Source: Anaerolineales bacterium | GTDB lineage: Bacteria > Chloroflexota > Anaerolineae > Anaerolineales > UBA6668 | Length of the DNA: 64,000 bases | Reading direction: 5' to 3' | Assembly (NCBI GenBank): GCA_020630175.1 | Contig: JAHDBW010000003.1 | Coordinates: 11,982-75,981 of the forward strand | In this document: one piece after another, positions 1 to 64,000 of the stretch | How the letters are laid out: each line of letters opens with the position of its first letter | How positions within the stretch are numbered: position 1 is the stretch's first letter | Notes under the pieces: generated by a model | The model's database searches: none | What the model saw: only the letters and a program-made list of their open reading frames with translations | What the model was told of the DNA's origin: nothing | Made by a program: the position numbers and the translations under genes

Positions 1-996
1 GCGCCGCTGCATTTGATTCGGGCCATTCAGGTCAAGCAAACGTTTATTGAAAAAGCTCTCAACTATGGTGATGTAACAATTCAAACGTTTACCGGTGCGA
101 TTGTGTTTCGTGATGTTGCCTCGCCCAATGCCATTATTGACTTTATTCGTGAGCAGCAAGAGCGGGCTATTAGCCAGCGCAAGATTGATGACACCGAAAC
201 GCTACAGCGCCGGGTGCGCCAAGGGATCGGCTGGGATGAGCCCATGCCAGAGGCTGCGGCCACAGCCGCCGCTGGAGAGGCCGAAGAGGATGATGAGTTC
301 TTTGATGAACCGTATTTACCACGGCGCTCATTTTTGAGCATATTGGCCGATTTCTTACCGCGTTTCCGTGAAGAACGGGCGGGTGAAGTGATTATGCGCA
401 AACACTGGCTAGTGCTGGTGTGGGATTTAGGGATTTCAATTGTTGGGTTTCCGACCCTGTTTATTGTGTCTGCGCTACCATTCTTTGGGATTGGGGCTGA
501 GATTATCCGGCTGATTTGTGGCCTAACTGCAATTTTAGGGGCTGCACTGCTTGGTTGGACTTGGTTTCAATATGAAGACTGGCGCAATGATATATATAGT
601 ATTTCCTCTTCCAAAGTGGTTGACTCGGAGCGTTCACCACTCGGGTTGAATTCGCAGCAGCGGGTTGCGCCAATTGATTCGATCTTGAATGTAAAATATT
701 CACGTCCCAACCTGCTTGCCAATCTGTTTAATTACGGTACGATTACCATTCAGACTGGTGGTGACACTGGTGAGCTTACCTTCCTTTGGGTACGCGATCC
801 GGTCAGCATGCAGCAGCTAATTTTCCGTTACATGCAAGAACACCGTGTAAGAGAAGAAAAACAACGCCAATTACAAATGGGCGATGACATCGTAAAGTGG
901 CTCAGGGCCTATACTGATGTCGCAAAAATTGAAAATCCGACACATATCGTAAATCCGTTAGACAATGACAATCCTGAAAATAATCCCACCGGCTAA
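1..996 (+). CDS. bPH_2 (YdbT-like) membrane protein, 5' end cut by window edge
   Basis: Frame 1 is open to base 1. Two bPH_2-like modules (NYGDVTIQTFTGAIVFRDV and NYGTITIQTGGDTGELTFLWVRDP) are separated by an acidic linker and two TM helices. Confidence 0.6.
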   Translation, partial: APLHLIRAIQVKQTFIEKALNYGDVTIQTFTGAIVFRDVASPNAIIDFIREQQERAISQRKIDDTETLQRRVRQGIGWDEPMPEAAATAAAGEAEEDDEFFDEPYLPRRSFLSILADFLPRFREERAGEVIMRKHWLVLVWDLGISIVGFPTLFIVSALPFFGIGAEIIRLICGLTAILGAALLGWTWFQYEDWRNDIYSISSSKVVDSERSPLGLNSQQRVAPIDSILNVKYSRPNLLANLFNYGTITIQTGGDTGELTFLWVRDPVSMQQLIFRYMQEHRVREEKQRQLQMGDDIVKWLRAYTDVAKIENPTHIVNPLDNDNPENNPTG

Positions 997-1507
997 CCCG
1001 GTATTACGGCAAAAAGCGAAAAAAGTAAAAGCGCTAACGCCAAAAATTCAAACCCTAATCGATAACATGTTTGAGACCATGTACGACTCATACGGCGTTG
1101 GTCTGGCTGCACCGCAAGTTGCCCAGCCACTGCGGATGTTTGTCGCTTATCTGGCCGAAGACCCGTTAGTTGAAGATGGGATTGAAGCCGAGCCAGCCCC
1201 CGGTATTGGGCAAGAACTTGTAATGATCAACCCTGAAATTATTCATAACTCAGACGTTATGGCGCTAGGGAATGAAGGGTGTTTGTCTATTCCAGGCTAT
1301 CAAGGCACGGTTGAGCGCCCAGACGGGATCACAATCAAGTATTTGGACCGTAAAGGGAACAAGCAGCGCCTCACCACGCACGGCTGGATGGCGCGCGTTC
1401 TGCAGCACGAGTATGACCATCTCGATGGGGTGCTGTTTATTGATAAAGCCCTTGAAATTTGGGAACTTGGCGCTGAAGACGAAGACGACTTAGAAGACGA
1501 CGCCTAA
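965..1507 (+). CDS. def: peptide deformylase
   Basis: EGCLSIPG and QHEYDHLDG metal-site motifs; 180 aa, typical length. Confidence 0.9.
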   Translation: MTILKIIPPANPVLRQKAKKVKALTPKIQTLIDNMFETMYDSYGVGLAAPQVAQPLRMFVAYLAEDPLVEDGIEAEPAPGIGQELVMINPEIIHNSDVMALGNEGCLSIPGYQGTVERPDGITIKYLDRKGNKQRLTTHGWMARVLQHEYDHLDGVLFIDKALEIWELGAEDEDDLEDDA

Positions 1508-1601
1508 GTGCCTGGCCGCACTACGCTGTAGCCGCATATAACTAACCTCAATTTTGAATAAGAGAGCCAAAGCGGCTTGCTTTTCTCGGTTTATTGCAGA
1601 A

Positions 1602-1618
1602 GAGACCACCTTGGTCTC
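1602..1618. repeat. 7-bp-stem hairpin GAGACCA-CCT-TGGTCTC, member of a dispersed hairpin family
   Basis: Same core ACCACCTTGGT and same flanks (CARA...GGYG) as hairpins at 41641-41657 and 41710-41726, with compensatory outer base pairs. Confidence 0.5.
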
Positions 1619-1743
1619 GGTGAAACCAACAGAAGCAAATTAGGATTATGTTTACGTCGCTAGCCTAGCCTGCGTATAAAAGACGCTTTATAGATCACTT
1701 GGCAGCGCATCGCGTTATTCAGAATTCAGGTTAACTAAGACTC

Positions 1744-1782
1744 AAAAAGCCCTTCTTTGAAATCATCAAAGAAGGGCTTTTA
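1744..1782. terminator. bidirectional intrinsic terminator between convergent genes
   Basis: 13-bp perfect stem AGCCCTTCTTTGA/TCAAAGAAGGGCT with a 5-nt loop, an A-run upstream and a T-run downstream. Confidence 0.7.
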
Positions 1783-1801
1783 TTGTTAATCGAAAGCTAC
1801 G

Positions 1802-4114
1802 TTACTGTGTCGTTAGCCGGGTGGGGTTATCGCCAATTGGCGTACTGACGTAAATTTCAGCGTTGCCATCGCGCTGGGAGACAAATACAACGCCGCTGTT
1901 GTCAAATGCCCAACTTGGCGCGGTGTCATTTGTTGCGTTGTTGGTGATATTTGCCAAGCCTGTGCCGCTAATATTGATGGTGTAAATATCAGCAACGCTA
2001 TTCTTGATGCCAACGAACGCCATTTTTAGCCCATCGGCGCGCCAGCTTAGCGTGTTTTCATCCACATCGGTGGTGGTAGTGATGCGCGTTTCTACTAATG
2101 TGGTGTAGTCCACAATATACACTTCAGTGTTGCCATCGCGGTTTGAAAGGTACGCGATTGTTGGGCTAGATGGCACTGGCGACCAAACCGGATTGAAGTT
2201 ATTGCCGCCCGCAATGTTAGTGACTTGGAATTCACTCACTGCTGGTAAGCCGCTCAAATCCGCAATCCATAGGTCTTGGTTGCCATCGCGGTCGGATACA
2301 AATGCGATCTTATTGCCTTCAGTTGACCATGTTGGCGCGCTGTCTGTGGCAGCATTGGTTGTGATGCGGGCGACATTACTGCCGTCTTTATCCATGATAT
2401 AGATTTCGCTGTTGCCGTCTCGCGTTGAGGTAAATGCGATTTTGTTCCCACCCGGTGCCCACACTGCGTTGGCATCGTCTCCGGGACTGTTGGTAATGTT
2501 TGTCACATTTGTGCCGTCAGCATTCATTGTGTAAAGTTCCAGATTCCCATCTCGGTTACTTTCAAACACAATCAAGTTTGACCCGCTAACCGGGCTCCAA
2601 ATCGGATTGTCATCTAACGCGCCATTGTTGGAAATATTTGCCTGACCGGTGCCATCAGCAGCCATCACGTAAATTTCTTTATTCCCGTCTTTTTCAGCCA
2701 CAAATGCAATACGGTTGCTTTCTGGTGCCCAGTTCGGGGCGGTGTCTGATGTGCCGGATGGGGCGCTGGTTGCCGTTGCTGCTGCGGTTGGTTCTACTGT
2801 TGCCGTCTGTGCAGTGCCGTCTGGCGTAACAGTTCCGGCGACAATGGCCGTTGCTTCGGCAGTCCCTTCGGCCGTTTCTGCTGCTGTTGCCGTAACGGTA
2901 ACAGATGGATCCAGCGTTGGGGCTTCAGTAGCAGCGGGGGTGCCATTTGCAATGTCCGTTTCATTCGGCGTTGGAACGGCAGTCCCTTCAACAACATCTG
3001 TCGCTTCAGTTGTTTCTGAAACGTCAGTTTCTTCTGGTGTAACTGAGGCCTCAAGCGTTGCGGTTGCGGCTTCGGTGGCAGTTGCTTCTAGCGTGGCAGT
3101 GGCTGGTGGCGTTAGTGTGACCACTTCGGCTACATTGTTGGCCCAAGCGAGTAGCTCCACGCCTTCAATATCACGTGGCTCTTTTGGCGCGCCGCCTTGC
3201 TCAGATTCGGTTTGTTGCAGGGCGGACATGGTTACGCCGCCTTCTTCATTTTGGTACAAGCAGTTGTCGCCAAATAAACAGGTCACAATTGCCAATTCGC
3301 TGGCCGAGTTCCACTCAACGCTCATGTACGTTGGGCCGCTTGGAATTGTAGCGACGCCTTCTGGCATCACAATCGTAAAGCGTGATTGGCCGGGCGTGCC
3401 GGGGTAAGGGACAACTGCCCAAAGCTTGCCAAATTCAACTTTGAGCTGCACGACCGGCGCACCATCGATCATTGTCATTTTGTCAATAATCACCTTGGTT
3501 TGCGACCCTAAGCGCACAGTCGAGCCGTCTGAGAGTTCAAGCTTGGCACCGCTGTTTTCATTGGTGAGGATTTCTGTACCGACGACTAAGCCAACTTCAC
3601 GTTCGACCTTGATTTGTGAGCCAAGCGCTTCGGTAAAAATGCTTACATCCCCGCGTACTTCAGACAGTTTGGCAGTGCCAAATTGGTCTGGTGGCGCAGC
3701 ATCCTCTTGGACAGGCAATGGCGTTGCTGTTGGCAATGGAGTAGCTGTCACAATATCCACCACGCTCAAATTAGGGATGGTTACCGTTGGCGCTTGGGTT
3801 GGCGGCACCACAATGGTCGGCTCTCCAATCGCAGCGCTGCGCAATAGGCGTTGGCCGTTAGGGCTTTCTAAAAAGACGTACGTCCCTACTAAACAACTGC
3901 ATAGGATCAGCATTGCGCCGATCATACTTACAATCACGGCCGGTTCTTTAAATAGGTTGCGGCGTTCCTGCGCGGGGGGCGGGGGATCGTATTCGTCGTC
4001 TAGGAATTCATCAAAATCAACATTGTTCTCGTTGATTCCGTCGTAGGCAGCATATTGGGGTTGGGTTACATCCGCGTAGGCGCGAATGTCATCTTCAGAA
4101 TATTCAGGTTCCAA
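1802..4114 (-). CDS. membrane-anchored FecR-domain / seven-bladed PD40 (TolB-like) beta-propeller protein
   Basis: Acidic cytoplasmic N-tail, one TM helix, FecR-like region, a Thr/Ala/Glu-rich linker, then 7 repeats of the W(S/A)P...IAF.S.RDGN.EIY type. Confidence 0.7.
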   Translation of the reverse strand: MEPEYSEDDIRAYADVTQPQYAAYDGINENNVDFDEFLDDEYDPPPPAQERRNLFKEPAVIVSMIGAMLILCSCLVGTYVFLESPNGQRLLRSAAIGEPTIVVPPTQAPTVTIPNLSVVDIVTATPLPTATPLPVQEDAAPPDQFGTAKLSEVRGDVSIFTEALGSQIKVEREVGLVVGTEILTNENSGAKLELSDGSTVRLGSQTKVIIDKMTMIDGAPVVQLKVEFGKLWAVVPYPGTPGQSRFTIVMPEGVATIPSGPTYMSVEWNSASELAIVTCLFGDNCLYQNEEGGVTMSALQQTESEQGGAPKEPRDIEGVELLAWANNVAEVVTLTPPATATLEATATEAATATLEASVTPEETDVSETTEATDVVEGTAVPTPNETDIANGTPAATEAPTLDPSVTVTATAAETAEGTAEATAIVAGTVTPDGTAQTATVEPTAAATATSAPSGTSDTAPNWAPESNRIAFVAEKDGNKEIYVMAADGTGQANISNNGALDDNPIWSPVSGSNLIVFESNRDGNLELYTMNADGTNVTNITNSPGDDANAVWAPGGNKIAFTSTRDGNSEIYIMDKDGSNVARITTNAATDSAPTWSTEGNKIAFVSDRDGNQDLWIADLSGLPAVSEFQVTNIAGGNNFNPVWSPVPSSPTIAYLSNRDGNTEVYIVDYTTLVETRITTTTDVDENTLSWRADGLKMAFVGIKNSVADIYTINISGTGLANITNNATNDTAPSWAFDNSGVVFVSQRDGNAEIYVSTPIGDNPTRLTTQ

Positions 4115-4359
4115 TTTATCACCATGTGTTAGATGGAAGTTGCGCTGGCAGAAGTTAATTGTTGCATCTTATTGCTAACGCATCCGATCTATGGGCAGAG
4201 TCACTAAAGCTAAATGGGCATGCTTTGTGACTGTGTAGAGCGTAAAAGTTGGCCTGCATGGTGCTCTACAGTCAGCATTGGGGCGCAGGCGCTAAAGGAA
4301 AAAGTGGTCCAATGCTGTTTTGCTGGTTGTTATCAAAGTTTGTTTACAGTTTGATAAAT

Positions 4360-4878
4360 TTATAATACCAGTAATCCAATACCCGTTGCTAGTATCATGC
4401 CAAATAGAAATCCAACGACAATATCGCTCACGTAATGCACATTCATTGCAACGCGGGCTAATGCCACGAGCGGCCCCCAAATGATGCCAACAATTGCCAG
4501 CCACGTTGGCCCGGTGAAGATTGCAAGGAGCATCATGAGCCCGGCTCTGGTGGCGTGCCCAGAAGGAAAAGAGTGCGGGTCTGTTTTTCGATAAACCTCG
4601 CCCCAATCCCCTTGTGGGCGCGGGCGTTTGAAGATAGATTTGATCCCAAAGACCAGCAATGCCGTAACCACAATCGCGACGCTAAATACAATTGCGCGGA
4701 ATTTCCAGGTCTCGTCACCAATAAACCAGACGACTGCAAACACAGGCAGCATAAACCAACTGTCGCCGGAATGGGCAAAAAAAGAAGCCGCTGATCGCAA
4801 CGGCCCTGGTGTTTCTGCTACGTTGAATTTGCGACCCCAACGGCGGTCGAAGTTGTCTAAGCGTTCAAAAAATGTCAT
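4360..4878 (-). CDS. PAP2-family phosphatase (membrane)
   Basis: The three PAP2 motifs are present: KSIFKRPRP, PSGH, and RVAMNVHYVSD (RX5HX3D). Multiple TM helices. Confidence 0.7.
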   Translation of the reverse strand: MTFFERLDNFDRRWGRKFNVAETPGPLRSAASFFAHSGDSWFMLPVFAVVWFIGDETWKFRAIVFSVAIVVTALLVFGIKSIFKRPRPQGDWGEVYRKTDPHSFPSGHATRAGLMMLLAIFTGPTWLAIVGIIWGPLVALARVAMNVHYVSDIVVGFLFGMILATGIGLLVL

Positions 4879-4882
4879 TGCG

Positions 4883-5659
4883 TTATAAGTTTTCCAGCGT
4901 CTGGCGAGCGATTTCGTACTGGTAGTGTTTGTCTACATCCATGCCGACTTCAGCGTGTGGGCACAGCACAAACTTTGTGTGGAGTTCCACCCGTTTATGC
5001 AGAATTTCTGCGCCTTTTTCCATTGTCATTTGGCGCGTTAGCAGCAAGATGGCGGGCCATAAGCCCACGAGCTGCGCTTGCCGTAAAACGTTTTTACGCG
5101 CCGCCGTCATCTTTTCAACTGCTGGATGCACTGTCGTTGCCAGCTTGATATCAAAAATGTTGATGTCGCCGCCGCACACTTCTTGACCCTTGAGCTTGGT
5201 AAAGGTGCGTTTAGAATTTGGGAAGCGGGCTTCCATTGTTTGTTTTTCAATCAGCGTATAGAACAGCTCGTGATCGGCCGCTGCGGCTTGGGTAATGCAC
5301 CAATCCAGCATTGCGGTACTGATCATGGGAATGTCGGCGCTAATCCACGCGACTTGTTTGTGGGTTGGGCTAATGTTGCCTGAAGCTTTACCACCAGCTT
5401 TGACGTTTTCAAACAAGCTGCCGTGATCTGCTACAAAATGCAGAGGTTTGCCATGACTGTTGAGGTTGTCGGCTTCAGTCAGCCCCACAACAATGATGTT
5501 ATCAACCTTTTCACTGGCTGCAACGGCGTCTAGGACCCAGTCCACCATGCGCTTGCCAGCGATGGTTAGCAGCGCTTTAGGGGTGCCGACGGTTGCAATT
5601 TCTGCCAGCGACTCATCAGGTTTGATCGCGCCGCCAGCGCCAATAATTGCGTTGATCAT
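4883..5659 (-). CDS. MobA/GlmU-like nucleotidyltransferase
   Basis: Start moved to ATG 5657-5659 (MINAIIGAGG..., glycine-rich NTP loop), 1 nt after the upstream stop. The track ORF extends to 5704. Confidence 0.6.
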   Translation of the reverse strand: MINAIIGAGGAIKPDESLAEIATVGTPKALLTIAGKRMVDWVLDAVAASEKVDNIIVVGLTEADNLNSHGKPLHFVADHGSLFENVKAGGKASGNISPTHKQVAWISADIPMISTAMLDWCITQAAAADHELFYTLIEKQTMEARFPNSKRTFTKLKGQEVCGGDINIFDIKLATTVHPAVEKMTAARKNVLRQAQLVGLWPAILLLTRQMTMEKGAEILHKRVELHTKFVLCPHAEVGMDVDKHYQYEIARQTLENL

Positions 5660-5660
5660 G

Positions 5661-6560
5661 TTAGTTGAGCTTGGTGATTTCTGGCACAAAGCCGAGCTGG
5701 TCAAGCAAATCGTCGAGTTCGGCGTGGGTAAGTTCGCGGCCTTTGCCTGCTAGCGCAACGAGAGCAGCTTCCATCATGTTTGTGCCAAAGGTGCGCCCGT
5801 CTAAGTTGACTGTACTGGTGACCAAATAACTTGCCCCGCGTTGCCGGAGCAGCTCCATGTCGTCTGGGGTGGTGGTGTTTGTGATGATAATTTTGCCGGG
5901 CAGCTCTAGCGGCATGTTGCGCTTGATATAGAGCCAGTCACCGGCAATGATGGCGTTGCCCAGATAGTGCTTTTGATACTTAGGCACGATTTCTTCTTGC
6001 TTATCACCGGTTGGGTAGAGCATGCTGAGCGGCAACCGGCCTGCGATTGGCATCAGCAGTTTGCCGGCCATGTTCACCGCGCCAATGCTGTTGAGCGCAA
6101 TTGGAATGTCTAAGCCGGTCATGAGGTCACCATAGGTGCAGTCATAGCCGCGCTCCACAAAGGACATCGTCATGCCATAGCGCGAAATCCCATTGACAAG
6201 ATACACAGATTTTTCTGGAATATCACTGCCAAGTTGCGCTTCGACATAGCCCAAAACGCGGGCTTCGAGCGTTTCACGTAAGCCGCCACCATCAACAACT
6301 GGCGTTTGTTTGACGTCTGTAATTAGCTTGTGGGCGGCGTGCAGTGGGTAATTCTTCCACGGCGTGTAGATATAAAGATCAATCCCGCCAACGCCAAAGG
6401 CATCAACTTTATCGTCTAGGTCGGCGAAAGTTTTTCGCGCTAAGGCCTCATCGCCGTTCACGCCAATGCGCTCAATCCGGATCTGTTCCCCAAGTAATTC
6501 AACGTCAATGACTTTGTCACGCGTTGGTGACCCAAGGCTTACGCTTACAGCTCGCTTCAT
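5661..6560 (-). CDS. conserved hypothetical protein (299 aa), family not recognised
   Basis: Long ORF tightly packed in an operon, with a 4-nt overlap upstream and a 1-nt gap downstream. No motif I can name. Confidence 0.5.
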   Translation of the reverse strand: MKRAVSVSLGSPTRDKVIDVELLGEQIRIERIGVNGDEALARKTFADLDDKVDAFGVGGIDLYIYTPWKNYPLHAAHKLITDVKQTPVVDGGGLRETLEARVLGYVEAQLGSDIPEKSVYLVNGISRYGMTMSFVERGYDCTYGDLMTGLDIPIALNSIGAVNMAGKLLMPIAGRLPLSMLYPTGDKQEEIVPKYQKHYLGNAIIAGDWLYIKRNMPLELPGKIIITNTTTPDDMELLRQRGASYLVTSTVNLDGRTFGTNMMEAALVALAGKGRELTHAELDDLLDQLGFVPEITKLN

Positions 6561-7357
6561 GATGTTTCCTCTGGAAAGGGCAGTGGGGCTTCCGCTGGGA
6601 CGTCTGGCGGAATAGAAACTGGCAGTTGTTCTGGTTGGTCAAATCCGATCAGGCTATGCAGAATAGAAAGCATCACATACAAATTCGGAAATGAACTTAG
6701 GCGCAGCTTCATCAACGGCATCACCACGCCTTTTTGGCGAATAATCAGTAATCCGTCATGAATGGCAACTGGCGCGAGGGCGTCCCATTGAATTTGATGT
6801 TCGCCTTTTTGTAAGCCAGATTGCCGCAAGGTTAGCGGGCCAAATACTACAGCTTGCCCACTTTCAAATTTGGCTTTGCTGATTTGGTATTGATGATGCG
6901 TTACATGCTTTTGAATTGATGTGCCCAACTGATTGACGCCCGGCAGGCGGTTGTCGATGACGTAAGGTCCATTGGTTTTGGTCTTAATGCGATAGGAATA
7001 GAGCATCTCTTTATCCGTTGGCGCATTGACCATTTGCTGAACTTCTTCAATTTCATCCCATGGGATGGCGTCTTCGCGTTTGCCTTGCCGAATGACCAGC
7101 CCTTCTAAATATTCAAAGACGTGAATATCACGCCAAGACCACCAGTTGAGCAGTGCCCAAACGCCACAAACGCCAGCTAATGGCCCTAGGATCATTGCGG
7201 GACGCATTTGGTTGTAGACAAAACTTCGGTAAGACAAGACGCCTAAGAAACTCAGGCCAATGCCAAGCAAAAAGAAGAAAATGCCAAGCAGTAACCAAAA
7301 TCGAATTCGGGCGCGTGATGTGTGATATTCCGCTAACGGCGTTTGTAAGTCAGTCAT
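6557..7357 (-). CDS. membrane protein with two N-terminal TM helices and a soluble C-terminal region
   Basis: Hydrophobic segments RFWLLLGIFFFLLGIGLSFLGVL and ILGPLAGVCGVWALLNWW. First gene of a four-gene minus-strand operon. Confidence 0.5.
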   Translation of the reverse strand: MTDLQTPLAEYHTSRARIRFWLLLGIFFFLLGIGLSFLGVLSYRSFVYNQMRPAMILGPLAGVCGVWALLNWWSWRDIHVFEYLEGLVIRQGKREDAIPWDEIEEVQQMVNAPTDKEMLYSYRIKTKTNGPYVIDNRLPGVNQLGTSIQKHVTHHQYQISKAKFESGQAVVFGPLTLRQSGLQKGEHQIQWDALAPVAIHDGLLIIRQKGVVMPLMKLRLSSFPNLYVMLSILHSLIGFDQPEQLPVSIPPDVPAEAPLPFPEETS

Positions 7358-7428
7358 TAGTGCTTATTTTAGCAAAGCCATGCTTGATTCCATACTGATA
7401 TTCAGGACGAATTTCGTTGAACTGCGGC

Positions 7429-9228
7429 TTATTCTTCCCACGGTTTGTAATCCAGCGATTGATGCCGGAAATAGGTGTTGTACAGTTCAGCATAGTGGCC
7501 GTCTTGCGCGATCAATTGCGCGTGGCTGCCTTGTTCAATAATTGCGCCGTCTGAAAGCACAATAATCCGGTCTGCGCTGCGGACGGTTGAAAGGCGGTGT
7601 GCAATTAGAATGCTTGTCCGTCCGGCCAGTACGAGATCTAGCGCGTCTTGAATTTGCGTTTCTGTAAACGGATCAATGCTGGCGGTGGCTTCATCTAGAA
7701 TGAAAATGGCTGGGTTTTGCACCAACACACGGGTCAGTGCAACGAGCTGCCGCTGTCCCATTGATAGCCGTCCGCCGCGTTCGCCAACGTCACTATCTAG
7801 GCCGTTTGGTAAGGTTTCTAGCCATTCCCCATTCCCAATCTGGTTGGCAACATTGACGATGTCTGTCCGGTTAATATCGGGCGCACCGTAGCGAATGTTG
7901 TCTGCAACTGTGCCGCTAAACAAGAAAGGCACTTGCGACACAATCCCCAATTGCTGGCGGTAGGCTTCGAGGTCAAAGCTGCGAATGTTGGCATCATCAA
8001 TGCGGATTTCACCGCCTTGGAATTCATAAAAGCGCGAGATCAGCTTGGCAAGTGATGACTTACCCGCACCAGTGTGGCCCACAAGGGCAATGCTTTCACC
8101 GGGTTTGATGTCGAGCGAAAATTGCTCAAGGATACGCTCTTGTTCAGTGTAACGGAAATCTACAGCGTCAAACTCGATATGGCCTTTTAGCGTCGGCGGC
8201 TTGTTATCTGCGATTTGTTTGACGGTTGGTTCAGCATCAATCAAGGCAAAAATCCGTTCAGCGGCAGATAGACCACCTTGCAACTGGCTCCAAAATGCTG
8301 AGAGTTGGATCATTGGGAAGAAGAACCGATCTACCGTGCTGAGGAATAAGAACCAGGCGCCCGCCGTAATGGTGCCTGCGCCAGCGGCCAAGCCACCAAA
8401 CCAGATCAGCGCCCCAAACGTCACCGCAGACATGGTGCTTAGCGCTGGAAAGACGGTTGCGAACAATGCGCCACGCTTTAGGTTGACAACATAAGACGAC
8501 TGATTGATTGCATTGAACTCGGTATAGAGTGAGGCTTCTTGGCGGAAGTTTTTGGCAACGCTAATGCCGGTGACCGCTTCTTGAATAGATGCATTCACAT
8601 TGCCAATTGCGCGGAAGCCGTCGCCGGTCATGCGGCGGGCTGCTCGGCGCCAGCCTAGTGCCATCAAGAAAATGATCGGTGACACAACCAGCAAGACTGT
8701 TGTTAGTGAAAATGAAATGCGTGACAGCACAAACAGCAAGATAAAAATAACGGCGACTTGATTCAAGATATCGCCAATTAGGCGCAGCACGTTGCCAAAT
8801 TCTTGCGTGTCTGAGGTGATACGCGAAATAATGCGCCCTGATGAGAACGAGTCATAGAATGACATGTCCCGCTCTAGGGCGGCCTCAAACGCATCGCTGC
8901 GCATGTTTAGCACAATATTGGCGGCGGCTCTCGCGAACAAAATGGTCTTGATGTAGTTCAAGCACCAGATGCCAATGCCCAGCCCCAAGAAATAGAGCAG
9001 GAAGGTTTCGACTGGTACGGCTTGGTCGGTCTCAATCAGCTCAACGGCCTGACCGGCCAAAATCGGGATTGTTGCTTGGGCGATTGCGATAATGGTGATG
9101 ACAACCGTCACCCCAAGAAAGAGCCATTTCTCACGGCTTAGGTACGTGCCAATCCGTTTGACCAAATCACGATCGGTATATTGGCGGTCGTAAGCTTCTG
9201 CGTTTAGATTTCCAAAGAAACTAGCCAT
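7429..9228 (-). CDS. ABC exporter, fused permease/ATPase (MdlB-like half transporter)
   Basis: N-terminal 6-TM domain, Walker A GHTGAGKSS, signature LSMGQRQ, Walker B ILDEAT. Confidence 0.9.
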   Translation of the reverse strand: MASFFGNLNAEAYDRQYTDRDLVKRIGTYLSREKWLFLGVTVVITIIAIAQATIPILAGQAVELIETDQAVPVETFLLYFLGLGIGIWCLNYIKTILFARAAANIVLNMRSDAFEAALERDMSFYDSFSSGRIISRITSDTQEFGNVLRLIGDILNQVAVIFILLFVLSRISFSLTTVLLVVSPIIFLMALGWRRAARRMTGDGFRAIGNVNASIQEAVTGISVAKNFRQEASLYTEFNAINQSSYVVNLKRGALFATVFPALSTMSAVTFGALIWFGGLAAGAGTITAGAWFLFLSTVDRFFFPMIQLSAFWSQLQGGLSAAERIFALIDAEPTVKQIADNKPPTLKGHIEFDAVDFRYTEQERILEQFSLDIKPGESIALVGHTGAGKSSLAKLISRFYEFQGGEIRIDDANIRSFDLEAYRQQLGIVSQVPFLFSGTVADNIRYGAPDINRTDIVNVANQIGNGEWLETLPNGLDSDVGERGGRLSMGQRQLVALTRVLVQNPAIFILDEATASIDPFTETQIQDALDLVLAGRTSILIAHRLSTVRSADRIIVLSDGAIIEQGSHAQLIAQDGHYAELYNTYFRHQSLDYKPWEE

Positions 9229-9230
9229 GC

Positions 9231-10997
9231 TTAGGCCTCCTCAATGCGTTGGAAAATACGGCGGTAGGCGTCTGAGGTTTCGATCAAGGACTCGTGGGTG
9301 CCTGCGGCCACAATTTGGCCATGCCGCAGCACGACAATCTTGTCTGCCCAGCGAATTTGGGAGAGCCGATGCGTAATCAACAGCGTGGTTTGACCTTGGG
9401 AGGCCTCCCGAATGGCGCGTTGAATTTGGTCTTCGGTGGCGCTGTCGATGGCACTGGTGGAATCATCCAAGATAAGAATGCGCGGTTTGATCAGAAATGC
9501 CCGCGCTAAGGCAATCCGCTGCCGTTGACCGCCGGAAAGCGTGACGCCCCGTTCACCGATGACGGTTTCATAGCCATCTTTGAAGCCGCTAATAAAATCA
9601 TGGGCTTGGGCTTTCTTGGCGGCGTCCCGAATCATTTCTGGGGTTGCGTTGGCGTTACCAAAAGCGATGTTATCTGCAATAGAGCGCGAGAATAGAAAGA
9701 TGTCTTGCTCAATAATTGAAACTTGTTGGCGCAAAGACGCCATGTTCCAGTCGCGTACATTGACCCCATCTACCAGCACATTGCCTTGTGAGACATCATA
9801 AATACGATTGACGAGCTTGACTAACGTGGTCTTGCCGGTGCCGGTTTGGCCAACAATGGCAACGGTTTCACCGGGTTCCACTTGCAAATTGATCCCGTTG
9901 AGCACGCTAACCTCCGGCACGTAACCAAAGCTGACATTGTCGAATGTAATCGCTCCAGCAATTTCTGCGTCGTGTCCGGCCGTATTTTGATCTAGCTCGG
10001 TTTTTTTATTCATTAGCTCCAATATCCGCTTGGCGCCAGCTAGGCCAAGGGCCACTTGTGAATAGGCGAATAGAGAAACAAATACGGGGAACCCAAATAA
10101 TTGCAGCAAGATCATATAGTCTGGAATTGCCCCAATTGCTACCGTGCCTTGCTCAAACAAGGTTGTGACATGCCAAAAGCCGATTGCGTTGGCAATCCCG
10201 AACATCAACAGTGGAATGTAACGGGCTTCGATGAAGCTCTGCGCAACCACGGCGTCGCGATACTCGGTGGCGTTCTTTTTGAACAAGGCCATTTCGGCTT
10301 TTTCTTGGGCAGTCCCTTTGACAATTTCAATGCCGTCGATTGCTTCTGCTAAGCGGGCGTTGAGGTTACCAAACGCGGTGCGGGCGCGTTCTGCAACTGG
10401 ATTTAGCATTTGCAAATAGCGCGCGAGTGCAATCAAGTACAGCACTGTAAATGCTGCGGGCAACAGGGCAAGCTGCGGATGAATCCGCAGTGAGAAAATG
10501 ATCGGCATAATCAAAAACATGAAGGAGCCAATCACTAAGTTCAACCCCGGATTAGACAGCAGGTTGATTTCACGCACGTCATTTGTGGCGCGGGCCATAG
10601 TGTCGCCTACAGGGTGCAGATCATGAAAGGTCATGCTCTTGCCAACCAACTCCCCATAAAATTCATCACGGGTATCACGCTCTAGGCGTTGGCCGACGAC
10701 TTCAGCTGAATAGTTGCGCAGGAATTGGAGCAGGGCGCGTAGAAATTGGCTAGCCAAGACGCCACCAGCCGCCCACCAAACGGTGTCATAGTCTGGCGTG
10801 TCGTTTAGCACAATTGCGTTGAAGGCCATCCCAATCATCAACGGCACAACCGCGGCCAGCATTGCATTGGCGACAGCCCCAATGAAAATGCCAATAAAGG
10901 GCAGCCACTGTCGCTTGATGTGGGCGGCAATCCAGCTTGCGGGGCTGCTGCGGTTTGTGTTGTATTGTTTATCGATTGAAAATTCTGATGCGCTCAT
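9231..10997 (-). CDS. ABC exporter, fused permease/ATPase (MdlA-like partner)
   Basis: Walker A GQTGTGKTT, signature LSGGQRQR, Walker B ILDDST. Lies 2 nt from its partner gene. Confidence 0.9.
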   Translation of the reverse strand: MSASEFSIDKQYNTNRSSPASWIAAHIKRQWLPFIGIFIGAVANAMLAAVVPLMIGMAFNAIVLNDTPDYDTVWWAAGGVLASQFLRALLQFLRNYSAEVVGQRLERDTRDEFYGELVGKSMTFHDLHPVGDTMARATNDVREINLLSNPGLNLVIGSFMFLIMPIIFSLRIHPQLALLPAAFTVLYLIALARYLQMLNPVAERARTAFGNLNARLAEAIDGIEIVKGTAQEKAEMALFKKNATEYRDAVVAQSFIEARYIPLLMFGIANAIGFWHVTTLFEQGTVAIGAIPDYMILLQLFGFPVFVSLFAYSQVALGLAGAKRILELMNKKTELDQNTAGHDAEIAGAITFDNVSFGYVPEVSVLNGINLQVEPGETVAIVGQTGTGKTTLVKLVNRIYDVSQGNVLVDGVNVRDWNMASLRQQVSIIEQDIFLFSRSIADNIAFGNANATPEMIRDAAKKAQAHDFISGFKDGYETVIGERGVTLSGGQRQRIALARAFLIKPRILILDDSTSAIDSATEDQIQRAIREASQGQTTLLITHRLSQIRWADKIVVLRHGQIVAAGTHESLIETSDAYRRIFQRIEEA

Positions 10998-11012
10998 AAA
11001 AGTAAAGTGAAG

Positions 11013-11408
11013 CTACGAAAGCTCAAGTAAATCCCACAAATTGCCGTACAGGTCTTCAAAAACTGCCACTGTGCCGTAGTCGGCAACTTTTGGTTCTCTT
11101 ACAAAGGTAATGCCTTTGGCTAGCATAGCGTTGTAGTCACGCCAGAAATCGTCTGTTTGCAAGAAGAGGAACACGCGTCCGCCGGTTTGGCGGCCAATAA
11201 ATGGCTCTTGCTCTGGCTTAGAGGCGCGCGCTAGCAATAAATTTGCGCCATCTGCGCCGCCCGGTGGGCGCACCACAACCCAACGTTTGTCTTGCTCAGG
11301 TTGATATGTGTCATCTATCAAGGTGAAATTGAGTTTGTTGCAGTAAAAATCAATTGCGTCGTCATAGTCTTGGACGACTAATGCAACATGGAGCAAGCGT
11401 TGTTTCAT
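11013..11408 (-). CDS. VOC/glyoxalase-family protein
   Basis: 131 aa with the paired beta-alpha-beta-beta-beta pattern (HVALVVQDYDDAIDFY ... FEDLYGNLWDL). Confidence 0.75.
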   Translation of the reverse strand: MKQRLLHVALVVQDYDDAIDFYCNKLNFTLIDDTYQPEQDKRWVVVRPPGGADGANLLLARASKPEQEPFIGRQTGGRVFLFLQTDDFWRDYNAMLAKGITFVREPKVADYGTVAVFEDLYGNLWDLLELS

Positions 11409-11544
11409 GATCGTAAATGTTGTGTAAGCAGGTTGGGTGTTGCTGCGGATTGCGTGTGTTTCACGCTAAGGTGCGGCAAGTTTTGTTGTTGTAAGTGCGC
11501 TGTTTGCCAACTGTAGCGTAACAGTTAGTATACAGTGAATGTAC

Positions 11545-14106
11545 TTAATTTACGGCGAAAACCCAAGCCAATCCATTGCTGAAGACAAGAGAATAGTGCG
11601 CTGAATTGAGGAATTTATCTGGGGTGAAGTGTTGGCCTTGTGGACCAATGTAAACGTGCGTGACGCCTTCCGTTGCAAGCGCACTCAAGAATTCGGGCGT
11701 GTTGACGTCAGTTGTTTCCCAGGCGATGGTGCCAAAGTCAAAAACACGCTGGGCATAGGGCTTGTTATAGGTGTACCAGAAGGTTGGCGTGGTTGTGGTG
11801 CGGCCAGTGACCGCCGGAATCCAATACCCCGCATCTGCGCCAGCCCAGACGGTTCCGTCATACCAAGGCCACAGATTGATTAGAAAGTGATCGTCCAGCG
11901 TGGTGTTGGCATTGATCCAGTCTAGGGCGGCCATATCAGCTTCTGTGCCTAGCACTGCGCCCGGTTCAATCACGTCTAGGCTGTGGCGCAGGCCAAAAAT
12001 AGTGACCGTCCCAATTAATATGCCTAGCGCTAATCTGGCAAACGTGTGCTGTAGCGCTGGAAACAGGGTTGCTTCACGCTTGGTCAACGCAGTGTAGAGC
12101 GGTTGTGCAAATGCAATGTACAGCAAGAACGCAAAGCGAACGAAGACAATTTGGCTGTCAATTAGCCAGTCTGGGGCGAGGGCTAGCCATGTGATGCCCG
12201 CCCAAATAATCTCTACTAGCATCCACAAGATCAGCCCTAACTTAGTGTTGATGAGGTGCCAAACGGCATAGCCCACAGCAATACAGGCGGGGACAAAGAG
12301 CGTAATGTAGAACGTGTGGTTTGTGATGACCCACGTTGTGCGTAGCCCAAACTGGTCAAGGTTCAAGATTACAAATTGCAAGACCAGCCAAGCCGTAATA
12401 ACAAAGCCCCAGCGTTGACGGTGCCAAATCGCGAGGATCAACCCTAAGATTGCTAATGGCAGCCAGTAAGGCTCTACAAAAGAGGTGACATAGTCAACTG
12501 GGAATTTGGTGTAAGACGTGGTGCCGGATGAGAGTGCCTTTTGGGCCGATTCTGCCTGACGTACAACGTTGCTATACACACGCCACATCCACGGGCTAGA
12601 GAGGCCTAGCGTGATTGCGCCCGCAATGGTCCAGAGGGGTAAACGGCGCCAGTTGAAGAGGGCACAGGCCACGGCGAACACAATGAAGAATGCAATAACG
12701 CGAATATGAACAATGCTTAGCCCCGCCGCTAAACAGCCAATGATTAGCGCCAGCTGCCAACGTTTTTCGATTGATTTTGTTTGCGGTAACGCGATGCCAA
12801 TCCACATGAGCACGAGCAGCGTGATTTGTCCGGCTAACTGCGTAATGCGCCCCCAGTCTGTGAATTGATTAGGGAAGCGCGAGATAAACCCAACAAATAT
12901 GAGAGCAATGATGCCAATCCAACGGGTCTTTGTGATATTTGCGGTGAACGCATAAGCTGCCAGTGCCGCGCCAATTACAAGTAATTGAGTGAAAACTAAG
13001 AAAATATCTGTCAGGGCAAGGTGCGGCAACATCAGTTGTAGCGTGCCCACAATCGCGTGTAACCCAATGTGATAGTAGAGCGGTGTCTCAAATAATTGTG
13101 GCCCAAGCGTTGGCGCAATGTTGCCCGCCTCTAGCAGAATGCGCGTGAGTAAGGCGTGGTTGGGCACATCTACCAGCGCTGGTAACACTAGATGTTGCAC
13201 ATTGAGGATGCGGGTCAGAAAGAGCAGGCCGGTGAGGACGAGCAGGGTGATTGTGGCTGAATCTGATGCAGGGCGCGCAAAAACGCGCTTGAGCGATTGG
13301 CGCCGTTGCCACAAAAAGATCCCACTAAGCGTGAGCATTAGCAGCCACGTGTTTAGGCTGGTCCAGCGCAGGTTGAGTTGTGTCATCCCCAGCCATAGCA
13401 GGGCGGTGACTGAAATGCCGCTCCCAAACCCGAAGGCAAGCTTGCTAATGCGGTCTAGGCTAGCGTATTGCGGGTGGAGTTGTAGCACCAACAAGCCCGG
13501 CAGGATTAGCCCAATTAGCGTTGCGGCGCTGACCTGTAGCCAGCGCGGTAGCCATTGAAAAACGCCGCTGACAGCTTCTGTTGCGGTGAGCCGATAGCGC
13601 GTTTCAAAACGAATGTCGCCGGGATTAGCGGCGATGGCTGTGCCAGCGTGATAGCTGTCATAATCACTGCCCCAAAGGGCGACAACATCAGCGGTATTGC
13701 TGGCTGTTATTGCAAATTGATATGACTTGTCTTTTGAAAAATGCTGGGCAGGAAAGCCAAATTCGAGGATCGTATTGTGCGCGAGTGCAGTAACGGCTTG
13801 CTGCGTTGTTGCAAGCACAGCGCCATTTTGATCTAGTAGGCTCGCGTTGAAAACAGTGGTTGTGTTGGTGAGCTTATCAGGTTCAAAGACAGCGATCCAA
13901 ACTTTGATTTTGGAAAACCCATGATGGGTTGCGGTAAATGACTGCCGCAGTTGGTTGTCATTATCTTTGAAATGAAAAACTGTTGTATTGCGGCGTTGAA
14001 CTGTATCAATGCGCTCAATGGGTTGCCACCATAGCAGCAGCATCAAGAGCGCGGCCAACCCCGTGCCAACTAGCACCCAAGTTGGTGCTTTGCCCAGCTG
14101 TTTCAA
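11545..14106 (-). CDS. large polytopic membrane protein, possibly a GT-C-type glycosyltransferase
   Basis: 853 aa: N-terminal TM helix, extracytoplasmic domain, more than 12 TM helices, C-terminal soluble domain. The functional assignment is only an architecture-based guess. Confidence 0.55.
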   Translation of the reverse strand: MKQLGKAPTWVLVGTGLAALLMLLLWWQPIERIDTVQRRNTTVFHFKDNDNQLRQSFTATHHGFSKIKVWIAVFEPDKLTNTTTVFNASLLDQNGAVLATTQQAVTALAHNTILEFGFPAQHFSKDKSYQFAITASNTADVVALWGSDYDSYHAGTAIAANPGDIRFETRYRLTATEAVSGVFQWLPRWLQVSAATLIGLILPGLLVLQLHPQYASLDRISKLAFGFGSGISVTALLWLGMTQLNLRWTSLNTWLLMLTLSGIFLWQRRQSLKRVFARPASDSATITLLVLTGLLFLTRILNVQHLVLPALVDVPNHALLTRILLEAGNIAPTLGPQLFETPLYYHIGLHAIVGTLQLMLPHLALTDIFLVFTQLLVIGAALAAYAFTANITKTRWIGIIALIFVGFISRFPNQFTDWGRITQLAGQITLLVLMWIGIALPQTKSIEKRWQLALIIGCLAAGLSIVHIRVIAFFIVFAVACALFNWRRLPLWTIAGAITLGLSSPWMWRVYSNVVRQAESAQKALSSGTTSYTKFPVDYVTSFVEPYWLPLAILGLILAIWHRQRWGFVITAWLVLQFVILNLDQFGLRTTWVITNHTFYITLFVPACIAVGYAVWHLINTKLGLILWMLVEIIWAGITWLALAPDWLIDSQIVFVRFAFLLYIAFAQPLYTALTKREATLFPALQHTFARLALGILIGTVTIFGLRHSLDVIEPGAVLGTEADMAALDWINANTTLDDHFLINLWPWYDGTVWAGADAGYWIPAVTGRTTTTPTFWYTYNKPYAQRVFDFGTIAWETTDVNTPEFLSALATEGVTHVYIGPQGQHFTPDKFLNSAHYSLVFSNGLAWVFAVN

Positions 14107-14112
14107 ATTGAA

Positions 14113-14331
14113 TTACCCTTGTGGGGTTGGGGGCGTCATTGGGACTGGTGTTGCCGGGTAGGCGGTTGGGCCAGCGGTCGGTGGGCCAACTGTTGCTGGC
14201 GCTGACGCATTGTCCCCGTTTGTAGGGGTGACAGAATTGTTTGATTTACAGCCGGCAAGGCCAATTGCCAACGCAATTAGCAAAGCTGAGATTAGAGTTG
14301 AAAGCTTTTTGAATGTAAGTGAAGAATGCAT
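14113..14331 (-). CDS. small Pro/Thr-rich lipoprotein
   Basis: Signal peptide with lipobox LAGC. Lies 6 nt upstream of the 853-aa membrane protein gene. Confidence 0.55.
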   Translation of the reverse strand: MHSSLTFKKLSTLISALLIALAIGLAGCKSNNSVTPTNGDNASAPATVGPPTAGPTAYPATPVPMTPPTPQG

Positions 14332-14455
14332 AGCACTTGAAAAACGATACTGTTTGGAACCACCAGAATTGTTATGGTCGTCATAACAATTTTCTAACTT
14401 TGATTATCGTACTCTGCTCAAGCCTTCGATGCAAGCGGCAGTCTGGATGGGTTAA

Positions 14456-14490
14456 ATAAAAAAGCACTGCATTAGTACAGTGCTTTCTTT
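14456..14490 (-). terminator. intrinsic terminator after the 121-aa membrane protein gene
   Basis: Stem AGCACTG/CAGTGCT with an 8-nt loop. On the minus strand it is followed by a T-run. Confidence 0.6.
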
Positions 14491-14509
14491 ATAGCTTACT
14501 TGTTTGTGC

Positions 14510-14875
14510 TTACGCGGTGACGGGTGCCCCGTCTGAAAACCAATCGATGAGCAGTGCCCAACGAACTTGAGCAGCTTCACGATTGCGCGAGAAGATGCCC
14601 ATCAGGGCAAACATTACGCTAAGTAACAAGACAAACCCTAACGCAGGTGCTAGAAATACAATTCCAATAAGCGGAATGCCTTCTGTAACTTTGTGGCGCA
14701 CCATGCGGATCCCGTTGCCAAAACTGACCATGTCAGATGACACATATAGGGAGACAAAAATCAAAAACGTAATTAGTGCGCAGACGGTATATAAGCCACT
14801 GATACTTTGAACAACGGCAATTGGCCACAGCACTGCACCGCTAAAAAATGCGGCTGTAAGAACTTTTCCTGTCAT
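14510..14875 (-). CDS. small integral membrane protein (about 4 TM)
   Basis: 121 aa, mostly hydrophobic helices. No recognisable family. Confidence 0.5.
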   Translation of the reverse strand: MTGKVLTAAFFSGAVLWPIAVVQSISGLYTVCALITFLIFVSLYVSSDMVSFGNGIRMVRHKVTEGIPLIGIVFLAPALGFVLLLSVMFALMGIFSRNREAAQVRWALLIDWFSDGAPVTA

Positions 14876-15056
14876 AAAATACCTCTTCTAAAATACGGAC
14901 TACAACTACGTGTGTATTACCTCCTTAATAGTAAAGGGCAAGCCTTGTTTTTATATTCAGATTTAGTATTAGTTTGGTAATAAAACTGTTCGAGTATTTT
15001 GCTTTTGTCAACTGATGCGTGTTGCTTGCCGATATTTGGCATGTTATGATGCTTTT

Positions 15057-16256
15057 ATGACGTCTGAAGAAAGAATTCTTGTCATTGATCAAGACGAAGC
15101 AGCCCGCGAGCTGCTCATGTATGAAACGCTACAGCCCGCAGGCTATGCGGTTGTTGCTGTTGATTCGGCTGCAAGCGCTTTAGAAATGCTGGGCGAATTT
15201 CCGCCGGATTTGCTGATTACCGATCTGCAAACTTCTGGGTTTAGCGGCAAAGACCTTATCACCGCATTAAAAGCACAAGGTGTTGATGCGCCGGTAATTG
15301 TCTTAGTTGAAGATGGCAATGAGCAAAGCGCGTTGGATGCCTTCCGGCTTGGCGCGGTAGATTACCTGACAAAGCCATTGCGTGAAGCTGAAGTTGTTGC
15401 TGCGGTAGACCGCGCAATGCAGAGCATTCGCATTCAACGCGAAAGCACTGCGATGGCGGGTAAGCTGCAATTGGCTAACACCTCGTTAGAAAAGCGCGTT
15501 CGCGAGCTTACAACGCTGATTGGGGTTGCGAAAAGCATTACGAACCTTAATAACGTTGAGGCGCTGTTCAATCGCTTGGTCAGTGCTGGCTTGTATGTCA
15601 CAAATGCCGATGTAGGCTGGCTACTTTTGCTCGATGATAAAACAGGCGAGTTGCGTTATGAAACATCGCAAAACCTGCCTGATGATCTGCCAAAGAAATT
15701 TGTGCCGCAGCGTGGCGCAAAATGGCATGCTGGCATGTCGCCAATGATTATGTTGTCTGGTCAGCCCTTGATGTTACATGGGTCGCGGCTTGAGAAGTTC
15801 TTGCTTGGCCGCTTTGCAAAAACAGCGTTGGTTGTGCCGATTATGGTAAAAGATCAGCCGGTTGGCACGATTGTGATGGCCCGGCATGAAGATCAACCGT
15901 TTGGCGATCGTGATAAAACGATGTTAGCCGCAGTTGCAGACTATGCGTCAGCAGCCGTTGTTAATATTCGTTTATTCCAAGCCTTGGAATTGCGTGCTGA
16001 AAAATTAGACATGCTCAATCAAGAGATTATCTCTGGCGAAAAAGGCCGTGATGATATGCTGATTAGGCTTGGCGAGATTTTAGATAAACCGGTCAAAAAG
16101 GCACTTTCTGGCATTGAAAGCCTAGCCCAAGGGGATTTAGGCGATTTGACCGATGATCAGACCCAAGCGCTCTCAACAGTGTGGGAACATCTTGGCTTAG
16201 CCGATGAACTTATCGATACGCTGCGGGCGGGCACGTCTCAGATCATTGAGCAATAA
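15057..16256 (+). CDS. response-regulator receiver + GAF + DHp-like C-terminal domain
   Basis: Start at ATG 15057. REC hallmarks (DQDE, ITDL, LTKPL), a coiled coil, a GAF-like core and a C-terminal HisKA-like helix pair lacking His. Confidence 0.8.
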   Translation: MTSEERILVIDQDEAARELLMYETLQPAGYAVVAVDSAASALEMLGEFPPDLLITDLQTSGFSGKDLITALKAQGVDAPVIVLVEDGNEQSALDAFRLGAVDYLTKPLREAEVVAAVDRAMQSIRIQRESTAMAGKLQLANTSLEKRVRELTTLIGVAKSITNLNNVEALFNRLVSAGLYVTNADVGWLLLLDDKTGELRYETSQNLPDDLPKKFVPQRGAKWHAGMSPMIMLSGQPLMLHGSRLEKFLLGRFAKTALVVPIMVKDQPVGTIVMARHEDQPFGDRDKTMLAAVADYASAAVVNIRLFQALELRAEKLDMLNQEIISGEKGRDDMLIRLGEILDKPVKKALSGIESLAQGDLGDLTDDQTQALSTVWEHLGLADELIDTLRAGTSQIIEQ

Positions 16257-16282
16257 CCGCTAAATTGCAAAGCTAATAGAAA

Positions 16283-16315
16283 TAAAAAAGGCGCTCCAGT
16301 TGGAGCGCCTTTTTC
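16283..16315. terminator. bidirectional intrinsic terminator
   Basis: GGCGCTCCA-GT-TGGAGCGCC stem flanked by an A-run and a T-run, between convergent genes. Confidence 0.75.
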
Positions 16316-16335
16316 GTTTAAGTTTCACTGCAATG

Positions 16336-16800
16336 TTATTGCAACACTAGCTCTTGGGCAGGCTGGGGATATGGGCTGAAGTGAAAGTCTTCAACCTTTG
16401 TAAGATCAATGCTTGTGGTAAGCACGTTATCCCAAGCCAGCGCAACTGCGCGAATTTGAGTCATGATGTTGTCACGCGTTTCGCGCTCAAATTTATTGAG
16501 CTCTTGCCAGCGACTGGTGTAGTTGAAACCGGCAACCAAAATCCCAGAGATTGCATATTGCAGCGCATAGGGAAGTTCACAAGGAACATAATTTTCAGTT
16601 TGTGGGTTGTGGTGTTGTTCGATAACACGGAGGCAGCGAAGTATGTCTTCAACGTGGGGGGTGATATCGACGCGTTTACCAGTGACATCTGCGCAGTGTA
16701 GGGCATAAACAAAACTGCGGTCTGAGTGTGGATGGCCTTGGATTTGACCAGCGGGATTGGCGTGTTCCTGCAAACGTATTAAAGCATCTGGGTAATTCAT
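16336..16800 (-). CDS. hypothetical protein (154 aa)
   Basis: Clean ORF with its own AT-rich upstream region. No motif recognised. Confidence 0.5.
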   Translation of the reverse strand: MNYPDALIRLQEHANPAGQIQGHPHSDRSFVYALHCADVTGKRVDITPHVEDILRCLRVIEQHHNPQTENYVPCELPYALQYAISGILVAGFNYTSRWQELNKFERETRDNIMTQIRAVALAWDNVLTTSIDLTKVEDFHFSPYPQPAQELVLQ

Positions 16801-17114
16801 AATTAATATTGTCTAGAAACCGAAACTTTTTGATTAGCTGTGTCTTATTTGCATCAAGTCGATGTAAATAAAGGGATTAGATGTGGAAACAACAAGCGCC
16901 TGTTTAAGGTAGTTTCAAAGTCTTGGTTGAAAGATTGACTTGAACTATAAATTTTTCATTGTGACGCGAGCAATATCCACGTTGTGTTTTTTGTGCATCA
17001 TGACAAAAACACACGGGTTACAAACTAAATAGTAACCATTTCTAACCTCAGATGCAAGTGATATTTATACTAGTGGTTCACTAAGGTTAGATAAAGGTTT
17101 GTTTATTGAAGTAT

Positions 17115-17930
17115 CTAAAGCGCCTGTTTTGAAGGGGGAAATGCGTTTCCAGATGCAATAGGGGTCACTGATCCAGTTAACAGAATAGTGTTTTGGTTAG
17201 AAATATCAACATTAAGCAATCCACCGCAGGTTTGTACAGTTACCTGATTTTTTACATATTGCAACTGATTTGCGGCGGCAGCGGCGGCGCAACTGCTGCT
17301 GCCAGATGACAATGTGTAACCAGCGCCGCGCTCCCAAATTTCAATTTTGATAGTGTCTTGATCAACGCGTTCTAAGAACTGAACGTTGGTTCGATTAGGG
17401 AAGTTGGCGTGGGTTTCGATAGATGGACCGAGCGCTAGCGCAGTCGCTTTTGTTGCGGGCTGGCCTAACACAACACAGTGTGGGTTACCCATTGAGACCG
17501 GTAGGTATTGAATTTGCGTTTGATCTGGCAGGGTGAGGCTTTTTATTGCGGGGGCAATGGTTGCAGTGCCCATCTCAATTTTGATTAATGCATTAGATAG
17601 CTTAGTGGCACGCCTTTTAGCAAATGGGGTTTGCAGGACGATGGTGGTTAAGGCTGGGTCAGCGTCGAATAAGTACCGCGCAAAAATTCTTAGGCCGTTG
17701 CCGCTGGTTTCTGCTTCGCTGCCATCTGGATTGAAAATGCGCAGTTTTGCCACGCCAGCCGCAGCGGAGCCATAATCAATAAGCAGGCCGTCACTGCCTA
17801 CGCCAAAGTCAGTGTGGCATAGCCAGCGTGCAATGTCTGCTTCGGTATGCGTTGCGACTGCACTGGCTGGCACCACAATGTACGTGTTGCCAAGCGCCTG
17901 ATATTTTGAAAACTGAATGGAATGAGGCAA
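17115..17930 (-). CDS. DapF-fold (diaminopimelate epimerase family) protein with Ser at both catalytic Cys positions
   Basis: Collinear with DapF: FSKYQALGNTY, RIFNPDGSEAETSGNGLR, SMGNPHCV, ERGAGYTLSSGSSSCAA. The TTG start directly abuts the kinase stop codon. Confidence 0.8.
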   Translation of the reverse strand: MPHSIQFSKYQALGNTYIVVPASAVATHTEADIARWLCHTDFGVGSDGLLIDYGSAAAGVAKLRIFNPDGSEAETSGNGLRIFARYLFDADPALTTIVLQTPFAKRRATKLSNALIKIEMGTATIAPAIKSLTLPDQTQIQYLPVSMGNPHCVVLGQPATKATALALGPSIETHANFPNRTNVQFLERVDQDTIKIEIWERGAGYTLSSGSSSCAAAAAANQLQYVKNQVTVQTCGGLLNVDISNQNTILLTGSVTPIASGNAFPPSKQAL

Positions 17931-19970
17931 CTAATAAATTGAGCCAGTTGTTGCAGGTTGTGCAATTTGTCGCGTGGTGTGCACAAGGGAGTTGGTTGTA
18001 TCTAAGTTGTTGGTTGCAATTGTTGTGTCGTAGCGGGCAGGTAGCGTAATGCTGAACTGCGAGCCCTTCCCAGGGATGCTCTGTAAAGTAACTTCGCCTT
18101 GATGCAACTCTGCAAGTCGCTTTACTAGTGCCAGCCCTAAGCCTGATCCATCGTGGCGGCGGTCTAGCCCAGCGTCTAGCTGTACAAACGGCTGAAATAG
18201 CCGCTGTTGATCTGCGACAGGAATGCCGGGGCCGGTATCACCCACCATAAACTTGATTTGCGACGTATTGCGGTTCAAGCTTGTTTTTAGCCCAATGCGA
18301 CCGCCGGGAGGGGTAAATTTCACGGCGTTGTTGAGCAAGATAAGCAGCATTTGACGCAAGCGTTGCTCATCAGCATAAATTGATGTGATGTCAGGTGAAG
18401 GTGAGTATTTGACGCGGATGTTTTTCTCTTTTGCGGTTTCCGCAATAACATCTAGCGCGCTTTGGCAAATGTCACTGACCAAAAATTCATCTGGAAAAAT
18501 TTCTAATTCACGCGTGTCACTGCGCGTAATATCTAGAATGACATTGATAAGGTCGAGCAGGGCGCTGCCACTTTGATGAATCAAATTGACGGATTTGCGC
18601 TGTTCTGGACTGAGGGCACCGTAAATATCTGCATCTAACGACTCAGACATGCCTAAGATCGCGTTTAGCGGCGTGCGGAGTTCGTGACCCATGTTGGCCA
18701 AGAACTGATCTTTTGCAAGCAGCGCGCTTTGCAATTCATTGTTTACTGCGCCAAGCTCATGCGTGCGTTCGCTAACGCGTTGGGCCAAGCTATGGCGTTC
18801 CATCTCAAGCTCTTGGTTGACTGTTGCAAGTTCTAATGTGCGTGTTTGTACGTTTGCTTCGAGTTTTTCGTTGGCGTATTCCAATTGGCGGGCAGTGCGT
18901 CGCAATTCTGTAATATCGTGAAACACCAAAATATGCCCAACTGGAATGTTGTCATCTTTGCGGTTTTGAACATGCGAATAGTGCAGATCGTATTCGCGCA
19001 TTTCTGTGGTGCGGATATCAGACTGAATCTCGAGGGCAATTTGCATTTGCTTTGGAACATTGTTCTTTAGCAATTGCAAGACTTGCGGATAGTTTTGGAA
19101 TAACAACGCGGCGGGTTTGCCAAAGTTTCCTTTATCCCCAACGCTAAACATCTCACGTGCAACCGGATTGATTTCAACAGCACGCATTTCTGGGTCTAAT
19201 ACAATCACGGCATCGGCCAAACGGTCTAATACCGCTTGCCGTGCAATTGGGACCACATCCAACAGGCCAAACCAGAACACGCCTAATGCTAGGAAGAATG
19301 CGGTTAGTGTAAATGCAAATGGGGAAGGATCAATTAGCCCAAACGGACTGCGGCCAGAAAGGTATAGTGCGTTGGAAAGCCACGGCACAAGTACACCCAA
19401 GACGATAAAGATAACTTGCCACGAGTAGGTGGTGCGACGCCCTCTAAACAGCTTGCGCACCAGCATAATTGAGCCAATCAGCAGCAATATATAACTGTAA
19501 GCTGCATTAACGTTGAACCATTGCCCATAGCTCAAGACTTCAATTAAGGAGAAACGTGAGAAGCTGACGAGCTGATACTCATCCCAGATCAGGTTGTGAC
19601 TAGCGTTTGTGAACATCAAGAAGATGGTCACGAGCGGCACAATTAGCAGTAAGCCAACGTAGCGGTTGCGGTGTTTTGTAAAGGGTTCATAACCAGCGTA
19701 TTCAGCTGCGAAGCCTAACCACATGACGGGGATTGTGGTGATGCCAATATACTGTACCGCCGCCCAGACAATTTTGGCGTTGACCTCGTCGTTCCAGATT
19801 TCTAACGCATAGCCAAGACACCAAATTGCGCATCCTAGCGTCAATAAGGTAAATGGTTGTGATCCTGGCTTTCCAGAACGTGTGTAGGCGAATACCGCAA
19901 AAAATAGGCACAAACTTGCTGAAATAAGCAGCAAGCCGACCAATGCGTAAGATGGCTCTAGCATGGTCAT
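17931..19970 (-). CDS. sensor histidine kinase with N-terminal 7TM domain
   Basis: 7 TM helices, PAS-like region, coiled coil, H-box GHELRTPLN, and N/G1/G2 boxes (NNAVKFT, DTGPGI, GSGLGL). Confidence 0.9.
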   Translation of the reverse strand: MTMLEPSYALVGLLLISASLCLFFAVFAYTRSGKPGSQPFTLLTLGCAIWCLGYALEIWNDEVNAKIVWAAVQYIGITTIPVMWLGFAAEYAGYEPFTKHRNRYVGLLLIVPLVTIFLMFTNASHNLIWDEYQLVSFSRFSLIEVLSYGQWFNVNAAYSYILLLIGSIMLVRKLFRGRRTTYSWQVIFIVLGVLVPWLSNALYLSGRSPFGLIDPSPFAFTLTAFFLALGVFWFGLLDVVPIARQAVLDRLADAVIVLDPEMRAVEINPVAREMFSVGDKGNFGKPAALLFQNYPQVLQLLKNNVPKQMQIALEIQSDIRTTEMREYDLHYSHVQNRKDDNIPVGHILVFHDITELRRTARQLEYANEKLEANVQTRTLELATVNQELEMERHSLAQRVSERTHELGAVNNELQSALLAKDQFLANMGHELRTPLNAILGMSESLDADIYGALSPEQRKSVNLIHQSGSALLDLINVILDITRSDTRELEIFPDEFLVSDICQSALDVIAETAKEKNIRVKYSPSPDITSIYADEQRLRQMLLILLNNAVKFTPPGGRIGLKTSLNRNTSQIKFMVGDTGPGIPVADQQRLFQPFVQLDAGLDRRHDGSGLGLALVKRLAELHQGEVTLQSIPGKGSQFSITLPARYDTTIATNNLDTTNSLVHTTRQIAQPATTGSIY

Positions 19971-20188
19971 TCAAATATAGCAGAAATTAGAATAAAGTTG
20001 GAATCTAATTGGTTAGGTTTACCTGATTTTGTAAAGTATTTCGAAGAATACATTGTTTATCAGGTGATATTGCTTGTGTTTTTGCAATTTTTGCGCCACG
20101 TTACAAGACTGTCGGTATTGTTACCGGCTGTGTTTTTTTGCTGTTGTCGTAAAGACTAGCTGCTTAGTCTAGACTGTTTGGTGTTGTG

Positions 20189-21898
20189 CTACAGGTACCC
20201 TTCATCGAAATCACTTTTAGCACTTTCATAGGCAGTTTGCTGGTCGTCTTCATTTAGATACCCAACCGCACGATAAAGCGTTTCGTCATAGTCGCGGGTT
20301 TTGATCACAACTGGCATCGGCACTGCATGGCCTAATATCAATGCTTGCTGTTGCGTATCTAGCCGGGCTAACACTTCACGTAGTGAGCTTGCGCCACTAA
20401 CCCCAGAGAACACTGCGCGAATATCAGCTTCGTTATCAAGCAGGGCGGTGACGCGCGTGCCGATCTGGCTCATGACTTCATCATCGATTCCGCTTGGGCG
20501 CTGATCTACGACTAACAAAGTGACGTTGTACTTGCGTAGCTCACGGGCAATCGTGCCAAAAATTGTGTGTTTTGCAATTTCTGGATCAAGAAACTTGTGC
20601 GCTTCTTCGATCACAATCATCAGCGGTTTGGGTTGCGCGCCTTTTTGGGTTGTCGCCTTGTTTTTCGCCTCAACATAACGCTGGTGAACGCGGCGCGTGA
20701 GGTAATTTGCAACCAGCATATAGGCGGGTAGATTATCCCCATGCTTGCCAAATTCGAGCACGACACTGGTGCCATTGGTGAGCTTGTCGAAGATTTCGGT
20801 AACAACATTGTTGCTACTTTTTTCAACGAGAAAATCCATGCGCCGGAATAGTTCAAACTTCCGTTGGATAGCACTCAACGTGCCTTTGACCAACATGCCT
20901 TCATCAATAATCGTGTCGATTTCGTCACTGCCTTTTTCATCAAGTAACTTGGCGACCCAGTCTTTGCCTAATTTGCGGCGTAAATAATAGAGTGCGCCCG
21001 TTTGCACGTCGGACAGGTTCAGCATGCTGCTGAGCATTTCTACATCGGCGGGCTCAATATCTGAATATTGAATTTGGAATTCACCTGAAATTGTGTTGTT
21101 CCGCGCGCGCGATGTTTCTGCATCCAAGGTGTATAGGCTAGGGCGATTGGACGCAAGGATCTGGGTTAGCCCTTTCCACGTTTTGCCACGCTCATTCGTG
21201 ATTTCCCAGCCATAATCGCTGTGCATGTCAAAAATCAGACAAGAGGCTTTTTGCTTTGCAATCACGGCGGCTAACAAGGTCCGGGTGATAAAGGATTTCC
21301 CGGTCCCGCTCTTGCCAAACACGCCTGAAGACCGTTCTACAAAGCGATCTAGATCAAGGTTGACCTTGACGCCATCCATATCCAGCGGTGACCCGATGTA
21401 AAAGTGGTCGTCATCTTCTTCACCAAAGACTTGGTTTACGTCCTCTTCAGTGGCTTTGAAGACCGGTGAAAAGTGCGCTGGAATGGTCTTGTTAGGACGC
21501 GGTTCTTTGGCGTCTTCTTCTAACATCAACATTGGTGAGATGTTGGCGCGACCATAGGCGACGGTTGCGCGATAAATGTCCGCTAAGAATGGGCTGCTTG
21601 GGTCTGGTGGCGTTTGCTCAATGGCTGGATTGGTGTTATCTAAGATGATGTCCGTCACAATTGAGAAGAACTTCCGCTTCGTAAGCCCTTGCGCCACAAC
21701 GTAACGCCCAACGGCCATGTCTTCAATGGTTTGGCCAACGGCAGAACTGCTGTCTAGTTTGACCGTAATGCCCTTAGAAAGCGAACCGCCAACCACAACG
21801 CCGAGGCGTACGCGCGCTTCCTCACTGGCAGTGTCATTTTCTAATCCGATGGGGCGATTGTCTTCATCGCGTGGTAAAAAATCGTCTAAGTCGCTCAT
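20189..21898 (-). CDS. herA: HerA/FtsK-superfamily ATPase (DUF87-type)
   Basis: N-terminal barrel-like segment, Walker A GKSGTGKS, Walker B LMIVIEEAH, and LLVVDQRPS. Confidence 0.8.
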   Translation of the reverse strand: MSDLDDFLPRDEDNRPIGLENDTASEEARVRLGVVVGGSLSKGITVKLDSSSAVGQTIEDMAVGRYVVAQGLTKRKFFSIVTDIILDNTNPAIEQTPPDPSSPFLADIYRATVAYGRANISPMLMLEEDAKEPRPNKTIPAHFSPVFKATEEDVNQVFGEEDDDHFYIGSPLDMDGVKVNLDLDRFVERSSGVFGKSGTGKSFITRTLLAAVIAKQKASCLIFDMHSDYGWEITNERGKTWKGLTQILASNRPSLYTLDAETSRARNNTISGEFQIQYSDIEPADVEMLSSMLNLSDVQTGALYYLRRKLGKDWVAKLLDEKGSDEIDTIIDEGMLVKGTLSAIQRKFELFRRMDFLVEKSSNNVVTEIFDKLTNGTSVVLEFGKHGDNLPAYMLVANYLTRRVHQRYVEAKNKATTQKGAQPKPLMIVIEEAHKFLDPEIAKHTIFGTIARELRKYNVTLLVVDQRPSGIDDEVMSQIGTRVTALLDNEADIRAVFSGVSGASSLREVLARLDTQQQALILGHAVPMPVVIKTRDYDETLYRAVGYLNEDDQQTAYESAKSDFDEGYL

Positions 21899-22482
21899 AG
21901 TAAGCTCTCCAAGCGGCGTAAGATGGTGTCCAGACGTTGGAAGTCGTTCCCCATTAACTGGGCTAAATATTGCCCAGCGGTGCGTAGATATTGCGCCCGA
22001 TTTGGGTGGGCTTGCGCGGCTTGTTCTAGGACGCGCACGGTTAGTTCATCTGTGGGGGCGTCACTGGCTTGGAAGATCAACCTTAGAAAGTTGAAATCAC
22101 TTGTGAGCGCGGCAATTTCGGTATGTTCGCACAGCGCAATGTGGCTCAGCGTGAGCGGCGGTTGCGGTGGCAAGCCCGTGCGTACTTTTGTGCCTTGCAT
22201 ATAGCCAAGCGTTAGCACGCTTACCTCAATCGGCATTTGACGCTGCCGCTGATCTTGAATGATTTCAATCGGCGTGTCTTGATTGCCAACAATCTGCCGC
22301 ACAAGGTCATCATCTTCTAAAACAATGTTATAGATGGTGCCAATGGCGTGCGCAGTGCCGTTTTGAATAGGAACTTTTACAAATGCACCAAAATGGGGCA
22401 TCTCTGGTTTAGGAATAGCACAGCCAAAGGTGAAGCTCTGAATAGAGCTATGTAATAGCTGCCCGATTTGAATAGGCGACAT
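21895..22482 (-). CDS. 195-aa protein of unknown family, N-terminus HAS-barrel-like
   Basis: ATGA overlap with herA and a 5-nt gap after nurA. The N-terminal ~60 aa follow the same hydrophobic/Gly pattern as the HerA N-terminus. Confidence 0.6.
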   Translation of the reverse strand: MSPIQIGQLLHSSIQSFTFGCAIPKPEMPHFGAFVKVPIQNGTAHAIGTIYNIVLEDDDLVRQIVGNQDTPIEIIQDQRQRQMPIEVSVLTLGYMQGTKVRTGLPPQPPLTLSHIALCEHTEIAALTSDFNFLRLIFQASDAPTDELTVRVLEQAAQAHPNRAQYLRTAGQYLAQLMGNDFQRLDTILRRLESLL

Positions 22483-22487
22483 GATAG

Positions 22488-23717
22488 TTATCTACGTTTT
22501 TTGCGGCGTTTGGGTCTGGTAGACCCTTTCAGTTTTAGTTTGGCAGACTTGTGCGGCACGATGTTCTTCTTTAACAGTTCGCGGGTCAGCATATTTTCTA
22601 CGACCGTGCGATCTTGCGTTTGAATGACAGCTTCACCATCGGCGCGTGCCAGTGCATATGGGTAGTGCACGCCAGCGGTGTATTGTGATTGGCTGACCAA
22701 GGTTGCATGTAACAGGGCGATTTGCTCTGGATTGGTCGCAATCCACTCTGGTATTTCTACGCGCACCACGACTGGTGTTTCAGCAACCAAGCTGACATTC
22801 AAATAGAAAATGTGAATGCTATGCGTTTGATTGGCTCTTTCTTGTAAGGTGCGCTTGCGATAGGGCTCATTCCAGCCCGATGTTGTTTGGAAAATGGCGG
22901 ATCGCTCCCCCGGTCCCAAGTGTTTTTGAAACACGGCTCGATCAGAGACACCACCAAAGGGCGGCTCTTTTGCTTCAATTGCAACGTCTAATGCGTCTAT
23001 TTCAAAGCTAGACAGCCACAGCAGATTCAAAACTGGACTGCCGCCAGGTTGGTCTACATAGCCTGCCAACGCGCAGTCGCAATCGGCTAAGCGGTCCATT
23101 GCTTTTAGGTGTCGGTTATAAAGATAGCCAGTTTCACGCGCCGAAATGCCTTCCCCTTGCGTGCGGAGTGCGATTGGCCCGTCGATCAAGCTGACAACTG
23201 GGTGTGGCGAGGCTGTTCCCGTGTCAAGGCTGAGTTCGGTCAGGCCTTCCATTTCTGCCACAGTGCGACGTAAGTTGACCAGCGGCACCGTCACCATACG
23301 TCCGTCTACCAATACATCTTCATTTGATGCGGCAAGCACGGTATTGCGCACAACGGTTGGGGCTTCACCAGAGCCAATCTGGATAATAAAAGCGCCAATG
23401 TTTAACAAGTAGTATTGCAATGCAGAATGTTTATCGGGATAGATTTGAGACCCATCAACAGCGATCACCGTTGCTCTAGGCGTTTGTGCAGGGCAAGGAA
23501 AGGTTGCGGCAACATTTTCACCAGTCGGCTTCGCGCCACTCCATTCTCTGCTGGCGGCCGCGATTTCAGCTTTTGCATGCAAATCTTGCATAGCGCTAGC
23601 GGCGTTGAGTTGAATCAGCGCGGCTGGAATCAATTTGCTGTGTTGCGTAATACGATCTGCAATCGCATTACCAGCGTCTTGAATTTGGTGGGTGATGGCT
23701 TGGATGTTTATACTCAT
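22488..23717 (-). CDS. nurA: NurA-domain nuclease with polybasic C-terminal tail
   Basis: IAVDGSQ, SLIDGPIAL, GYVDQPGGS and YPYALARADGEAV motifs in NurA order. The C-terminus is KLKLKGSTRPKRRKKRR. Confidence 0.75.
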   Translation of the reverse strand: MSINIQAITHQIQDAGNAIADRITQHSKLIPAALIQLNAASAMQDLHAKAEIAAASREWSGAKPTGENVAATFPCPAQTPRATVIAVDGSQIYPDKHSALQYYLLNIGAFIIQIGSGEAPTVVRNTVLAASNEDVLVDGRMVTVPLVNLRRTVAEMEGLTELSLDTGTASPHPVVSLIDGPIALRTQGEGISARETGYLYNRHLKAMDRLADCDCALAGYVDQPGGSPVLNLLWLSSFEIDALDVAIEAKEPPFGGVSDRAVFQKHLGPGERSAIFQTTSGWNEPYRKRTLQERANQTHSIHIFYLNVSLVAETPVVVRVEIPEWIATNPEQIALLHATLVSQSQYTAGVHYPYALARADGEAVIQTQDRTVVENMLTRELLKKNIVPHKSAKLKLKGSTRPKRRKKRR

Positions 23718-23785
23718 GTCTCAGAACACGCGTTCGTATTATAGGCGAAATTTCATAATCTGGATAGGCGGTGAGTACTCCGCGT

Positions 23786-23803
23786 TTATAACAAGGTTAT
23801 AAC
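23786..23803. promoter_or_regulatory. operator-like site 1: TTATAAC-aagg-TTATAAC
   Basis: Lies between divergent -10 boxes: TATAAT at 23825-23830 (+) and TATAAT (reverse complement of 23738-23743) for nurA. One of three copies in the window. Confidence 0.55.
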
Positions 23804-23824
23804 TATGCATGCCTTGTAAATCAC

Positions 23825-24037
23825 TATAATACCCGCGCATCATTTAGTTGTACCCATGATGAAGTAGTGTTCGGCCTTGGCCGAGAGAGGATTCTTTTCG
23901 GAATGACACAACCGATATGGTTCAACAGCAGCAGCTTATAAATGCCCTTGGATGAGGGAAGTTGCCGGACAGTTGCCATCGATGTTTTGGTCTTAGCTTG
24001 ACCGCTAGAGCGCATTGTCTTTTGACAATGCGTTTTT
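23825..24037 (+). ncRNA. candidate small transcription unit (sRNA or 12-codon sORF mRNA)
   Basis: Perfect TATAAT 21 nt after site 1. Then a CUUG-loop hairpin plus GAGAGAGGAT box, ATG 23903 to TAA 23941, ending at a 9-bp-stem terminator with T5. Confidence 0.35.
24011..24037 (+). terminator. intrinsic terminator
   Basis: CGCATTGTC-TTTT-GACAATGCG followed by TTTTT. No A-run upstream, so it is plus-strand specific. Confidence 0.7.
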
Positions 24038-24073
24038 AGATTCTGATTCTGTTGATGGTTGGCGGAGGTGCTT

Positions 24074-24259
24074 ATGTTTTATAACAAACTTATAACAGCA
24101 ATGCTAAAGATCTCTCTCTATAATCAATCACGACACACTCACAGGGGCTTTCCAGCTATTTTTTGTTTAGATGCGGCTTTAAACGCCGAGAGAGGATCTG
24201 AATTGATGCGGCGGAAAGACTTCCTAACTATCCGATTTGATCACAACAATCTTTTGTAA
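24074..24259 (+). CDS. candidate 61-aa ORF (uncertain)
   Basis: Perfect SD GGAGGTG 3 nt before ATG 24074. However, the ORF contains operator site 2 and a TATAAT box and has no recognisable family. Confidence 0.25.
   Translation: MFYNKLITAMLKISLYNQSRHTHRGFPAIFCLDAALNAERGSELMRRKDFLTIRFDHNNLL
24079..24096. promoter_or_regulatory. operator-like site 2: TTATAAC-aaac-TTATAAC
   Basis: Followed after 22 nt by a perfect TATAAT (24119-24124). Same architecture as site 1. Confidence 0.55.
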
Positions 24260-24609
24260 TCACAAAATGTAAATATGCGTTACGACCTATTACAGCGGGT
24301 TTATGTTTCTAGCAACAACAGAGAGAGGCGTTGTTATGAATATTAGATCAGATGTAACCGTTGTAACACGAAGATCGATAGTGTGGTTTATGTTTCCTGC
24401 CAATATATAAGTGGCATAGAGAGGGGAATATAAAACTGCGCAGCTTTCAATAGCGATAGCTTAGAAACGCTCTAAACCAGAGAGGCTATTGGGCAGTGGG
24501 CTGAATGCTACGATCATTCACATATCAATCAGATTGTTATTACTAAGGCGCGGCGTGATCATCTGTGCTTGAGTATCCAGTTGTATTTTAAGAGAACTCA
24601 AAGGTATTT

Positions 24610-25923
24610 ATGAAATTGCTAACTAAATTGAAGCTACAGTTAAGTGTGCTCCTGGTTGTACTAGTGGCAATCTTTGCTGCACCGGTGCTTGCTGCGCCTG
24701 CGGCACAAGACTCGGTTAAGGCAACAACAGAGTATGTTGTGCAAAGTGGAGACAATCTATCCCACCTTGGACGGCGGTTTGGGATGCACCCAAGCGTTAT
24801 CATCGGCGCTAACCCGCAGTTGGTCTTTCGTCCAAACGTGTTGATTCCTGGCGAAACGCTCATCATTCCCGGTGAACATTTTGTAGGGACTGACTCCGTT
24901 GCAGACGTGCTCGCAAGCGATCCGCGCTTGTCTACGTTCCTTATTGCGGCACGCACTGCAGAATTGTTAGACGATTTGGATTATGTGGGGCGATACACGG
25001 TTTTTGTTCCAACAAATGCTGCATTTCAACAGCTTTCATCAAGTGCACGTGGTGACCTGTTGAATAACTTGGCATTTATGAACACGATTGTGCATTACCA
25101 CATTGTGCCAGAGCGTTACACAATGGCAGAGCTTGCTAATCAAAGTGCCGTGGCGTCTTATTCAGGCGCAGGCATTAGCGTGACCGGATCTGGGTCAGCA
25201 TTAGCGGTCAATGGTGTTCCCATCAGTGCGGCAAGCAGTATCGAAACGTCTAACGGCGTTGTCTACCTGCTCCCGGCACTGTTACCATTGCCAGATGATG
25301 CCCAACTCACTACTGACGCAACAACAATTGACTTTGCTTCAACATTTGATGTCAACACAGCGGGCAATGCTACGGCTGTCCAAGCTGAAATTGCTGACGT
25401 TGCTGAGGCATTAGAAGAGGGTGCGGAAACAGATACAGAAGTCCTTGGGGTTGCGCTGCCAACACCTGCCAGCACGACTAACCAAGCGCTGACAGTGGCT
25501 ACAGCCAGCTTGTCTGGGAGTAACCTACGGGTTGCACCAAATTCTGTTGTACTGAGCTGTGGTTCCTTATCAGTTTCATTAAGCGATGTCTTACAGTCAC
25601 TTAGTGGGCCGCTTAGCATAAATACCCTAGATGTTGCATATGTGCATTACCATAATGGATTTAGCCGTGGCAGTACGGAGGCTTGTGTCACCTTCACTGC
25701 TGAGGTTGCGGGGGGTAAAGCGCCACATCGAATTTTGATCAACAACATTCCGATTGTGCCGCGCAATGCCCACCTGAATTCACGGGTCGGGGGCGAATTT
25801 GGTGACATTGAATTTGACGTATTGGCAGACTGCAATCAAGCTTACTCATTTGCACTTACAGTAGAAAGTGGAGATGGTCAGCAAGCCACGCGTGTCTTCA
25901 ACCAGTTCATTCCTTGCCCATAG
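24610..25923 (+). CDS. secreted LysM + fasciclin (FAS1) domain protein
   Basis: Signal peptide; LysM (YVVQSGDNLSHLGRRFG); FAS1 motifs (TVFVPTNAAFQQL, NGVVYLL); Cys-containing C-terminal domain. Confidence 0.8.
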   Translation: MKLLTKLKLQLSVLLVVLVAIFAAPVLAAPAAQDSVKATTEYVVQSGDNLSHLGRRFGMHPSVIIGANPQLVFRPNVLIPGETLIIPGEHFVGTDSVADVLASDPRLSTFLIAARTAELLDDLDYVGRYTVFVPTNAAFQQLSSSARGDLLNNLAFMNTIVHYHIVPERYTMAELANQSAVASYSGAGISVTGSGSALAVNGVPISAASSIETSNGVVYLLPALLPLPDDAQLTTDATTIDFASTFDVNTAGNATAVQAEIADVAEALEEGAETDTEVLGVALPTPASTTNQALTVATASLSGSNLRVAPNSVVLSCGSLSVSLSDVLQSLSGPLSINTLDVAYVHYHNGFSRGSTEACVTFTAEVAGGKAPHRILINNIPIVPRNAHLNSRVGGEFGDIEFDVLADCNQAYSFALTVESGDGQQATRVFNQFIPCP

Positions 25924-25978
25924 CGTGTAAGCAACACTCTTTGTGCAGTTGAAAGACCGTACAATTGAATATCGATCT

Positions 25979-26010
25979 AAAAAGCGCACCTAGCTGGGTG
26001 CGCTTTTTTG
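25979..26010 (+). terminator. intrinsic terminator
   Basis: GCGCACC-TAGCTG-GGTGCGC followed by TTTTTT. Confidence 0.7.
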
Positions 26011-26023
26011 TTATTATGCCTGC

Positions 26024-26410
26024 ATGGCAAACACATTTTCTCAATTTGTAACGTTTATTTATGTTAGTGATCTGAAGGCGTCTGCGGCGTTTTATGGCGG
26101 GCAACTTGGGTTAGAGTTAGTTTTAGATCAAGGCAGTTGCTATATTTTTCGCGTGGCTGGCGATGCGTTCTTAGGGGTTTGTGAAACAAAAAATGCCTTC
26201 ACAAACCGTGAAGGCATTATCATAACGCTCGTTTCAGAGGCAGTAGCGGATTGGGCGCTGCAATTACAAAAGCAGGGCGTTGTAATTGAAAAAGGGCCGT
26301 TACTCAATGCGCAATACAATATTTACCATTGCTTTTTGCGTGACCCCGATGGCTACTTGATTGAAATCCAACAGTTTCTAGATCCAGCTTGGCCAGCGCC
26401 GCTTACTTGA
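26024..26410 (+). CDS. VOC/glyoxalase-family protein
   Basis: 128 aa, VOC-like pattern (FVTFIYVSDLKASAAFY ... LRDPDGYLIEI). Confidence 0.75.
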   Translation: MANTFSQFVTFIYVSDLKASAAFYGGQLGLELVLDQGSCYIFRVAGDAFLGVCETKNAFTNREGIIITLVSEAVADWALQLQKQGVVIEKGPLLNAQYNIYHCFLRDPDGYLIEIQQFLDPAWPAPLT

Positions 26411-27335
26411 CACTACGTGAGAGTTCGTACAATTTATCAATGTATCCCACGATCATATCGCGGTGGGCTAGGGTGTCTAACCATTCGCTAGGAATATCAG
26501 CTTCGCCATAATATGCCCCAGCCAATTGCCCGTAGACAGCCCCAACCGTATCAGCATCATTGCCTAGGTTGACGGCTTTTAGCATACCGTCTTTGAAGTT
26601 GTCTGTGGTGTGGAATGCCCACAGCACGGCTTCAAGCGTATCTACAACATAGCCTGAGCTTTTGATGGCAGGCGGTTCTTTTTCTTTATAGTTACCTGAG
26701 GCGATTGCATCTACGTCTGGCATTAGTGGGTGTTGTTTCCAGTAACCAGCTTTTGGGCAATAGTGATCGCTTAGTAATTTCGCTTTATCGACTTCGTGGA
26801 ATGCGCCGAATAACAACGCGCCGAAGTAACGGCAGCTATCCACTGATGCAGGCGCAGCATGCGTGGTGCGTGAGCTGTTGCCACATAGAACTAATGCCTT
26901 GGCAGCATTGTTTACAAAATACATGGGAACAGGGCACAAGCGCATTAGGGAGCCGTTGCCAGCCGTATCTGGGTCAGTCGGGCCGCAGTAAGGCGTATGC
27001 ACTTCTAAGAATTTTTCTAGTGACCCTTTGGTTATTTTACCAATGTCAAAAGCGCTGCCAGTGCTGCTAAGGCGGCCTTCTTGATACCACTGTACATAGC
27101 GGTTTAGCTGATCTACAGCATCAAAGCGCTGCTTTTCAATTAGGCTTTCGGCCATACAGAGCGCCAATGATGTGTCGTCTGTCCAGTAGCCTGGTTCCAG
27201 ATCAAAAGGCCCGCCCCCACGCATTCCGGTTACTGGCTCAAATGTGCCTGGTTCTTTAAATTCAATTGCTGCACCTAGTGCATCGCCAATGGCTAAACCA
27301 AGCAACGCGCCGCGAAATCTTTCATGCAATTCCAT
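26403..27335 (-). CDS. ADP-ribosylglycohydrolase family protein
   Basis: N-terminal GALLGLAIGDALGA, plus WTDDTS and GNDADTVGAVYGQLAGAYYG metal-site motifs. Confidence 0.85.
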   Translation of the reverse strand: MELHERFRGALLGLAIGDALGAAIEFKEPGTFEPVTGMRGGGPFDLEPGYWTDDTSLALCMAESLIEKQRFDAVDQLNRYVQWYQEGRLSSTGSAFDIGKITKGSLEKFLEVHTPYCGPTDPDTAGNGSLMRLCPVPMYFVNNAAKALVLCGNSSRTTHAAPASVDSCRYFGALLFGAFHEVDKAKLLSDHYCPKAGYWKQHPLMPDVDAIASGNYKEKEPPAIKSSGYVVDTLEAVLWAFHTTDNFKDGMLKAVNLGNDADTVGAVYGQLAGAYYGEADIPSEWLDTLAHRDMIVGYIDKLYELSRSVK

Positions 27336-27597
27336 TATGGAGTTTGTCCCTTTTCCAACAAGTCAATAAGGTAAGTCAATTTTCTGGATCTAGCTGTTAA
27401 CAACTCAGCAAAATACATATACATCTGAAAAGTGACTGTAAAACGGGAATTCAATACTTAGTGCAAACAATTTGGATTGTTCAAGCAGCAAATTCTTAAA
27501 ACCCATAATAAGATAGCACAGATGTCGTTTGAATGCTATTTGAAAATCACAACATTTTCCACTAAAGTAAGACTTTTCTCAAAGGGAGCCTAAATTT

Positions 27598-28314
27598 ATG
27601 CAACGCAGCGATGGCCGTAAGCCACATCAGATTCGTCCAGTAACAATCACAACAGACTTCATTGACTATCCAGAAGGGTCTTGTTTAATCGAAATGGGCA
27701 ACACACGCGTCCTATGTAACGCCACCTTAGAGGAATCAGTGCCACGTTGGATGAAGGGCTCTGGTAAGGGCTGGATTACGGCTGAATACTCTATGCTGCC
27801 GCGCTCTACGCATACCCGAACGCGCCGCGAAACGTCTGGGCTTTCTGGCCGCACGCAAGAAATCAAACGCCTGATTGGGCGTAGCTTACGGGCTGCGTTT
27901 GATTTGTCAATTATGGGTGAGCGGATGTGCATTGTCGATTGCGACGTTTTACAGGCCGATGGAGGCACACGTACGGCTGCGATTACCGGTAGTTATGTTG
28001 CCGTGGCGCTGGCGTTACAAGGGGCTATTGATGCGGGTAAATTGCCAGCTAGAGTGCTTGGCAATGGCATGGCTGCCATTAGCGTGGGCGTGGTGAGCGG
28101 CAATGTGCTGCTAGACCTTTGTTATAGCGAAGATTCAAAAGCAGACGTGGATGCGAATATTGTTATGACGGCGTCTGGCAAGCTGATTGAAGTGCAGGGC
28201 ACAGCCGAAGGTCAGCCGTTTAGCCGGGGGCACCTGAACAAGATGCTAGATTATGCAGAGCACGGCATTGCAGAGCTCATTGATATTCAAAAAGCGGCGC
28301 TTGGGCGGGGATAG
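27598..28314 (+). CDS. rph: ribonuclease PH
   Basis: RSDGR...R, GSCLIEMGNTRVLC, and DCDVLQADGGTRTAAITG motifs; 238 aa. Confidence 0.95.
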   Translation: MQRSDGRKPHQIRPVTITTDFIDYPEGSCLIEMGNTRVLCNATLEESVPRWMKGSGKGWITAEYSMLPRSTHTRTRRETSGLSGRTQEIKRLIGRSLRAAFDLSIMGERMCIVDCDVLQADGGTRTAAITGSYVAVALALQGAIDAGKLPARVLGNGMAAISVGVVSGNVLLDLCYSEDSKADVDANIVMTASGKLIEVQGTAEGQPFSRGHLNKMLDYAEHGIAELIDIQKAALGRG

Positions 28315-28342
28315 GCTAGCCCAAGCCCTAACATCAAGAATC

Positions 28343-28373
28343 AAAAAACGGAGTGACCTGCACTCCGTTTTTG
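28343..28373. terminator. bidirectional intrinsic terminator
   Basis: ACGGAGTG-ACCTG-CACTCCGT flanked by an A-run and a T-run. Confidence 0.75.
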
Positions 28374-28459
28374 AATTAATTTACATGTGTGCCACAAACG
28401 GGTTGCGGTTACACTGACAAACACGTCATTTTGTTTTCAACGTGCTACCCAGCGCAACT

Positions 28460-28807
28460 TTAACTGGCCAATTGGCGTGGGTGATGTAAACCGCTCATTG
28501 CGTCAACGTCAGCAGCAAGTTTTTCCTGCTGTTTAGGGCTAAGCGTGTGCCATTTGCCAACGATTTGGCGTAATGTTGGATCTGGACGTAAAAGCCCTAA
28601 TACATCATAGACTTCAGGCCCTAAGGTTTCTGCAAGATGGTCAACATGCCGACCAGCTGGCACAACCTTGCCATTCATCCAACGGCTTAGATTTGCCCCG
28701 CTTGTGTTGAGGTAATCAGCAAAGTGGCTCGCGGATCTGGCATGATCACGGTGTTGTTGCCACTCTTCATATTTCTCTTGTAACCAGCGACTAAATGATA
28801 TGGACAT
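28460..28807 (-). CDS. XRE-family helix-turn-helix regulator, probably leaderless
   Basis: HTH FADYLNTSGANLSRWMNGKVVP. ATG 28805-28807 lies 6 nt after a TACAAT -10 box (reverse complement of 28814-28819). The track ORF starts at GTG 28822. Confidence 0.7.
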   Translation of the reverse strand: MSISFSRWLQEKYEEWQQHRDHARSASHFADYLNTSGANLSRWMNGKVVPAGRHVDHLAETLGPEVYDVLGLLRPDPTLRQIVGKWHTLSPKQQEKLAADVDAMSGLHHPRQLAS

Positions 28808-28856
28808 GGCGCGATTGTACACGAGTGTTTTGCCGTTGTTGACCCACTTTTAAGGC

Positions 28857-28874
28857 TTATAACGGACTTATAAC
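28857..28874. promoter_or_regulatory. operator-like site 3: TTATAAC-ggac-TTATAAC
   Basis: Lies 37 nt upstream of the TACAAT -10 box of the XRE gene. Identical half-sites and 11-bp period as sites 1 and 2. Confidence 0.55.
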
Positions 28875-29014
28875 GCAACGTGTAACGCCATACAAACGCG
28901 TTCTTTCTTAAAGAACTCATTTATCGATTTTACCTTTAGAAACTGTTAGAAAAACCATAACTTTTCTAATTCTTCACACAACATTTTTGTACCGCATTTT
29001 AGGCAACAAATTGT

Positions 29015-31990
<2,976 letters not shown>

Positions 31991-32048
31991 CTAGGTGTGC
32001 AATGCTAACGTTCTGAATACTCAAAACGATCAGGAATATGTAATGTAA

Positions 32049-32873
32049 TTAGTTCAGTTTGACAAACTTGTTGAGCACAACGCTCAAGCTGTGCTTAACA
32101 GTGCTGGCATCGGCGGCGTCTGGCGTTTTAGTCAAATATTCACTGAGATGGAAGGCTGTTTTTTGCAGTGATCCAGTTCGGTAGTGCAGCAGGCCTTCAT
32201 CACGTTGTAGGGTGGTTACGGTTGGCTGCAATACGCGTAGATGTTGCACCACAGCGAGGGCTTCTGGCCAAGCTTCTTGTTGAATGTAGATCTGGCGCAA
32301 ATTGTTAAGCATGCGGATCAAGATATCGGCATTGGCTGTCGGCTCAAGCCACTCGGATGAGAATGGTTGGGTAACGCCATGCGTCACGTGCACTAAGCGC
32401 TGACAATCTTCCACGGTCATGATTTGGCCTTGATTGAAGACATCAAAAATCAGTGGGGAATCTTCAGTATGCACGCCGACAACAAAATGGCCCGGCAGGC
32501 TAATACCATAGGCTTCTAGCTCTAAACGGCGGCTGATTTCGATATAAAGCACAGACAAACTAATTGGAATGCCAGTATGCATGTCTAACACCTGATTGAG
32601 AAAGCTATTGTTAGCAGCGTAATAGTCTGCCTCGTTGCCGTGGAAGGGCAGTTCGTTGAATAGATAGTTAATCAATGCCATGGCGCGGTCTTCAATTGTT
32701 GTAAAGATGGGCATGATTTGCGCAGCTTGCAGCGCGAGATTATCTAGCTGGGCTAAGTATTGAGAAACTGAGAGATCAGGAAAAGCGACGTTCTGGGCGA
32801 TCTGTAATGCGGCTAATCCTAAATCAATGTTTTGACTGGCGATATGTGTTTTAAACACGCCAAAATTTTTCAT
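32049..32873 (-). CDS. SirB1/UPF0162-like protein (transglutaminase-like N-domain + TPR-like C-domain)
   Basis: Length and pattern (GIPISLSVLYIEISRRL..., C-terminal helical repeats) fit that family. The call is from memory only. Confidence 0.6.
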   Translation of the reverse strand: MKNFGVFKTHIASQNIDLGLAALQIAQNVAFPDLSVSQYLAQLDNLALQAAQIMPIFTTIEDRAMALINYLFNELPFHGNEADYYAANNSFLNQVLDMHTGIPISLSVLYIEISRRLELEAYGISLPGHFVVGVHTEDSPLIFDVFNQGQIMTVEDCQRLVHVTHGVTQPFSSEWLEPTANADILIRMLNNLRQIYIQQEAWPEALAVVQHLRVLQPTVTTLQRDEGLLHYRTGSLQKTAFHLSEYLTKTPDAADASTVKHSLSVVLNKFVKLN

Positions 32874-33011
32874 AATGTGTTTTTTTGTACAAATGTCTAA
32901 TAAATGCGTTTTTCGTGATCGAAAAAACAGCTTTCTGTTGTATATTTAGAATTAGGTTTAGTGTTAGGTTTACTTAATTGTTCAGAAATGGTTTGCTTTT
33001 TGTAACCACTA

Positions 33012-34772
33012 TTGCTTAAGACAATATTTGCGGAGCTTTGCGCCCGCGGTCGTATGAACACCAAAGAATTATTTTCTATCTCAATCGATGAAAGACTTCA
33101 AGTTGATGATCTTTCTGATTTGAAGAATCGACTTGTGCACAGTGTCCTGATGACTTGTTTAGTGATCGGTATGCTGATTGTTATCCCGGCGGTGTATGCG
33201 GCCTGGGTCGATAATAGCTTTGGGCTTATCGGTGTTTATATTGCGAGCTACATCTTCCTTTGCCTGATTGCGATGCTGCCGATAAAGTATTACAACCTCA
33301 AGGCCGGGTTGCTAGTATTACTGCCTATTTTCCTCACGGTTCAAGAGTTCCTAACCTATGGTATTGCGAGCTCTGGCACCGTTTATGCGATTATCGCGAT
33401 CTTTTTAGCAGCGGCGCTATTTGATCTTAAAATCGGTCTATATGTTACCGGATTTATCAGCGCATCGATGTTAATCATCGGGGCATTGGTGCATTTGGGC
33501 ATGCATAGCTTTGAGCCTATTCGCTTACAAAACTCATTAGAGTTTGTACACTGGATCATCCGCGTGGCGCAAATCACCCTAACAGGCAACCTCTTAGTGC
33601 TGACGTTGCGGTTCCTTGTGATGCGCATCAATTCCTCACTTGAAAAATCAATTGATCTAACAACATCATTACAATCAGAACGCCATCGCTTACGCAGAAT
33701 TATTTCTGCTATTCCGGGGAGCGTGCTGATTTGTGATAATGACTTTTCCGGTGCGGTGTTGTGGTCTAACAACGTTGCCGAACGTGATTTTGGGCTGGGC
33801 GTGCCTAATTTGGTTGGTGAATCGATCGCGCGTTATTTCTATAACGAAGATGATTTTGTTAACGTTTGTGCCCGGGTCAACAACCGGCAGCAGGTTGTTG
33901 GTGAAGAAGTGCAAATTATCCGCCGCGACAATACAACATTCTGGGCGCATGTTTCCGGTAGTGTCATTGAAATGGCCACTGGGCCGGTTGCGATTTACAT
34001 CATTCAAGATGTAGATCAGTTACGCCAAACGCAACAAGCCATGCAGCAAATGAAGAAAATGGAAAGTCTCGGCATGATGGCGGGCGGTATTGCCCACGAC
34101 TTCCGCAACATTCTGACGGCGGTGTCTAGCCATAGCAATATTGCTTTACGGCGCTTAGATGAAGATGCCCCCGCGCGAAAATCCGTTGTCAAAGCCATTA
34201 AGGCTGCGGATAAAGGCGCTGACCTTACCAAGCAATTGTTGCAATATGCGGGCAATAAATCGGCTGAGATTACTGAGATTGACTTGAACGCGCTAATTAC
34301 CGAGAACTTATCGTTATTAGGTGAAGCCGTACCGCCCCATGTCGTTGTGACGGATGAACTTGATTTGTCGCTGCCAAATATTCATGGTGACGGGACCCAA
34401 ATTCAACAAGTTGTCATGAATCTCATTATCAATGCGGCGCAAGCAATGGGTGCGAATGAAGGCACAATTCACCTCGATACAAAACGCGTATTGTTGTCTT
34501 ATGACGACTTAGTGCCGTGGCAAATCGGTGGTGAAGAATTACGACCGGGGGCTTACTTACAGTTACGGATTGATGACACTGGCCCAGGAATGGATGCTAA
34601 AACGTTGAGCTCTATTTTTGACCCCTTCTTTACAACAAAGAAAGAGGGCACCGGCTTGGGGCTGGCAACAGTGCTCGGGATTGTGCGCGGACACAACGGT
34701 GGTATCCGCGTCGACAGTACTGTTGGCAAAGGCACGTGCTTTTGGTTAGTTTTCCCGCTGCCTAAAATTTAG
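33012..34772 (+). CDS. membrane sensor histidine kinase (PAS + HisKA + HATPase)
   Basis: 5-6 TM helices, PAS-like region, H-box GGIAHDFRNIL, NAAQAM, DTGPGM, GTGLGL. The true start may be ATG 33054. Confidence 0.85.
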   Translation: MLKTIFAELCARGRMNTKELFSISIDERLQVDDLSDLKNRLVHSVLMTCLVIGMLIVIPAVYAAWVDNSFGLIGVYIASYIFLCLIAMLPIKYYNLKAGLLVLLPIFLTVQEFLTYGIASSGTVYAIIAIFLAAALFDLKIGLYVTGFISASMLIIGALVHLGMHSFEPIRLQNSLEFVHWIIRVAQITLTGNLLVLTLRFLVMRINSSLEKSIDLTTSLQSERHRLRRIISAIPGSVLICDNDFSGAVLWSNNVAERDFGLGVPNLVGESIARYFYNEDDFVNVCARVNNRQQVVGEEVQIIRRDNTTFWAHVSGSVIEMATGPVAIYIIQDVDQLRQTQQAMQQMKKMESLGMMAGGIAHDFRNILTAVSSHSNIALRRLDEDAPARKSVVKAIKAADKGADLTKQLLQYAGNKSAEITEIDLNALITENLSLLGEAVPPHVVVTDELDLSLPNIHGDGTQIQQVVMNLIINAAQAMGANEGTIHLDTKRVLLSYDDLVPWQIGGEELRPGAYLQLRIDDTGPGMDAKTLSSIFDPFFTTKKEGTGLGLATVLGIVRGHNGGIRVDSTVGKGTCFWLVFPLPKI

Positions 34773-36004
34773 TCTAGTTCAGTGTAAAGGCACTTTAGGT
34801 AAGCGCCTTCTTTGAACCCAATAGGGTGGTCGTCAGCGTGGGTGGTTTCTTGGAAGATATTGATATGGCGTCCGGCGGCTGTCATGCCGCGTAAGGCGGC
34901 GTCAAAGAAGTCAACGGCTGGAATACGACTAGAACAAGACGCTGTAATCAGAAGCCCCGCAGGCGCAACCACTTCAGCCGCCAAGCGATTCAAATCCTCA
35001 TAGGCCTTCAGCGCATTTTCGATATCGCTTTTCTTGCTTGCAAAACTTGGTGGATCAACCACCACCACATCAAACTTACGCCCATTCTTACCAAAATTGA
35101 TTAGCGCCTTGAAGGCGTCTTCAGCGAGCAAGGTGTGCTTACAGTTTGCAACATTGGTGTTGTTCTGATTCGCTGCAAAGTTTGCTTTCGCGTCATTGAG
35201 CGCATGTTGGCTAATATCTAAGCTGACAACAGATGTTGCGCCTGCCTGTGCCGCATACAGTGAGAATCCGCCAGAATAAGCGAATACATTGAGCACAGTT
35301 TTGTTTTTGCAATACTGGCCAACACGCTGCCGATTGTCACGCTGGTCTAGAAAGAAGCCCGTTTTTTGGCCCTTGATGGGATCTACATTGAAGGTTAGCT
35401 TGTTCTCTAAAAATTGCGGTTGGGTAGGCAGCACGCCGTGCAAAATATCCCCATCATTTAGCGGCGTGGGAGTCTTTGAAAAGCGCCTTGAAAGCCGCAG
35501 CACAATGCAGTCTGGATCTAGCGTATTGATCAACAAGCGCACAATTGACTGTAAATCAGGCTGCCAAATTTGTGAATACAGCTTGATAACAATAACCCCA
35601 GCGTAGCGGTCAATAATCAGATCCGGTAGGCCATCATTTTCACCATGCACCAGCCGGTAACCATTGGTGACATTGTCTGCAAAGTTTTTTGTACGCTGTT
35701 CGATGGCGGTCAGCAGCTTGGCTTTCAACCACTCGGTGTCAATTTGCGCCGGTGCGCCACTATGCAGCATTTTGACCCGAATCTGTGAGGTTGCATCGTA
35801 TAAGCCAAGACCTAGAAAACGATTTTTACGGTCAAATAACACGGCATGGTCGCCAATGTTTCCTTCATGACTTTGTTTGCGGATACTGTCTGCAAATAGC
35901 CACGGGTGGCCGCTGCGTACGTGCTTTTCTGCACCTGCATTGACATGAATCGCGACGCGTTTTTTAGAGCGCTTTGGCAAGCGTGTGTAATTAAAAGATG
36001 ACAT
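34769..36004 (-). CDS. class I SAM-dependent RNA methyltransferase (RlmI-like, PUA + MTase)
   Basis: VLNVFAYSGGFSLYAA SAM loop, VVVDPPSFA catalytic motif, and an N-terminal PUA-like region. Confidence 0.8.
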   Translation of the reverse strand: MSSFNYTRLPKRSKKRVAIHVNAGAEKHVRSGHPWLFADSIRKQSHEGNIGDHAVLFDRKNRFLGLGLYDATSQIRVKMLHSGAPAQIDTEWLKAKLLTAIEQRTKNFADNVTNGYRLVHGENDGLPDLIIDRYAGVIVIKLYSQIWQPDLQSIVRLLINTLDPDCIVLRLSRRFSKTPTPLNDGDILHGVLPTQPQFLENKLTFNVDPIKGQKTGFFLDQRDNRQRVGQYCKNKTVLNVFAYSGGFSLYAAQAGATSVVSLDISQHALNDAKANFAANQNNTNVANCKHTLLAEDAFKALINFGKNGRKFDVVVVDPPSFASKKSDIENALKAYEDLNRLAAEVVAPAGLLITASCSSRIPAVDFFDAALRGMTAAGRHINIFQETTHADDHPIGFKEGAYLKCLYTELD

Positions 36005-36015
36005 AAATTAGGGAA

Positions 36016-36051
36016 TAAAAAAACGGCGGACTGCGTAGAGCTGTCCGCCGT
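36016..36051 (-). terminator. intrinsic terminator of the fabG-to-tat minus-strand operon
   Basis: CGGCGGAC/GTCCGCCG stem. On the minus strand it is followed by a T7 run. Confidence 0.65.
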
Positions 36052-36057
36052 AGTGCA

Positions 36058-36549
36058 TTATGCAGTGTCTGTGCTTGCGTCCGGATCGGCTGATGGGAGC
36101 CAAGCGTTGTGTTCAACAGGTTTGCTAGGTGCAGGTGGCGGCGGTGCAATACTATTGTTTTGAATCGGTGGCGCAACTGGCGCAGCGTTTGGTGCTGGCG
36201 GCAAAATATTGTTTTCATCTTGCACATTAGCAATGCTTTGATTGATATCAGCAACAGACTCGCGTACAGATTGATTCAGGTCAGAGGCAATCGCACGTGG
36301 GTTGATAGAGCGTCGGACGTCTTGTAAATCATCGCGCACCTGCTTGAAGCTTTCTAGGGTTTCACCATCATCAATGCCCGCCAATTCATCGCGCAAGGCG
36401 GCCCGCGCTTGGTTGTACACCACCATCATTTTGCGGGTCCATCTGCCAAGCGTAAACATGTGCTTTGCGACCCGTTCTGGTCCTAAAACAATCATGGCAA
36501 TGAGAACAACAAATAGAAGTTCCCAGCCGCCTACGCCAAATATGTTCAT
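36058..36549 (-). CDS. twin-arginine translocase TatA/TatB-family protein
   Basis: N-terminal FGVGGWELLFVVLIAMIVLGPERV TM plus hinge, an amphipathic helix, and a Pro/Ala-rich tail. Confidence 0.75.
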   Translation of the reverse strand: MNIFGVGGWELLFVVLIAMIVLGPERVAKHMFTLGRWTRKMMVVYNQARAALRDELAGIDDGETLESFKQVRDDLQDVRRSINPRAIASDLNQSVRESVADINQSIANVQDENNILPPAPNAAPVAPPIQNNSIAPPPPAPSKPVEHNAWLPSADPDASTDTA

Positions 36550-37010
36550 TCTTCAGTCTCTTGGTCAGTTGCTTTGGCAATTGCGGGTGCAAGCAGGGCT
36601 GCAAATTCAGCTTCTTGCTGCATCATCGCACCAAGTACGCCGTTGATAAAAGCAGGTGCGGTGTCGCTGCCAAACGTTTTTGCCAGTTCAACAGCTTCGT
36701 TAATAACGACCTTGACCGGCGTCTCTTTATAGTCTGCGATTTCCCAAATGGCCATGCGTAAAATGTTACGGTCAACAACCGCCATTTGATCAACCGGATA
36801 CTCAGGTGCGAAATGATGAATGGCGTCATCTGCGGCGTCTTCAAAGTCCACAGTGCCATCTACAATTAGTCGGGCGAAATCCACAACATCGCCTTCTAAA
36901 CGTTCTGAGTGAACGCGGTTCGCAAAGGCCATCCAAATGCCATGGTCACTGCAATCCGCTTCATATAGAACTTGAAGCGCGATAACTCGCGCGGTACTTC
37001 GTGATTTCAA
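36546..37010 (-). CDS. nusB: transcription antitermination factor NusB
   Basis: SRSTARVIALQVLYE start and NusB-like helices (NGVLG); 4-nt overlap with tat. Confidence 0.9.
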   Translation of the reverse strand: MKSRSTARVIALQVLYEADCSDHGIWMAFANRVHSERLEGDVVDFARLIVDGTVDFEDAADDAIHHFAPEYPVDQMAVVDRNILRMAIWEIADYKETPVKVVINEAVELAKTFGSDTAPAFINGVLGAMMQQEAEFAALLAPAIAKATDQETEE

Positions 37011-37066
37011 GGTGCGATACGCTTACTAAGCATTGGGCGGCACAAACTGCACCGGCAACACAAAGT

Positions 37067-37408
37067 CTAAAATTTTACGTCTTCTACAAAGACGTTGATT
37101 GATACAACATCCATCCCAACGCTATCGTGAAATGCGCGGGCGACTTCATTTTGAACGGCTTCACTTACGGTGCGTACATTTTTTGTGCCGTCTACAATCA
37201 TGTACAAGCTGGCAGCAATGCCTTCATCCTGCAAGGTCAATTCAACCCCAGCGCCGGTGGTTTGCCGAATAAGGCGGTTCATACTGCGCGGTGGTGAGGC
37301 TAACTCTAGCACACCCTCTACAGACCGTGTGGCAAGCTGTGCAATTGTTACCAGCACGCTTGGCGCAATCGAGGTGGTGTCCTGTGGGAAAACGTTATCT
37401 TCAGTCAT
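37067..37408 (-). CDS. Asp23/Gls24-family protein
   Basis: 113 aa with a typical Asp23 pattern (IAPSVLVTIAQLA...VEGV..., NVFVEDV). Lies upstream of nusB, as in Firmicutes. Confidence 0.8.
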   Translation of the reverse strand: MTEDNVFPQDTTSIAPSVLVTIAQLATRSVEGVLELASPPRSMNRLIRQTTGAGVELTLQDEGIAASLYMIVDGTKNVRTVSEAVQNEVARAFHDSVGMDVVSINVFVEDVKF

Positions 37409-37413
37409 AGGGA

Positions 37414-38163
37414 CTAGCCAATCGCCATGCCGCCATCAACATTTAGCGTTTGCCCCGTAATATAGGCTGCTTCGTCACTGGCAAGGAAGGCCACTGCGTT
37501 CGCAATTTCTTCAGCCTGACCCCAGCGTGCCAACGGGATCATGGCTAACGTGGCGTCTTGTAAGTCTTCTGGCATGTCACCAGTGAGTTTTGTTGGAATA
37601 AAGCCTGGTGCAACGGCGTTCACAGTAATACTGCGGCCCGCAACTTCACGGGCTAGGGCGCGGGTAAAGCCAATCACGCCTGCTTTTGAGGCTGAATAAT
37701 TGGTTTGGCCTGCATTGCCCAACACACCTGAAACAGATGAAATGTTGATGATCCGGCCATAGCGTTTACGCATCATGGCGCGCACGGCTGGTTTGGCACA
37801 GTTGAACACACCCTTTAAGTTGATGCGCATCACGCTGTCCCAGTCATCTTCAGACATTTTCATGATGAGTTGGTCGCGCGTTGTACCAGCATTGTTGACG
37901 AGGATATCAATCTTGCCATGGTCTTTGGCCACGGCTTTGATCATGGCGGCTGCTGCGTCTATGTCAGACACATCGGCTTGATACGCGTTTGCGGTTCCGC
38001 CAGCGGCTTCAATTTCTGCAACAACGCTAGTTGCGCCGTCTACGTCACGGGCGTAATTCACAACAACGTGTGCGCCTTCACTCGCTAAACGCACGGCGAT
38101 TGCTTTCCCAATCCCGCGTGAAGCGCCAGTCACCAATGCAATTTTATCTGTAAATCTGTTCAA
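37414..38163 (-). CDS. fabG: 3-oxoacyl-ACP reductase (SDR)
   Basis: TGASRGIG, NNAG, YSASKAG catalytic triad context; 249 aa. Confidence 0.85.
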   Translation of the reverse strand: MNRFTDKIALVTGASRGIGKAIAVRLASEGAHVVVNYARDVDGATSVVAEIEAAGGTANAYQADVSDIDAAAAMIKAVAKDHGKIDILVNNAGTTRDQLIMKMSEDDWDSVMRINLKGVFNCAKPAVRAMMRKRYGRIINISSVSGVLGNAGQTNYSASKAGVIGFTRALAREVAGRSITVNAVAPGFIPTKLTGDMPEDLQDATLAMIPLARWGQAEEIANAVAFLASDEAAYITGQTLNVDGGMAIG

Positions 38164-38367
38164 GGTTATTCTCCAAATTTCGCACAGATTATACCTTGCT
38201 AAGGGCGAATGGACTAATGGCTAATCTCGACCAATCTAACTGCATTACTATTAATAGTGGAACCTAGGTTGATGCGCCTAATGATTGCCGTCACAATCCA
38301 ATTTTGCAACCAATCGTGCTAGACTGCGTACAACTTATCAAGAGCAACCATCGGAGCAAAGAGAATT

Positions 38368-39072
38368 ATGGCTGAAAACCTCATTACCCTCGACAATGTC
38401 ATCAAAAATTTTGAAGGCCCAGCAGGCACAATCAATGTATTAAAAGGCATTGATTTGCGTGTTTCTACTGGTGAATTTGTTGGTGTGTGTGGGCCTTCTG
38501 GTAGCGGTAAGTCTACATTGATGAACATGATTACCGGCATTGACCGCCCAACGGATGGCACGGTGACGGTTGCTGGGCAAGTGCTTAATAATATGAGCGA
38601 AAACAAGCTGGCGCGTTGGCGTGGCAAAACGATTGGGGTTATTTTTCAATTCTTCCAGCTGCTGCCAACGCTGACCGTGCTTGAGAACGTGATGTTGCCA
38701 ATGGACTTTTGTCGCGTTTGGACACCGCGTGAGCGCCCAGAACGTGCCATGTTTTTGCTAGACCAAGTTGGGCTAGCCGATCAAGCGCATAAATTGCCAT
38801 CGACCTTGTCTGGTGGTCAGCAGCAACGGGCGGCCATTGCGCGTGCGTTAGCGAATGATCCGCCACTGTTGGTGGGGGATGAGCCGACCGGGAATTTAGA
38901 TTCCAAAACAGCCGATAAGGTGTTCCAACTCTTCAATGAATTGATTGCTGGCGGTAAAACGTTCTTGATGGTGACGCATGACACGTCGCTAGCGGGGCGC
39001 ATTCCGAGAGTAATCAACGTTTTAGACGGCGTGCTTTATGAAACCGACGGCGCTGGCGCGATTGTGGAATAG
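38368..39072 (+). CDS. MacB/LolD-type ABC ATPase
   Basis: Walker A GPSGSGKST, signature LSGGQQQR, Walker B LLVGDEPT, H-loop VTHD. Confidence 0.9.
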   Translation: MAENLITLDNVIKNFEGPAGTINVLKGIDLRVSTGEFVGVCGPSGSGKSTLMNMITGIDRPTDGTVTVAGQVLNNMSENKLARWRGKTIGVIFQFFQLLPTLTVLENVMLPMDFCRVWTPRERPERAMFLLDQVGLADQAHKLPSTLSGGQQQRAAIARALANDPPLLVGDEPTGNLDSKTADKVFQLFNELIAGGKTFLMVTHDTSLAGRIPRVINVLDGVLYETDGAGAIVE

Positions 39073-39173
39073 CCATGGCATTGGAATCCCGCTCAGGATG
39101 TAAATCGTTACGGCATTCCTCTGCACTGATAAAGCATCTAAATTCCGCACTGTAACTTACTAGGAGCTTCCCC

Positions 39174-41567
39174 ATGTCTGTCGCATATCGAAAAGTTTGG
39201 CGCGATTTATGGCGCAACTGGTCACGCACGTTATTAGTGGTGATGAGTATTGCGACGGGCGTAATGGCCTTGGGGATGGTGTTAGCTGCTAACCGCGTCA
39301 TGAATAGCCAAATGTCGAGCAGCTATTCGGCGACGACTCCGGCGCATGCGGTGCTTTACCTCAATCAACGTGTTGATGATGCCACGTTGACCGCCTTACG
39401 CCGCTTGCCAGACGTTGACGATGTGCAAGGTGTGCAATCCTTTAGCCTCAATTGGAAGCGCAATCTCACCGACGAGTGGGAGTCCGACGCCGCAGAATTC
39501 ATCGTCATTGACGACTTTACCGCCCAAAAATATGAACAAGTACGCCTAACTGGCGGCGTTTGGCCAACAAGTAAAACTGTTGCCGTGCCAGATAACCATC
39601 GCACTGATTTTGACATGCCCGAACTTGGCGGCGATTTGTATTTCGAAATCAATGACCGAGCCCGGTCCTATCGGATGGTGGGTCAGGTGTATGCCGCCCA
39701 ATCCTTCTCGCCGCCATTTGATACGCGCCCAGTGTTCTATGTAGACCAAGGCTTTGCCTTACGCACGGTTGGCCGCAGTGGATACAACGAAATTCGGCTA
39801 CGTATTCCAGACTATTCTCCAGAACAACTCGATGCCGCCATTGGGATCGCCAAAGACAAGCTTGAAAACCAAAACGTACGCGTTGGTGGGGTGCATAAGA
39901 ACATCCCCGGCGAACATCCCATTCAAGAAATTTTCAACGGCGTGGGCATGATTTTGTCGGTCATGGCCGTTGCTCTATTGATTCTGAGCTTGTTTTTGGT
40001 GATCAACACCATCAATGCAGTTATTGTGCAGCAGGTGCCGCAAGTGGGCATTATGAAGACAATTGGTGGCGTCACCAAGCAAATCTCGCGCTTGTATTTA
40101 GCGGGCGTGGCGATTTATGGCTTGCTCAGCTTATGTGTTGCGGTGCCTCTAGGGATATTTGGCGCAAATGCGTTAGCTGAATACATGTTGACGATTATCA
40201 ACGTGCCAACCGGCGGCGTTCAAATTCTGCCTGAAATTGTTGCGCTCCAGTTTGCTGCTGGCCTTGTGACGCCGATCTTGGCCGGGCTTTGGCCTATTTT
40301 TCAAGGCGCAGCGGTCTCTGTTCGAGAAGCCCTGCAAAATGGATTCGGCGGCTCAGGCGGCTATGGCAGTAGTCGGTTAGATCGCGCTTTGACCAAGGTC
40401 AAACGCTTGCCACGTATCGTTGTCCTCGCTTTACGTAACACGTTTCGACGCATGTCACGCGTGTTGATGACGCTGCTAGTGCTGACGCTGGCTGGCACCG
40501 TGTTTATGATGGTCTTCGCGACCAATGCCTCGCTAGTTGGCACGATTGATGACATTTGGGAAGGCTTTGGCTTTGATGTGATCATGGGCTTTGAAAAATC
40601 ACAGCGCATTGCCGAAGTAGTGCCGCTGATTGAATCGCGACCGGGTATTGAGGCCGCTGAAATGTGGATCTGGACCTCTGCCACTGGTCGTAAACCGGGT
40701 GAAACGGATATTACAAAAGAAGTCCGCGTGCGTATTCGGGCAGTGCCAAAAGAGTCGAAGCTGTTTGCGCCGCAGTTGGTGGCCGGCCGCGCGTTAGATA
40801 TCAATGATGAACATGCGCTGTTGCTCAATCAAGATATTGCCGGTGAATATGGCTATGCTGTCGGCGACACCATTGAACTCGATTTTGGGTCTGATGGCCT
40901 GATTGAGTGGCAAATCGTGGGCTTGGTTGCAGACATTACCAGTGATCAGAAGACGGCCTACTTACATCTAGAAGTCTTCAACAAATCGCTCAATCAAGTT
41001 GGGCGGGCCAGCGTGGCCGAAATTGTGACCACTGACAAAACATTCGATGGTCAAATTGCCATTCAACGCGACCTAGAAACCTTCTTTGCGGATCAAGGGG
41101 TTGAAGTGGCTTGGGCCTCAAGCGCTGGTGAAGACCGCGCTGAGTCGCAATCGCAGTTCAACATCCTCATCAACATATTGCTGGTGATGACGGTCTTGAT
41201 GGCGCTAGTGGGGAGCATTGGCCTGTCTGGCACGCTCTCAATCAACATTATTGAACGGCGGCGTGAAATTGGCGTGATGCGCGCGGTGGGTGCGTCTTCG
41301 GTTGATGTGGCGCTCATTTTTATTATTGAAGGCTTGCTTGTTGGGCTAGCCAGTTGGGTGATTGCTGTGCCGATTAGCATGATTGCCGGGCGCTATTTTG
41401 TGCAAGGCATTGGCGTCGCGATTGATTTTCCCGCGCAGTATCACATTGATACCGTTGGCGTTTGGCTGTGGCTTGGCATTGTCACATTGCTTTCAATCGT
41501 GTTTAGCATTTTACCGGCGCGCAAAGCAACGCAAATTAGCGTGGCGCAAAGTTTGGCATATGAATAA
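39174..41567 (+). CDS. FtsX/MacB-type ABC permease with two FtsX modules
   Basis: 797 aa: TM1, large extracytoplasmic domain, 3 TM, then a repeat of the same unit. Ends with the typical ...SLAYE. Confidence 0.85.
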   Translation: MSVAYRKVWRDLWRNWSRTLLVVMSIATGVMALGMVLAANRVMNSQMSSSYSATTPAHAVLYLNQRVDDATLTALRRLPDVDDVQGVQSFSLNWKRNLTDEWESDAAEFIVIDDFTAQKYEQVRLTGGVWPTSKTVAVPDNHRTDFDMPELGGDLYFEINDRARSYRMVGQVYAAQSFSPPFDTRPVFYVDQGFALRTVGRSGYNEIRLRIPDYSPEQLDAAIGIAKDKLENQNVRVGGVHKNIPGEHPIQEIFNGVGMILSVMAVALLILSLFLVINTINAVIVQQVPQVGIMKTIGGVTKQISRLYLAGVAIYGLLSLCVAVPLGIFGANALAEYMLTIINVPTGGVQILPEIVALQFAAGLVTPILAGLWPIFQGAAVSVREALQNGFGGSGGYGSSRLDRALTKVKRLPRIVVLALRNTFRRMSRVLMTLLVLTLAGTVFMMVFATNASLVGTIDDIWEGFGFDVIMGFEKSQRIAEVVPLIESRPGIEAAEMWIWTSATGRKPGETDITKEVRVRIRAVPKESKLFAPQLVAGRALDINDEHALLLNQDIAGEYGYAVGDTIELDFGSDGLIEWQIVGLVADITSDQKTAYLHLEVFNKSLNQVGRASVAEIVTTDKTFDGQIAIQRDLETFFADQGVEVAWASSAGEDRAESQSQFNILINILLVMTVLMALVGSIGLSGTLSINIIERRREIGVMRAVGASSVDVALIFIIEGLLVGLASWVIAVPISMIAGRYFVQGIGVAIDFPAQYHIDTVGVWLWLGIVTLLSIVFSILPARKATQISVAQSLAYE

Positions 41568-41600
41568 CGCCTGCTAAGGCTGGTCTGTAAACAACTAAGA

Positions 41601-41852
41601 CGTGTGTGATCAAATGTTGTGAGAGGCTGTTTACTTCGCCGGAACCAAGGTGGTTCCTTTGACGCTGGCCAGCAGAAATAAAAACGCCAAGGTTAGCACC
41701 CATCTCAGAGCGACCACCTTGGTCGCGGTGTTTACCCCCGCAACAATGCGATAGAAAGTGTTGCGGGTTACTTCGCCGAAACCATGATGGTTCTTTCTGA
41801 TCCTGATAATCAATATAATTATGAAGTGTCACAACATTTGATCACACATCCG
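41601..41852. mobile_element. MITE-like element or long-stem structured RNA
   Basis: 20-bp perfect inverted termini (41603-41622 / 41829-41848), CTAAGA on both flanks (41595-41600, 41853-41858), four internal hairpins, and a 34-nt internal direct repeat. Confidence 0.4.
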
Positions 41853-41929
41853 CTAAGATGCTAAGACGGCCTCTCACAAAATCTGCAACTGTCCTTTACA
41901 ATTCATTCAATAGTATTAAGGACACCTCT

Positions 41930-43132
41930 ATGCAAATTCATTCTCCGGCTTCAGTTGGCTTGAGCGCGGATCGGCTCGACCGGATTGGCGCACTCAACCA
42001 ACGTTACGTTGATCAACAAAAACTCCCTGGCTTTATTTCACTTGTCGCTCGGCACGGGAAAATTGCTTACCTCGATACGCGTGGCTACATGGACATTGCC
42101 ACGCAGACGCCCTATCAACCAGACACCATTGTGCGCATGTATTCGATGACAAAACCGATTACAAGCATGGCGCTGCTGATGCTGTATGAACAGTCGTTGT
42201 TTGACTTTTTTGATCCGATCGCAGCGTATTTGCCAGAGTTCAAAGACGTGCAGGTCTACGATGGGGGTGAACTCGCACCGCTTGATCGACCGATTACGAT
42301 TTTTGATCTGTTGACGCATACGTCGGGGCTAACCTATGGGTCTTTTGGGGACCCATTGGCGCACCCAGTGAACCATATGTATGACGCGGCTGATATCTTC
42401 GGGAAGAATAAATACCCCTCATTAGCGGCGGCTGTGAAAAAGATTGCTAGCCTACCGTTACGCTTTCAGCCGGGGCAACAGTGGGAATACAGCGTGTCTA
42501 CCGACGTGCTAGGACGCTTAGTCGAAGTGCTGTCTGGTCAATCTTTGGGCGCGTTTATGGAACAGCATATTTTCCAGCCATTGGGCATGGTGGATACTAT
42601 GTTTGGGTTCTCTGAAGACAAGCAAGATCGGGTGGCAACGCTATACACCGTTACGCCAGAAAATCCATTGGCGGTGGCAGACCATCCTTCGCAAAGCCAT
42701 TTTTCTGCCCCAGCCGCCGCGCATTTTGGTGGAGGCGGCCTGCTGTCTACGGCAGAGGATTATTTCCAATTTGCGTCTTGTTTACTGAATAAAGGCACGC
42801 TGAACGGCAACCGGCTGCTAGGGCGTAAGACAGTAGAGCGCATGCAGATGAATCATATGCCAGAAAGAATGCTGCCCATTGCATGGCAAATGAATGACGT
42901 TATGCACGGCATGGGCTTTGGGCTTGGTCTAAGCGTGGCCATGGATATTACGCAAACGGGCGAAATGGGCACTAACGGTCAGTATGGCTGGGGTGGCTTT
43001 GCCGAAACAACGTTCTGGGTTGATCCCGCTGAGCAACTCATCGCAATGAACCTCACGCAGTGCCTGCCGGCAAGTTTTTACCCTGTCCGAACCCAATTCC
43101 GCACGGCTGTTTACCAATCTTTAGTTGAATAG
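41930..43132 (+). CDS. serine hydrolase (beta-lactamase/PBP4-like family)
   Basis: SMTK active-site motif, YS.S region, and a C-terminal GWGG element. Start moved to ATG 41930, which has an AAGGA SD. Confidence 0.8.
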   Translation: MQIHSPASVGLSADRLDRIGALNQRYVDQQKLPGFISLVARHGKIAYLDTRGYMDIATQTPYQPDTIVRMYSMTKPITSMALLMLYEQSLFDFFDPIAAYLPEFKDVQVYDGGELAPLDRPITIFDLLTHTSGLTYGSFGDPLAHPVNHMYDAADIFGKNKYPSLAAAVKKIASLPLRFQPGQQWEYSVSTDVLGRLVEVLSGQSLGAFMEQHIFQPLGMVDTMFGFSEDKQDRVATLYTVTPENPLAVADHPSQSHFSAPAAAHFGGGGLLSTAEDYFQFASCLLNKGTLNGNRLLGRKTVERMQMNHMPERMLPIAWQMNDVMHGMGFGLGLSVAMDITQTGEMGTNGQYGWGGFAETTFWVDPAEQLIAMNLTQCLPASFYPVRTQFRTAVYQSLVE

Positions 43133-43141
43133 GAGCGCCGG

Positions 43142-43993
43142 ATGTCAGAATTTTCACCACAAGAATTTGTCTCTGATGAAGAGATTGCGCAATTTCAGCG
43201 TGATGGCGTCGTTGTATTGCGGAATAAGTTTTCAAAAGACTGGATCGATTTACTGCGTGAAACGATCGACGAATCACGCAACCGGCCGAGCCCGCATTTA
43301 GTGCGCCACACCAAAGATCCGAATGCGCCGGGCTATTTTGAAGACTTCTGGTCATGGAGTATGTTCGACGGCTTTGAGACGTTTGTGCGTGAATCGCCAA
43401 CGGCAGCGCATGCGCAACAGTTGCTTGGTGGCGAACGCATCAACCTTGTCATGGACAACTGGTTCATGCGTGAAGCGGGTTCAAAATCGCGTCCGCCGTT
43501 TCATCAGGATCTTTCTTATTTCGATTTCTTTGGTTCGATGTGCGTGCTGTGGCTGCCGCTAGAACCGCTCACAAAAGAAAATGGAATTGCCTTTGTGAAA
43601 GGGTCGCACCAGTGGGGCAAACACTTTATGCGTGTGCGCTTTACAGACGGACACGAAGCTGGCTCAGATGGCACAACGACCGTCAATGGCGTGACCTATG
43701 AATTGCCACCAGATATTGCCTCTAATCAAGACGAATATGATCTCGCGACGTTTGACATGGCGCTTGGCGACTGCATCTACTTTGATATGCGCACGCTGCA
43801 TGGTGGTGTCTCAGATGTTATTCCCACTGAAACAATCCGGCGTTATACCTTACGCATGACCAAAGAAGACGGCGAGTTACGTTACCGTGGCGATTGGGCC
43901 AAAGGTGAACGCGAAATGTTTGAAGCCGCTGGCTACAAAGAAGGCGATGCGATTGCTGGTGACTTCTTCCCGCAGTTGTATCCCCGTAAATAA
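43142..43993 (+). CDS. phytanoyl-CoA dioxygenase (PhyH) family Fe/2OG oxygenase
   Basis: FHQD...(H.D) and a distal LHGG histidine in PhyH-like spacing; 283 aa. Confidence 0.7.
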   Translation: MSEFSPQEFVSDEEIAQFQRDGVVVLRNKFSKDWIDLLRETIDESRNRPSPHLVRHTKDPNAPGYFEDFWSWSMFDGFETFVRESPTAAHAQQLLGGERINLVMDNWFMREAGSKSRPPFHQDLSYFDFFGSMCVLWLPLEPLTKENGIAFVKGSHQWGKHFMRVRFTDGHEAGSDGTTTVNGVTYELPPDIASNQDEYDLATFDMALGDCIYFDMRTLHGGVSDVIPTETIRRYTLRMTKEDGELRYRGDWAKGEREMFEAAGYKEGDAIAGDFFPQLYPRK

Positions 43994-44011
43994 TTAGCTG
44001 TCTACTGGCCT

Positions 44012-44049
44012 CTGCGTATGTGCCACCCCTCGGGGTGGCACATACGCAG
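44012..44049 (+). terminator. 17-bp-stem hairpin after the PhyH gene (no T-run)
   Basis: CTGCGTATGTGCCACCC-CTCG-GGGTGGCACATACGCAG. Strong stem, but not a canonical intrinsic terminator. Confidence 0.45.
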
Positions 44050-44126
44050 GAACCTCTTTATTCCCTCACATTTATTCACTTAAATTTCATAGACGCATCG
44101 TCAAAAAATTAGAAGATACTACGCAC

Positions 44127-44204
44127 TTACTGATCGATAAGTAAAATCGTTGACTCTCGGCTGGAATGGCGCTACACTTTGCTTACTAATCGATCGATAA
44201 GTAA
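44127..44204 (+). promoter_or_regulatory. TetR gene promoter with two palindromic operators
   Basis: O1 is TTACTgATCGATaAGTAA (44127-44144); -35 TTGACT (44150-44155); -10 TACACT (44173-44178); O2 is TTACTaATCGATCGATaAGTAA (44183-44204). Confidence 0.55.
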
Positions 44205-44207
44205 ATT

Positions 44208-44807
44208 ATGACAAAACAAAACCTCGGTGAAACCATCATCATGAACGCGGCGCAGCTTTTCAAAAAGCAAGGCTACAAAGCGACTTCAATCAAGCAAATT
44301 GCAAATGCATCTGGCTGTACAACGGCGGCGCTGTATTACTACTTTGAAGGCGGTAAGTCTGAAATTTTAGAGACTGTCATGCGACGGATGCAGCCGGAAC
44401 AAATGCGTGAAGCCAAGTTGCAAGAGCTTCCGCCGCGCTTAGGTGATCTGATTGGCGCGCGCATGGAAATCATGAAAGACAATATGGCCGTCATGGCGGA
44501 CCGTATTCGCTGGCTATTTATGGAAATGGCTAACCTTTCTGATGAAGATAAGCTGCCGTTTCAAAAGCAGTTGCTCGGGTTTCAGTCTGAAATCAAAGCT
44601 GATTTACAGCAGTATATTGCCGACGAAAAACAAGCGGATCAAATCGCATGGATTATGTTTTGCTCCTTTTTTGGCTATCAACAATTGGGCGTCACCATGG
44701 GGCTTGATGCGCATGCGGACTTGACCGTGACTAAATTTACAGAGGCCATGCAGGCAGTTATTTTTGCTGATTTGATGGATCTGCCGAAGCGGGACGATGC
44801 AGCCTAA
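44208..44807 (+). CDS. TetR-family transcriptional regulator
   Basis: N-terminal HTH (GYKATSIKQIANASGCTTAALYYYF) and a helical ligand domain. Confidence 0.85.
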   Translation: MTKQNLGETIIMNAAQLFKKQGYKATSIKQIANASGCTTAALYYYFEGGKSEILETVMRRMQPEQMREAKLQELPPRLGDLIGARMEIMKDNMAVMADRIRWLFMEMANLSDEDKLPFQKQLLGFQSEIKADLQQYIADEKQADQIAWIMFCSFFGYQQLGVTMGLDAHADLTVTKFTEAMQAVIFADLMDLPKRDDAA

Positions 44808-44816
44808 GGCGTCTTT

Positions 44817-46319
44817 ATGAACACAACGAAAACGCCCGTTTTTGAACTCAAAAACGTCTCCAAAATTTACACAACCGGCGCGGGTGACTTTGCGGCGCTT
44901 GATGATGTGTCCTTCAATATTTATCCCGGTGAATTTCTAGGCATTGTAGGGCGCTCTGGGGCGGGTAAATCGACCCTGCTCAACATGCTGTCTGGCGTGA
45001 GCAAGCTGTCTGCTGGGCAGGTGCTTTACAACCAATCTGATGGTACGGCGCTTTCTATTCATGACCTCAATCAAAATCAGTTAGCCACGTGGCGCGGTGA
45101 AAACATTGGCATTGTGTATCAATCGTTTGAACTGCTGCCGATGTTAGATCTGGTCAATAACGTGATGCTGCCGCAAGACTTTTTAGGCGTTTACAACGCC
45201 AAGACCAGCCCCGCGCACGCTTTAGATCTACTCACCCAAGTTGAAATTGGCGAGCATGCTTACAAGATCCCGGCGCATGTGTCTGGCGGACAGAAACAAC
45301 GCGTGGCGATTGCGCGTTCCCTGACCAATGATCCGGCAGTGATCATTGCCGATGAGCCAACGGGTAGCTTAGATAGCAAAACAAAAGAAACCATCTTCAA
45401 GATTTTTGAAGGATTAGTTGCCAACGGTAAAACCGTGGTGATGGTGACGCATGATCAAGGTCTGAAAGGGCGGTTTGATCGGACCTTGCAAATTTCTGAT
45501 GGACGCGTCACTGGTGATGCTGTTTCGTTTGCGGGCGCAAGCGTAGCCAAAGTAGACGAGAAAGGCCCAGATGAGTCGGCACTAGCCACTGCTGAAGATA
45601 CAAATTCTGCCAGTGAAAAAAGCGCCATCAGTCTTGAAAATGTCACTAAGACTTACGTTGGACCTGCCGGTGAATTTACGGCGCTCAAAAACATCAATCT
45701 CGATTTTCACTACGGTGAATTTGTTTCAATAGTGGGGCAATCCGGCAGTGGCAAGTCTACGTTGCTCAATATGCTGACCGGCATTGATCATCCAACGAGC
45801 GGCAATGTCACGATCAATGACCTGGCCGTGTATGGCATGACCGAAAGCCAGCGAGCGCTATGGCGCGGGCGTAATCTAGGCATTGTGTTTCAGTTCTTCC
45901 AACTGCTGCCAATGCTCACGCTGGTTGAAAACATCATGTTGCCGATGGATTACTGCAACACGTACAAGCCGCGTGAACGGCGCGCCAAAGCCATGGAACT
46001 GCTTGACTTAGTGGGGCTGAAAGATTTCGCTCGTAAATTGCCCTCAGCCGTCTCGACTGGGCAACAGCAAAGTGCTGCCATTGCGCGGGCACTTGCTAAT
46101 GATCCGCCCATCATCGTCGCCGATGAACCAACTGGAAACTTAGACACCCGCGCGGCAAACACAATCATCCAATTGTTCCGGCGCTTGGCGCAACAGGGCA
46201 AAACAATTCTGATTGTGACGCATGACCCCGGCCTAACGCGCTTTACCGACCGCACGATTACTTTGGCCGATGGCGAAGTGGTCAACCGTGAACTAGCGCC
46301 TGAGCTTTCGGTGGCCTAG
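44817..46319 (+). CDS. tandem (fused) MacB-type ABC ATPase, second signature degenerate
   Basis: NBD1: GRSGAGKST / VSGGQKQR / IIADEPT. Then a 40-aa linker. NBD2: GQSGSGKST / VSTGQQQS / IVADEPT. Confidence 0.85.
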   Translation: MNTTKTPVFELKNVSKIYTTGAGDFAALDDVSFNIYPGEFLGIVGRSGAGKSTLLNMLSGVSKLSAGQVLYNQSDGTALSIHDLNQNQLATWRGENIGIVYQSFELLPMLDLVNNVMLPQDFLGVYNAKTSPAHALDLLTQVEIGEHAYKIPAHVSGGQKQRVAIARSLTNDPAVIIADEPTGSLDSKTKETIFKIFEGLVANGKTVVMVTHDQGLKGRFDRTLQISDGRVTGDAVSFAGASVAKVDEKGPDESALATAEDTNSASEKSAISLENVTKTYVGPAGEFTALKNINLDFHYGEFVSIVGQSGSGKSTLLNMLTGIDHPTSGNVTINDLAVYGMTESQRALWRGRNLGIVFQFFQLLPMLTLVENIMLPMDYCNTYKPRERRAKAMELLDLVGLKDFARKLPSAVSTGQQQSAAIARALANDPPIIVADEPTGNLDTRAANTIIQLFRRLAQQGKTILIVTHDPGLTRFTDRTITLADGEVVNRELAPELSVA

Positions 46320-46323
46320 TAGT

Positions 46324-48738
46324 ATGAGTAAGACGAAAAAATACCTCACGTCTCCGCGTTGGCTCAAGGTGTTCTTAGACATCTGGGAAAACCGTTCCCG
46401 CACCATTTTGGTGGTAGCGTCAATTACGGTCGGTGTGTTTGCGGTCGGCATGATTATGACGGCCTACAACATCCTTGAAACGGACATGGAAACCGGCTAT
46501 GCGTCGGCTAATCCAGCCAACGTTCAAATTCTGACTGACCCGTTTACCGATGATTTTGTGAGCGCAGTGGAACGGATTGAAGGCGTCAAAGACGTTGAAG
46601 GGCGCTTTAAAACCACTATGCGCATCAGTCATGATGACGGTGTGACTTGGCGCAATTTGGACGTGATTGCCGTTGATGATTTTGCAGCGAGCAAAATTTA
46701 TTTGCGCGGTGCCATTGCAGGCTCAAGTACGCCAGATGATAAAGAAATGCTGCTCGAAGCGCGCATTCTTGATCAGTTAGATGTTGCCGTTGGCGATGAC
46801 TTCTTGATCCAATTGCCGAGCGGCACGCAGCGTGAAGTGCCGTTGGTTGGGCTGGTACGTGATCCCTCTGTGGCCGGTGGCCCAGATGCGGCGGCTGTTA
46901 TTTACATCACAATGGGCACCTTAGAATGGCTCGGCCAGCCGCGCACCATGAACCAGTTGCTGACAACCGTGCACGGTGACGCGAATGATCAAGCCAATCT
47001 TGATACCGTTTCTGCCCGTGTCGAAGACCGCGTCGAAAAGAATCAAGGCACTTTGTATAGCTCGACGACCAACCGGCGTAATGAGCATCCGGCAAGCAAT
47101 ACGATTTTGGCAATTCTAGGCGTGATGGGCGCGTTAGGCGGCTTGATGCTTATTTTAGGGAGTTCACTCATTGCCAATACGCTTACTGCGCTCCTAAATC
47201 AGCAAATGCGGCAGATTGGGGTGATGAAGCTGGTTGGTGCCAAAAGCTTACAGATTGTGGGCATGTATTTGATCCTGATTATTGTGCTGGGTCTGATCTC
47301 ACTCTTGATTTCCGTGCCGTTGGGTGCATATGGTGGGTATCAGTTTGCGCTTTTCTTTGGTGGCATTGTTGGGTTAGATATTGCTGCATTTCGGTTTGTA
47401 CCAACCGCCATGGTGGTGCAAGCGGCTATTGCGGTGATCGTGCCTATTCTGGCCGGAATTATTCCAGTCATGCGCGGGTCGCGTCTAACAGTTGAAGCTG
47501 CAATTTCAGATGGCGATGAAGGTGGCGCTACGGGGCGCTTTGCTTTCTTAGATCGACTTGGCGAAACGGTCGACTGGTTTACCCGTCCGTTACTTATTTC
47601 ATTGCGGAATACGTTTCGTAATTTGCCACGGCTGATGCTGACATTGTTCACGCTAACAGTGGCCGGTGGCATTTTTATCGCGGTGTTCAATATGCAGGCC
47701 TCGCTCGAGAACTTTATTGGGCAAGTGTCCCGCTTGTTTGTGGCTGATGTTTCTATTGATATGGCCAGACCGTATCGTGAAGCTGAAATTGCTAGTTTTA
47801 TAGAAGGCGTGCCCGGCGTGCTAGGCACTGAGGCGTGGGTTTCTGCTGTGGGCGAAGTTGAACATTTTGATGGCAACGATGTTGTCTTCAATATTCAAGC
47901 GCCGCCAGCAGGCAGCGTTTTGGTTGATCCAGAGCTGAAAGCGGGGCGCTTTTTACGGGAAGGCGATCAGTATGCAATTGCCGTTGCGGAAACTGTTTAC
48001 GAAGAATTTCCGGACATGATGCCAGGCGACGTGATCCCGATATCAATCGATGGTGAGCGCGAACAACTGTGGACGGTGGTCGGCATTTATGCGTTCCCTG
48101 GTCGTGATGTGGACGCGATTTTTGCCTACGCACCGTATGAAATCATTGCGCCAATGACCAACCAAATTGGGCAGGCGTCCACCATGAAGGTGCTGACAGA
48201 CAATCACACGATTGAAGCCCAGCGTGAAATGGTCAACGTGCTCGATGCGCGTCTTAAAGATCAGGGCGTGCAATTACGCAACGTATCGGCAGGGTTGACA
48301 ACCGTCGAAGGCATTTCTGAAGGCATTGCAACGTTGGTCACGTTATTCTTAGGGATGGCGGTGCTGACGGCAATTGTGGGCAGCATTGGCTTGGCGGGGA
48401 TGATGTCGATGAACGTGATGGAACGCATTCGCGAGATTGGCATTCTGCGTGCGATTGGCGCTGTAGATGGGGCGATCATGCGCTCTGTCTTATTTGAAGG
48501 CGTGTTTATTGGCGTGCTCAGCTGGTTATTTGGGATTGTTGTCTCATTCCCAATTAGTTCAGGATTGTTAACAATTGTGAGCTTAGCATTGACAAATTCG
48601 GTCATGCCATTGAAATTTAGCCCAACGGGATTTTGGCTTTGGTTAGTTGTGATCTTGGTGCTTTCAACGCTGGCTAGCGTGCTGCCAGCGCGGAATGCGT
48701 CTAAGCTCACTATTCGTGAGGTGTTGGCCTACGAATAA
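46324..48738 (+). CDS. FtsX/MacB-type ABC permease, paralog of 39174-41567
   Basis: 804 aa with the same two-module architecture and the same C-terminal ...VLAYE ending. Confidence 0.85.
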   Translation: MSKTKKYLTSPRWLKVFLDIWENRSRTILVVASITVGVFAVGMIMTAYNILETDMETGYASANPANVQILTDPFTDDFVSAVERIEGVKDVEGRFKTTMRISHDDGVTWRNLDVIAVDDFAASKIYLRGAIAGSSTPDDKEMLLEARILDQLDVAVGDDFLIQLPSGTQREVPLVGLVRDPSVAGGPDAAAVIYITMGTLEWLGQPRTMNQLLTTVHGDANDQANLDTVSARVEDRVEKNQGTLYSSTTNRRNEHPASNTILAILGVMGALGGLMLILGSSLIANTLTALLNQQMRQIGVMKLVGAKSLQIVGMYLILIIVLGLISLLISVPLGAYGGYQFALFFGGIVGLDIAAFRFVPTAMVVQAAIAVIVPILAGIIPVMRGSRLTVEAAISDGDEGGATGRFAFLDRLGETVDWFTRPLLISLRNTFRNLPRLMLTLFTLTVAGGIFIAVFNMQASLENFIGQVSRLFVADVSIDMARPYREAEIASFIEGVPGVLGTEAWVSAVGEVEHFDGNDVVFNIQAPPAGSVLVDPELKAGRFLREGDQYAIAVAETVYEEFPDMMPGDVIPISIDGEREQLWTVVGIYAFPGRDVDAIFAYAPYEIIAPMTNQIGQASTMKVLTDNHTIEAQREMVNVLDARLKDQGVQLRNVSAGLTTVEGISEGIATLVTLFLGMAVLTAIVGSIGLAGMMSMNVMERIREIGILRAIGAVDGAIMRSVLFEGVFIGVLSWLFGIVVSFPISSGLLTIVSLALTNSVMPLKFSPTGFWLWLVVILVLSTLASVLPARNASKLTIREVLAYE

Positions 48739-48933
48739 CTCCCAACACTGGTGCAAAAGCGATAGACTTATTTGCTAAGCACCAAATTAAATAATTGACA
48801 GTAAATTCAAGGTTGTAATTGTGCAACTTACGTGGTCACTATACGTATATATCAACACAATCTACAGATCTTGTAAAAAATCCAGAAGAAAATCAACACA
48901 CACAGTTTTAATAAGGTGTATCAAAATATAATT

Positions 48934-50670
48934 ATGAAATCAATTCAACGTAATTTGCTTGTATTGCTTTTGCTACTTTCGCTAGGTCTAGTAGCTTGTA
49001 GCGGTGCCGATGATGGTAGCGCAGCTGAAGGCGATGCAACTGAAATCCCAATCGTAATCGACGATTTTGATGTTGTTGCAGATGGCCGCATTATTCCAAT
49101 TAATGATGTCAACCTTGCTTTTGAAACAGGCGGTACGCTTTCAGAAGTGCTTGTAAAAGAAGGTGATGTTATTGCGGCTGGCGATGTGATTGCGCGCCTG
49201 ACCAATATTGAACAGCTCGAAGCGGCTGTTGCCGGAGCGGAGCTAGAATTAAAGTCTGCTGAGTTAGAACAACAATCTGCGCAACAAGAGTTGCTAAGCG
49301 CTGAAAAGGCCTACAACGATCTGTTCGAACTTTATGATGTCAATGATCCTGCAATTCAGTTGCAAATTGCGCAATTAGAAGATCAAATCACGGCATCACG
49401 CGACAAGCTAGATGATGCCGAAGATCGACTTGAGTATTACCTTGACAAAGACTCGCGTGATCTTGAATATTACGAAGATTTGGTTGAAGCAGCAGAAGAC
49501 AGAGTAGAAGCTGCCCAAGACGCGATCGAAGATGCCGAACGGGGCCTTCTGACAGCAAATCAAGGCGTGCAAAGTTTTGAGGTTAGCGCTCAACGGGATG
49601 AAACCACAAATCTCAGCGTGCTTGAACAATCGGCAGCGCTCATTGAACTGGGCCCATTGCAAGATGCGGTGCGGGTCATGCAAGATCAGTTGCGTTCAAA
49701 TCAAGAACAGTTAGGGAATGCGCAAGTTGCCCATAACGATAACTGTACCGAGCGTGCAGAAGATGAAGACCTGCCAGCCTGCCGCACAACGGATGCTGTG
49801 CACTTGGGCCAAAGCTTAGAGCAATGGCAGCAAAACGTTCGGGATGCACAAACCAATCTAGACGAAGCTGAACTAACGCTAGAGCAAGCCCGCCAAAACA
49901 ATGCCAATGCGCGCACAGAAGCTGAGATCGCGGCGCAAGAAACGCAAACCAATCGTGAAATTACACGCACTAATAATGCCAATGCAATTTCTGATGCGAA
50001 TGAAGCGATTGCCGATGCGCAAGAACATCTTGTTGATATGCAAGAAGACTTAGCAGAAGCGGTTGAAGACTTGGAGTTGGAACGCAATTATGAAGCAAGT
50101 GAACTCCGGATTTCAGAAACTGAAGCGGATATCACCGTTGCCAAAGCAGAAATCGTAGATGCGACTAACCGGATTGAAGAATTGAAAGCTGGCCCAGAAG
50201 GCGAAGACGTAACTCTAGCAGAAGCGCGCATTCAAACGGCGAACACGCGTCTGGCAACGGTTGAAAACCGTATTTTGACTGGTGAAGCAAATCTGCGCGC
50301 TGCGCAAGCAAACTTGGCAGATCTTGAGTTGGTTGCACCAATTGGTGGCACGGTAACCAATCTGAATTTGAAAGTTGGCGAACAAATTTTGCCGGGTGCG
50401 CCAGCGTTGACGGTTGCAGATGTTTCCGAATGGGTCGTTGAAACTGAAAACCTGACTGAAATCGAAGTTCCAAGTGTCTTTGTGGGTCAGACAGTGACGA
50501 TTGTGCCAGATGCTTTGCCAGACTTAGAACTTGCCGGTGTAGTTGAGTCAGTCGATGACTCCTTCATCGAACGGGCTGGTGACATCACTTATACTGTCAA
50601 TATCAAAATTACTGAAAGTGACCCACGCCTAAAGTGGGGCATGACAGTTGTTGTTACGTTCAAAGAGTAA
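48934..50670 (+). CDS. HlyD-family periplasmic adaptor lipoprotein with very long coiled coil
   Basis: Lipobox LVAC. Lipoyl-like halves (GTLSEVLVKEGDVIAAGDVIARL ... LVAPIGGTVTNLNLKVGE) are separated by about 330 aa of heptad-rich sequence. Confidence 0.75.
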   Translation: MKSIQRNLLVLLLLLSLGLVACSGADDGSAAEGDATEIPIVIDDFDVVADGRIIPINDVNLAFETGGTLSEVLVKEGDVIAAGDVIARLTNIEQLEAAVAGAELELKSAELEQQSAQQELLSAEKAYNDLFELYDVNDPAIQLQIAQLEDQITASRDKLDDAEDRLEYYLDKDSRDLEYYEDLVEAAEDRVEAAQDAIEDAERGLLTANQGVQSFEVSAQRDETTNLSVLEQSAALIELGPLQDAVRVMQDQLRSNQEQLGNAQVAHNDNCTERAEDEDLPACRTTDAVHLGQSLEQWQQNVRDAQTNLDEAELTLEQARQNNANARTEAEIAAQETQTNREITRTNNANAISDANEAIADAQEHLVDMQEDLAEAVEDLELERNYEASELRISETEADITVAKAEIVDATNRIEELKAGPEGEDVTLAEARIQTANTRLATVENRILTGEANLRAAQANLADLELVAPIGGTVTNLNLKVGEQILPGAPALTVADVSEWVVETENLTEIEVPSVFVGQTVTIVPDALPDLELAGVVESVDDSFIERAGDITYTVNIKITESDPRLKWGMTVVVTFKE

Positions 50671-50728
50671 CGTGCGTCAACAACGACCTAATTTATTGTA
50701 AGCGTAACGTTATCTAGAAATTGAACTT

Positions 50729-51856
50729 ATGAAAGCAGATACTAAATTTACAAAACTGATTGTGGGTAGCTTAATGGCAATGCTGGTAAGCGCACTCGCC
50801 ATTCCGGTTTTTGCACAATCAAGCAATAGCACGGCAACTGTTAGCGCCACCTGTGTTGCTAACGTTGCAACCGTAGAGTGGAGCGGCTTCTTTGGCGGCC
50901 GTTACTCTGAGGCCGTGTCTATTTATATTGATGACAAGGTTGTGGCAAGTGGCATGGGCACTTTTGGTGAGTTGCAAAAAGATGTACTCACGCTCAGCCG
51001 GGTCCAAGATACAGCGCCGACGCAAATCAAAGTGAAAGCTTACGGCTCACGCACCGGCTATGTAGATGCCGGCACAATTGCGTGTACAGCGCAACCTGTA
51101 TTTGAAGCTGAAACACCTGCTGCAGCCACTGCTCCACAATTTGCGCCCCCAGAAATAAATGGTAATGGTGCCGGGCAATTGGTTGACGAATTTGGCACAA
51201 CACCCTTTATTGAAGGACTTGCCCACAGTGTGGGTACAGAATTCTCACGTGATGGCACTTGGCGCGTAACGCGCGGTATTGCGATTGATGCTGCAATTGA
51301 ATCAGCAAGAACGGGTGAGCCTGTCTTGGTAATTCTTGAGCGCTGGCGTGAAGAATATTATGCAGACCGTCCTGCATCTTTATATGAAGCGTTGCGCGTT
51401 TACTGCTATCCACCAGGCTATATTGAAGTTTGGCACACCAGCAATGACGAGTCTGGCAACCCAAGCCGCATGATGGGGCAATTCCATATTGCACTTGTTG
51501 CAAATGAAGGCGCAGTTTCTCTGCCAACGCATAACGGCGGCTTTATCATTGCTACTCACGCTGGTGACAATCTCACAATCGATGCGCAAACCGGTGCTGG
51601 GCAAGCCAAGACAATTTCATACGCTGCGTGTTTGGCGTCTGCACATCTAACAGAAGAAACTGTGCCAAAAATGTCTTGTAACGCAGATGCAGTTGTTCAA
51701 CAGCAAGCTTTGATTGCTGAACAACAAGCTTATGTGGCTAAACTTGAACCAATCAAGACTGCTGTTGCCACGCGTGATGAGTATGCATATGCCACTAGCC
51801 ACTTGGCTAAATTGCAAAATGCACTCACCTCAATGCAGGCTGGCTGCGCAGAATAA
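50729..51856 (+). CDS. secreted protein of unknown function
   Basis: Signal peptide ending VFAQSS; 375 aa. Last gene of the TetR-ABC cluster. Confidence 0.55.
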   Translation: MKADTKFTKLIVGSLMAMLVSALAIPVFAQSSNSTATVSATCVANVATVEWSGFFGGRYSEAVSIYIDDKVVASGMGTFGELQKDVLTLSRVQDTAPTQIKVKAYGSRTGYVDAGTIACTAQPVFEAETPAAATAPQFAPPEINGNGAGQLVDEFGTTPFIEGLAHSVGTEFSRDGTWRVTRGIAIDAAIESARTGEPVLVILERWREEYYADRPASLYEALRVYCYPPGYIEVWHTSNDESGNPSRMMGQFHIALVANEGAVSLPTHNGGFIIATHAGDNLTIDAQTGAGQAKTISYAACLASAHLTEETVPKMSCNADAVVQQQALIAEQQAYVAKLEPIKTAVATRDEYAYATSHLAKLQNALTSMQAGCAE

Positions 51857-51887
51857 CCGAATACCGAATAAACCCTAATTGAATTTA

Positions 51888-51915
51888 GCGCCTTCGCCTA
51901 GCGAGGGCGCTTTTT
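51888..51915 (+). terminator. intrinsic terminator
   Basis: 10-bp stem GCGCCTTCGC/GCGAGGGCGC (one G-U pair), loop CTA, then TTTTT. Confidence 0.65.
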
Positions 51916-51935
51916 AATTGGGTAGAATTTGTTGC

Positions 51936-52511
51936 ATGAAAGAACTTGTCCAAAAAATTCAGGAGCATGGTGTCTATCTTGGCAACGGTATCCTAAAAGT
52001 TGATAGTTTTCTAAACCATCAAATTGACGCGGGGCTGATGCACCGTGGCGGGGTTGAATTCGCTAATCGGTTTGCTGCAACCAAGCCAGATGTGATTTTG
52101 ACAGCTGAAATTTCGGGGATTGTGCCAGCCACAATGACTGCGCTGCAAATGCAATTGCCGATTGTGTTTGCACGTAAACATCGCCCAATCACAATGCCCA
52201 AAGACGTCTATAGTAGCTCTGCACCGTCGCATACAAAAGGCAAAATCGTAGAGCTGATGGTTTCTCCTGAATACTTGAAAGCCGGACAGCGCGTCCTAAT
52301 TATTGACGACTTCCTCGCCACCGGAAAGACGCTGCAAGGCCTTGTCCAAATTGTGGGTCAAGCGCAAGCGGAACTGGTCGGCATTGGGGCAGTCATTGAG
52401 AAAAGCTTTGAAGGCGGCCGTGCGTTACTTTCCACGCTGGGCGTGCAAATTGAAAGCTTAGCGATTATTGATGCATTGTCAGATGACGGCATTGAGGTCC
52501 GGGGTGGCTAA
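51936..52511 (+). CDS. xpt: xanthine phosphoribosyltransferase
   Basis: [13 protein letters not shown] and [15 protein letters not shown] motif, collinear with Bacillus Xpt. Start moved to ATG 51936. Confidence 0.9.
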
Positions 52512-52512
52512 T

Positions 52513-54054
52513 ATGGATACAGTTGTTATTTTAGACTTTGGGTCGCAGTATACCCAGCTGATTGTGCGCCGGGTTCGCGAAGCCAATGTCTATTCTGAAT
52601 TACACCCGTTTGATGTTGCTCCAGCCACAATCGCAGCCCTAAACCCTAAAGCCTTTATTATTTCTGGCGGGCCAAGCAGCGTTTATGAAGCAGATGCACC
52701 AACCCTGCCGGATTACATCTTGGCGGCTGGTGTGCCTGTACTTGGCATTTGCTATGGTATGCAACTGCTGGCGCATACGCTGGGCGGCGAAGTGTCTGCC
52801 TCTAATGAAAGAGAATATGGCCGCGCCGCAATTGGCGTGCCGCAACCGGGAACGCTCTTGGATGACGCGGTTCCAACCACATTCAACGCTTGGATGAGCC
52901 ACGGTGACAAAGTTACCCAAGTGCCAGCGGGGTTTCAGGTCTCGGCCACGAGTGCCAACTGTCCAATAGCCGCGATGGAAGATACGCAGCGCAACCTTTA
53001 TGCGGTGCAATTTCACCCAGAAGTCAATCACACTGCCTATGGCCGTAATGTAATTGAGAACTTTCTCAGCGTGGCAGATATTAAGCGTGATTGGAACGCG
53101 AGCTTCATGATTGAGCAAGCTGTTGCGGAAATCAAAGCTAAGGTTGGCGCTAAACGCGTACTGGCTGCTGTGTCTGGTGGCGTGGATTCAACGGTGGCAA
53201 CGGCCTTGGTGAGCAAAGCCATTGGTGATCAACTGACGTGCTTTTATGTCGATACCGGCCTGATGCGCGCTAATGAAACTGAGCAGGTGATTGAGACATT
53301 CACGAAAAATATCGCTGCCGAATTCGAGCCGATCAATGCGGTTGAAGATTTCTTGGGCGCAATTGGCAACGAAACCGATCCCGAAGCAAAGCGCAAAATT
53401 ATTGGTAAGACGTTTATCGATATTTTTGAGCGCGAAGCCCGCCGTCTTGGTAAAGATGCGAGCTTTTTAGTGCAAGGCACGATTTACCCGGACGTTGTGG
53501 AAAGCAGCGGCAAAGGGCGTGAAAAAGCAGCGAAAATCAAAACGCACCATAACGTTGGCGGTTTGCCTGACGATCTGAATTTTGATCTGCTAGAACCGTT
53601 GCGCTTTATGTTCAAAGACGAAGTGCGTAAAGTTGGCGAAGCACTAGGGTTGCCAGACGAAATGGTCTGGCGGCAGCCGTTTCCGGGGCCGGGCTTAGGG
53701 ATCCGCTGCCTAGGTGAAATTACTTGGGAACGCCTTGAAACACTCCGCGCTGCCGATAAAATCCTGCGCGATGAACTGCGCGCTGAAGGCATGTTGCGTG
53801 GCGATACCGCGCAAGCCTTTGCCGTGTTACTCCCTGTAAAATCAGTTGGCGTAATGGGCGATCAGCGGACGTATGAAGAAGTGATTGCACTGCGTGCTGT
53901 TACCACCGATGACTTTATGACGGCTGATTGGGCGCACCTGCCTTATGAATTGTTGGCAAAGATTAGCAGTCGTATTTGTAACGAAGTGCGCGGGGTCAAT
54001 CGGGTGGTGTACGATATCACCAGCAAGCCACCGGGTACAATCGAGTGGGAATAA
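52513..54054 (+). CDS. guaA: GMP synthase (glutamine-hydrolysing)
   Basis: GATase ([19 protein letters not shown]), ATP-PPase loop SGGVDSTV, C-terminal ...KPPGTIEWE. Start at ATG 52513. Confidence 0.95.
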
Positions 54055-54071
54055 TTATCCGCTAACGTCAC

Positions 54072-55331
54072 ATGATAAAACTTATAGGCCGCACGCTCAA
54101 ACATCGCTACCGTATTTACGACCGCCTTGGCGAAAGTAAAATGACCACCGTTTATCTGGCCCGTGACACGTTCACTGGGCGGATTGTTGTTGTTAAAACG
54201 CTGTTTGTGCGGCGCGTTGCCGAAGAAGATGCGCGTAACCTTATTCGTGAAATCGAAGTGCTGCGTCAGATCAACAATCGGCATGTGGTTGCGTTGCTAG
54301 ATTATGCGCTGAATTATGAAGATGTTGATCTGGAACATCCGATCAGCTTCCTAGTTACCAAGTATATTGAAGGGTTGCCGCTCAAGGTTATCTTGCAAAA
54401 ATTGAAGGGGCTGAGCGCGATCAATACGCTAGCGTTAGCCCGTCAACTGCTCGTGGCGCTGTCTCAATTGCACGAACATGGCATTGTGCACCGCGATTTG
54501 AAAACGGATAACGTGCTTGTGACGGCAGAGAATCGCGCTTACCTGATTGATTTTGGAATTGCCAAAATTGTAGACGGGCAAACGCTAACAAATACCGGCC
54601 AGTTTGCTGGCACGGTTGGTTATGCTGCGCCAGAACAACTTGAAAACGCCCGCGCAGTCGATACGCGTGCGGATTTGTATTCACTTGGTGTGATTATGGC
54701 CGAGTCGTTGATGGGCAAACTGCCGAGCCGCAATTTAGATGGGCGTCATCAGCTTGAGATGTCTGGCTTAGGGGCGCGTGAAGGGGAAGAGCACGTCACA
54801 GATGCGTATGCGGTTACGAACCGCTTGCTATCCCTCGCGCCGCGTGATCGCTATCTGGTACCGGGCGTGCTGCATGCTAGGTTAGAAACGTTGCTAGATG
54901 AAACGGTGCTGCTTATCCCGTGGAGCAAGCTTATCTTGCATCAGACGCGCGAATTGGTCACACCGCAAACTGCGCCACAGGCGCCTGTTGCTGAAGACGC
55001 TTTGCCAGATTATGTGCTCAAAGTACAGGAGCACACCATTCTGCTGACCGCGCCAGAAGTGATGATTGGGCGCGCAACACCGTCTGATCCAGATTGGAAG
55101 CCGGAAGTTGATGTGCTTGCCCTTGGTTTGCAAAATGCGGATACGGTTTCTCGCTTACACTGCTGCTTGTTTAGAGACGCAGATGGTAACTATCAGGCCA
55201 GCGATATGGGCAGCTATAACGGCACCGTAATCAATGGCGCATTGGTGCCAAATGGGACGGTCTATTCGCTCCAAGCTGGTGATGAGATTGAATTAGGCGG
55301 GGTTGTATTTACCTTTGAATCGCATGGATAA
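54072..55331 (+). CDS. Ser/Thr protein kinase with C-terminal FHA domain
   Basis: HRDLKTDNVLV, DFGIAK, and the APE region. FHA region: IGRA...SRLHC...D.GS.NGT.ING. Confidence 0.85.
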   Translation: MIKLIGRTLKHRYRIYDRLGESKMTTVYLARDTFTGRIVVVKTLFVRRVAEEDARNLIREIEVLRQINNRHVVALLDYALNYEDVDLEHPISFLVTKYIEGLPLKVILQKLKGLSAINTLALARQLLVALSQLHEHGIVHRDLKTDNVLVTAENRAYLIDFGIAKIVDGQTLTNTGQFAGTVGYAAPEQLENARAVDTRADLYSLGVIMAESLMGKLPSRNLDGRHQLEMSGLGAREGEEHVTDAYAVTNRLLSLAPRDRYLVPGVLHARLETLLDETVLLIPWSKLILHQTRELVTPQTAPQAPVAEDALPDYVLKVQEHTILLTAPEVMIGRATPSDPDWKPEVDVLALGLQNADTVSRLHCCLFRDADGNYQASDMGSYNGTVINGALVPNGTVYSLQAGDEIELGGVVFTFESHG

Positions 55332-55487
55332 ATAGTGCTTCTATGCTAGGCTATAGCTAAGTGTTTTGCAGTGCGTACAAGGCTTTGCAATAGCGCAAGA
55401 GCCGGATCGTTTTATTTCGGATCTCTTTTGTTTGCGAAACGCGTTACTCAATGTCAAGATCAGTGTCTATCTGATTGAGGATTAATA

Positions 55488-56018
55488 ATGGAAAACGGAA
55501 AAGATTTACTCAAGAAACCAATTTATAGCATTGTTGACGGTAAAAAAGTTGGCGAGATCAAAGACTTGTACCTTGATAAAGAAGCGATCCGCGTGTGCGG
55601 TGTTTACTTAGGTCGGGAAGGTTTGCTTAGCCGCAAACATTTAGCTATTGCCAGTGCAGAAGTTGAAGTGATGGGCGTTGACTGTTGGCTTGTATCAAAA
55701 GCGGGCGTTGTGCGTGATGTCAAAGAAATTGAAGGCTCAGCAGATTTTGTCTATTTGGATGAATTCAAAGGTCGCCAAATCGTGACTGATGGCGAGACGG
55801 CCGTTGGGACAGTGGGCGATATTCAAATCAATGAAGAAGGCGAAATCAAGGCGTTTGTCTTGGGCAAGGTCAATATTCAAGGCCCCGTCGGTGACCATAA
55901 ACTGATTGCGCGGGCCGCAGTAACGTTCCTAGGCGATAAGAAACGCCCAATGCGTGTCAATCTGCAAGAAGCAGAGCAGGCCGCAATCATTGCTAAAAAC
56001 AAAGACAAAGCTAGCTAA
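55488..56018 (+). CDS. PRC-barrel domain protein (two barrels)
   Basis: Two repeats of the G..V....G..vG.v.D type. Confidence 0.7.
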   Translation: MENGKDLLKKPIYSIVDGKKVGEIKDLYLDKEAIRVCGVYLGREGLLSRKHLAIASAEVEVMGVDCWLVSKAGVVRDVKEIEGSADFVYLDEFKGRQIVTDGETAVGTVGDIQINEEGEIKAFVLGKVNIQGPVGDHKLIARAAVTFLGDKKRPMRVNLQEAEQAAIIAKNKDKAS

Positions 56019-56044
56019 TTCGCGGCTGTCTTTTGCACTAACCA

Positions 56045-56084
56045 TAAAAAAAGGGCGACTTCGTTACGAAGTCGCCCTTTTTTA
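56045..56084. terminator. bidirectional intrinsic terminator
   Basis: GGGCGACTTCG-TTA-CGAAGTCGCCC flanked by A7 and T6. Confidence 0.75.
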
Positions 56085-56987
56085 TTATGCTTCGGCTTCA
56101 GCGCGTTTTTTCCAATATCGCATAATGCCGTCAATTGACATATCAAATGGCTCGTCGGTGATGTGCTTGTGCCATACATCTTCGGGTACGCCTGCAGATA
56201 GCGCGATGTCAGTTTGGGCTTGCGTATAGCGCGCAATAATTGCCTCGCGCTCCATACCGGCCTGCATGGCATTGCCAACTAATTGCGTTATATGGTTGAG
56301 GTTAGAGACCATCGCTTCAAGGTGGGGCAATGGCGTTTCAACTGGCCCAAAGTGGGTGGGGTAAATTGTCTTGAAATCAAACGCAATGAGTTTTGCCAAG
56401 GTTTCTTGCCAAACTTCTAAGTTATATTCTGGCGGTGGCGCTGGCACTTTTGTGTAAGGGCTTGGCTGGAACATGCGCATCCCGGCAGCATCACCGGTAA
56501 ACGCAATATCGCCCAGTTGAAAGGTCATATGATGCTTAGCGTGGCCCGGCGTATCATGCGCAATTAGCGTGTGTTCGCCAATTTCAATGACGTCTTGATC
56601 GTATAACAGCGTCACTTGCTCACTGGGGATTGGCACCATTTCACCGTACATAGTTTCCATCAGGTCGCCATAAATGCGTAACGCACTGGCGTACAAGCGT
56701 GATGGATCAATCATGTGCTTAGCGCCAAAGTTATGGACGTAGATTTGCGCCCCTTGTTGGCCCCACCAGCCAGCGCCACCAGCGTGATCAAAGTGGATAT
56801 GGGTTAGCAAAACATGTTTGATATCGCTGGCCTGATAGCCATGTGCGGCTAGCCCCGCTTGCAACGCGGCGTTACATGAGGTTGGACCAGTTTCAATAAT
56901 AAATGGGCCAGCTTCGCTTTCAATTAGGTAAGCGGCAATTGCATTTGGATTGCCCATAAACATCAAATCGATGGTGTGAATTTTCAT
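56085..56987 (-). CDS. MBL-fold metallo-hydrolase
   Basis: THIHFDHAGG (HxHxDH) and downstream His/Asp ligands. Confidence 0.8.
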   Translation of the reverse strand: MKIHTIDLMFMGNPNAIAAYLIESEAGPFIIETGPTSCNAALQAGLAAHGYQASDIKHVLLTHIHFDHAGGAGWWGQQGAQIYVHNFGAKHMIDPSRLYASALRIYGDLMETMYGEMVPIPSEQVTLLYDQDVIEIGEHTLIAHDTPGHAKHHMTFQLGDIAFTGDAAGMRMFQPSPYTKVPAPPPEYNLEVWQETLAKLIAFDFKTIYPTHFGPVETPLPHLEAMVSNLNHITQLVGNAMQAGMEREAIIARYTQAQTDIALSAGVPEDVWHKHITDEPFDMSIDGIMRYWKKRAEAEA

Positions 56988-56990
56988 CGT

Positions 56991-57695
56991 TTATTCCTCA
57001 ATCACGCGCCAATTGAATTTGGTCGCAGCGGTGCGTAGTTTCTTGTCGGGGTCAACCGCCACGGCATCGTGGGCAATGTTTAGCATCTCGATATCCTCAC
57101 CCGTGTCACCATAAGCAGCCGCGAGCTTGCCTGCCTGAAGAAAGGGCTTTAGCGTGGCGACTTTGTGCTTTTGCACGTTGAACGGCCCATCAACTTCACC
57201 AGTAAACACGTCATCTTTGTAAATAATGGGTGTACCAATGGCTTCAATGCCGGGTAATCCTTCTAGTACGCGCTTTAGAAATGGCTCTGGCATGCCTGAG
57301 GCAATAACAACGCGCTTTCCGTCTGCAACGTGCGCGTTCAATTCTGCTAAAACTGACTTACGCATGTTGGGTATCAAAATATTGTCAACGCTCCAGTCGA
57401 TCACGCTTTGAAACGTCTCACGTGGGACCCCAGTCCAAATCCGCAGCAGGTCGCGCATGGTTTGTTCTTTAACACGTCTGGCCGCGGGCAGTTCTAGTTT
57501 GATAATGGGATAGTAATGTAACCGTTTCAACAGGAAATTACGTGCGACGCTGCTTTGTCCATGCGTTTGTAAATAAATTAGAAAGCCTTTGTACAACTGT
57601 GAATTCGAAAGCGTTCCTTCAAAATCTACTGCAACTGTGGGGCGCTCATTGCTGGGCGGCGTGTTGAGTAAGGCGAAATCTGTCCGAGCACTCAT
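56991..57695 (-). CDS. HAD-IB-like hydrolase
   Basis: VAVDFEGTL motif I and C-terminal GDTGEDIEM motif IV. Confidence 0.7.
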   Translation of the reverse strand: MSARTDFALLNTPPSNERPTVAVDFEGTLSNSQLYKGFLIYLQTHGQSSVARNFLLKRLHYYPIIKLELPAARRVKEQTMRDLLRIWTGVPRETFQSVIDWSVDNILIPNMRKSVLAELNAHVADGKRVVIASGMPEPFLKRVLEGLPGIEAIGTPIIYKDDVFTGEVDGPFNVQKHKVATLKPFLQAGKLAAAYGDTGEDIEMLNIAHDAVAVDPDKKLRTAATKFNWRVIEE

Positions 57696-58243
57696 AATAA
57701 ATCTGCGGTGTTAAGCACTGTGGCAAATTCTTCATTTAGATTTGCTAATGCGATCATATGGATAGTTTCGGCTGGATGATACACACCATTGTGATCAGTA
57801 CTGTCATGCGCGGCGGTTGCATCGGCGACAAGGTAAGTGTCAAAGCCGAGGTTTTCGGCCATTCGGGTTGTGGTTGAAACACAGTGATTGGTTGTTAATC
57901 CACAAATCACGACTTGGCTAATACCATTGTCGCGTAAATGTGCTTCCAGATTGGTGCCGATAAAGGCGCTGTTCACGTTTTTTGTGATGTGCGTTTCACC
58001 CGGCAACGGTTGCAGAGCCGGTTTGATTGCCACGCCCGGTTTACTCGGGTGCAATGATGACTCGGGGTATTTTGACAAATGTTGAATGTGCACCAGCGGT
58101 CGGCTGTGTGCGCGCCAGTGTTGCAGTAGACGCAGGCAATTGGCCTCAGCATCTGGATTGTTGCGCTTGCCCATTTGGGGATGATCTAAGCCTAGCTGTA
58201 GATCCACTAAGAGCAGGGCTGCGTTTTCAGAAATATTATGCAT
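57692..58243 (-). CDS. isochorismatase-family cysteine hydrolase
   Basis: ALLLVDLQ start region and [11 protein letters not shown] catalytic Cys motif. Start moved to ATG 58241-58243; the track ORF extends into trmD. Confidence 0.75.
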
Positions 58244-58994
58244 TTGGGTTGTCACCAGCGGATTGTGCAGCTTTGAGTTGTGCAAGGGTTTTCTTATCAA
58301 GTTTGGAAAGCTCAACGTGTTCCAATAGGTCTGGACGGCGTTCTAGCGTGCGTTTCAACGACTGGTCACGCCGCCAACGTTGAATATTGGCATGGTGCCC
58401 AGAGGTCAGCATTTCTGGAATGCCCCAGCCCCGATACATTGCGGGGCGCGTGTATTGTGGATACTCTAACAAGCCGCCGCTGCTGTGGCTGTCATCAGCC
58501 GTGGCGGTGGGGTCGCCCAGTACTCCCGGCTGTAAGCGGGTGACGGCATCTGTAATTGCCAAGGCTGGCAGTTCTCCGCCGGTCAATACGAAATCACCCA
58601 ATGAAAGTTCATGCGTGACTAAATTTTCGCGCACGCGCTCGTCAATGCCTTCATAGCGGCCGCAGAGCAGGGCAAAGCGTGGCCAGGTTGCCATTTCACG
58701 CGCAACAGACTGTGTAAATGGTCGGCCTTGCGGCGTGACCATAATCAGCGGAAAGGTAAAGTCTACGCCTAACACCTGTTCAACTGCGTTGAAAATCGGT
58801 TCTGGCTTCATTAGCATGCCGCCACCGCCGCCGTAAGGCGTGTCATCGGTTACGCGGTGTTTACCTTCAGCGTAGTCACGAATATTGTGCACATCTACAT
58901 TGACTGCATTCATCTCGTGGGCCCGTTTGAGGATGCTGGCCGCCAAGTATGGGGCGCACACCTCAGGAAACAGTGTAAAAATGTCGATTTGCAT
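58236..58994 (-). CDS. trmD: tRNA (guanine37-N1)-methyltransferase
   Basis: [19 protein letters not shown], and [13 protein letters not shown] motifs. Confidence 0.92.
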
Positions 58995-59091
58995 AGTTTT
59001 GATTCTACCATCAGAGCGTTTGGATGCCGTTGGTGCACAAGGTGGAAATAGTTATTTTTAACTCATAAGCAGGCGGTATAATCTCAGACAT

Positions 59092-59730
59092 ATGTCGCTA
59101 AAATTAGTGCTTGCATCCCAATCTCCACGCCGTAAAGACTTATTAGCCTTTACTGGCCTTGACTTCGCTATCAAAATTGCCGCGATTGATGAATCCGCGC
59201 TTGAGAACGAAGACCCCGTTGCCTATGTGCGTCGGTTAGCCGCTGCCAAAGCGCAAGCCGTTGCAGACACATTGGACGCAGATGCCGTTGTGCTTGGCTC
59301 TGACACAATCGTGGTCTATGACAATATGCTGCTTGGTAAGCCAGCCGATGCTGCTGATGCCAAGCGCATGCTTTCTATGATCAGAGGCCAGACGCATCAG
59401 GTCGTGACGGCGTTTGCATTCGTCACAAAGTCTGAAGCATTGCTAGTCGCGCATGAATCAGCAGATCTTGTGCTGCGCGATTTTACTGACGCAGAAATTG
59501 ACGCGTACATCGCTTCTGGTGATCCGATGGATAAGGCCGGTGCTTATGCAATTCAAAATCAGGAATTCAAACCAGTTGCAACGCTTAACGGCTGTTTTTC
59601 TGGCGTGATGGGCCTGCCGCTTTGTCAGGTGACGCTAGCCTTGCGCGATCTTGGTTTTGATCCACAAGACAACTTCTCTCTAACCGATTTGCAAGAATGC
59701 GGTTGCAGTAATTTCGCAACTGATGTTTAG
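59092..59730 (+). CDS. maf: Maf-family nucleoside triphosphate pyrophosphatase
   Basis: LASQSPRRKDLL, GSDTIV, KAGAYAIQ motifs. Confidence 0.9.
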   Translation: MSLKLVLASQSPRRKDLLAFTGLDFAIKIAAIDESALENEDPVAYVRRLAAAKAQAVADTLDADAVVLGSDTIVVYDNMLLGKPADAADAKRMLSMIRGQTHQVVTAFAFVTKSEALLVAHESADLVLRDFTDAEIDAYIASGDPMDKAGAYAIQNQEFKPVATLNGCFSGVMGLPLCQVTLALRDLGFDPQDNFSLTDLQECGCSNFATDV

Positions 59731-62145
59731 TTGCGAACGCCAATTATGCCCTTAACTGCCCATACAAAATCAATGATCCGCTGGCTTGGCTTGCTTACAA
59801 TTTTGCTTGTAACAACGGCTTGCGGCACAACTAGCAGCACGCCAATTACTGATGTTGAGCTGTCTGAAACGTTGCAGGCTGCGCCAGCCACTGAACTGCC
59901 AGAGCCGGAAGTTACTATAGTAGAAGCCACGCCTACACCAGAGCCTGTGCAGCCTGAAGCCGTGATTTCAACGTATCTTGAAGCGTGGAATATGCGTGAA
60001 TACAACACCATGTATAGCTTGCTTTCGCCATTTTCACGGTCTGAAATTTCAGAAGAAGACTACATTTTTCGGGTCAAGCAGCAAACGCAGCAACTAACCT
60101 TAGAAGGCTTGGACTACACAATCCTAGGGGCCTTAGCTGAAGGTGTTAGCGGGCAAGTTCAATATAAAGTCAACTTCGACACGCTGCTTGTCGGCCCGCT
60201 AGAACGTGAATTTTCTGCCAATCTCGATTTCACAAACAATCAATGGGGCATTGTCTGGAACGATAATTTGATTATGCCAGAGCTAGAAGGTGGAAACTCC
60301 TTGTATATGGCACACAAAGTTCCGGCACGTGGCAATATTTACGACACGAATGGCCTCGCGTTAGCCGCTCAAGCTGATGCAGTTGGCATGTACATAATCC
60401 CCGGTCAATTGGATTTTGAACGCGAATATGACATGCTTGAAGACCTATCTGATATTACCGGGTTGCACCCAGAAGTGTTGCGGCAGCGCTACATTTATGC
60501 TGGCCCAGACTGGTTCATCCCCGTTGGCGAAGCGTCACTGTCTGAAATCCAAAACAACTATGAGCGCTTAGAGTCTTATCCCGGCTTGTACATCAACACT
60601 TATAACACGCGTTATTACAATTCTGGCGCTGCTGGAGCGCCGCACGCCGTTGGGTACGTGTCATTTATTACTGAAGAAGAGCTAGAGTTTTATATCAACA
60701 ATGGCTATCAGGGTGATGAGAAAGTTGGGCGCTTAGGCGTTGAACGCTGGGGTGAAGAAAATCTAACCGGCGCGCGGGGTGCAACGCTGGTTGTGTTGAA
60801 CCCAGACAATACCGTGCGCATGACGCTAGCCGATAGCGTCTCTTCGCCAGCAGTATCCGTCAATCTGACCTTAGATCGTGAGTTCCAACGCGCGGTACAA
60901 CTTGCCATGCAAGACCTGACCGGCGCCGCAGTTGTGCTAGATGTCAACACTGGGAAGGTGCTAGCGATGGCCTCTAACCCAAGCTTTGACCCGAATTGGT
61001 TCGATCCGGCTAATCCAAATATCAATGCGTTGGGTGAAATCTTCAGTAACCCAAATCGCCCGCTAATCAACCGTGCCACGCAAGGCTTGTATCCGCCAGC
61101 TTCGACTTTCAAGGTGATTGGCGTAGCCGCAGCGCTGGAATCAACGTTGTTCAACTCAGAGCAAATTATTTATTGTGGCCACTACTGGGACAGACTCGGC
61201 GCTGGGTTTGAAAAGCGCGACTGGACCGTTGACAAAGATAAAGAGCCCTCCGGTGATCTTGATATTGTTGGGGCGCTCCGGCGTTCTTGCGATCCGTGGT
61301 TTTATGATATTGGGTATGACCTGTATCAATGGGATCCCAATTACTTTTCTGAAATGTCGCGTGCGTTTGGGTTAGGGGAGCCAACAAACGTGTTGGGTCT
61401 TAGTGCGCAAGCCCAAGAGGAAGTTGGTGGGTTAGTGCCAGACGTGGCGTGGGCAGCAAATTCTGATGGCAATTGGCTGTTAGGCGATAGCGTAAATATG
61501 TCGATTGGGCAGGGTGATTTACTAACAACGCCGCTTCAGATTGCAAATGCGTATGCGGCGATTGCCAACGGCGGAACGCTCTATCAACCGCAACTTATCC
61601 AATCTACAGTGGACTTAGACGGCAACATTCTTGAAGAAATTGAGCCGGTTGTTATCCGCGAACTGCCTATTTCAGATGAAACGATCGATGTGCTGTGGGA
61701 CGGCCTGTATGACGTAATCCGGCACCCTGAAGGCACCGCTTATGACGTGATGGGCGCTTTCCCATTTGAAGTCTATGGCAAGACTGGGACTGCTGAAGAT
61801 CCACCCAATTTACCGCATGCGTGGTTTGCTGGGTTTACAGACGAGCAACGCGCCGATAAACCTGATATCGCTATTGCGGTCATTATTGAAAATAAAGGAG
61901 AGGGGTCAGAATTTGCTGCCCCAATCTACCGCCGGATTGTTGAACTTTATTTCAACGGCAAGCCAATCAACTTATACCCTTGGGAAGACTCTTATGGCCT
62001 ACCAAAGGCGCTTGTAGATGATGGCACCACGGATGAAGGCGCTGATGGCGCTACAACCGAAGGCGACGCAGCAACGACCGATGGTGCTGGTGCCGCTGAC
62101 GATGGAAGCACAAATGACACAGGTACAACCGAAGATGGCGGCTAA
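59731..62145 (+). CDS. class B penicillin-binding protein (PBP2-like) with N-terminal NTF2-like domain
   Basis: STFK, SIGQG-region and KTGTAE motifs, with an Asp/Gly/Thr-rich C-tail. Start is TTG 59731 or ATG 59746. Confidence 0.85.
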   Translation: MRTPIMPLTAHTKSMIRWLGLLTILLVTTACGTTSSTPITDVELSETLQAAPATELPEPEVTIVEATPTPEPVQPEAVISTYLEAWNMREYNTMYSLLSPFSRSEISEEDYIFRVKQQTQQLTLEGLDYTILGALAEGVSGQVQYKVNFDTLLVGPLEREFSANLDFTNNQWGIVWNDNLIMPELEGGNSLYMAHKVPARGNIYDTNGLALAAQADAVGMYIIPGQLDFEREYDMLEDLSDITGLHPEVLRQRYIYAGPDWFIPVGEASLSEIQNNYERLESYPGLYINTYNTRYYNSGAAGAPHAVGYVSFITEEELEFYINNGYQGDEKVGRLGVERWGEENLTGARGATLVVLNPDNTVRMTLADSVSSPAVSVNLTLDREFQRAVQLAMQDLTGAAVVLDVNTGKVLAMASNPSFDPNWFDPANPNINALGEIFSNPNRPLINRATQGLYPPASTFKVIGVAAALESTLFNSEQIIYCGHYWDRLGAGFEKRDWTVDKDKEPSGDLDIVGALRRSCDPWFYDIGYDLYQWDPNYFSEMSRAFGLGEPTNVLGLSAQAQEEVGGLVPDVAWAANSDGNWLLGDSVNMSIGQGDLLTTPLQIANAYAAIANGGTLYQPQLIQSTVDLDGNILEEIEPVVIRELPISDETIDVLWDGLYDVIRHPEGTAYDVMGAFPFEVYGKTGTAEDPPNLPHAWFAGFTDEQRADKPDIAIAVIIENKGEGSEFAAPIYRRIVELYFNGKPINLYPWEDSYGLPKALVDDGTTDEGADGATTEGDAATTDGAGAADDGSTNDTGTTEDGG

Positions 62146-62154
62146 CCCACACGT

Positions 62155-63141
62155 ATGACAGCGCCTAACGCCGAAGCGCCACTGCCTGCTGGGTTGGAGC
62201 TTGAGGGCTTAGTAATTAGCGCCAAGAGCGGCTTTTTTACAGTCCATACTGAACAAGGTGATATTGTCTGCCGTTTACGCGGGCGTATAAAAAAGAAGCG
62301 CTTAGAAAGCGGGTTTGCCACAATTGGCGACCGCGTTGTGCTACAAATCAATGAAGATCAATCTGGCGCAATTACAAAAATCTTGCCCCGCACTAGCGTA
62401 ATTGCGCGCGAAGCCAAACATACCCGCACCCGGCGTTATAAAGATTACAATCGCCGTGAAGAAGCGCAGCTTATTGTTGCCAACCCCGACCAAATCATCT
62501 TAGTGTTTGCCTGTGCAAACCCTAGCCCCAAACCCCGCATGCTTGACCGCTATTTAGTGGTTGCGGAAGCCAACAACATTTCAGTCATTATTTGTGCCAA
62601 CAAAGTTGATCTGGTTGCAGATGCGGATGCGCGGGCTATTTTTGACCCATATAAAAAACTTGGCTATGACGTGATTTATACCAGCACGGTGACTGGCGCA
62701 GGGATTGACGCGTTGGCTGCGACGCTGGAGGGCAAAGTATCTGCGTTGACCGGCCCTTCTGGCGTTGGTAAGTCTTCTCTTTTGAATGTGATTCAACCGG
62801 GGTTAGGCGTCGCGATTGGCGGCGTAAGCGACGCCACCACAAAAGGGAAGCACACCACAGTGCATTCTCAAATGTTCCCTCTATCTACCTCTGGCTGGAT
62901 TGCAGACACGCCTGGCATCCGTTCCCTAGCAATCTATGACATGGAACCAGATGAGATCGATGCGTACTTTGTTGAGATCGCCGACTTTGTGCCAGACTGT
63001 GAATTTAGCGACTGCTCGCATCAACATGAGCCTAAATGTGCGGTTAAGGCTGCGGTTGCCACCGGTGATATTTCCACATTGCGCTATGAGAGCTATCTTG
63101 CAATGCGTTTTGGCTCTGATACTTTATTGGATTTAGAATAG
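62155..63141 (+). CDS. rsgA: ribosome small-subunit-dependent GTPase A
   Basis: Circularly permuted GTPase (NKVDL ... GPSGVGKSS ... DTPG) and zinc knuckle CEFSDCSHQHEPKC. Confidence 0.9.
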   Translation: MTAPNAEAPLPAGLELEGLVISAKSGFFTVHTEQGDIVCRLRGRIKKKRLESGFATIGDRVVLQINEDQSGAITKILPRTSVIAREAKHTRTRRYKDYNRREEAQLIVANPDQIILVFACANPSPKPRMLDRYLVVAEANNISVIICANKVDLVADADARAIFDPYKKLGYDVIYTSTVTGAGIDALAATLEGKVSALTGPSGVGKSSLLNVIQPGLGVAIGGVSDATTKGKHTTVHSQMFPLSTSGWIADTPGIRSLAIYDMEPDEIDAYFVEIADFVPDCEFSDCSHQHEPKCAVKAAVATGDISTLRYESYLAMRFGSDTLLDLE

Positions 63142-63380
63142 CTTGCACGCAAAATAGGGCGTCAACTTCATTTGATCAAATAATTTTGCAGAACGCTCAA
63201 GTGATGATGCGTTCTAATTTACTAATTTGTCAGCTATTCTCTAAGAAAACTTAAGGTAAGGCGAGTGTCTATTATTTAAGCTTCTTAAGGTGGTCTCAAT
63301 TTTTCTTTTAGAAACATTAAGATTAGCAATTTACCTGACATAATTATTAAGATGGGTTCGGGCTATAATCAAAACTGCCC

Positions 63381-64000
63381 ATGATTATCCGACTAATCCT
63401 TAAGCACGCACGCCCAGCGAGCCGGATTGTAGTACCGCGTAATCCATTATTGATTTGCGGCTTATTCTTAGTGTTTGCATTAGGAATTAGCGGCTTTGGT
63501 GTACTACAAGCTGGCACCCCAAGTGATACTGAATCACCACAGGGGTCTGTTCAATACTTCCCAGAAACTGGCTATCAAGTGCAATATGCATTTCTTCAAT
63601 TCTTCAACGCTTATGGCGGTGAGGATGTGTTTGGTTACCCCATTACCAATGAATATCAGGACCCAATCTCTGGGGTTGTGATGCAATATTTTGATAATGC
63701 CCGCTTTGAATGGTGGCCGGATAGCGAAGCTAGTCAACGCGTGAAATTAGGGCTGCTTGGGGATGAATTAGAGCTGCGAAGCGTGGCAGACCCGCGTCAA
63801 GATGGTGAAGTCTGTTGGCCGTCTGATGTGACCGGATACTTCATTTGTGATGACTTCCTGACGTTTTATCAGGCGCACGGGGGCAAGCTTGTGTTTGGCC
63901 CGCCAATTGGTGATGCGTACACAGTGAACAACATACGTGCGCAAAATTTCCAACGCATGCAAATGATTTTGGTGCCAGATTCTGGCGTTGTAGCCATTAG
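63381..64000 (+). CDS. membrane-anchored repeat protein, 3' end cut by window edge
   Basis: ATG 63381 lies 11 nt after a TATAAT box and the frame is open to the window end. One TM helix and two ~60-aa repeats (F..FY...GG...FG.PI). Confidence 0.5.
   Translation, partial: MIIRLILKHARPASRIVVPRNPLLICGLFLVFALGISGFGVLQAGTPSDTESPQGSVQYFPETGYQVQYAFLQFFNAYGGEDVFGYPITNEYQDPISGVVMQYFDNARFEWWPDSEASQRVKLGLLGDELELRSVADPRQDGEVCWPSDVTGYFICDDFLTFYQAHGGKLVFGPPIGDAYTVNNIRAQNFQRMQMILVPDSGVVAI

Follow-up and report, generated by a model that had tools for sequence, protein, structure and literature searches.

The 892-nt spacer between the genes for NurA and a LysM-fasciclin protein lies in a 64-kb stretch of Anaerolineales DNA, analysed as a whole and referred to here as the window. 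Judged from its sequence organization, the spacer appears to hold two tandem transcription units. The first comprises an operator, a −10 box and a small RNA of ~205 nt, which contains one AGAGAGG box (box 1) and ends at a conserved intrinsic terminator, followed by the second with the same kind of operator and −10 box and a leader of ~480 nt (boxes 2–5) running into the LysM-fasciclin gene. A structured element of ~65 nt is present in two copies per locus, one in each RNA, and a third operator is found next to the gene of a small HTH protein, 4.3 kb from the spacer (Table 1). A preliminary description of this DNA had overlooked the duplicated operator/−10 modules as well as the twice-present three-helix element.

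Table 1 Features of the spacer and the neighbouring genes, in window coordinates
Feature	Position	Strand	Sequence or predicted structure	Basis or remark
Operator O1	23786–23802	+	TTATAA-N5-TTATAA (TTATAACAAGGTTATAA)	Half-sites invariant in L002 and L003
Putative promoter P1, −10 hexamer	23825–23830	+	TATAAT (TATACT in L002 and L003)	
Putative small RNA sRNA1, ~205 nt	23837–24040	+		Alignment, consensus fold of three orthologues, conservation profile
Box-1 module	23872–23890	+	CGGCC-UU-GGCCG inner hairpin, then unpaired AGAGAGG (23884–23890)	
Element A (P1-P2-P3)	23916–23980	+	More divergent copy	Covariance model R1, alignment A2
Predicted intrinsic terminator T1	24005–24039	+	GCGCAUUGUC-UUUU-GACAAUGCG, then UUUUU	−19 kcal/mol, z = −5.7
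Operator O2	24079–24095	+	TTATAACAAACTTATAA	Half-sites invariant in three genomes
Putative promoter P2, −10 hexamer	24119–24124	+	TATAAT	Alike in three genomes
Putative LysM-fasciclin mRNA 5′ leader, ~480 nt	24131–24609	+		
Box-2 module	24165–24203	+	Outer helix GUUUAGAU/AUCUGAAU around GCGGC-N7-GCCG hairpin and unpaired AGAGAGG (24189–24195)	Constrained folds and consensus fold (outer pairs columns 36–44/71–79, inner 47–49/60–62)
Box-3 module	24311–24337	+	AGAGAGG (24322–24328) in loop of AGCAACAAC/GUUGUUA	
Box-4 module	24388–24434	+	Outer helix UUAUGUUUCC/GGGAAUAUAA, inner UGCCA-N9-UGGCA, unpaired (U)AGAGAGG (24418–24424)	
Element B	24441–24503	+		Covariance model R1, alignment
Conserved block by ribosome-binding site	24562–24609	+	UGCUUGAGUAU...GAGAA...AAGGUA..UAUG	50–70% three-way invariant
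LysM-fasciclin gene, 437 aa	24610–25923	+		Pfam Fasciclin 5.5e-24, LysM 2e-05
Small HTH protein, 115 aa	28460–28807	−		Start corrected to ATG at 28807
Operator O3	28857–28873	+	TTATAACGGACTTATAA	~50 nt upstream of the opposite-strand HTH gene; kept in L002 and L003

The window was compared with two syntenic Anaerolineales MAGs, L002 and L003, whose LysM-fasciclin protein is 68% identical to that of the window and which are close to each other (90% aa identity). Both retain the operators, the −10 boxes, the terminator and boxes 1–4. The third-codon identity of the adjacent gene is just 0.45, while blocks of the spacer are 65–90% invariant over the three genomes. For the LysM-fasciclin protein no more than two 90% clusters exist, for the HTH protein a single cluster of three members, and next to the next-closest NurA (44% identity) the spacer measures 124 bp and the locus is missing. 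A metagenome scan with the pattern TTTCAATAGCG-N25-50-TGGGCAGTGG gave 6 matches, and 11 came from viral sequences screened with a somewhat relaxed version of it. All of these proved to be coding-sequence or chance matches, scoring 12–14 bits with the covariance model R1 as opposed to 84–109 bits for the true copies. The box-2 pattern had no match in viral contigs, and neither in the window nor in the loci that were retrieved did the covariance model reveal extra copies of the unit. Rfam 15 at gathering thresholds matched no family in the whole window, and relaxing the cut-off to E <= 10 for the three orthologous spacers yielded only scattered eukaryotic snoRNA/lncRNA noise with no family common to them; our literature search on AGAGAGG or Chloroflexi small RNAs found nothing relevant. 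The region is a previously undescribed structured RNA locus, an sRNA gene plus a long LysM-fasciclin leader, found in only three Anaerolineales genomes. Three MAGs are all that ~15 billion catalogued proteins and the contig collections scanned have yielded, which makes the distribution very narrow.

Promoters, operators and the terminator

The operators are 17 bp long and centred ~43–44 nt upstream of the predicted transcription starts (~43 nt between O1 and the start at promoter P1). In the 64-kb window their pattern TTATAAC-N4-TTATAAC is limited to three occurrences, and the distance from operator to −10 box is constant in the three genomes (P1, 39 nt; P2, 40 nt). At neither promoter could we recognise the −35 hexamer that a sigma-70-type promoter would have at a spacing of 16–18 nt, and a consensus promoter scan reported nothing there. 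An operator ~43–44 nt upstream together with the lack of a −35 box suggests reliance on a DNA-binding dimer; the missing −35 box and the fixed operator spacing are compatible with an activator-dependent promoter.

By its adjacency, the small HTH protein is the candidate regulator of O1–O3. It is 86% identical across the three genomes and gives Cro/C1-type HTH_3/HTH_31 Pfam matches of 14.8–22.7 bits, below the cut-off of 27, which cover residues 19–63 in 3/3 orthologues. A PDB sequence search returned only the HTH of the HigA-2 antitoxin at E = 0.06, and an AlphaFold model built from three sequences was unusable (pLDDT 52). A third promoter of the same kind on the plus strand at O3 was considered and rejected, as no −10 box is present at the expected distance. 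O3 fits better as an operator of the minus-strand HTH gene, where its distance to the likely −10 box differs from the P1/P2 spacing.

The ends of the small RNA were derived from the −10 box and the terminator. Its predicted order is a conserved 5′ end (GCAUCAU), the box-1 module, element A, a small hairpin and T1. The terminator stems of L002 and L003 differ in sequence, yet the hairpins are equally stable (−17.8 and −19.1 kcal/mol) and each is followed by a U run, UUUUU as in the window. T1 has the stable GC-containing hairpin and the directly following U run of a predicted Rho-independent terminator and is the sole conserved hairpin with a U run in the spacer; a simple terminator scan did not pick it up. 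The ~480-nt leader contains no conserved terminator. The stretch between T1 and O2 is unconserved, which fits two separate units. The boxes had been proposed to lie on a long 5′ leader of the LysM-FAS1 gene, an assignment that holds for boxes 2–5 but not for box 1, which sits in a separate promoter-to-terminator unit. Pairing of the small RNA with the LysM-fasciclin start region was also considered. The duplex search returned only meaningless full-length duplexes, and an 8-nt match seen by eye in the window (AUUUAGUU/AACUAAAU) is absent from L002 and L003.

AGAGAGG boxes and short open reading frames

On the plus strand of the spacer AGAGAGG occurs at 23884, 24189, 24322, 24418 and 24479, spanning 602 nt, and a recount confirmed these positions with their spacings of 305, 133, 96 and 61 nt. 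They represent five of the six copies in the window; the sixth, at 12598, lies within a long minus-strand ORF, and the minus strand of the 64-kb window has zero copies. Shuffles of the whole window gave an expectation of 2.2 copies in 128 kb (both strands). In 20,000 dinucleotide-preserving shuffles of the NurA/LysM-fasciclin spacer, the mean was 0.06 and the maximum 3 copies, with five copies in none of them, and a looser test, any 7-mer at least five times, was satisfied in 17 of 3000 spacer shuffles. L002 and L003 contain four AGAGAG(G/A) boxes each at syntenic positions, with box 4 of L003 reading AGAGAGA, and no further AGAGAGG on either strand across 9.3 kb each. All five boxes are real and four of them are conserved. 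General abundance of AGAGAGG and a lack of conservation had been named as observations that would speak against the cluster; the motif is rare in the rest of the 64-kb window, and the region is kept in two further genomes.

Most of the architecture given for the boxes in the preliminary description was found again. The 13-mer GCCGAGAGAGGAT common to boxes 1 and 2 is present at 23880 and 24185, GC hairpins lie directly 5′ of both boxes (CGGCC-TT-GGCCG at 23872–23883, and GCGGC-N7-GCCG), and box 3 is placed in the AACAAC/GTTGTT loop. The repeated 12-mer GGTTTATGTTTC occurs at 24298 as described, with its second copy at 24385 rather than 24386, and CTTATGTTTT is indeed found at 24071 but is just the flank of the second operator.

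Around the invariant boxes the pairing partners were exchanged between the genomes. The box-1 inner hairpin differs in sequence yet is retained as CGGC/GUCG in L002 and CGG/CCG in L003, with the box itself unchanged, and the box-3 stem is swapped for CAUGAC/GUGAUG and GACG/CGUC, respectively, the box staying in the loop. For box 4 both helices are replaced entirely, with covariation in the outer (GAAAUUAUUG/CAAUGGUUUC in L002, UUGCUGAUGU/ACAUUAGCAA in L003) and the inner helix (UUGCCAA/UUGGCAA in L002, GCUGAA/UUCAGC in L003). In constrained folds all 12 boxes (boxes 1–4 in three genomes) could stay unpaired at a cost of 0–5.1 kcal/mol, being ~1 kcal/mol or less in seven of them and 2.2–5.1 kcal/mol for the three box-1 copies, window box 4 and L003 box 3. 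Each of the 12 either follows an inner hairpin on its 3′ side or occupies a loop. Boxes 1–4 are thus predicted to form an unpaired bulge or loop closed by covarying helices.

The most serious alternative, which we nevertheless regard as unlikely, takes the boxes for Shine-Dalgarno sites of short ORFs, whose products would be either functional micropeptides or a leader peptide. With a leader peptide, translation of element A would control termination at T1 in the manner of classical attenuation, and the order of promoter, Shine-Dalgarno site, short ORF and terminator is attenuator-like. AGAGG-type purine tracts precede some real genes of the window, although most window genes have no Shine-Dalgarno sequence. 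The ORFs MTQPIWFNSSSL, MRRKDFLTIRFDHNNLL and MNIRSDVTVVTRRSIVWFMFPANI exist as previously translated. In each of the three genomes an ATG stands 12–13 nt after box 1 and shares its frame with the FNS codons of both lineages, so that a short ORF may be translated within the small RNA. This is the only conserved ATG, and the combination of an ATG 5–10 nt downstream with a conserved ORF was found at none of the boxes. The short ORFs as a group are conserved in neither length, sequence nor frame. That after box 1 has 12 aa in the window versus 25 aa in the relatives, and all four nucleotide differences between L002 and L003 in it are non-synonymous. Behind boxes 2 and 3 the ORFs vary in start, length and sequence or are missing, the box-2 ATG shifts position (+10 to +22), and the encoded peptides are not related. 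After box 4 there is no ATG in two genomes and one only 2 nt away in the third. L002 and L003 have an ORF running across box 4 and element B, but its window counterpart contains two stop codons. Copies of the invariant stretch UGGGCAGUGG differ in the frame in which they are read. The 3′ arm of the outer helix starts right after each box, and a complete second promoter lies between T1 and the gene, both of which speak against the Shine-Dalgarno reading. Antisense ORFs across element A (63, 51 and 73 aa in the three genomes) were rejected as well, as a 2-nt indel puts them out of register with one another and the apparent shared tripeptides stem from different nucleotides, leaving no in-frame homology. 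The array of small peptides that had been suggested is therefore not supported, as length, frame and sequence of the ORFs are not kept across the three genomes. The RNA-level or regulatory role preferred to it in the preliminary description is borne out by the retention of boxes 1–4 next to a protein of just 68% identity and by the covariation of the flanking helices.

The three-helix element

Element B consists of helix P1 (CAGCUU/GGGCUG), an internal loop (UCAAUAG/GGGCAGU), helix P2 of 9 bp, a bulge (AGAAACG) and the P3 hairpin. Element A has CAACAG and GGACAGUU in place of CAAUAG and GGGCAGUG, and the covariance model R1 scored 84 bits for unit A (23871–23995) and 109 bits for unit B (24405–24516). 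Aligning the six copies resulted in 94% of cells paired versus 37–58% with slid partners. Compensatory changes affect nine of the 18 pairs, which was matched by none of 500 shuffles, on a basis of about four independent sequences, since only three genomes contain the locus and two of them are close. Four pairs are chiefly G–U or U–G. As such pairs are mismatches on the opposite strand, the plus-strand RNA should be the folded species. On the alignment the element shows both general hallmarks of a structured RNA, compensatory helices and strand-defining G–U pairs. In element B, what had been counted as box 5 (24479–24485) supplies the 3′ arm of P3 together with the first part of the P2 3′ arm. 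It reads GGAGAAG in L002, where the opposite strand of the helix compensates, and is not a conserved box.

The invariant internal loop between covarying helices is typical of aptamers, and the element lies upstream of a gene for a secreted or surface protein. It could accordingly be a ligand-sensing aptamer of a new riboswitch-like class, with the AGAGAGG modules accessory to its fold or expression platform, a possibility to which we give a rather low probability. Within the small RNA, a segment just before T1 can take over as pairing partner of the invariant GGGCAG and of the 3′ strand of helix P1, but the window copy shows no clear conservation of this alternative, nor does the sequence following element B. 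Boxes 2 and 3 are not adjoined by an element, the element stands beside one gene only in three genomes, with no further copy by R1 in the window and the retrieved loci or by pattern scans of the metagenome and viral collections, and no ligand candidate can be proposed.

Still less probable, in our estimate, is that the boxes serve as antisense seeds pairing with CCUCUCU-like RNA, for example the pyrimidine-rich 3′ tail of 16S rRNA or other transcripts. AGAGAGG can pair with a CCUUUCU 16S tail via one G–U pair, the boxes are predicted to be accessible, and a repeated, identical and exposed motif is a common seed design. Against such seeds, CCTCTCT is absent from the plus strand of the 64-kb window, and known seeds directed at ribosome-binding sites are C/U-rich rather than Shine-Dalgarno-like; Rfam found no rRNA in the window. 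That the cluster is functionless, being chance low complexity, a relic of local duplication or DNA-level protein-binding sites, is highly improbable. Local duplication did produce the units (box 1 plus element A is similar to the combination of box 4 and element B, and the window box-3 and box-4 modules have a 12-mer in common), but the boxes are invariant where synonymous sites are near saturation, covarying helices with G–U pairs point to RNA and not DNA, and local shuffles never yield five copies.

A putative regulatory circuit and related systems

On balance we lean towards the reading that two related, structured and lineage-specific regulatory RNAs are made from the spacer, each from one of two tandem promoters of like design, and that their AGAGAGG loops bind a trans-acting factor. 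Both promoters would be driven by a DNA-binding dimer, the best candidate being the Cro/C1-like HTH protein with an operator at its own gene. P1 would give rise to the free-standing ~205-nt small RNA ending at the intrinsic terminator and P2 to the LysM-fasciclin mRNA with its ~480-nt leader. The two RNAs would share two building blocks. One is the box module, present once in the small RNA and three times in the leader, in which the invariant AGAGAG(G/A) would be single-stranded as a 3′-side bulge or hairpin loop, and the other is the ~65-nt three-helix element with its invariant internal loop UCAAUAG/GGGCAGU. The AGAGAGG tracts may act as sequence-specific docking sites for the factor, most likely an RNA-binding oligomer with specificity for AG repeats, for instance through a distal face of the Hfq type. 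This factor would govern translation or stability of the LysM-fasciclin mRNA, and the co-regulated small RNA with its like sites would compete for the factor or deliver it.

A more far-reaching version, which we regard as speculative and unlikely, sees the locus as a self-contained new system, in which a Cro/C1-like regulator controls an sRNA and a leader that share a new code of AGAGAGG bulged from a two-tier helix along with the 65-nt aptamer-like element, the sRNA being a decoy. The element would then be either a new riboswitch class or the site of an RNA-binding protein, and the decoy would set cell-surface LysM-fasciclin expression in filamentous Anaerolineales. To our knowledge, the regulatory RNAs of Chloroflexota, and of Anaerolineales especially, are almost unknown, because these organisms are known mostly from metagenomes. 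The locus offers a compact testable circuit with a candidate regulator, three operators, a small RNA, a related leader and two covariation-backed motifs. Should the AGAGAGG bulge be a docking site for a protein or the ribosome, it would represent a new RNA-recognition motif in a phylum seemingly poor in Shine-Dalgarno sequences.

Among known systems, the proposed pair of RNAs resembles the protein-titrating small RNAs CsrB, RsmY and RsmZ in several respects. A short repeated purine motif is single-stranded in loops or between hairpins there and predicted to be so here, a free-standing sRNA ends at an intrinsic terminator, and the motif recurs in a regulated mRNA leader. The palindromic upstream site at the promoter likewise recalls the GacA-type upstream activating sequence, where dependence on such a site would apply here too. 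In contrast, the motif is AGAGAG(G/A) here and A(N)GGA there, and GGA follows the box in just three of the 12 conserved boxes (window boxes 1 and 2, and L002 box 2). One box in the sRNA and three in the leader compare with 7–22 in the known RNAs, so that the count per RNA, one to three, is far lower than in classical protein-sponge RNAs. Neither RNA has the at least about seven A(N)GGA motifs, mostly in hairpin loops, of a CsrB/Rsm sponge, Rfam at E <= 10 gave no match to these RNAs, and the separate three-helix element has no counterpart in them.

PyrR recognises a loop with the consensus ARUCCAGAGAGGYU in pyr operon leaders (Rfam family PyrR), and box 5 with its flanks (CCAGAGAGGCU) resembles this protein-binding purine loop in a leader. 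A PyrR site was rejected, with no Rfam PyrR match at E <= 10 in the three genomes and no pyr genes downstream; box 5 is moreover unconserved, and boxes 1–4 are flanked differently. Phage-type Cro/C1 repressor-activators, lambda cI at PRM among them, act at 17-bp operators. The operators here are similar in being 17 bp with palindromic half-sites near −43 at promoters without a −35 box, and in having an extra copy before the gene of the putative regulator, but the HTH match is sub-threshold and the context is chromosomal rather than prophage. With riboswitches and orphan leaders the locus has in common an invariant internal loop in covarying helices, one copy of which lies before a terminator and one in a 5′ leader. 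It differs from riboswitches in having no ligand, wide distribution, demonstrated conserved switching helix or Rfam family.

The distal face of B. subtilis Hfq binds (AG)3A (PMC3287200). The boxes here also keep their G positions, whereas B. subtilis Hfq tolerates G changes (PMC3287200). Several features recall Hfq distal-face sites: the boxes contain a predicted single-stranded (AG)3, i.e. at least three AG repeats, this core is found throughout with the A positions invariant as in the SELEX consensus (PMC3287200), and the boxes are located in an sRNA with a U-tailed terminator and in an mRNA leader.

AGAGAGG boxes in the NurA/LysM-fasciclin spacer

Five of the six AGAGAGG copies on the plus strand of the 64-kb window fall into a single spacer, which separates the LysM-fasciclin gene from the divergent NurA gene, the first of a minus-strand operon encoding NurA, a 195-aa protein and HerA. 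The minus strand of the 64-kb window carries no copy, and whole-window shuffles gave a chance expectation of 2.2 copies for both strands together. In 20,000 dinucleotide-preserving shuffles of the 892 nt of the spacer the mean count was 0.06 and the maximum 3, none reaching five, so that the clustering of the boxes, correctly located in the preliminary description, is real and not due to chance. The 13-mer common to boxes 1 and 2 was recovered by a repeat search, and the GC hairpins 5' of these two boxes, the hairpin loop holding box 3 and the three short ORFs were likewise present as described; the second repeat, GGTTTATGTTTC, is also there, its second copy beginning at 24385 instead of 24386. 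No Rfam family reached threshold anywhere in the window, with nothing credible in the spacer at E <= 10.

The ~195-aa protein encoded between NurA and HerA has no Pfam match. It is also found between NurA and HerA in a distant relative (L010, 11312-11908; NurA 44% identical) and seems to be a third gene conserved as part of the operon.

Coordinates of the features in the window
Feature	Position	Strand	Remark
Box-bearing spacer	23718-24609		NurA gene (minus) to LysM-fasciclin gene (plus)
Boxes 1-5 (AGAGAGG)	23884, 24189, 24322, 24418, 24479	plus	
TTATAAC-N4-TTATAAC (operators O1, O2)	23786 and 24079		first duplicated item of promoter module
TATAAT hexamer (predicted promoters P1, P2)	23825 and 24119		second duplicated item
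GCCGAGAGAGGAT	23880 and 24185		third duplicated item
Predicted terminator T1, hairpin and U run	24005-24039		after first unit; -19 kcal/mol, z = -5.7
O2 to P2 -10 spacer	24099-24118		3511-3530 in L002 and L003
P2 spacer AGATCTCTCTCT	24108-24119		
Box 2 and flank GAGAGAGGATCT	24188-24199		
O1 to NurA start	23718-23803	minus	
TATAAT preceding NurA	23743-23738	minus	conserved
~195-aa protein gene	21895-22482	minus	
Third operator, O3	28857		
HTH gene/beta-galactosidase 3'-end spacer	28780-28960		L002 8140-8330; L003 8240-8430
TACAAT and TCAACA before HTH gene	28807-28842	minus	

A protein-guided scan with one genome per species yielded two syntenic loci in Anaerolineales MAGs, L002 (JAHDBS010000050) and L003 (JAHDIM010000002), with LysM-fasciclin 68% identical to that of the window. 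The third-codon identity between the window and L002/L003 in the adjacent gene was 0.45, placing neutral sites near saturation, and despite this some spacer blocks are 65-90% invariant across all three genomes. The comparative alignment proposed in the preliminary description reveals conserved blocks, with four AGAGAG(G/A) boxes kept at syntenic positions in each relative and no AGAGAGG elsewhere on either strand of their 9.3 kb. Both operator doublets, the third operator and the -10 hexamers are retained as well; the stretch from the first unit to the second operator shows no conservation.

Two predicted transcription units and a third operator

Beyond the 13-mer alone, the repeat search identified three sequences duplicated in the spacer at a period of ~294-305 nt. 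As TTATAA is self-reverse-complementary, the first of these reads as a 17-bp operator, TTATAA-N5-TTATAA. No recognisable -35 hexamer follows either spacer copy, and the operator centre lies ~43-44 nt upstream of the inferred transcription start, which is the typical place of an activator overlapping the -35 region in bacterial promoters; O1 and O2 thus appear to be placed for such an activator. The operator-to--10 distance is unchanged in the window, L002 and L003 (39 nt at P1, 40 nt at P2).

The spacer between O2 and the P2 -10 hexamer is strongly conserved (GCTAAAG.TCT.TC), exceeding the need of a plain spacer, and a second protein contact may lie there. The P2 spacer sequence AGATCTCTCTCT is also nearly complementary to box 2 and its flank, and might sequester box 2 when transcription from P1 reads through; this complementarity is not kept in L002 or L003, which read TTCTGTCCTT. 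O1 is also located 69 nt upstream of the divergent NurA start, which is preceded by a conserved TATAAT, so the regulator binding this operator could also act on the operon of NurA, the 195-aa protein and HerA.

At the position of T1, L002 and L003 each have a hairpin of matching stability but another sequence, again with a U run behind it, making this the sole conserved hairpin-plus-U-run of the spacer. It would split the spacer into two units, a free-standing small RNA of ~205 nt (P1, box 1, element A and T1) and an mRNA with a ~480-nt leader (P2, boxes 2-5 and the LysM-fasciclin gene). The earlier suggestion of a long 5' leader of this gene therefore holds for boxes 2-5, whereas box 1 belongs to the separate unit closed by T1. 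The only other public contig with an identical LysM-fasciclin gene (L001, Logan contig SRR14415275_273132, 1795 nt, window about 24360-26150) begins within the P2 leader, after box 3 and before box 4.

Scanning the 64-kb window revealed a third and last copy of the operator pattern, ~50 nt upstream of a minus-strand gene for a 115-aa protein, the start of which was moved to the ATG at 28807 guided by alignment. Identity of this protein among the three genomes is 86%, and weak Cro/C1-type HTH matches, all below Pfam's cut-offs, cover the same residues in each of its three orthologues; its structure model was too poor to use. Its adjacency to O3 makes it the obvious candidate regulator acting through these operators. 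The intergenic stretch separating the HTH gene from the beta-galactosidase 3' end is unusually well conserved, more so than the P1 and P2 regions (82% mean column identity, three genomes), and conservation continues for ~90 nt past O3 on the plus strand (GCAAC.TGTAACG...TCTTAAAGAACTCA...GTTAGAAAA). The HTH gene may be leaderless, its ATG being preceded at 6 nt by a conserved TACAAT and this, 17 nt further up, by TCAACA; with such a promoter, O3 would sit just upstream of the -35-like TCAACA, at a promoter distance unlike that of O1 and O2.

Box presentation and the three-helix element

In the conserved set of boxes 1-4 from three genomes (n=12), the core AGAGAG was invariant in every box, the seventh base being G in 11 and A in one. 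Boxes 1, 2 and 4 are each sandwiched between a small inner hairpin, which immediately precedes the box, and the 3' arm of an outer helix, which begins right after it; box 3 occupies the loop of a single hairpin. Forcing a box unpaired costs 0-5.1 kcal/mol (n=12), about 1 or less in seven of the 12 and 2.2-5.1 kcal/mol for box 1 in every genome, for box 4 of the window and for box 3 of L003. The flanking helices persist across the three genomes while their sequence changes, and this predicted arrangement, in which helices covary freely around an invariant single-stranded tract, is the hallmark of an RNA scaffold displaying a site for sequence-specific recognition. In the box-3 and box-4 modules alike, the 5' arm of the outer helix is a copy of the window-specific repeat GGTTTATGTTTC, each copy pairing with GAAUAU 3' of the box; the repeat thus marks a local duplication of the box module.

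Arms of the box-flanking helices in three genomes
Helix	Window	L002	L003
Box 1 inner helix	CGGCC/GGCCG	CGGC/GUCG	CGG/CCG
Box 3 stem	AACAAC/GUUGUU	CAUGAC/GUGAUG	GACG/CGUC
Box 4 inner helix	UGCCA/UGGCA	UUGCCAA/UUGGCAA	GCUGAA/UUCAGC
Box 4 outer helix	UUAUGUUUCC/GGGAAUAUAA	GAAAUUAUUG/CAAUGGUUUC	UUGCUGAUGU/ACAUUAGCAA

An element of ~65 nt, present twice per genome (A and B in the window), follows box 1 and box 4 at 28-40 nt and consists of helix P1, an internal loop (UCAAUAG / GGGCAGU), a 9-bp helix P2, the bulge AGAAAYG and the P3 hairpin. The six copies (three genomes x 2) align with standard pairs in 94% of cells, compared to 37-58% in a control with partners slid by 1-3 columns. Both sides changed in nine of 18 pairs and the observed values were reached by 0/500 shuffles, this covariation evidence amounting to ~4 independent sequences (two lineages x two paralogous copies). 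Four pairs are mainly G-U or U-G, mismatches on the opposite strand, indicating that folding takes place in the plus-strand RNA. Of the six copies, element A of the window diverges most (84 bits vs 97-109 for the others). In the second copy, box 5 makes up the 3' side of P3 and runs on into the beginning of the P2 3' arm; in L002 its position reads GGAGAAG, compensated by CUCCA on the opposite arm, so its resemblance to the box motif is incidental or secondary. Box 5 also resembles the PyrR site, a candidate we rejected given no PyrR model match, no pyr genes and box 5 being the sole unconserved box.

A covariance model of the six copies found no further copy in the window or any fetched locus, and the locus is absent at the closest other NurA (44% identity). 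Among catalogued proteins, LysM-fasciclin and the HTH protein occur in these three genomes only, and exact-pattern scans of metagenome and viral contigs returned chance matches only (12-14 bits with the covariance model); the RNA family is thus real but very narrow in distribution.

Coding potential and proposed role

The boxes might instead recruit ribosomes or drive translation of the short ORFs; the single observation that speaks for translation is an ATG following box 1 by 12-13 nt in all three genomes, in frame with FNS codons. This sORF1 comprises 12 aa in the window and 25 aa in L002 and L003, which differ from each other within it at four nucleotides, each a non-synonymous change located in the P3 loop; the reading frame of the invariant UGGGCAGUGG differs between copies. 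The three genomes share no conserved ORF downstream of box 2 or box 3, two interruptions in the window break the ORF that L002 and L003 have across box 4 and element B, and antisense ORFs across element A have no in-frame homology. Most of the 52 long window ORFs are devoid of a Shine-Dalgarno-like sequence within 20 nt of the start, with GAGG- or GGAG-type tracts at only a handful. As neither ORF length, frame nor sequence is conserved, the small-peptide array put forward initially is rejected, and we regard a translational role of the boxes as improbable. Ligand sensing by the three-helix element and antisense pairing of the boxes with a CU-rich RNA such as the 16S tail are, like translation, weaker than a docking-site reading. 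The alternative RNA-level role is supported and sharpened by boxes that are conserved and framed by covarying helices.

Judged from sequence and predicted folds, the spacer is a conserved, structured plus-strand RNA region in which two units of identical promoter architecture present an invariant purine heptamer in accessible positions. The heptamers would be docking sites for a trans-acting factor; since both motifs and the operator are common to small RNA and leader, the two RNAs would be co-expressed and would either compete for one shared factor or deliver it. The locus would represent a new, Rfam-unknown and lineage-restricted pair of small RNA and leader with a candidate dedicated regulator, its anatomy unusually clean for a metagenome-only lineage and its distribution tiny. 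An Hfq-type protein is a candidate for the factor by analogy, because B. subtilis Hfq binds (AG)3A via its distal face (PMC3287200).

Follow-up and report, generated by a model that had tools for sequence, protein, structure and literature searches.

A probable MITE-like element with terminal inverted repeats common to related Anaerolineales at the left edge of a lineage-specific gene block

The best-known MITEs of bacteria are the Correia elements of Neisseria, the ERIC/IRU sequences of enterobacteria and the RUP and BOX elements of Streptococcus. Such elements are non-coding, intergenic and 100-300 bp long, and are bounded by terminal inverted repeats (TIRs) of 20-26 bp; they occur in size variants generated by internal deletion, form a long hairpin once transcribed, and often lie beside gene starts, where they are able to alter transcription or RNA processing. 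The 246-bp segment analyzed here resembles them in all of these respects, but has no sequence similarity to Correia, ERIC/IRU or RUP/BOX sequences, shows neither a TA nor any other abutting duplication, resides in a Chloroflexota host and contains an interior that derives from a different small repeat family. That interior is in turn comparable to the REP/REPIN/BIME sequences that RAYT transposases mobilise, in that it consists of genome-specific imperfect palindromes of ~40 nt with a covarying stem, which are found both singly (positions 1593-1637) and as an inverted doublet. It differs from them in the small number of copies observed (four) and in the nature of its boundaries, given that REP clusters are not normally located inside long perfect TIRs common to several species. 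Invertons, such as the Mpi-dependent switches of Bacteroides or fimS of E. coli, are also known to be intergenic, to span 200-300 bp enclosed by inverted repeats, to lack a target duplication and to have one repeat consensus recurring at many loci; unlike them, the present element has no internal promoter or nearby recombinase, and the members of its family are decayed or truncated. Finally, ISEcp1 captures adjacent resistance genes through a one-ended process, and a parallel can be drawn with the locus described here, where a mobile-element end is found directly upstream of a beta-lactamase-fold gene that is missing from the syntenic site of relatives. In contrast to ISEcp1, the unit contains no transposase, the search for a surrogate right end or a duplication yielded nothing, the cargo comes after a right arm that is already complete, and the hydrolase does not belong to the recognised resistance enzymes. 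To our knowledge, small mobile or repeated DNA in the mostly uncultured Anaerolineales is little known, and it has barely been described in the phylum. The element most likely represents a small passenger mobile element, ordinary in kind but belonging to a previously undescribed family.

The element spans positions 41603-41848 of the window, defined as the whole 64-kb stretch of DNA that was analyzed, and is contained within the 362-nt gap between two genes on the plus strand. Upstream lies a MacB/FtsX-type permease gene (39174-41567), the stop codon of which is located 35 nt before the left arm; downstream, a gene encoding a 400-aa serine hydrolase with a beta-lactamase fold (41930-43132; 100% identical to P0001) begins 81 nt past the right arm, its real start being the ATG at 41930. 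The orientation of the element is given here as plus, with the right arm toward the hydrolase gene. Its ends form a 20/20 perfect inverted repeat: the left TIR, TGTGTGATCAAATGTTGTGA (41603-41622, plus strand), is matched by its exact complement in the right TIR (41829-41848, minus strand) across a spacer of 206 nt, for a TIR-to-TIR span of 246 bp. The coordinates of these termini, as they appear in the preliminary description, were borne out by the repeat search. The 20-mer yielded no match in 100 dinucleotide-preserving shuffles, and a perfect 20-bp TIR is beyond chance expectation. The length of 252 bp initially assigned to the element included additional bases beyond the arms, and the ends do not both extend to a symmetric CG: the left boundary reads CG/TGTGTG and the right boundary CACACA/TCCG. 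A sequence scan allowing up to 3 mismatches returned no further match for the 20-mer in the 64 kb, and the element itself is present in the window as a single copy. No Pfam family scored above threshold in the two minus-strand ORFs that overlap the element, in agreement with the ORF check and with the earlier description of the interior as non-coding. The element therefore combines terminal inverted repeats with lack of coding capacity and with a length well within the limit of ~600 bp for MITEs. Within the ends, GT(T)GTGA occurs twice in direct orientation at a distance of 13-14 bp, which makes the two repeats candidate contact sites for a transposase, and the terminus is of the TG...CA type; the latter presumably resembles the termini of the IS3, IS481, IS21 and Tn7 families, and is mentioned only as a lead. 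On inspection, a CRP-type operator was discarded as an explanation for these ends, because TGTGA occurs twice in the 20-mer but in direct orientation (TGTGA-N8-TGTGA) rather than as TGTGA-N6-TCACA, and an integron attC site was likewise discarded, since the ends do not fit GTTRRRY.

An exact scan for the 20-mer in one genome per species, encompassing 185,579 species, identified only six stretches, all of them in two Anaerolineales genomes, MAG-116 and MAG-93. Two of the stretches (L001 and L005) are one region assembled twice, with 100% identity over 5,920 bp, leaving five distinct loci. These comprise three long elements of 312 bp (L001), 292 bp (L003) and 293 bp (L004), an 88-bp internal-deletion derivative made up of the two ends only, with 48 nt between the arms (L002), and a 52-nt solo right end (L006), all of which are intergenic. 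The same ends, of which the window holds one copy, are present at no fewer than five distinct MAG loci, which lends partial support to the MITE interpretation put forward in the preliminary description. The left arms of the MAG copies are identical to the window 20-mer (20/20 in L001, L002, L003 and L004), and the right arms match it at 16/20 and 15/20 positions in the long copies and at 18/20 in the 88-bp copy. The right TIR of the window is preceded by G and T, as are the right ends in the MAGs (GTCACAACATTTGATCACACA). The interiors of the three long MAG copies are 72-80% identical to each other and show no similarity to the window interior, so that the ends of 20-22 bp are the sole part common to these sites of differing size and content. 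Since the interiors are unrelated, homology between the window and MAG copies rests on 20-22 nt. The MAG copies decay like mobile DNA, with diverged interiors, imperfect right arms and almost no covariation.

No source of transposition activity was located in the material searched. No transposase or recombinase gene was found by eye and partial Pfam analysis among the 51 ORFs of the window, no transposase-like ORF was present in the 8-kb MAG loci, and no pair of 20-mer arms more than 312 bp apart emerged from the genome scan. Exact scans for the 20-mer in metagenome and viral contigs gave no matches, and an autonomous relative with the same TIRs was thus found neither in the exact scans of genomes, metagenomes and viral contigs nor in the window or the MAG loci. 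A blastn comparison of the element with plasmids and phages returned nothing, and neither the end sequences nor the MAG accessions gave any match in the searchable literature. MAG assemblies often drop IS copies, and because of this the missing transposase carries little weight.

The flanks of the element contain the hexamer CTAAGA at 41595-41600, 41853-41858 and 41861-41866, which had led to the proposal of a target-site duplication. The repeats are indeed present, but they abut the left arm only. The 8-mer CTAAGACG (41595-41602) adjoins the left arm and recurs 12 nt past the right arm, where it forms the second half of a tandem, CTAAGATG-CTAAGACG (41853-41868), that resembles a target-site duplication and starts 4 nt past the right arm rather than abutting it. 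A flank repeat as good as CTAAGACG is found in 0.27% of random position pairs (p = 0.0027). The search for such repeats covered five copies and extended to 20 nt from each end. L003 (TTCGSCAAT, p = 0.073) and L004 (TAAAAC, p = 0.056) yielded candidate repeats, nothing was found at L001 and L002, and the remaining two p values were 0.66 and 0.61. By our own calculation, a Fisher combination of the five p values gives ~0.006, indicating that flank repeats are better than chance overall. An abutting target-site duplication of fixed length was nevertheless observed in none of the five copies, with repeats offset by 0-12 nt and varying in length. The shared ends and the absence of the element at syntenic sites (see below) speak for the MITE interpretation, and the missing abutting duplication and autonomous partner speak against it.

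MAG-93 and MAG-116 are the closest relatives of the window, the GuaA protein of which is 87-88% identical to their homologs and 73% identical to the next match. Gene order in both MAG contigs matches that of the window for more than 20 kb, beginning at the permease gene and continuing to the window's right end, with 68-74% nucleotide identity and with most proteins 59-87% identical; MAG-93 and MAG-116 are themselves ~78% identical at the nucleotide level. Intergenic DNA is unalignable across the three genomes, except for the TetR operator-promoter region. The persistence of an identical 20-mer in three species against this background is therefore not neutral retention, and the ends must be conserved far beyond neutral DNA. 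The distance from the permease stop codon to the TetR operator is 107 nt in both relatives and 2,557 nt in the window, where homology ends at 41567 and returns at 44125. The intervening lineage-specific block (41568-44124, plus strand) is absent from both syntenic relatives and consists of the element, the genes for the hydrolase and for a PhyH-family dioxygenase (the latter at 43142-43993, plus strand) and a perfect 18-bp palindrome with the appearance of a terminator (44012-44049), which closes the block. A matching site lacking the element, of the sort that the preliminary description had asked for, is thus available in both relatives. In a second case of presence and absence, the L001 spacer (779 nt) harbors a copy of the element and a 102-aa ORF that belongs to no known family, versus only 49 nt in the orthologous L133 spacer. 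In both cases the polymorphic block exceeds the element and its junctions are unalignable, and insertion of the element alone was not seen. The loci of hydrolase orthologs were also considered as empty sites and rejected, because synteny is not kept and the neighbors are GCV_T or hydantoinase genes. An isochorismatase gene is located elsewhere in the window, at 57695-58243 on the minus strand.

This arrangement raises the alternative that the 2.5-kb block containing the hydrolase and PhyH genes arrived in an event of which the element is either the surviving end or the recombination handle. The element coincides exactly with the left junction of this block, at a distance of 35 nt from the last gene common to the three genomes, and the L001 copy, when compared with L133, likewise lies in an extra block larger than itself. 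The hydrolase is ~60% identical to the homologs of the relatives, which are found in other neighborhoods, as opposed to 59-87% for most syntenic orthologs, and on account of this identity and these different contexts it looks like an acquired paralog; its best match in NCBIfam falls far below the cut-off, and it corresponds to no recognised resistance enzyme. Against an insertion of this kind, the right edge of the block shows no TIR-like relic (p = 0.30), no direct or inverted repeats flank the 2,557-nt block, and the complete right arm precedes the cargo, which places the cargo outside the TIR pair. An ancestral deletion in the two relatives would be equally parsimonious, and the comparison includes only two cases. 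A variant based on one-ended or alternative-end transposition, in which a perfect left end pairs with a surrogate right end that is weak and lies past the cargo, is a possibility. Taken together, these observations make the arrival of the block by way of the element unlikely. The more general proposal that the 20-22-bp ends mark a gene-capture or insertion system in these Anaerolineales, acting as recombination handles or as ends for one-ended transposition, draws on the fact that in two of two syntenic comparisons a TIR element is found within a lineage-specific block with an ORF or genes, or at its edge, and that a classical target duplication is missing from every copy; we consider it highly doubtful. 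Under such a system, the hairpin-rich interior might insulate the captured genes at the RNA level.

The strong folding of the region points to a second alternative, in which the segment is a structured leader or spacer RNA, that is, a long-stem module for processing, stability or termination in which the 20-mers are kept as the closing stem. On each strand, the 296-nt region folds far more strongly than shuffled versions of it (z = -6.5 and -5.5), and in five of the six loci it is the right arm that points toward the 5' end of the following gene, at a distance of 46-81 nt in three of them. Among the MAG copies, the foldback is better kept on that same strand (-74.4 vs -62.4 kcal/mol), which, like the orientation of the right arm, is only a hint in a set of three sequences, and in the same three sequences one-sided changes result mostly in G.U pairs on that strand and in A.C pairs on the other. 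The G.U excess could, however, reflect a strand-specific mutation bias, and just one of 82 pairs covaries across the three sequences. Rfam provides no support for an RNA module, with no match at the gathering score in the window and a single hit below E = 1, a spurious one to mir-30 (24.8 bits vs a gathering score of 50.2). The window interior is not conserved in the MAG copies, the 88-bp derivative and the solo end exist alongside the long copies, and a function exerted through a stem does not need a single exact 20-mer to be maintained across species. The promoter and terminator scan revealed no intrinsic terminator built on the element hairpins. We therefore regard a dedicated RNA module as improbable.

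Alternative pairings in the leader of the hydrolase gene had also been suggested, on the basis of a second partner for the inner part of the left arm. This partner exists, with 11 perfect base pairs and 17/20 matches between 41611-41630 and 41866-41885, but the 20 perfect pairs of the two arms would outcompete it. The segment 41611-41630 comprises the inner half of the left arm and 8 interior nt, and because this third arm (41866-41885, minus strand, identified by the inverted-repeat search) extends to those 8 interior nt, it would be a degenerate copy of the left end of this very element. The 11-bp partner is best interpreted as a degenerate, inverted version of the left end and not as an alternative pairing partner. 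Only one promoter-like site was detected in the region (CTCACA-18-TACAAT; 41873-41902, plus strand); its -35 hexamer is overlapped by the third arm, and it is a consensus match that lies outside the element, 28 nt before the hydrolase ATG. A sigma-70-type scan, the coverage of which does not extend to promoter rules specific to the phylum, detected no promoter-like site inside the element in either orientation.

The position of the promoter-like site bears directly on a third alternative, according to which a trans-acting site-specific recombinase flips the 206-bp interior and thereby alters read-through into, or expression of, the hydrolase gene, with a single recombinase serving every locus that has these repeats. 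The segment lies between genes and immediately precedes one of them, a single inverted repeat encloses unrelated interiors at several loci, as in a master-invertase pattern, and the missing abutting target-site duplication is what such a system would produce. Inversion would, however, have no promoter-like site to reorient, the only candidate being outside the segment, and examination of the 64 kb by eye and with partial Pfam analysis revealed no recombinase gene. The right arms of the MAG copies (15-18/20), the 48-nt spacer of the 88-bp copy and the solo end are all unfit for inversion, and the element has the same orientation in the two overlapping MAG contigs. An invertible switch at this locus is accordingly very improbable.

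The interior of the element departs from the arrangement seen in the MAG copies and is largely accounted for by a second repeat. The hairpins previously placed at 41641-41657, 41710-41726, 41737-41767 and 41780-41792 are all real, as is the 34-nt direct repeat (41626-41659 and 41763-41796, 82% identity). With up to 2 mismatches, ACCACCTTGGTNNCGG occurs four times in the 64-kb window versus 0.27 occurrences expected, and three of the four copies are inside the element. A covariance model (CM R1) built from the four 45-nt units themselves assigns them 48-54 bits, no other sequence in the window exceeding 12 bits, and finds no unit in nine related loci. The units are designated a (GGAACCA-CCT-TGGTTCC followed by CGGCG; 41622-41665, minus strand, 51.4 bits), c (GCGACCA-CCT-TGGTCGC followed by CGGTG; 41701-41745, plus strand, 49.3 bits), b (degenerate and inverted with respect to c; 41759-41803, minus strand, 47.7 bits) and d (1593-1637, plus strand, 53.6 bits), the last of which lies between convergent genes and outside any TIR. 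Their 7-bp stem is paired in 96% of cells across the four units, and two of its seven pairs are changed on both sides (GGAACCA, GCGACCA, GAGACCA), so that the units show the compensating stem changes within a repeated 20-40-nt imperfect palindrome that characterize REPs. Units c and b form an inverted, REPIN-like doublet, the tails of which pair in the fold to give the hairpin with a 9-bp stem at 41737-41767 (CCCGCAACA / TGTTGCGGG), and the 34-nt direct repeat arises because unit a repeats unit b on the minus strand. The hairpin family, already recognized in the preliminary description and here supported by copy number and stem covariation, is a separate REP-like repeat outside the TIR family, and the element interior is largely made of this genome-specific repeat, in units of ~40 nt, inside cross-species ends. 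A GTAG or CGTC tag at one end of the palindrome marks two large REP superfamilies (PMC3733652). No such tag is found beside the units, which are flanked by CGGYG / CRCCG, and inspection of the window ORFs revealed no RAYT-like gene.

Three further similarities were evaluated and set aside. The unit motif GACCACCTTGGTCNCGGTG gave at least 120 single matches in metagenomes, but these are high-GC, coding-looking and devoid of the flanking bases of the units, and are attributed to chance. A wider likeness between the element and the region 1500-1800 reduces to the 26-nt hairpin unit common to both. The occurrence of AACTAAGAC near that unit, initially reported at 1731-1739, is actually at 1733-1741 and is a chance match, given that by our own arithmetic any given 9-mer is expected ~0.5 times per 128 kb.

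The concentration of three of the four significant units of the 64 kb inside the element, two of them in a REPIN-like doublet and all with a covarying stem, could also be taken to mean that the locus is simply a clustering of REP-like palindromes that owe their spread to a RAYT-type enzyme, with the outer 20-mers as another palindromic layer, but this is barely plausible: the palindromes lack the tag and the window a visible RAYT-like gene, and a pure REP/BIME cluster fails because ends and units occur independently, the 20-mers of the relatives being without any unit in the nine loci searched with CM R1 and the unit at 1593-1637 being without a 20-mer.

We favor, with reasonable but far from complete confidence, the reading of the 246-bp segment as a non-autonomous, MITE-like TIR element, as distinct from a proven MITE, which for the most part bears out the main interpretation of the preliminary description. 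Under the MITE-like reading, the only parts of this short non-coding DNA that would define the family are the 20-22-bp TIRs, which may act as the binding and cleavage sites of a putative transposase encoded elsewhere and would be common to at least three related Anaerolineales species. The copy in the window would constitute the left edge of a 2.5-kb lineage-specific block inserted between the MacB-type permease and TetR genes, and its interior, composed mostly of three genome-specific REP-like units, would represent a departure from the usual interior of the family. A transcript reading through from the permease gene is predicted to fold into a perfect 20-bp duplex with nested hairpins, and the folded transcript would likely separate the transporter genes from the hydrolase gene by a processing or termination barrier. 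The hydrolase gene itself is probably served by its own promoter just downstream of the element.

Identical TIRs in species that are only ~70-78% identical in nucleotide sequence are indicative of a transposase or recombinase that either remains active or has been recently exchanged, and the TIR family provides a marker for gene flow among co-occurring populations. At this locus, the element would mark the junction of an acquired hydrolase-dioxygenase pair beside two MacB-type efflux systems, and it probably insulates these genes transcriptionally, with the long duplex opposing read-through from the permease gene. In an otherwise ordinary element, the points of note are its repeated association with lineage-specific gene blocks and the missing target duplication.

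The long copies of elements bearing the same 20-bp ends as the TIR element of the window, found at three MAG loci (L001, 6432-6743; L003, 1278-1569; L004, 6042-6334), form a long foldback containing the nested inverted repeats CTTAAGTTGCAC and CTTCGCTCAGTGGGGG and their complements. One-sided substitutions within this foldback leave G.U on the strand facing the gene downstream, with A.C on the opposite strand, a pattern that could reflect either constraint at the RNA level or mutation bias. In L003 (1567-1776), a run of Ns lies immediately past the right end of the element, with an exact 55-nt duplication on both sides of the run (1567-1621 = 1722-1776); together, the run and the duplication resemble an artefact of scaffolding at a repeat.

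The L001 element resides in a 779-nt spacer, which corresponds in the orthologous locus L133 to a 49-nt spacer filled by a tandem (TGTCAAC)x4 at 7958-8000. The first 12 nt (ATGAAGAAAATT) are identical between a 102-aa ORF of L001 and the GFO gene of L133, and this ORF may be a fusion artefact of an insertion rather than a gene. Both loci come from a single assembly (MAG-116, GCA_020630225.1), in which the Mrp antiporter-ClpS-MR_MLE-DUF218-GFO region is present in two versions with approximately 76% nucleotide identity. Either two related populations are therefore mixed in this bin, or it contains an old, large duplication. Two of its contigs, 142 and 148, are 100% identical over an overlap of at least 5.9 kb.

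Besides the copies inside the TIR element, the window contains a single REP-like hairpin unit at 1593-1637, located between convergent genes; a strong hairpin resembling a bidirectional terminator lies downstream of it (about 1745-1782). No member of this unit family was found in nine related loci. Elsewhere in the window, the minus strand (20189-23717) carries in succession the gene of a HerA (DUF87) ATPase, an ORF of 195 aa without a Pfam match and the gene of a NurA nuclease, an end-resection or defence-like module of archaeal type.

A 2.5-kb block encoding a serine hydrolase and a PhyH dioxygenase (41568-44124) is absent from both syntenic relatives, where the permease and TetR genes are separated by 107 nt. 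The serine-hydrolase homologs of these relatives are ~60% identical and neighbour GCV_T, hydantoinase or CCP_MauG genes. In the window, the block is flanked by two paralogous MacB-type ABC systems, one comprising an ATPase and a 797-aa permease (38368-41567) and the other a fused double ATPase, an 804-aa permease and an HlyD-like adaptor (44817-50670); identity between the two permeases is only about 30%. Immediately upstream of the TetR gene, two copies of the palindrome CTTACTnATCGATnAGTAAG (44124-44146 and 44181-44204) bracket a TTGACT...TACACT promoter. The palindromes are kept in all three genomes (matching regions L131 1665-1745 and L132 1322-1402 in the relatives), while the remaining spacer is not conserved, and they probably serve as TetR operators for the MacB-type efflux operon downstream.
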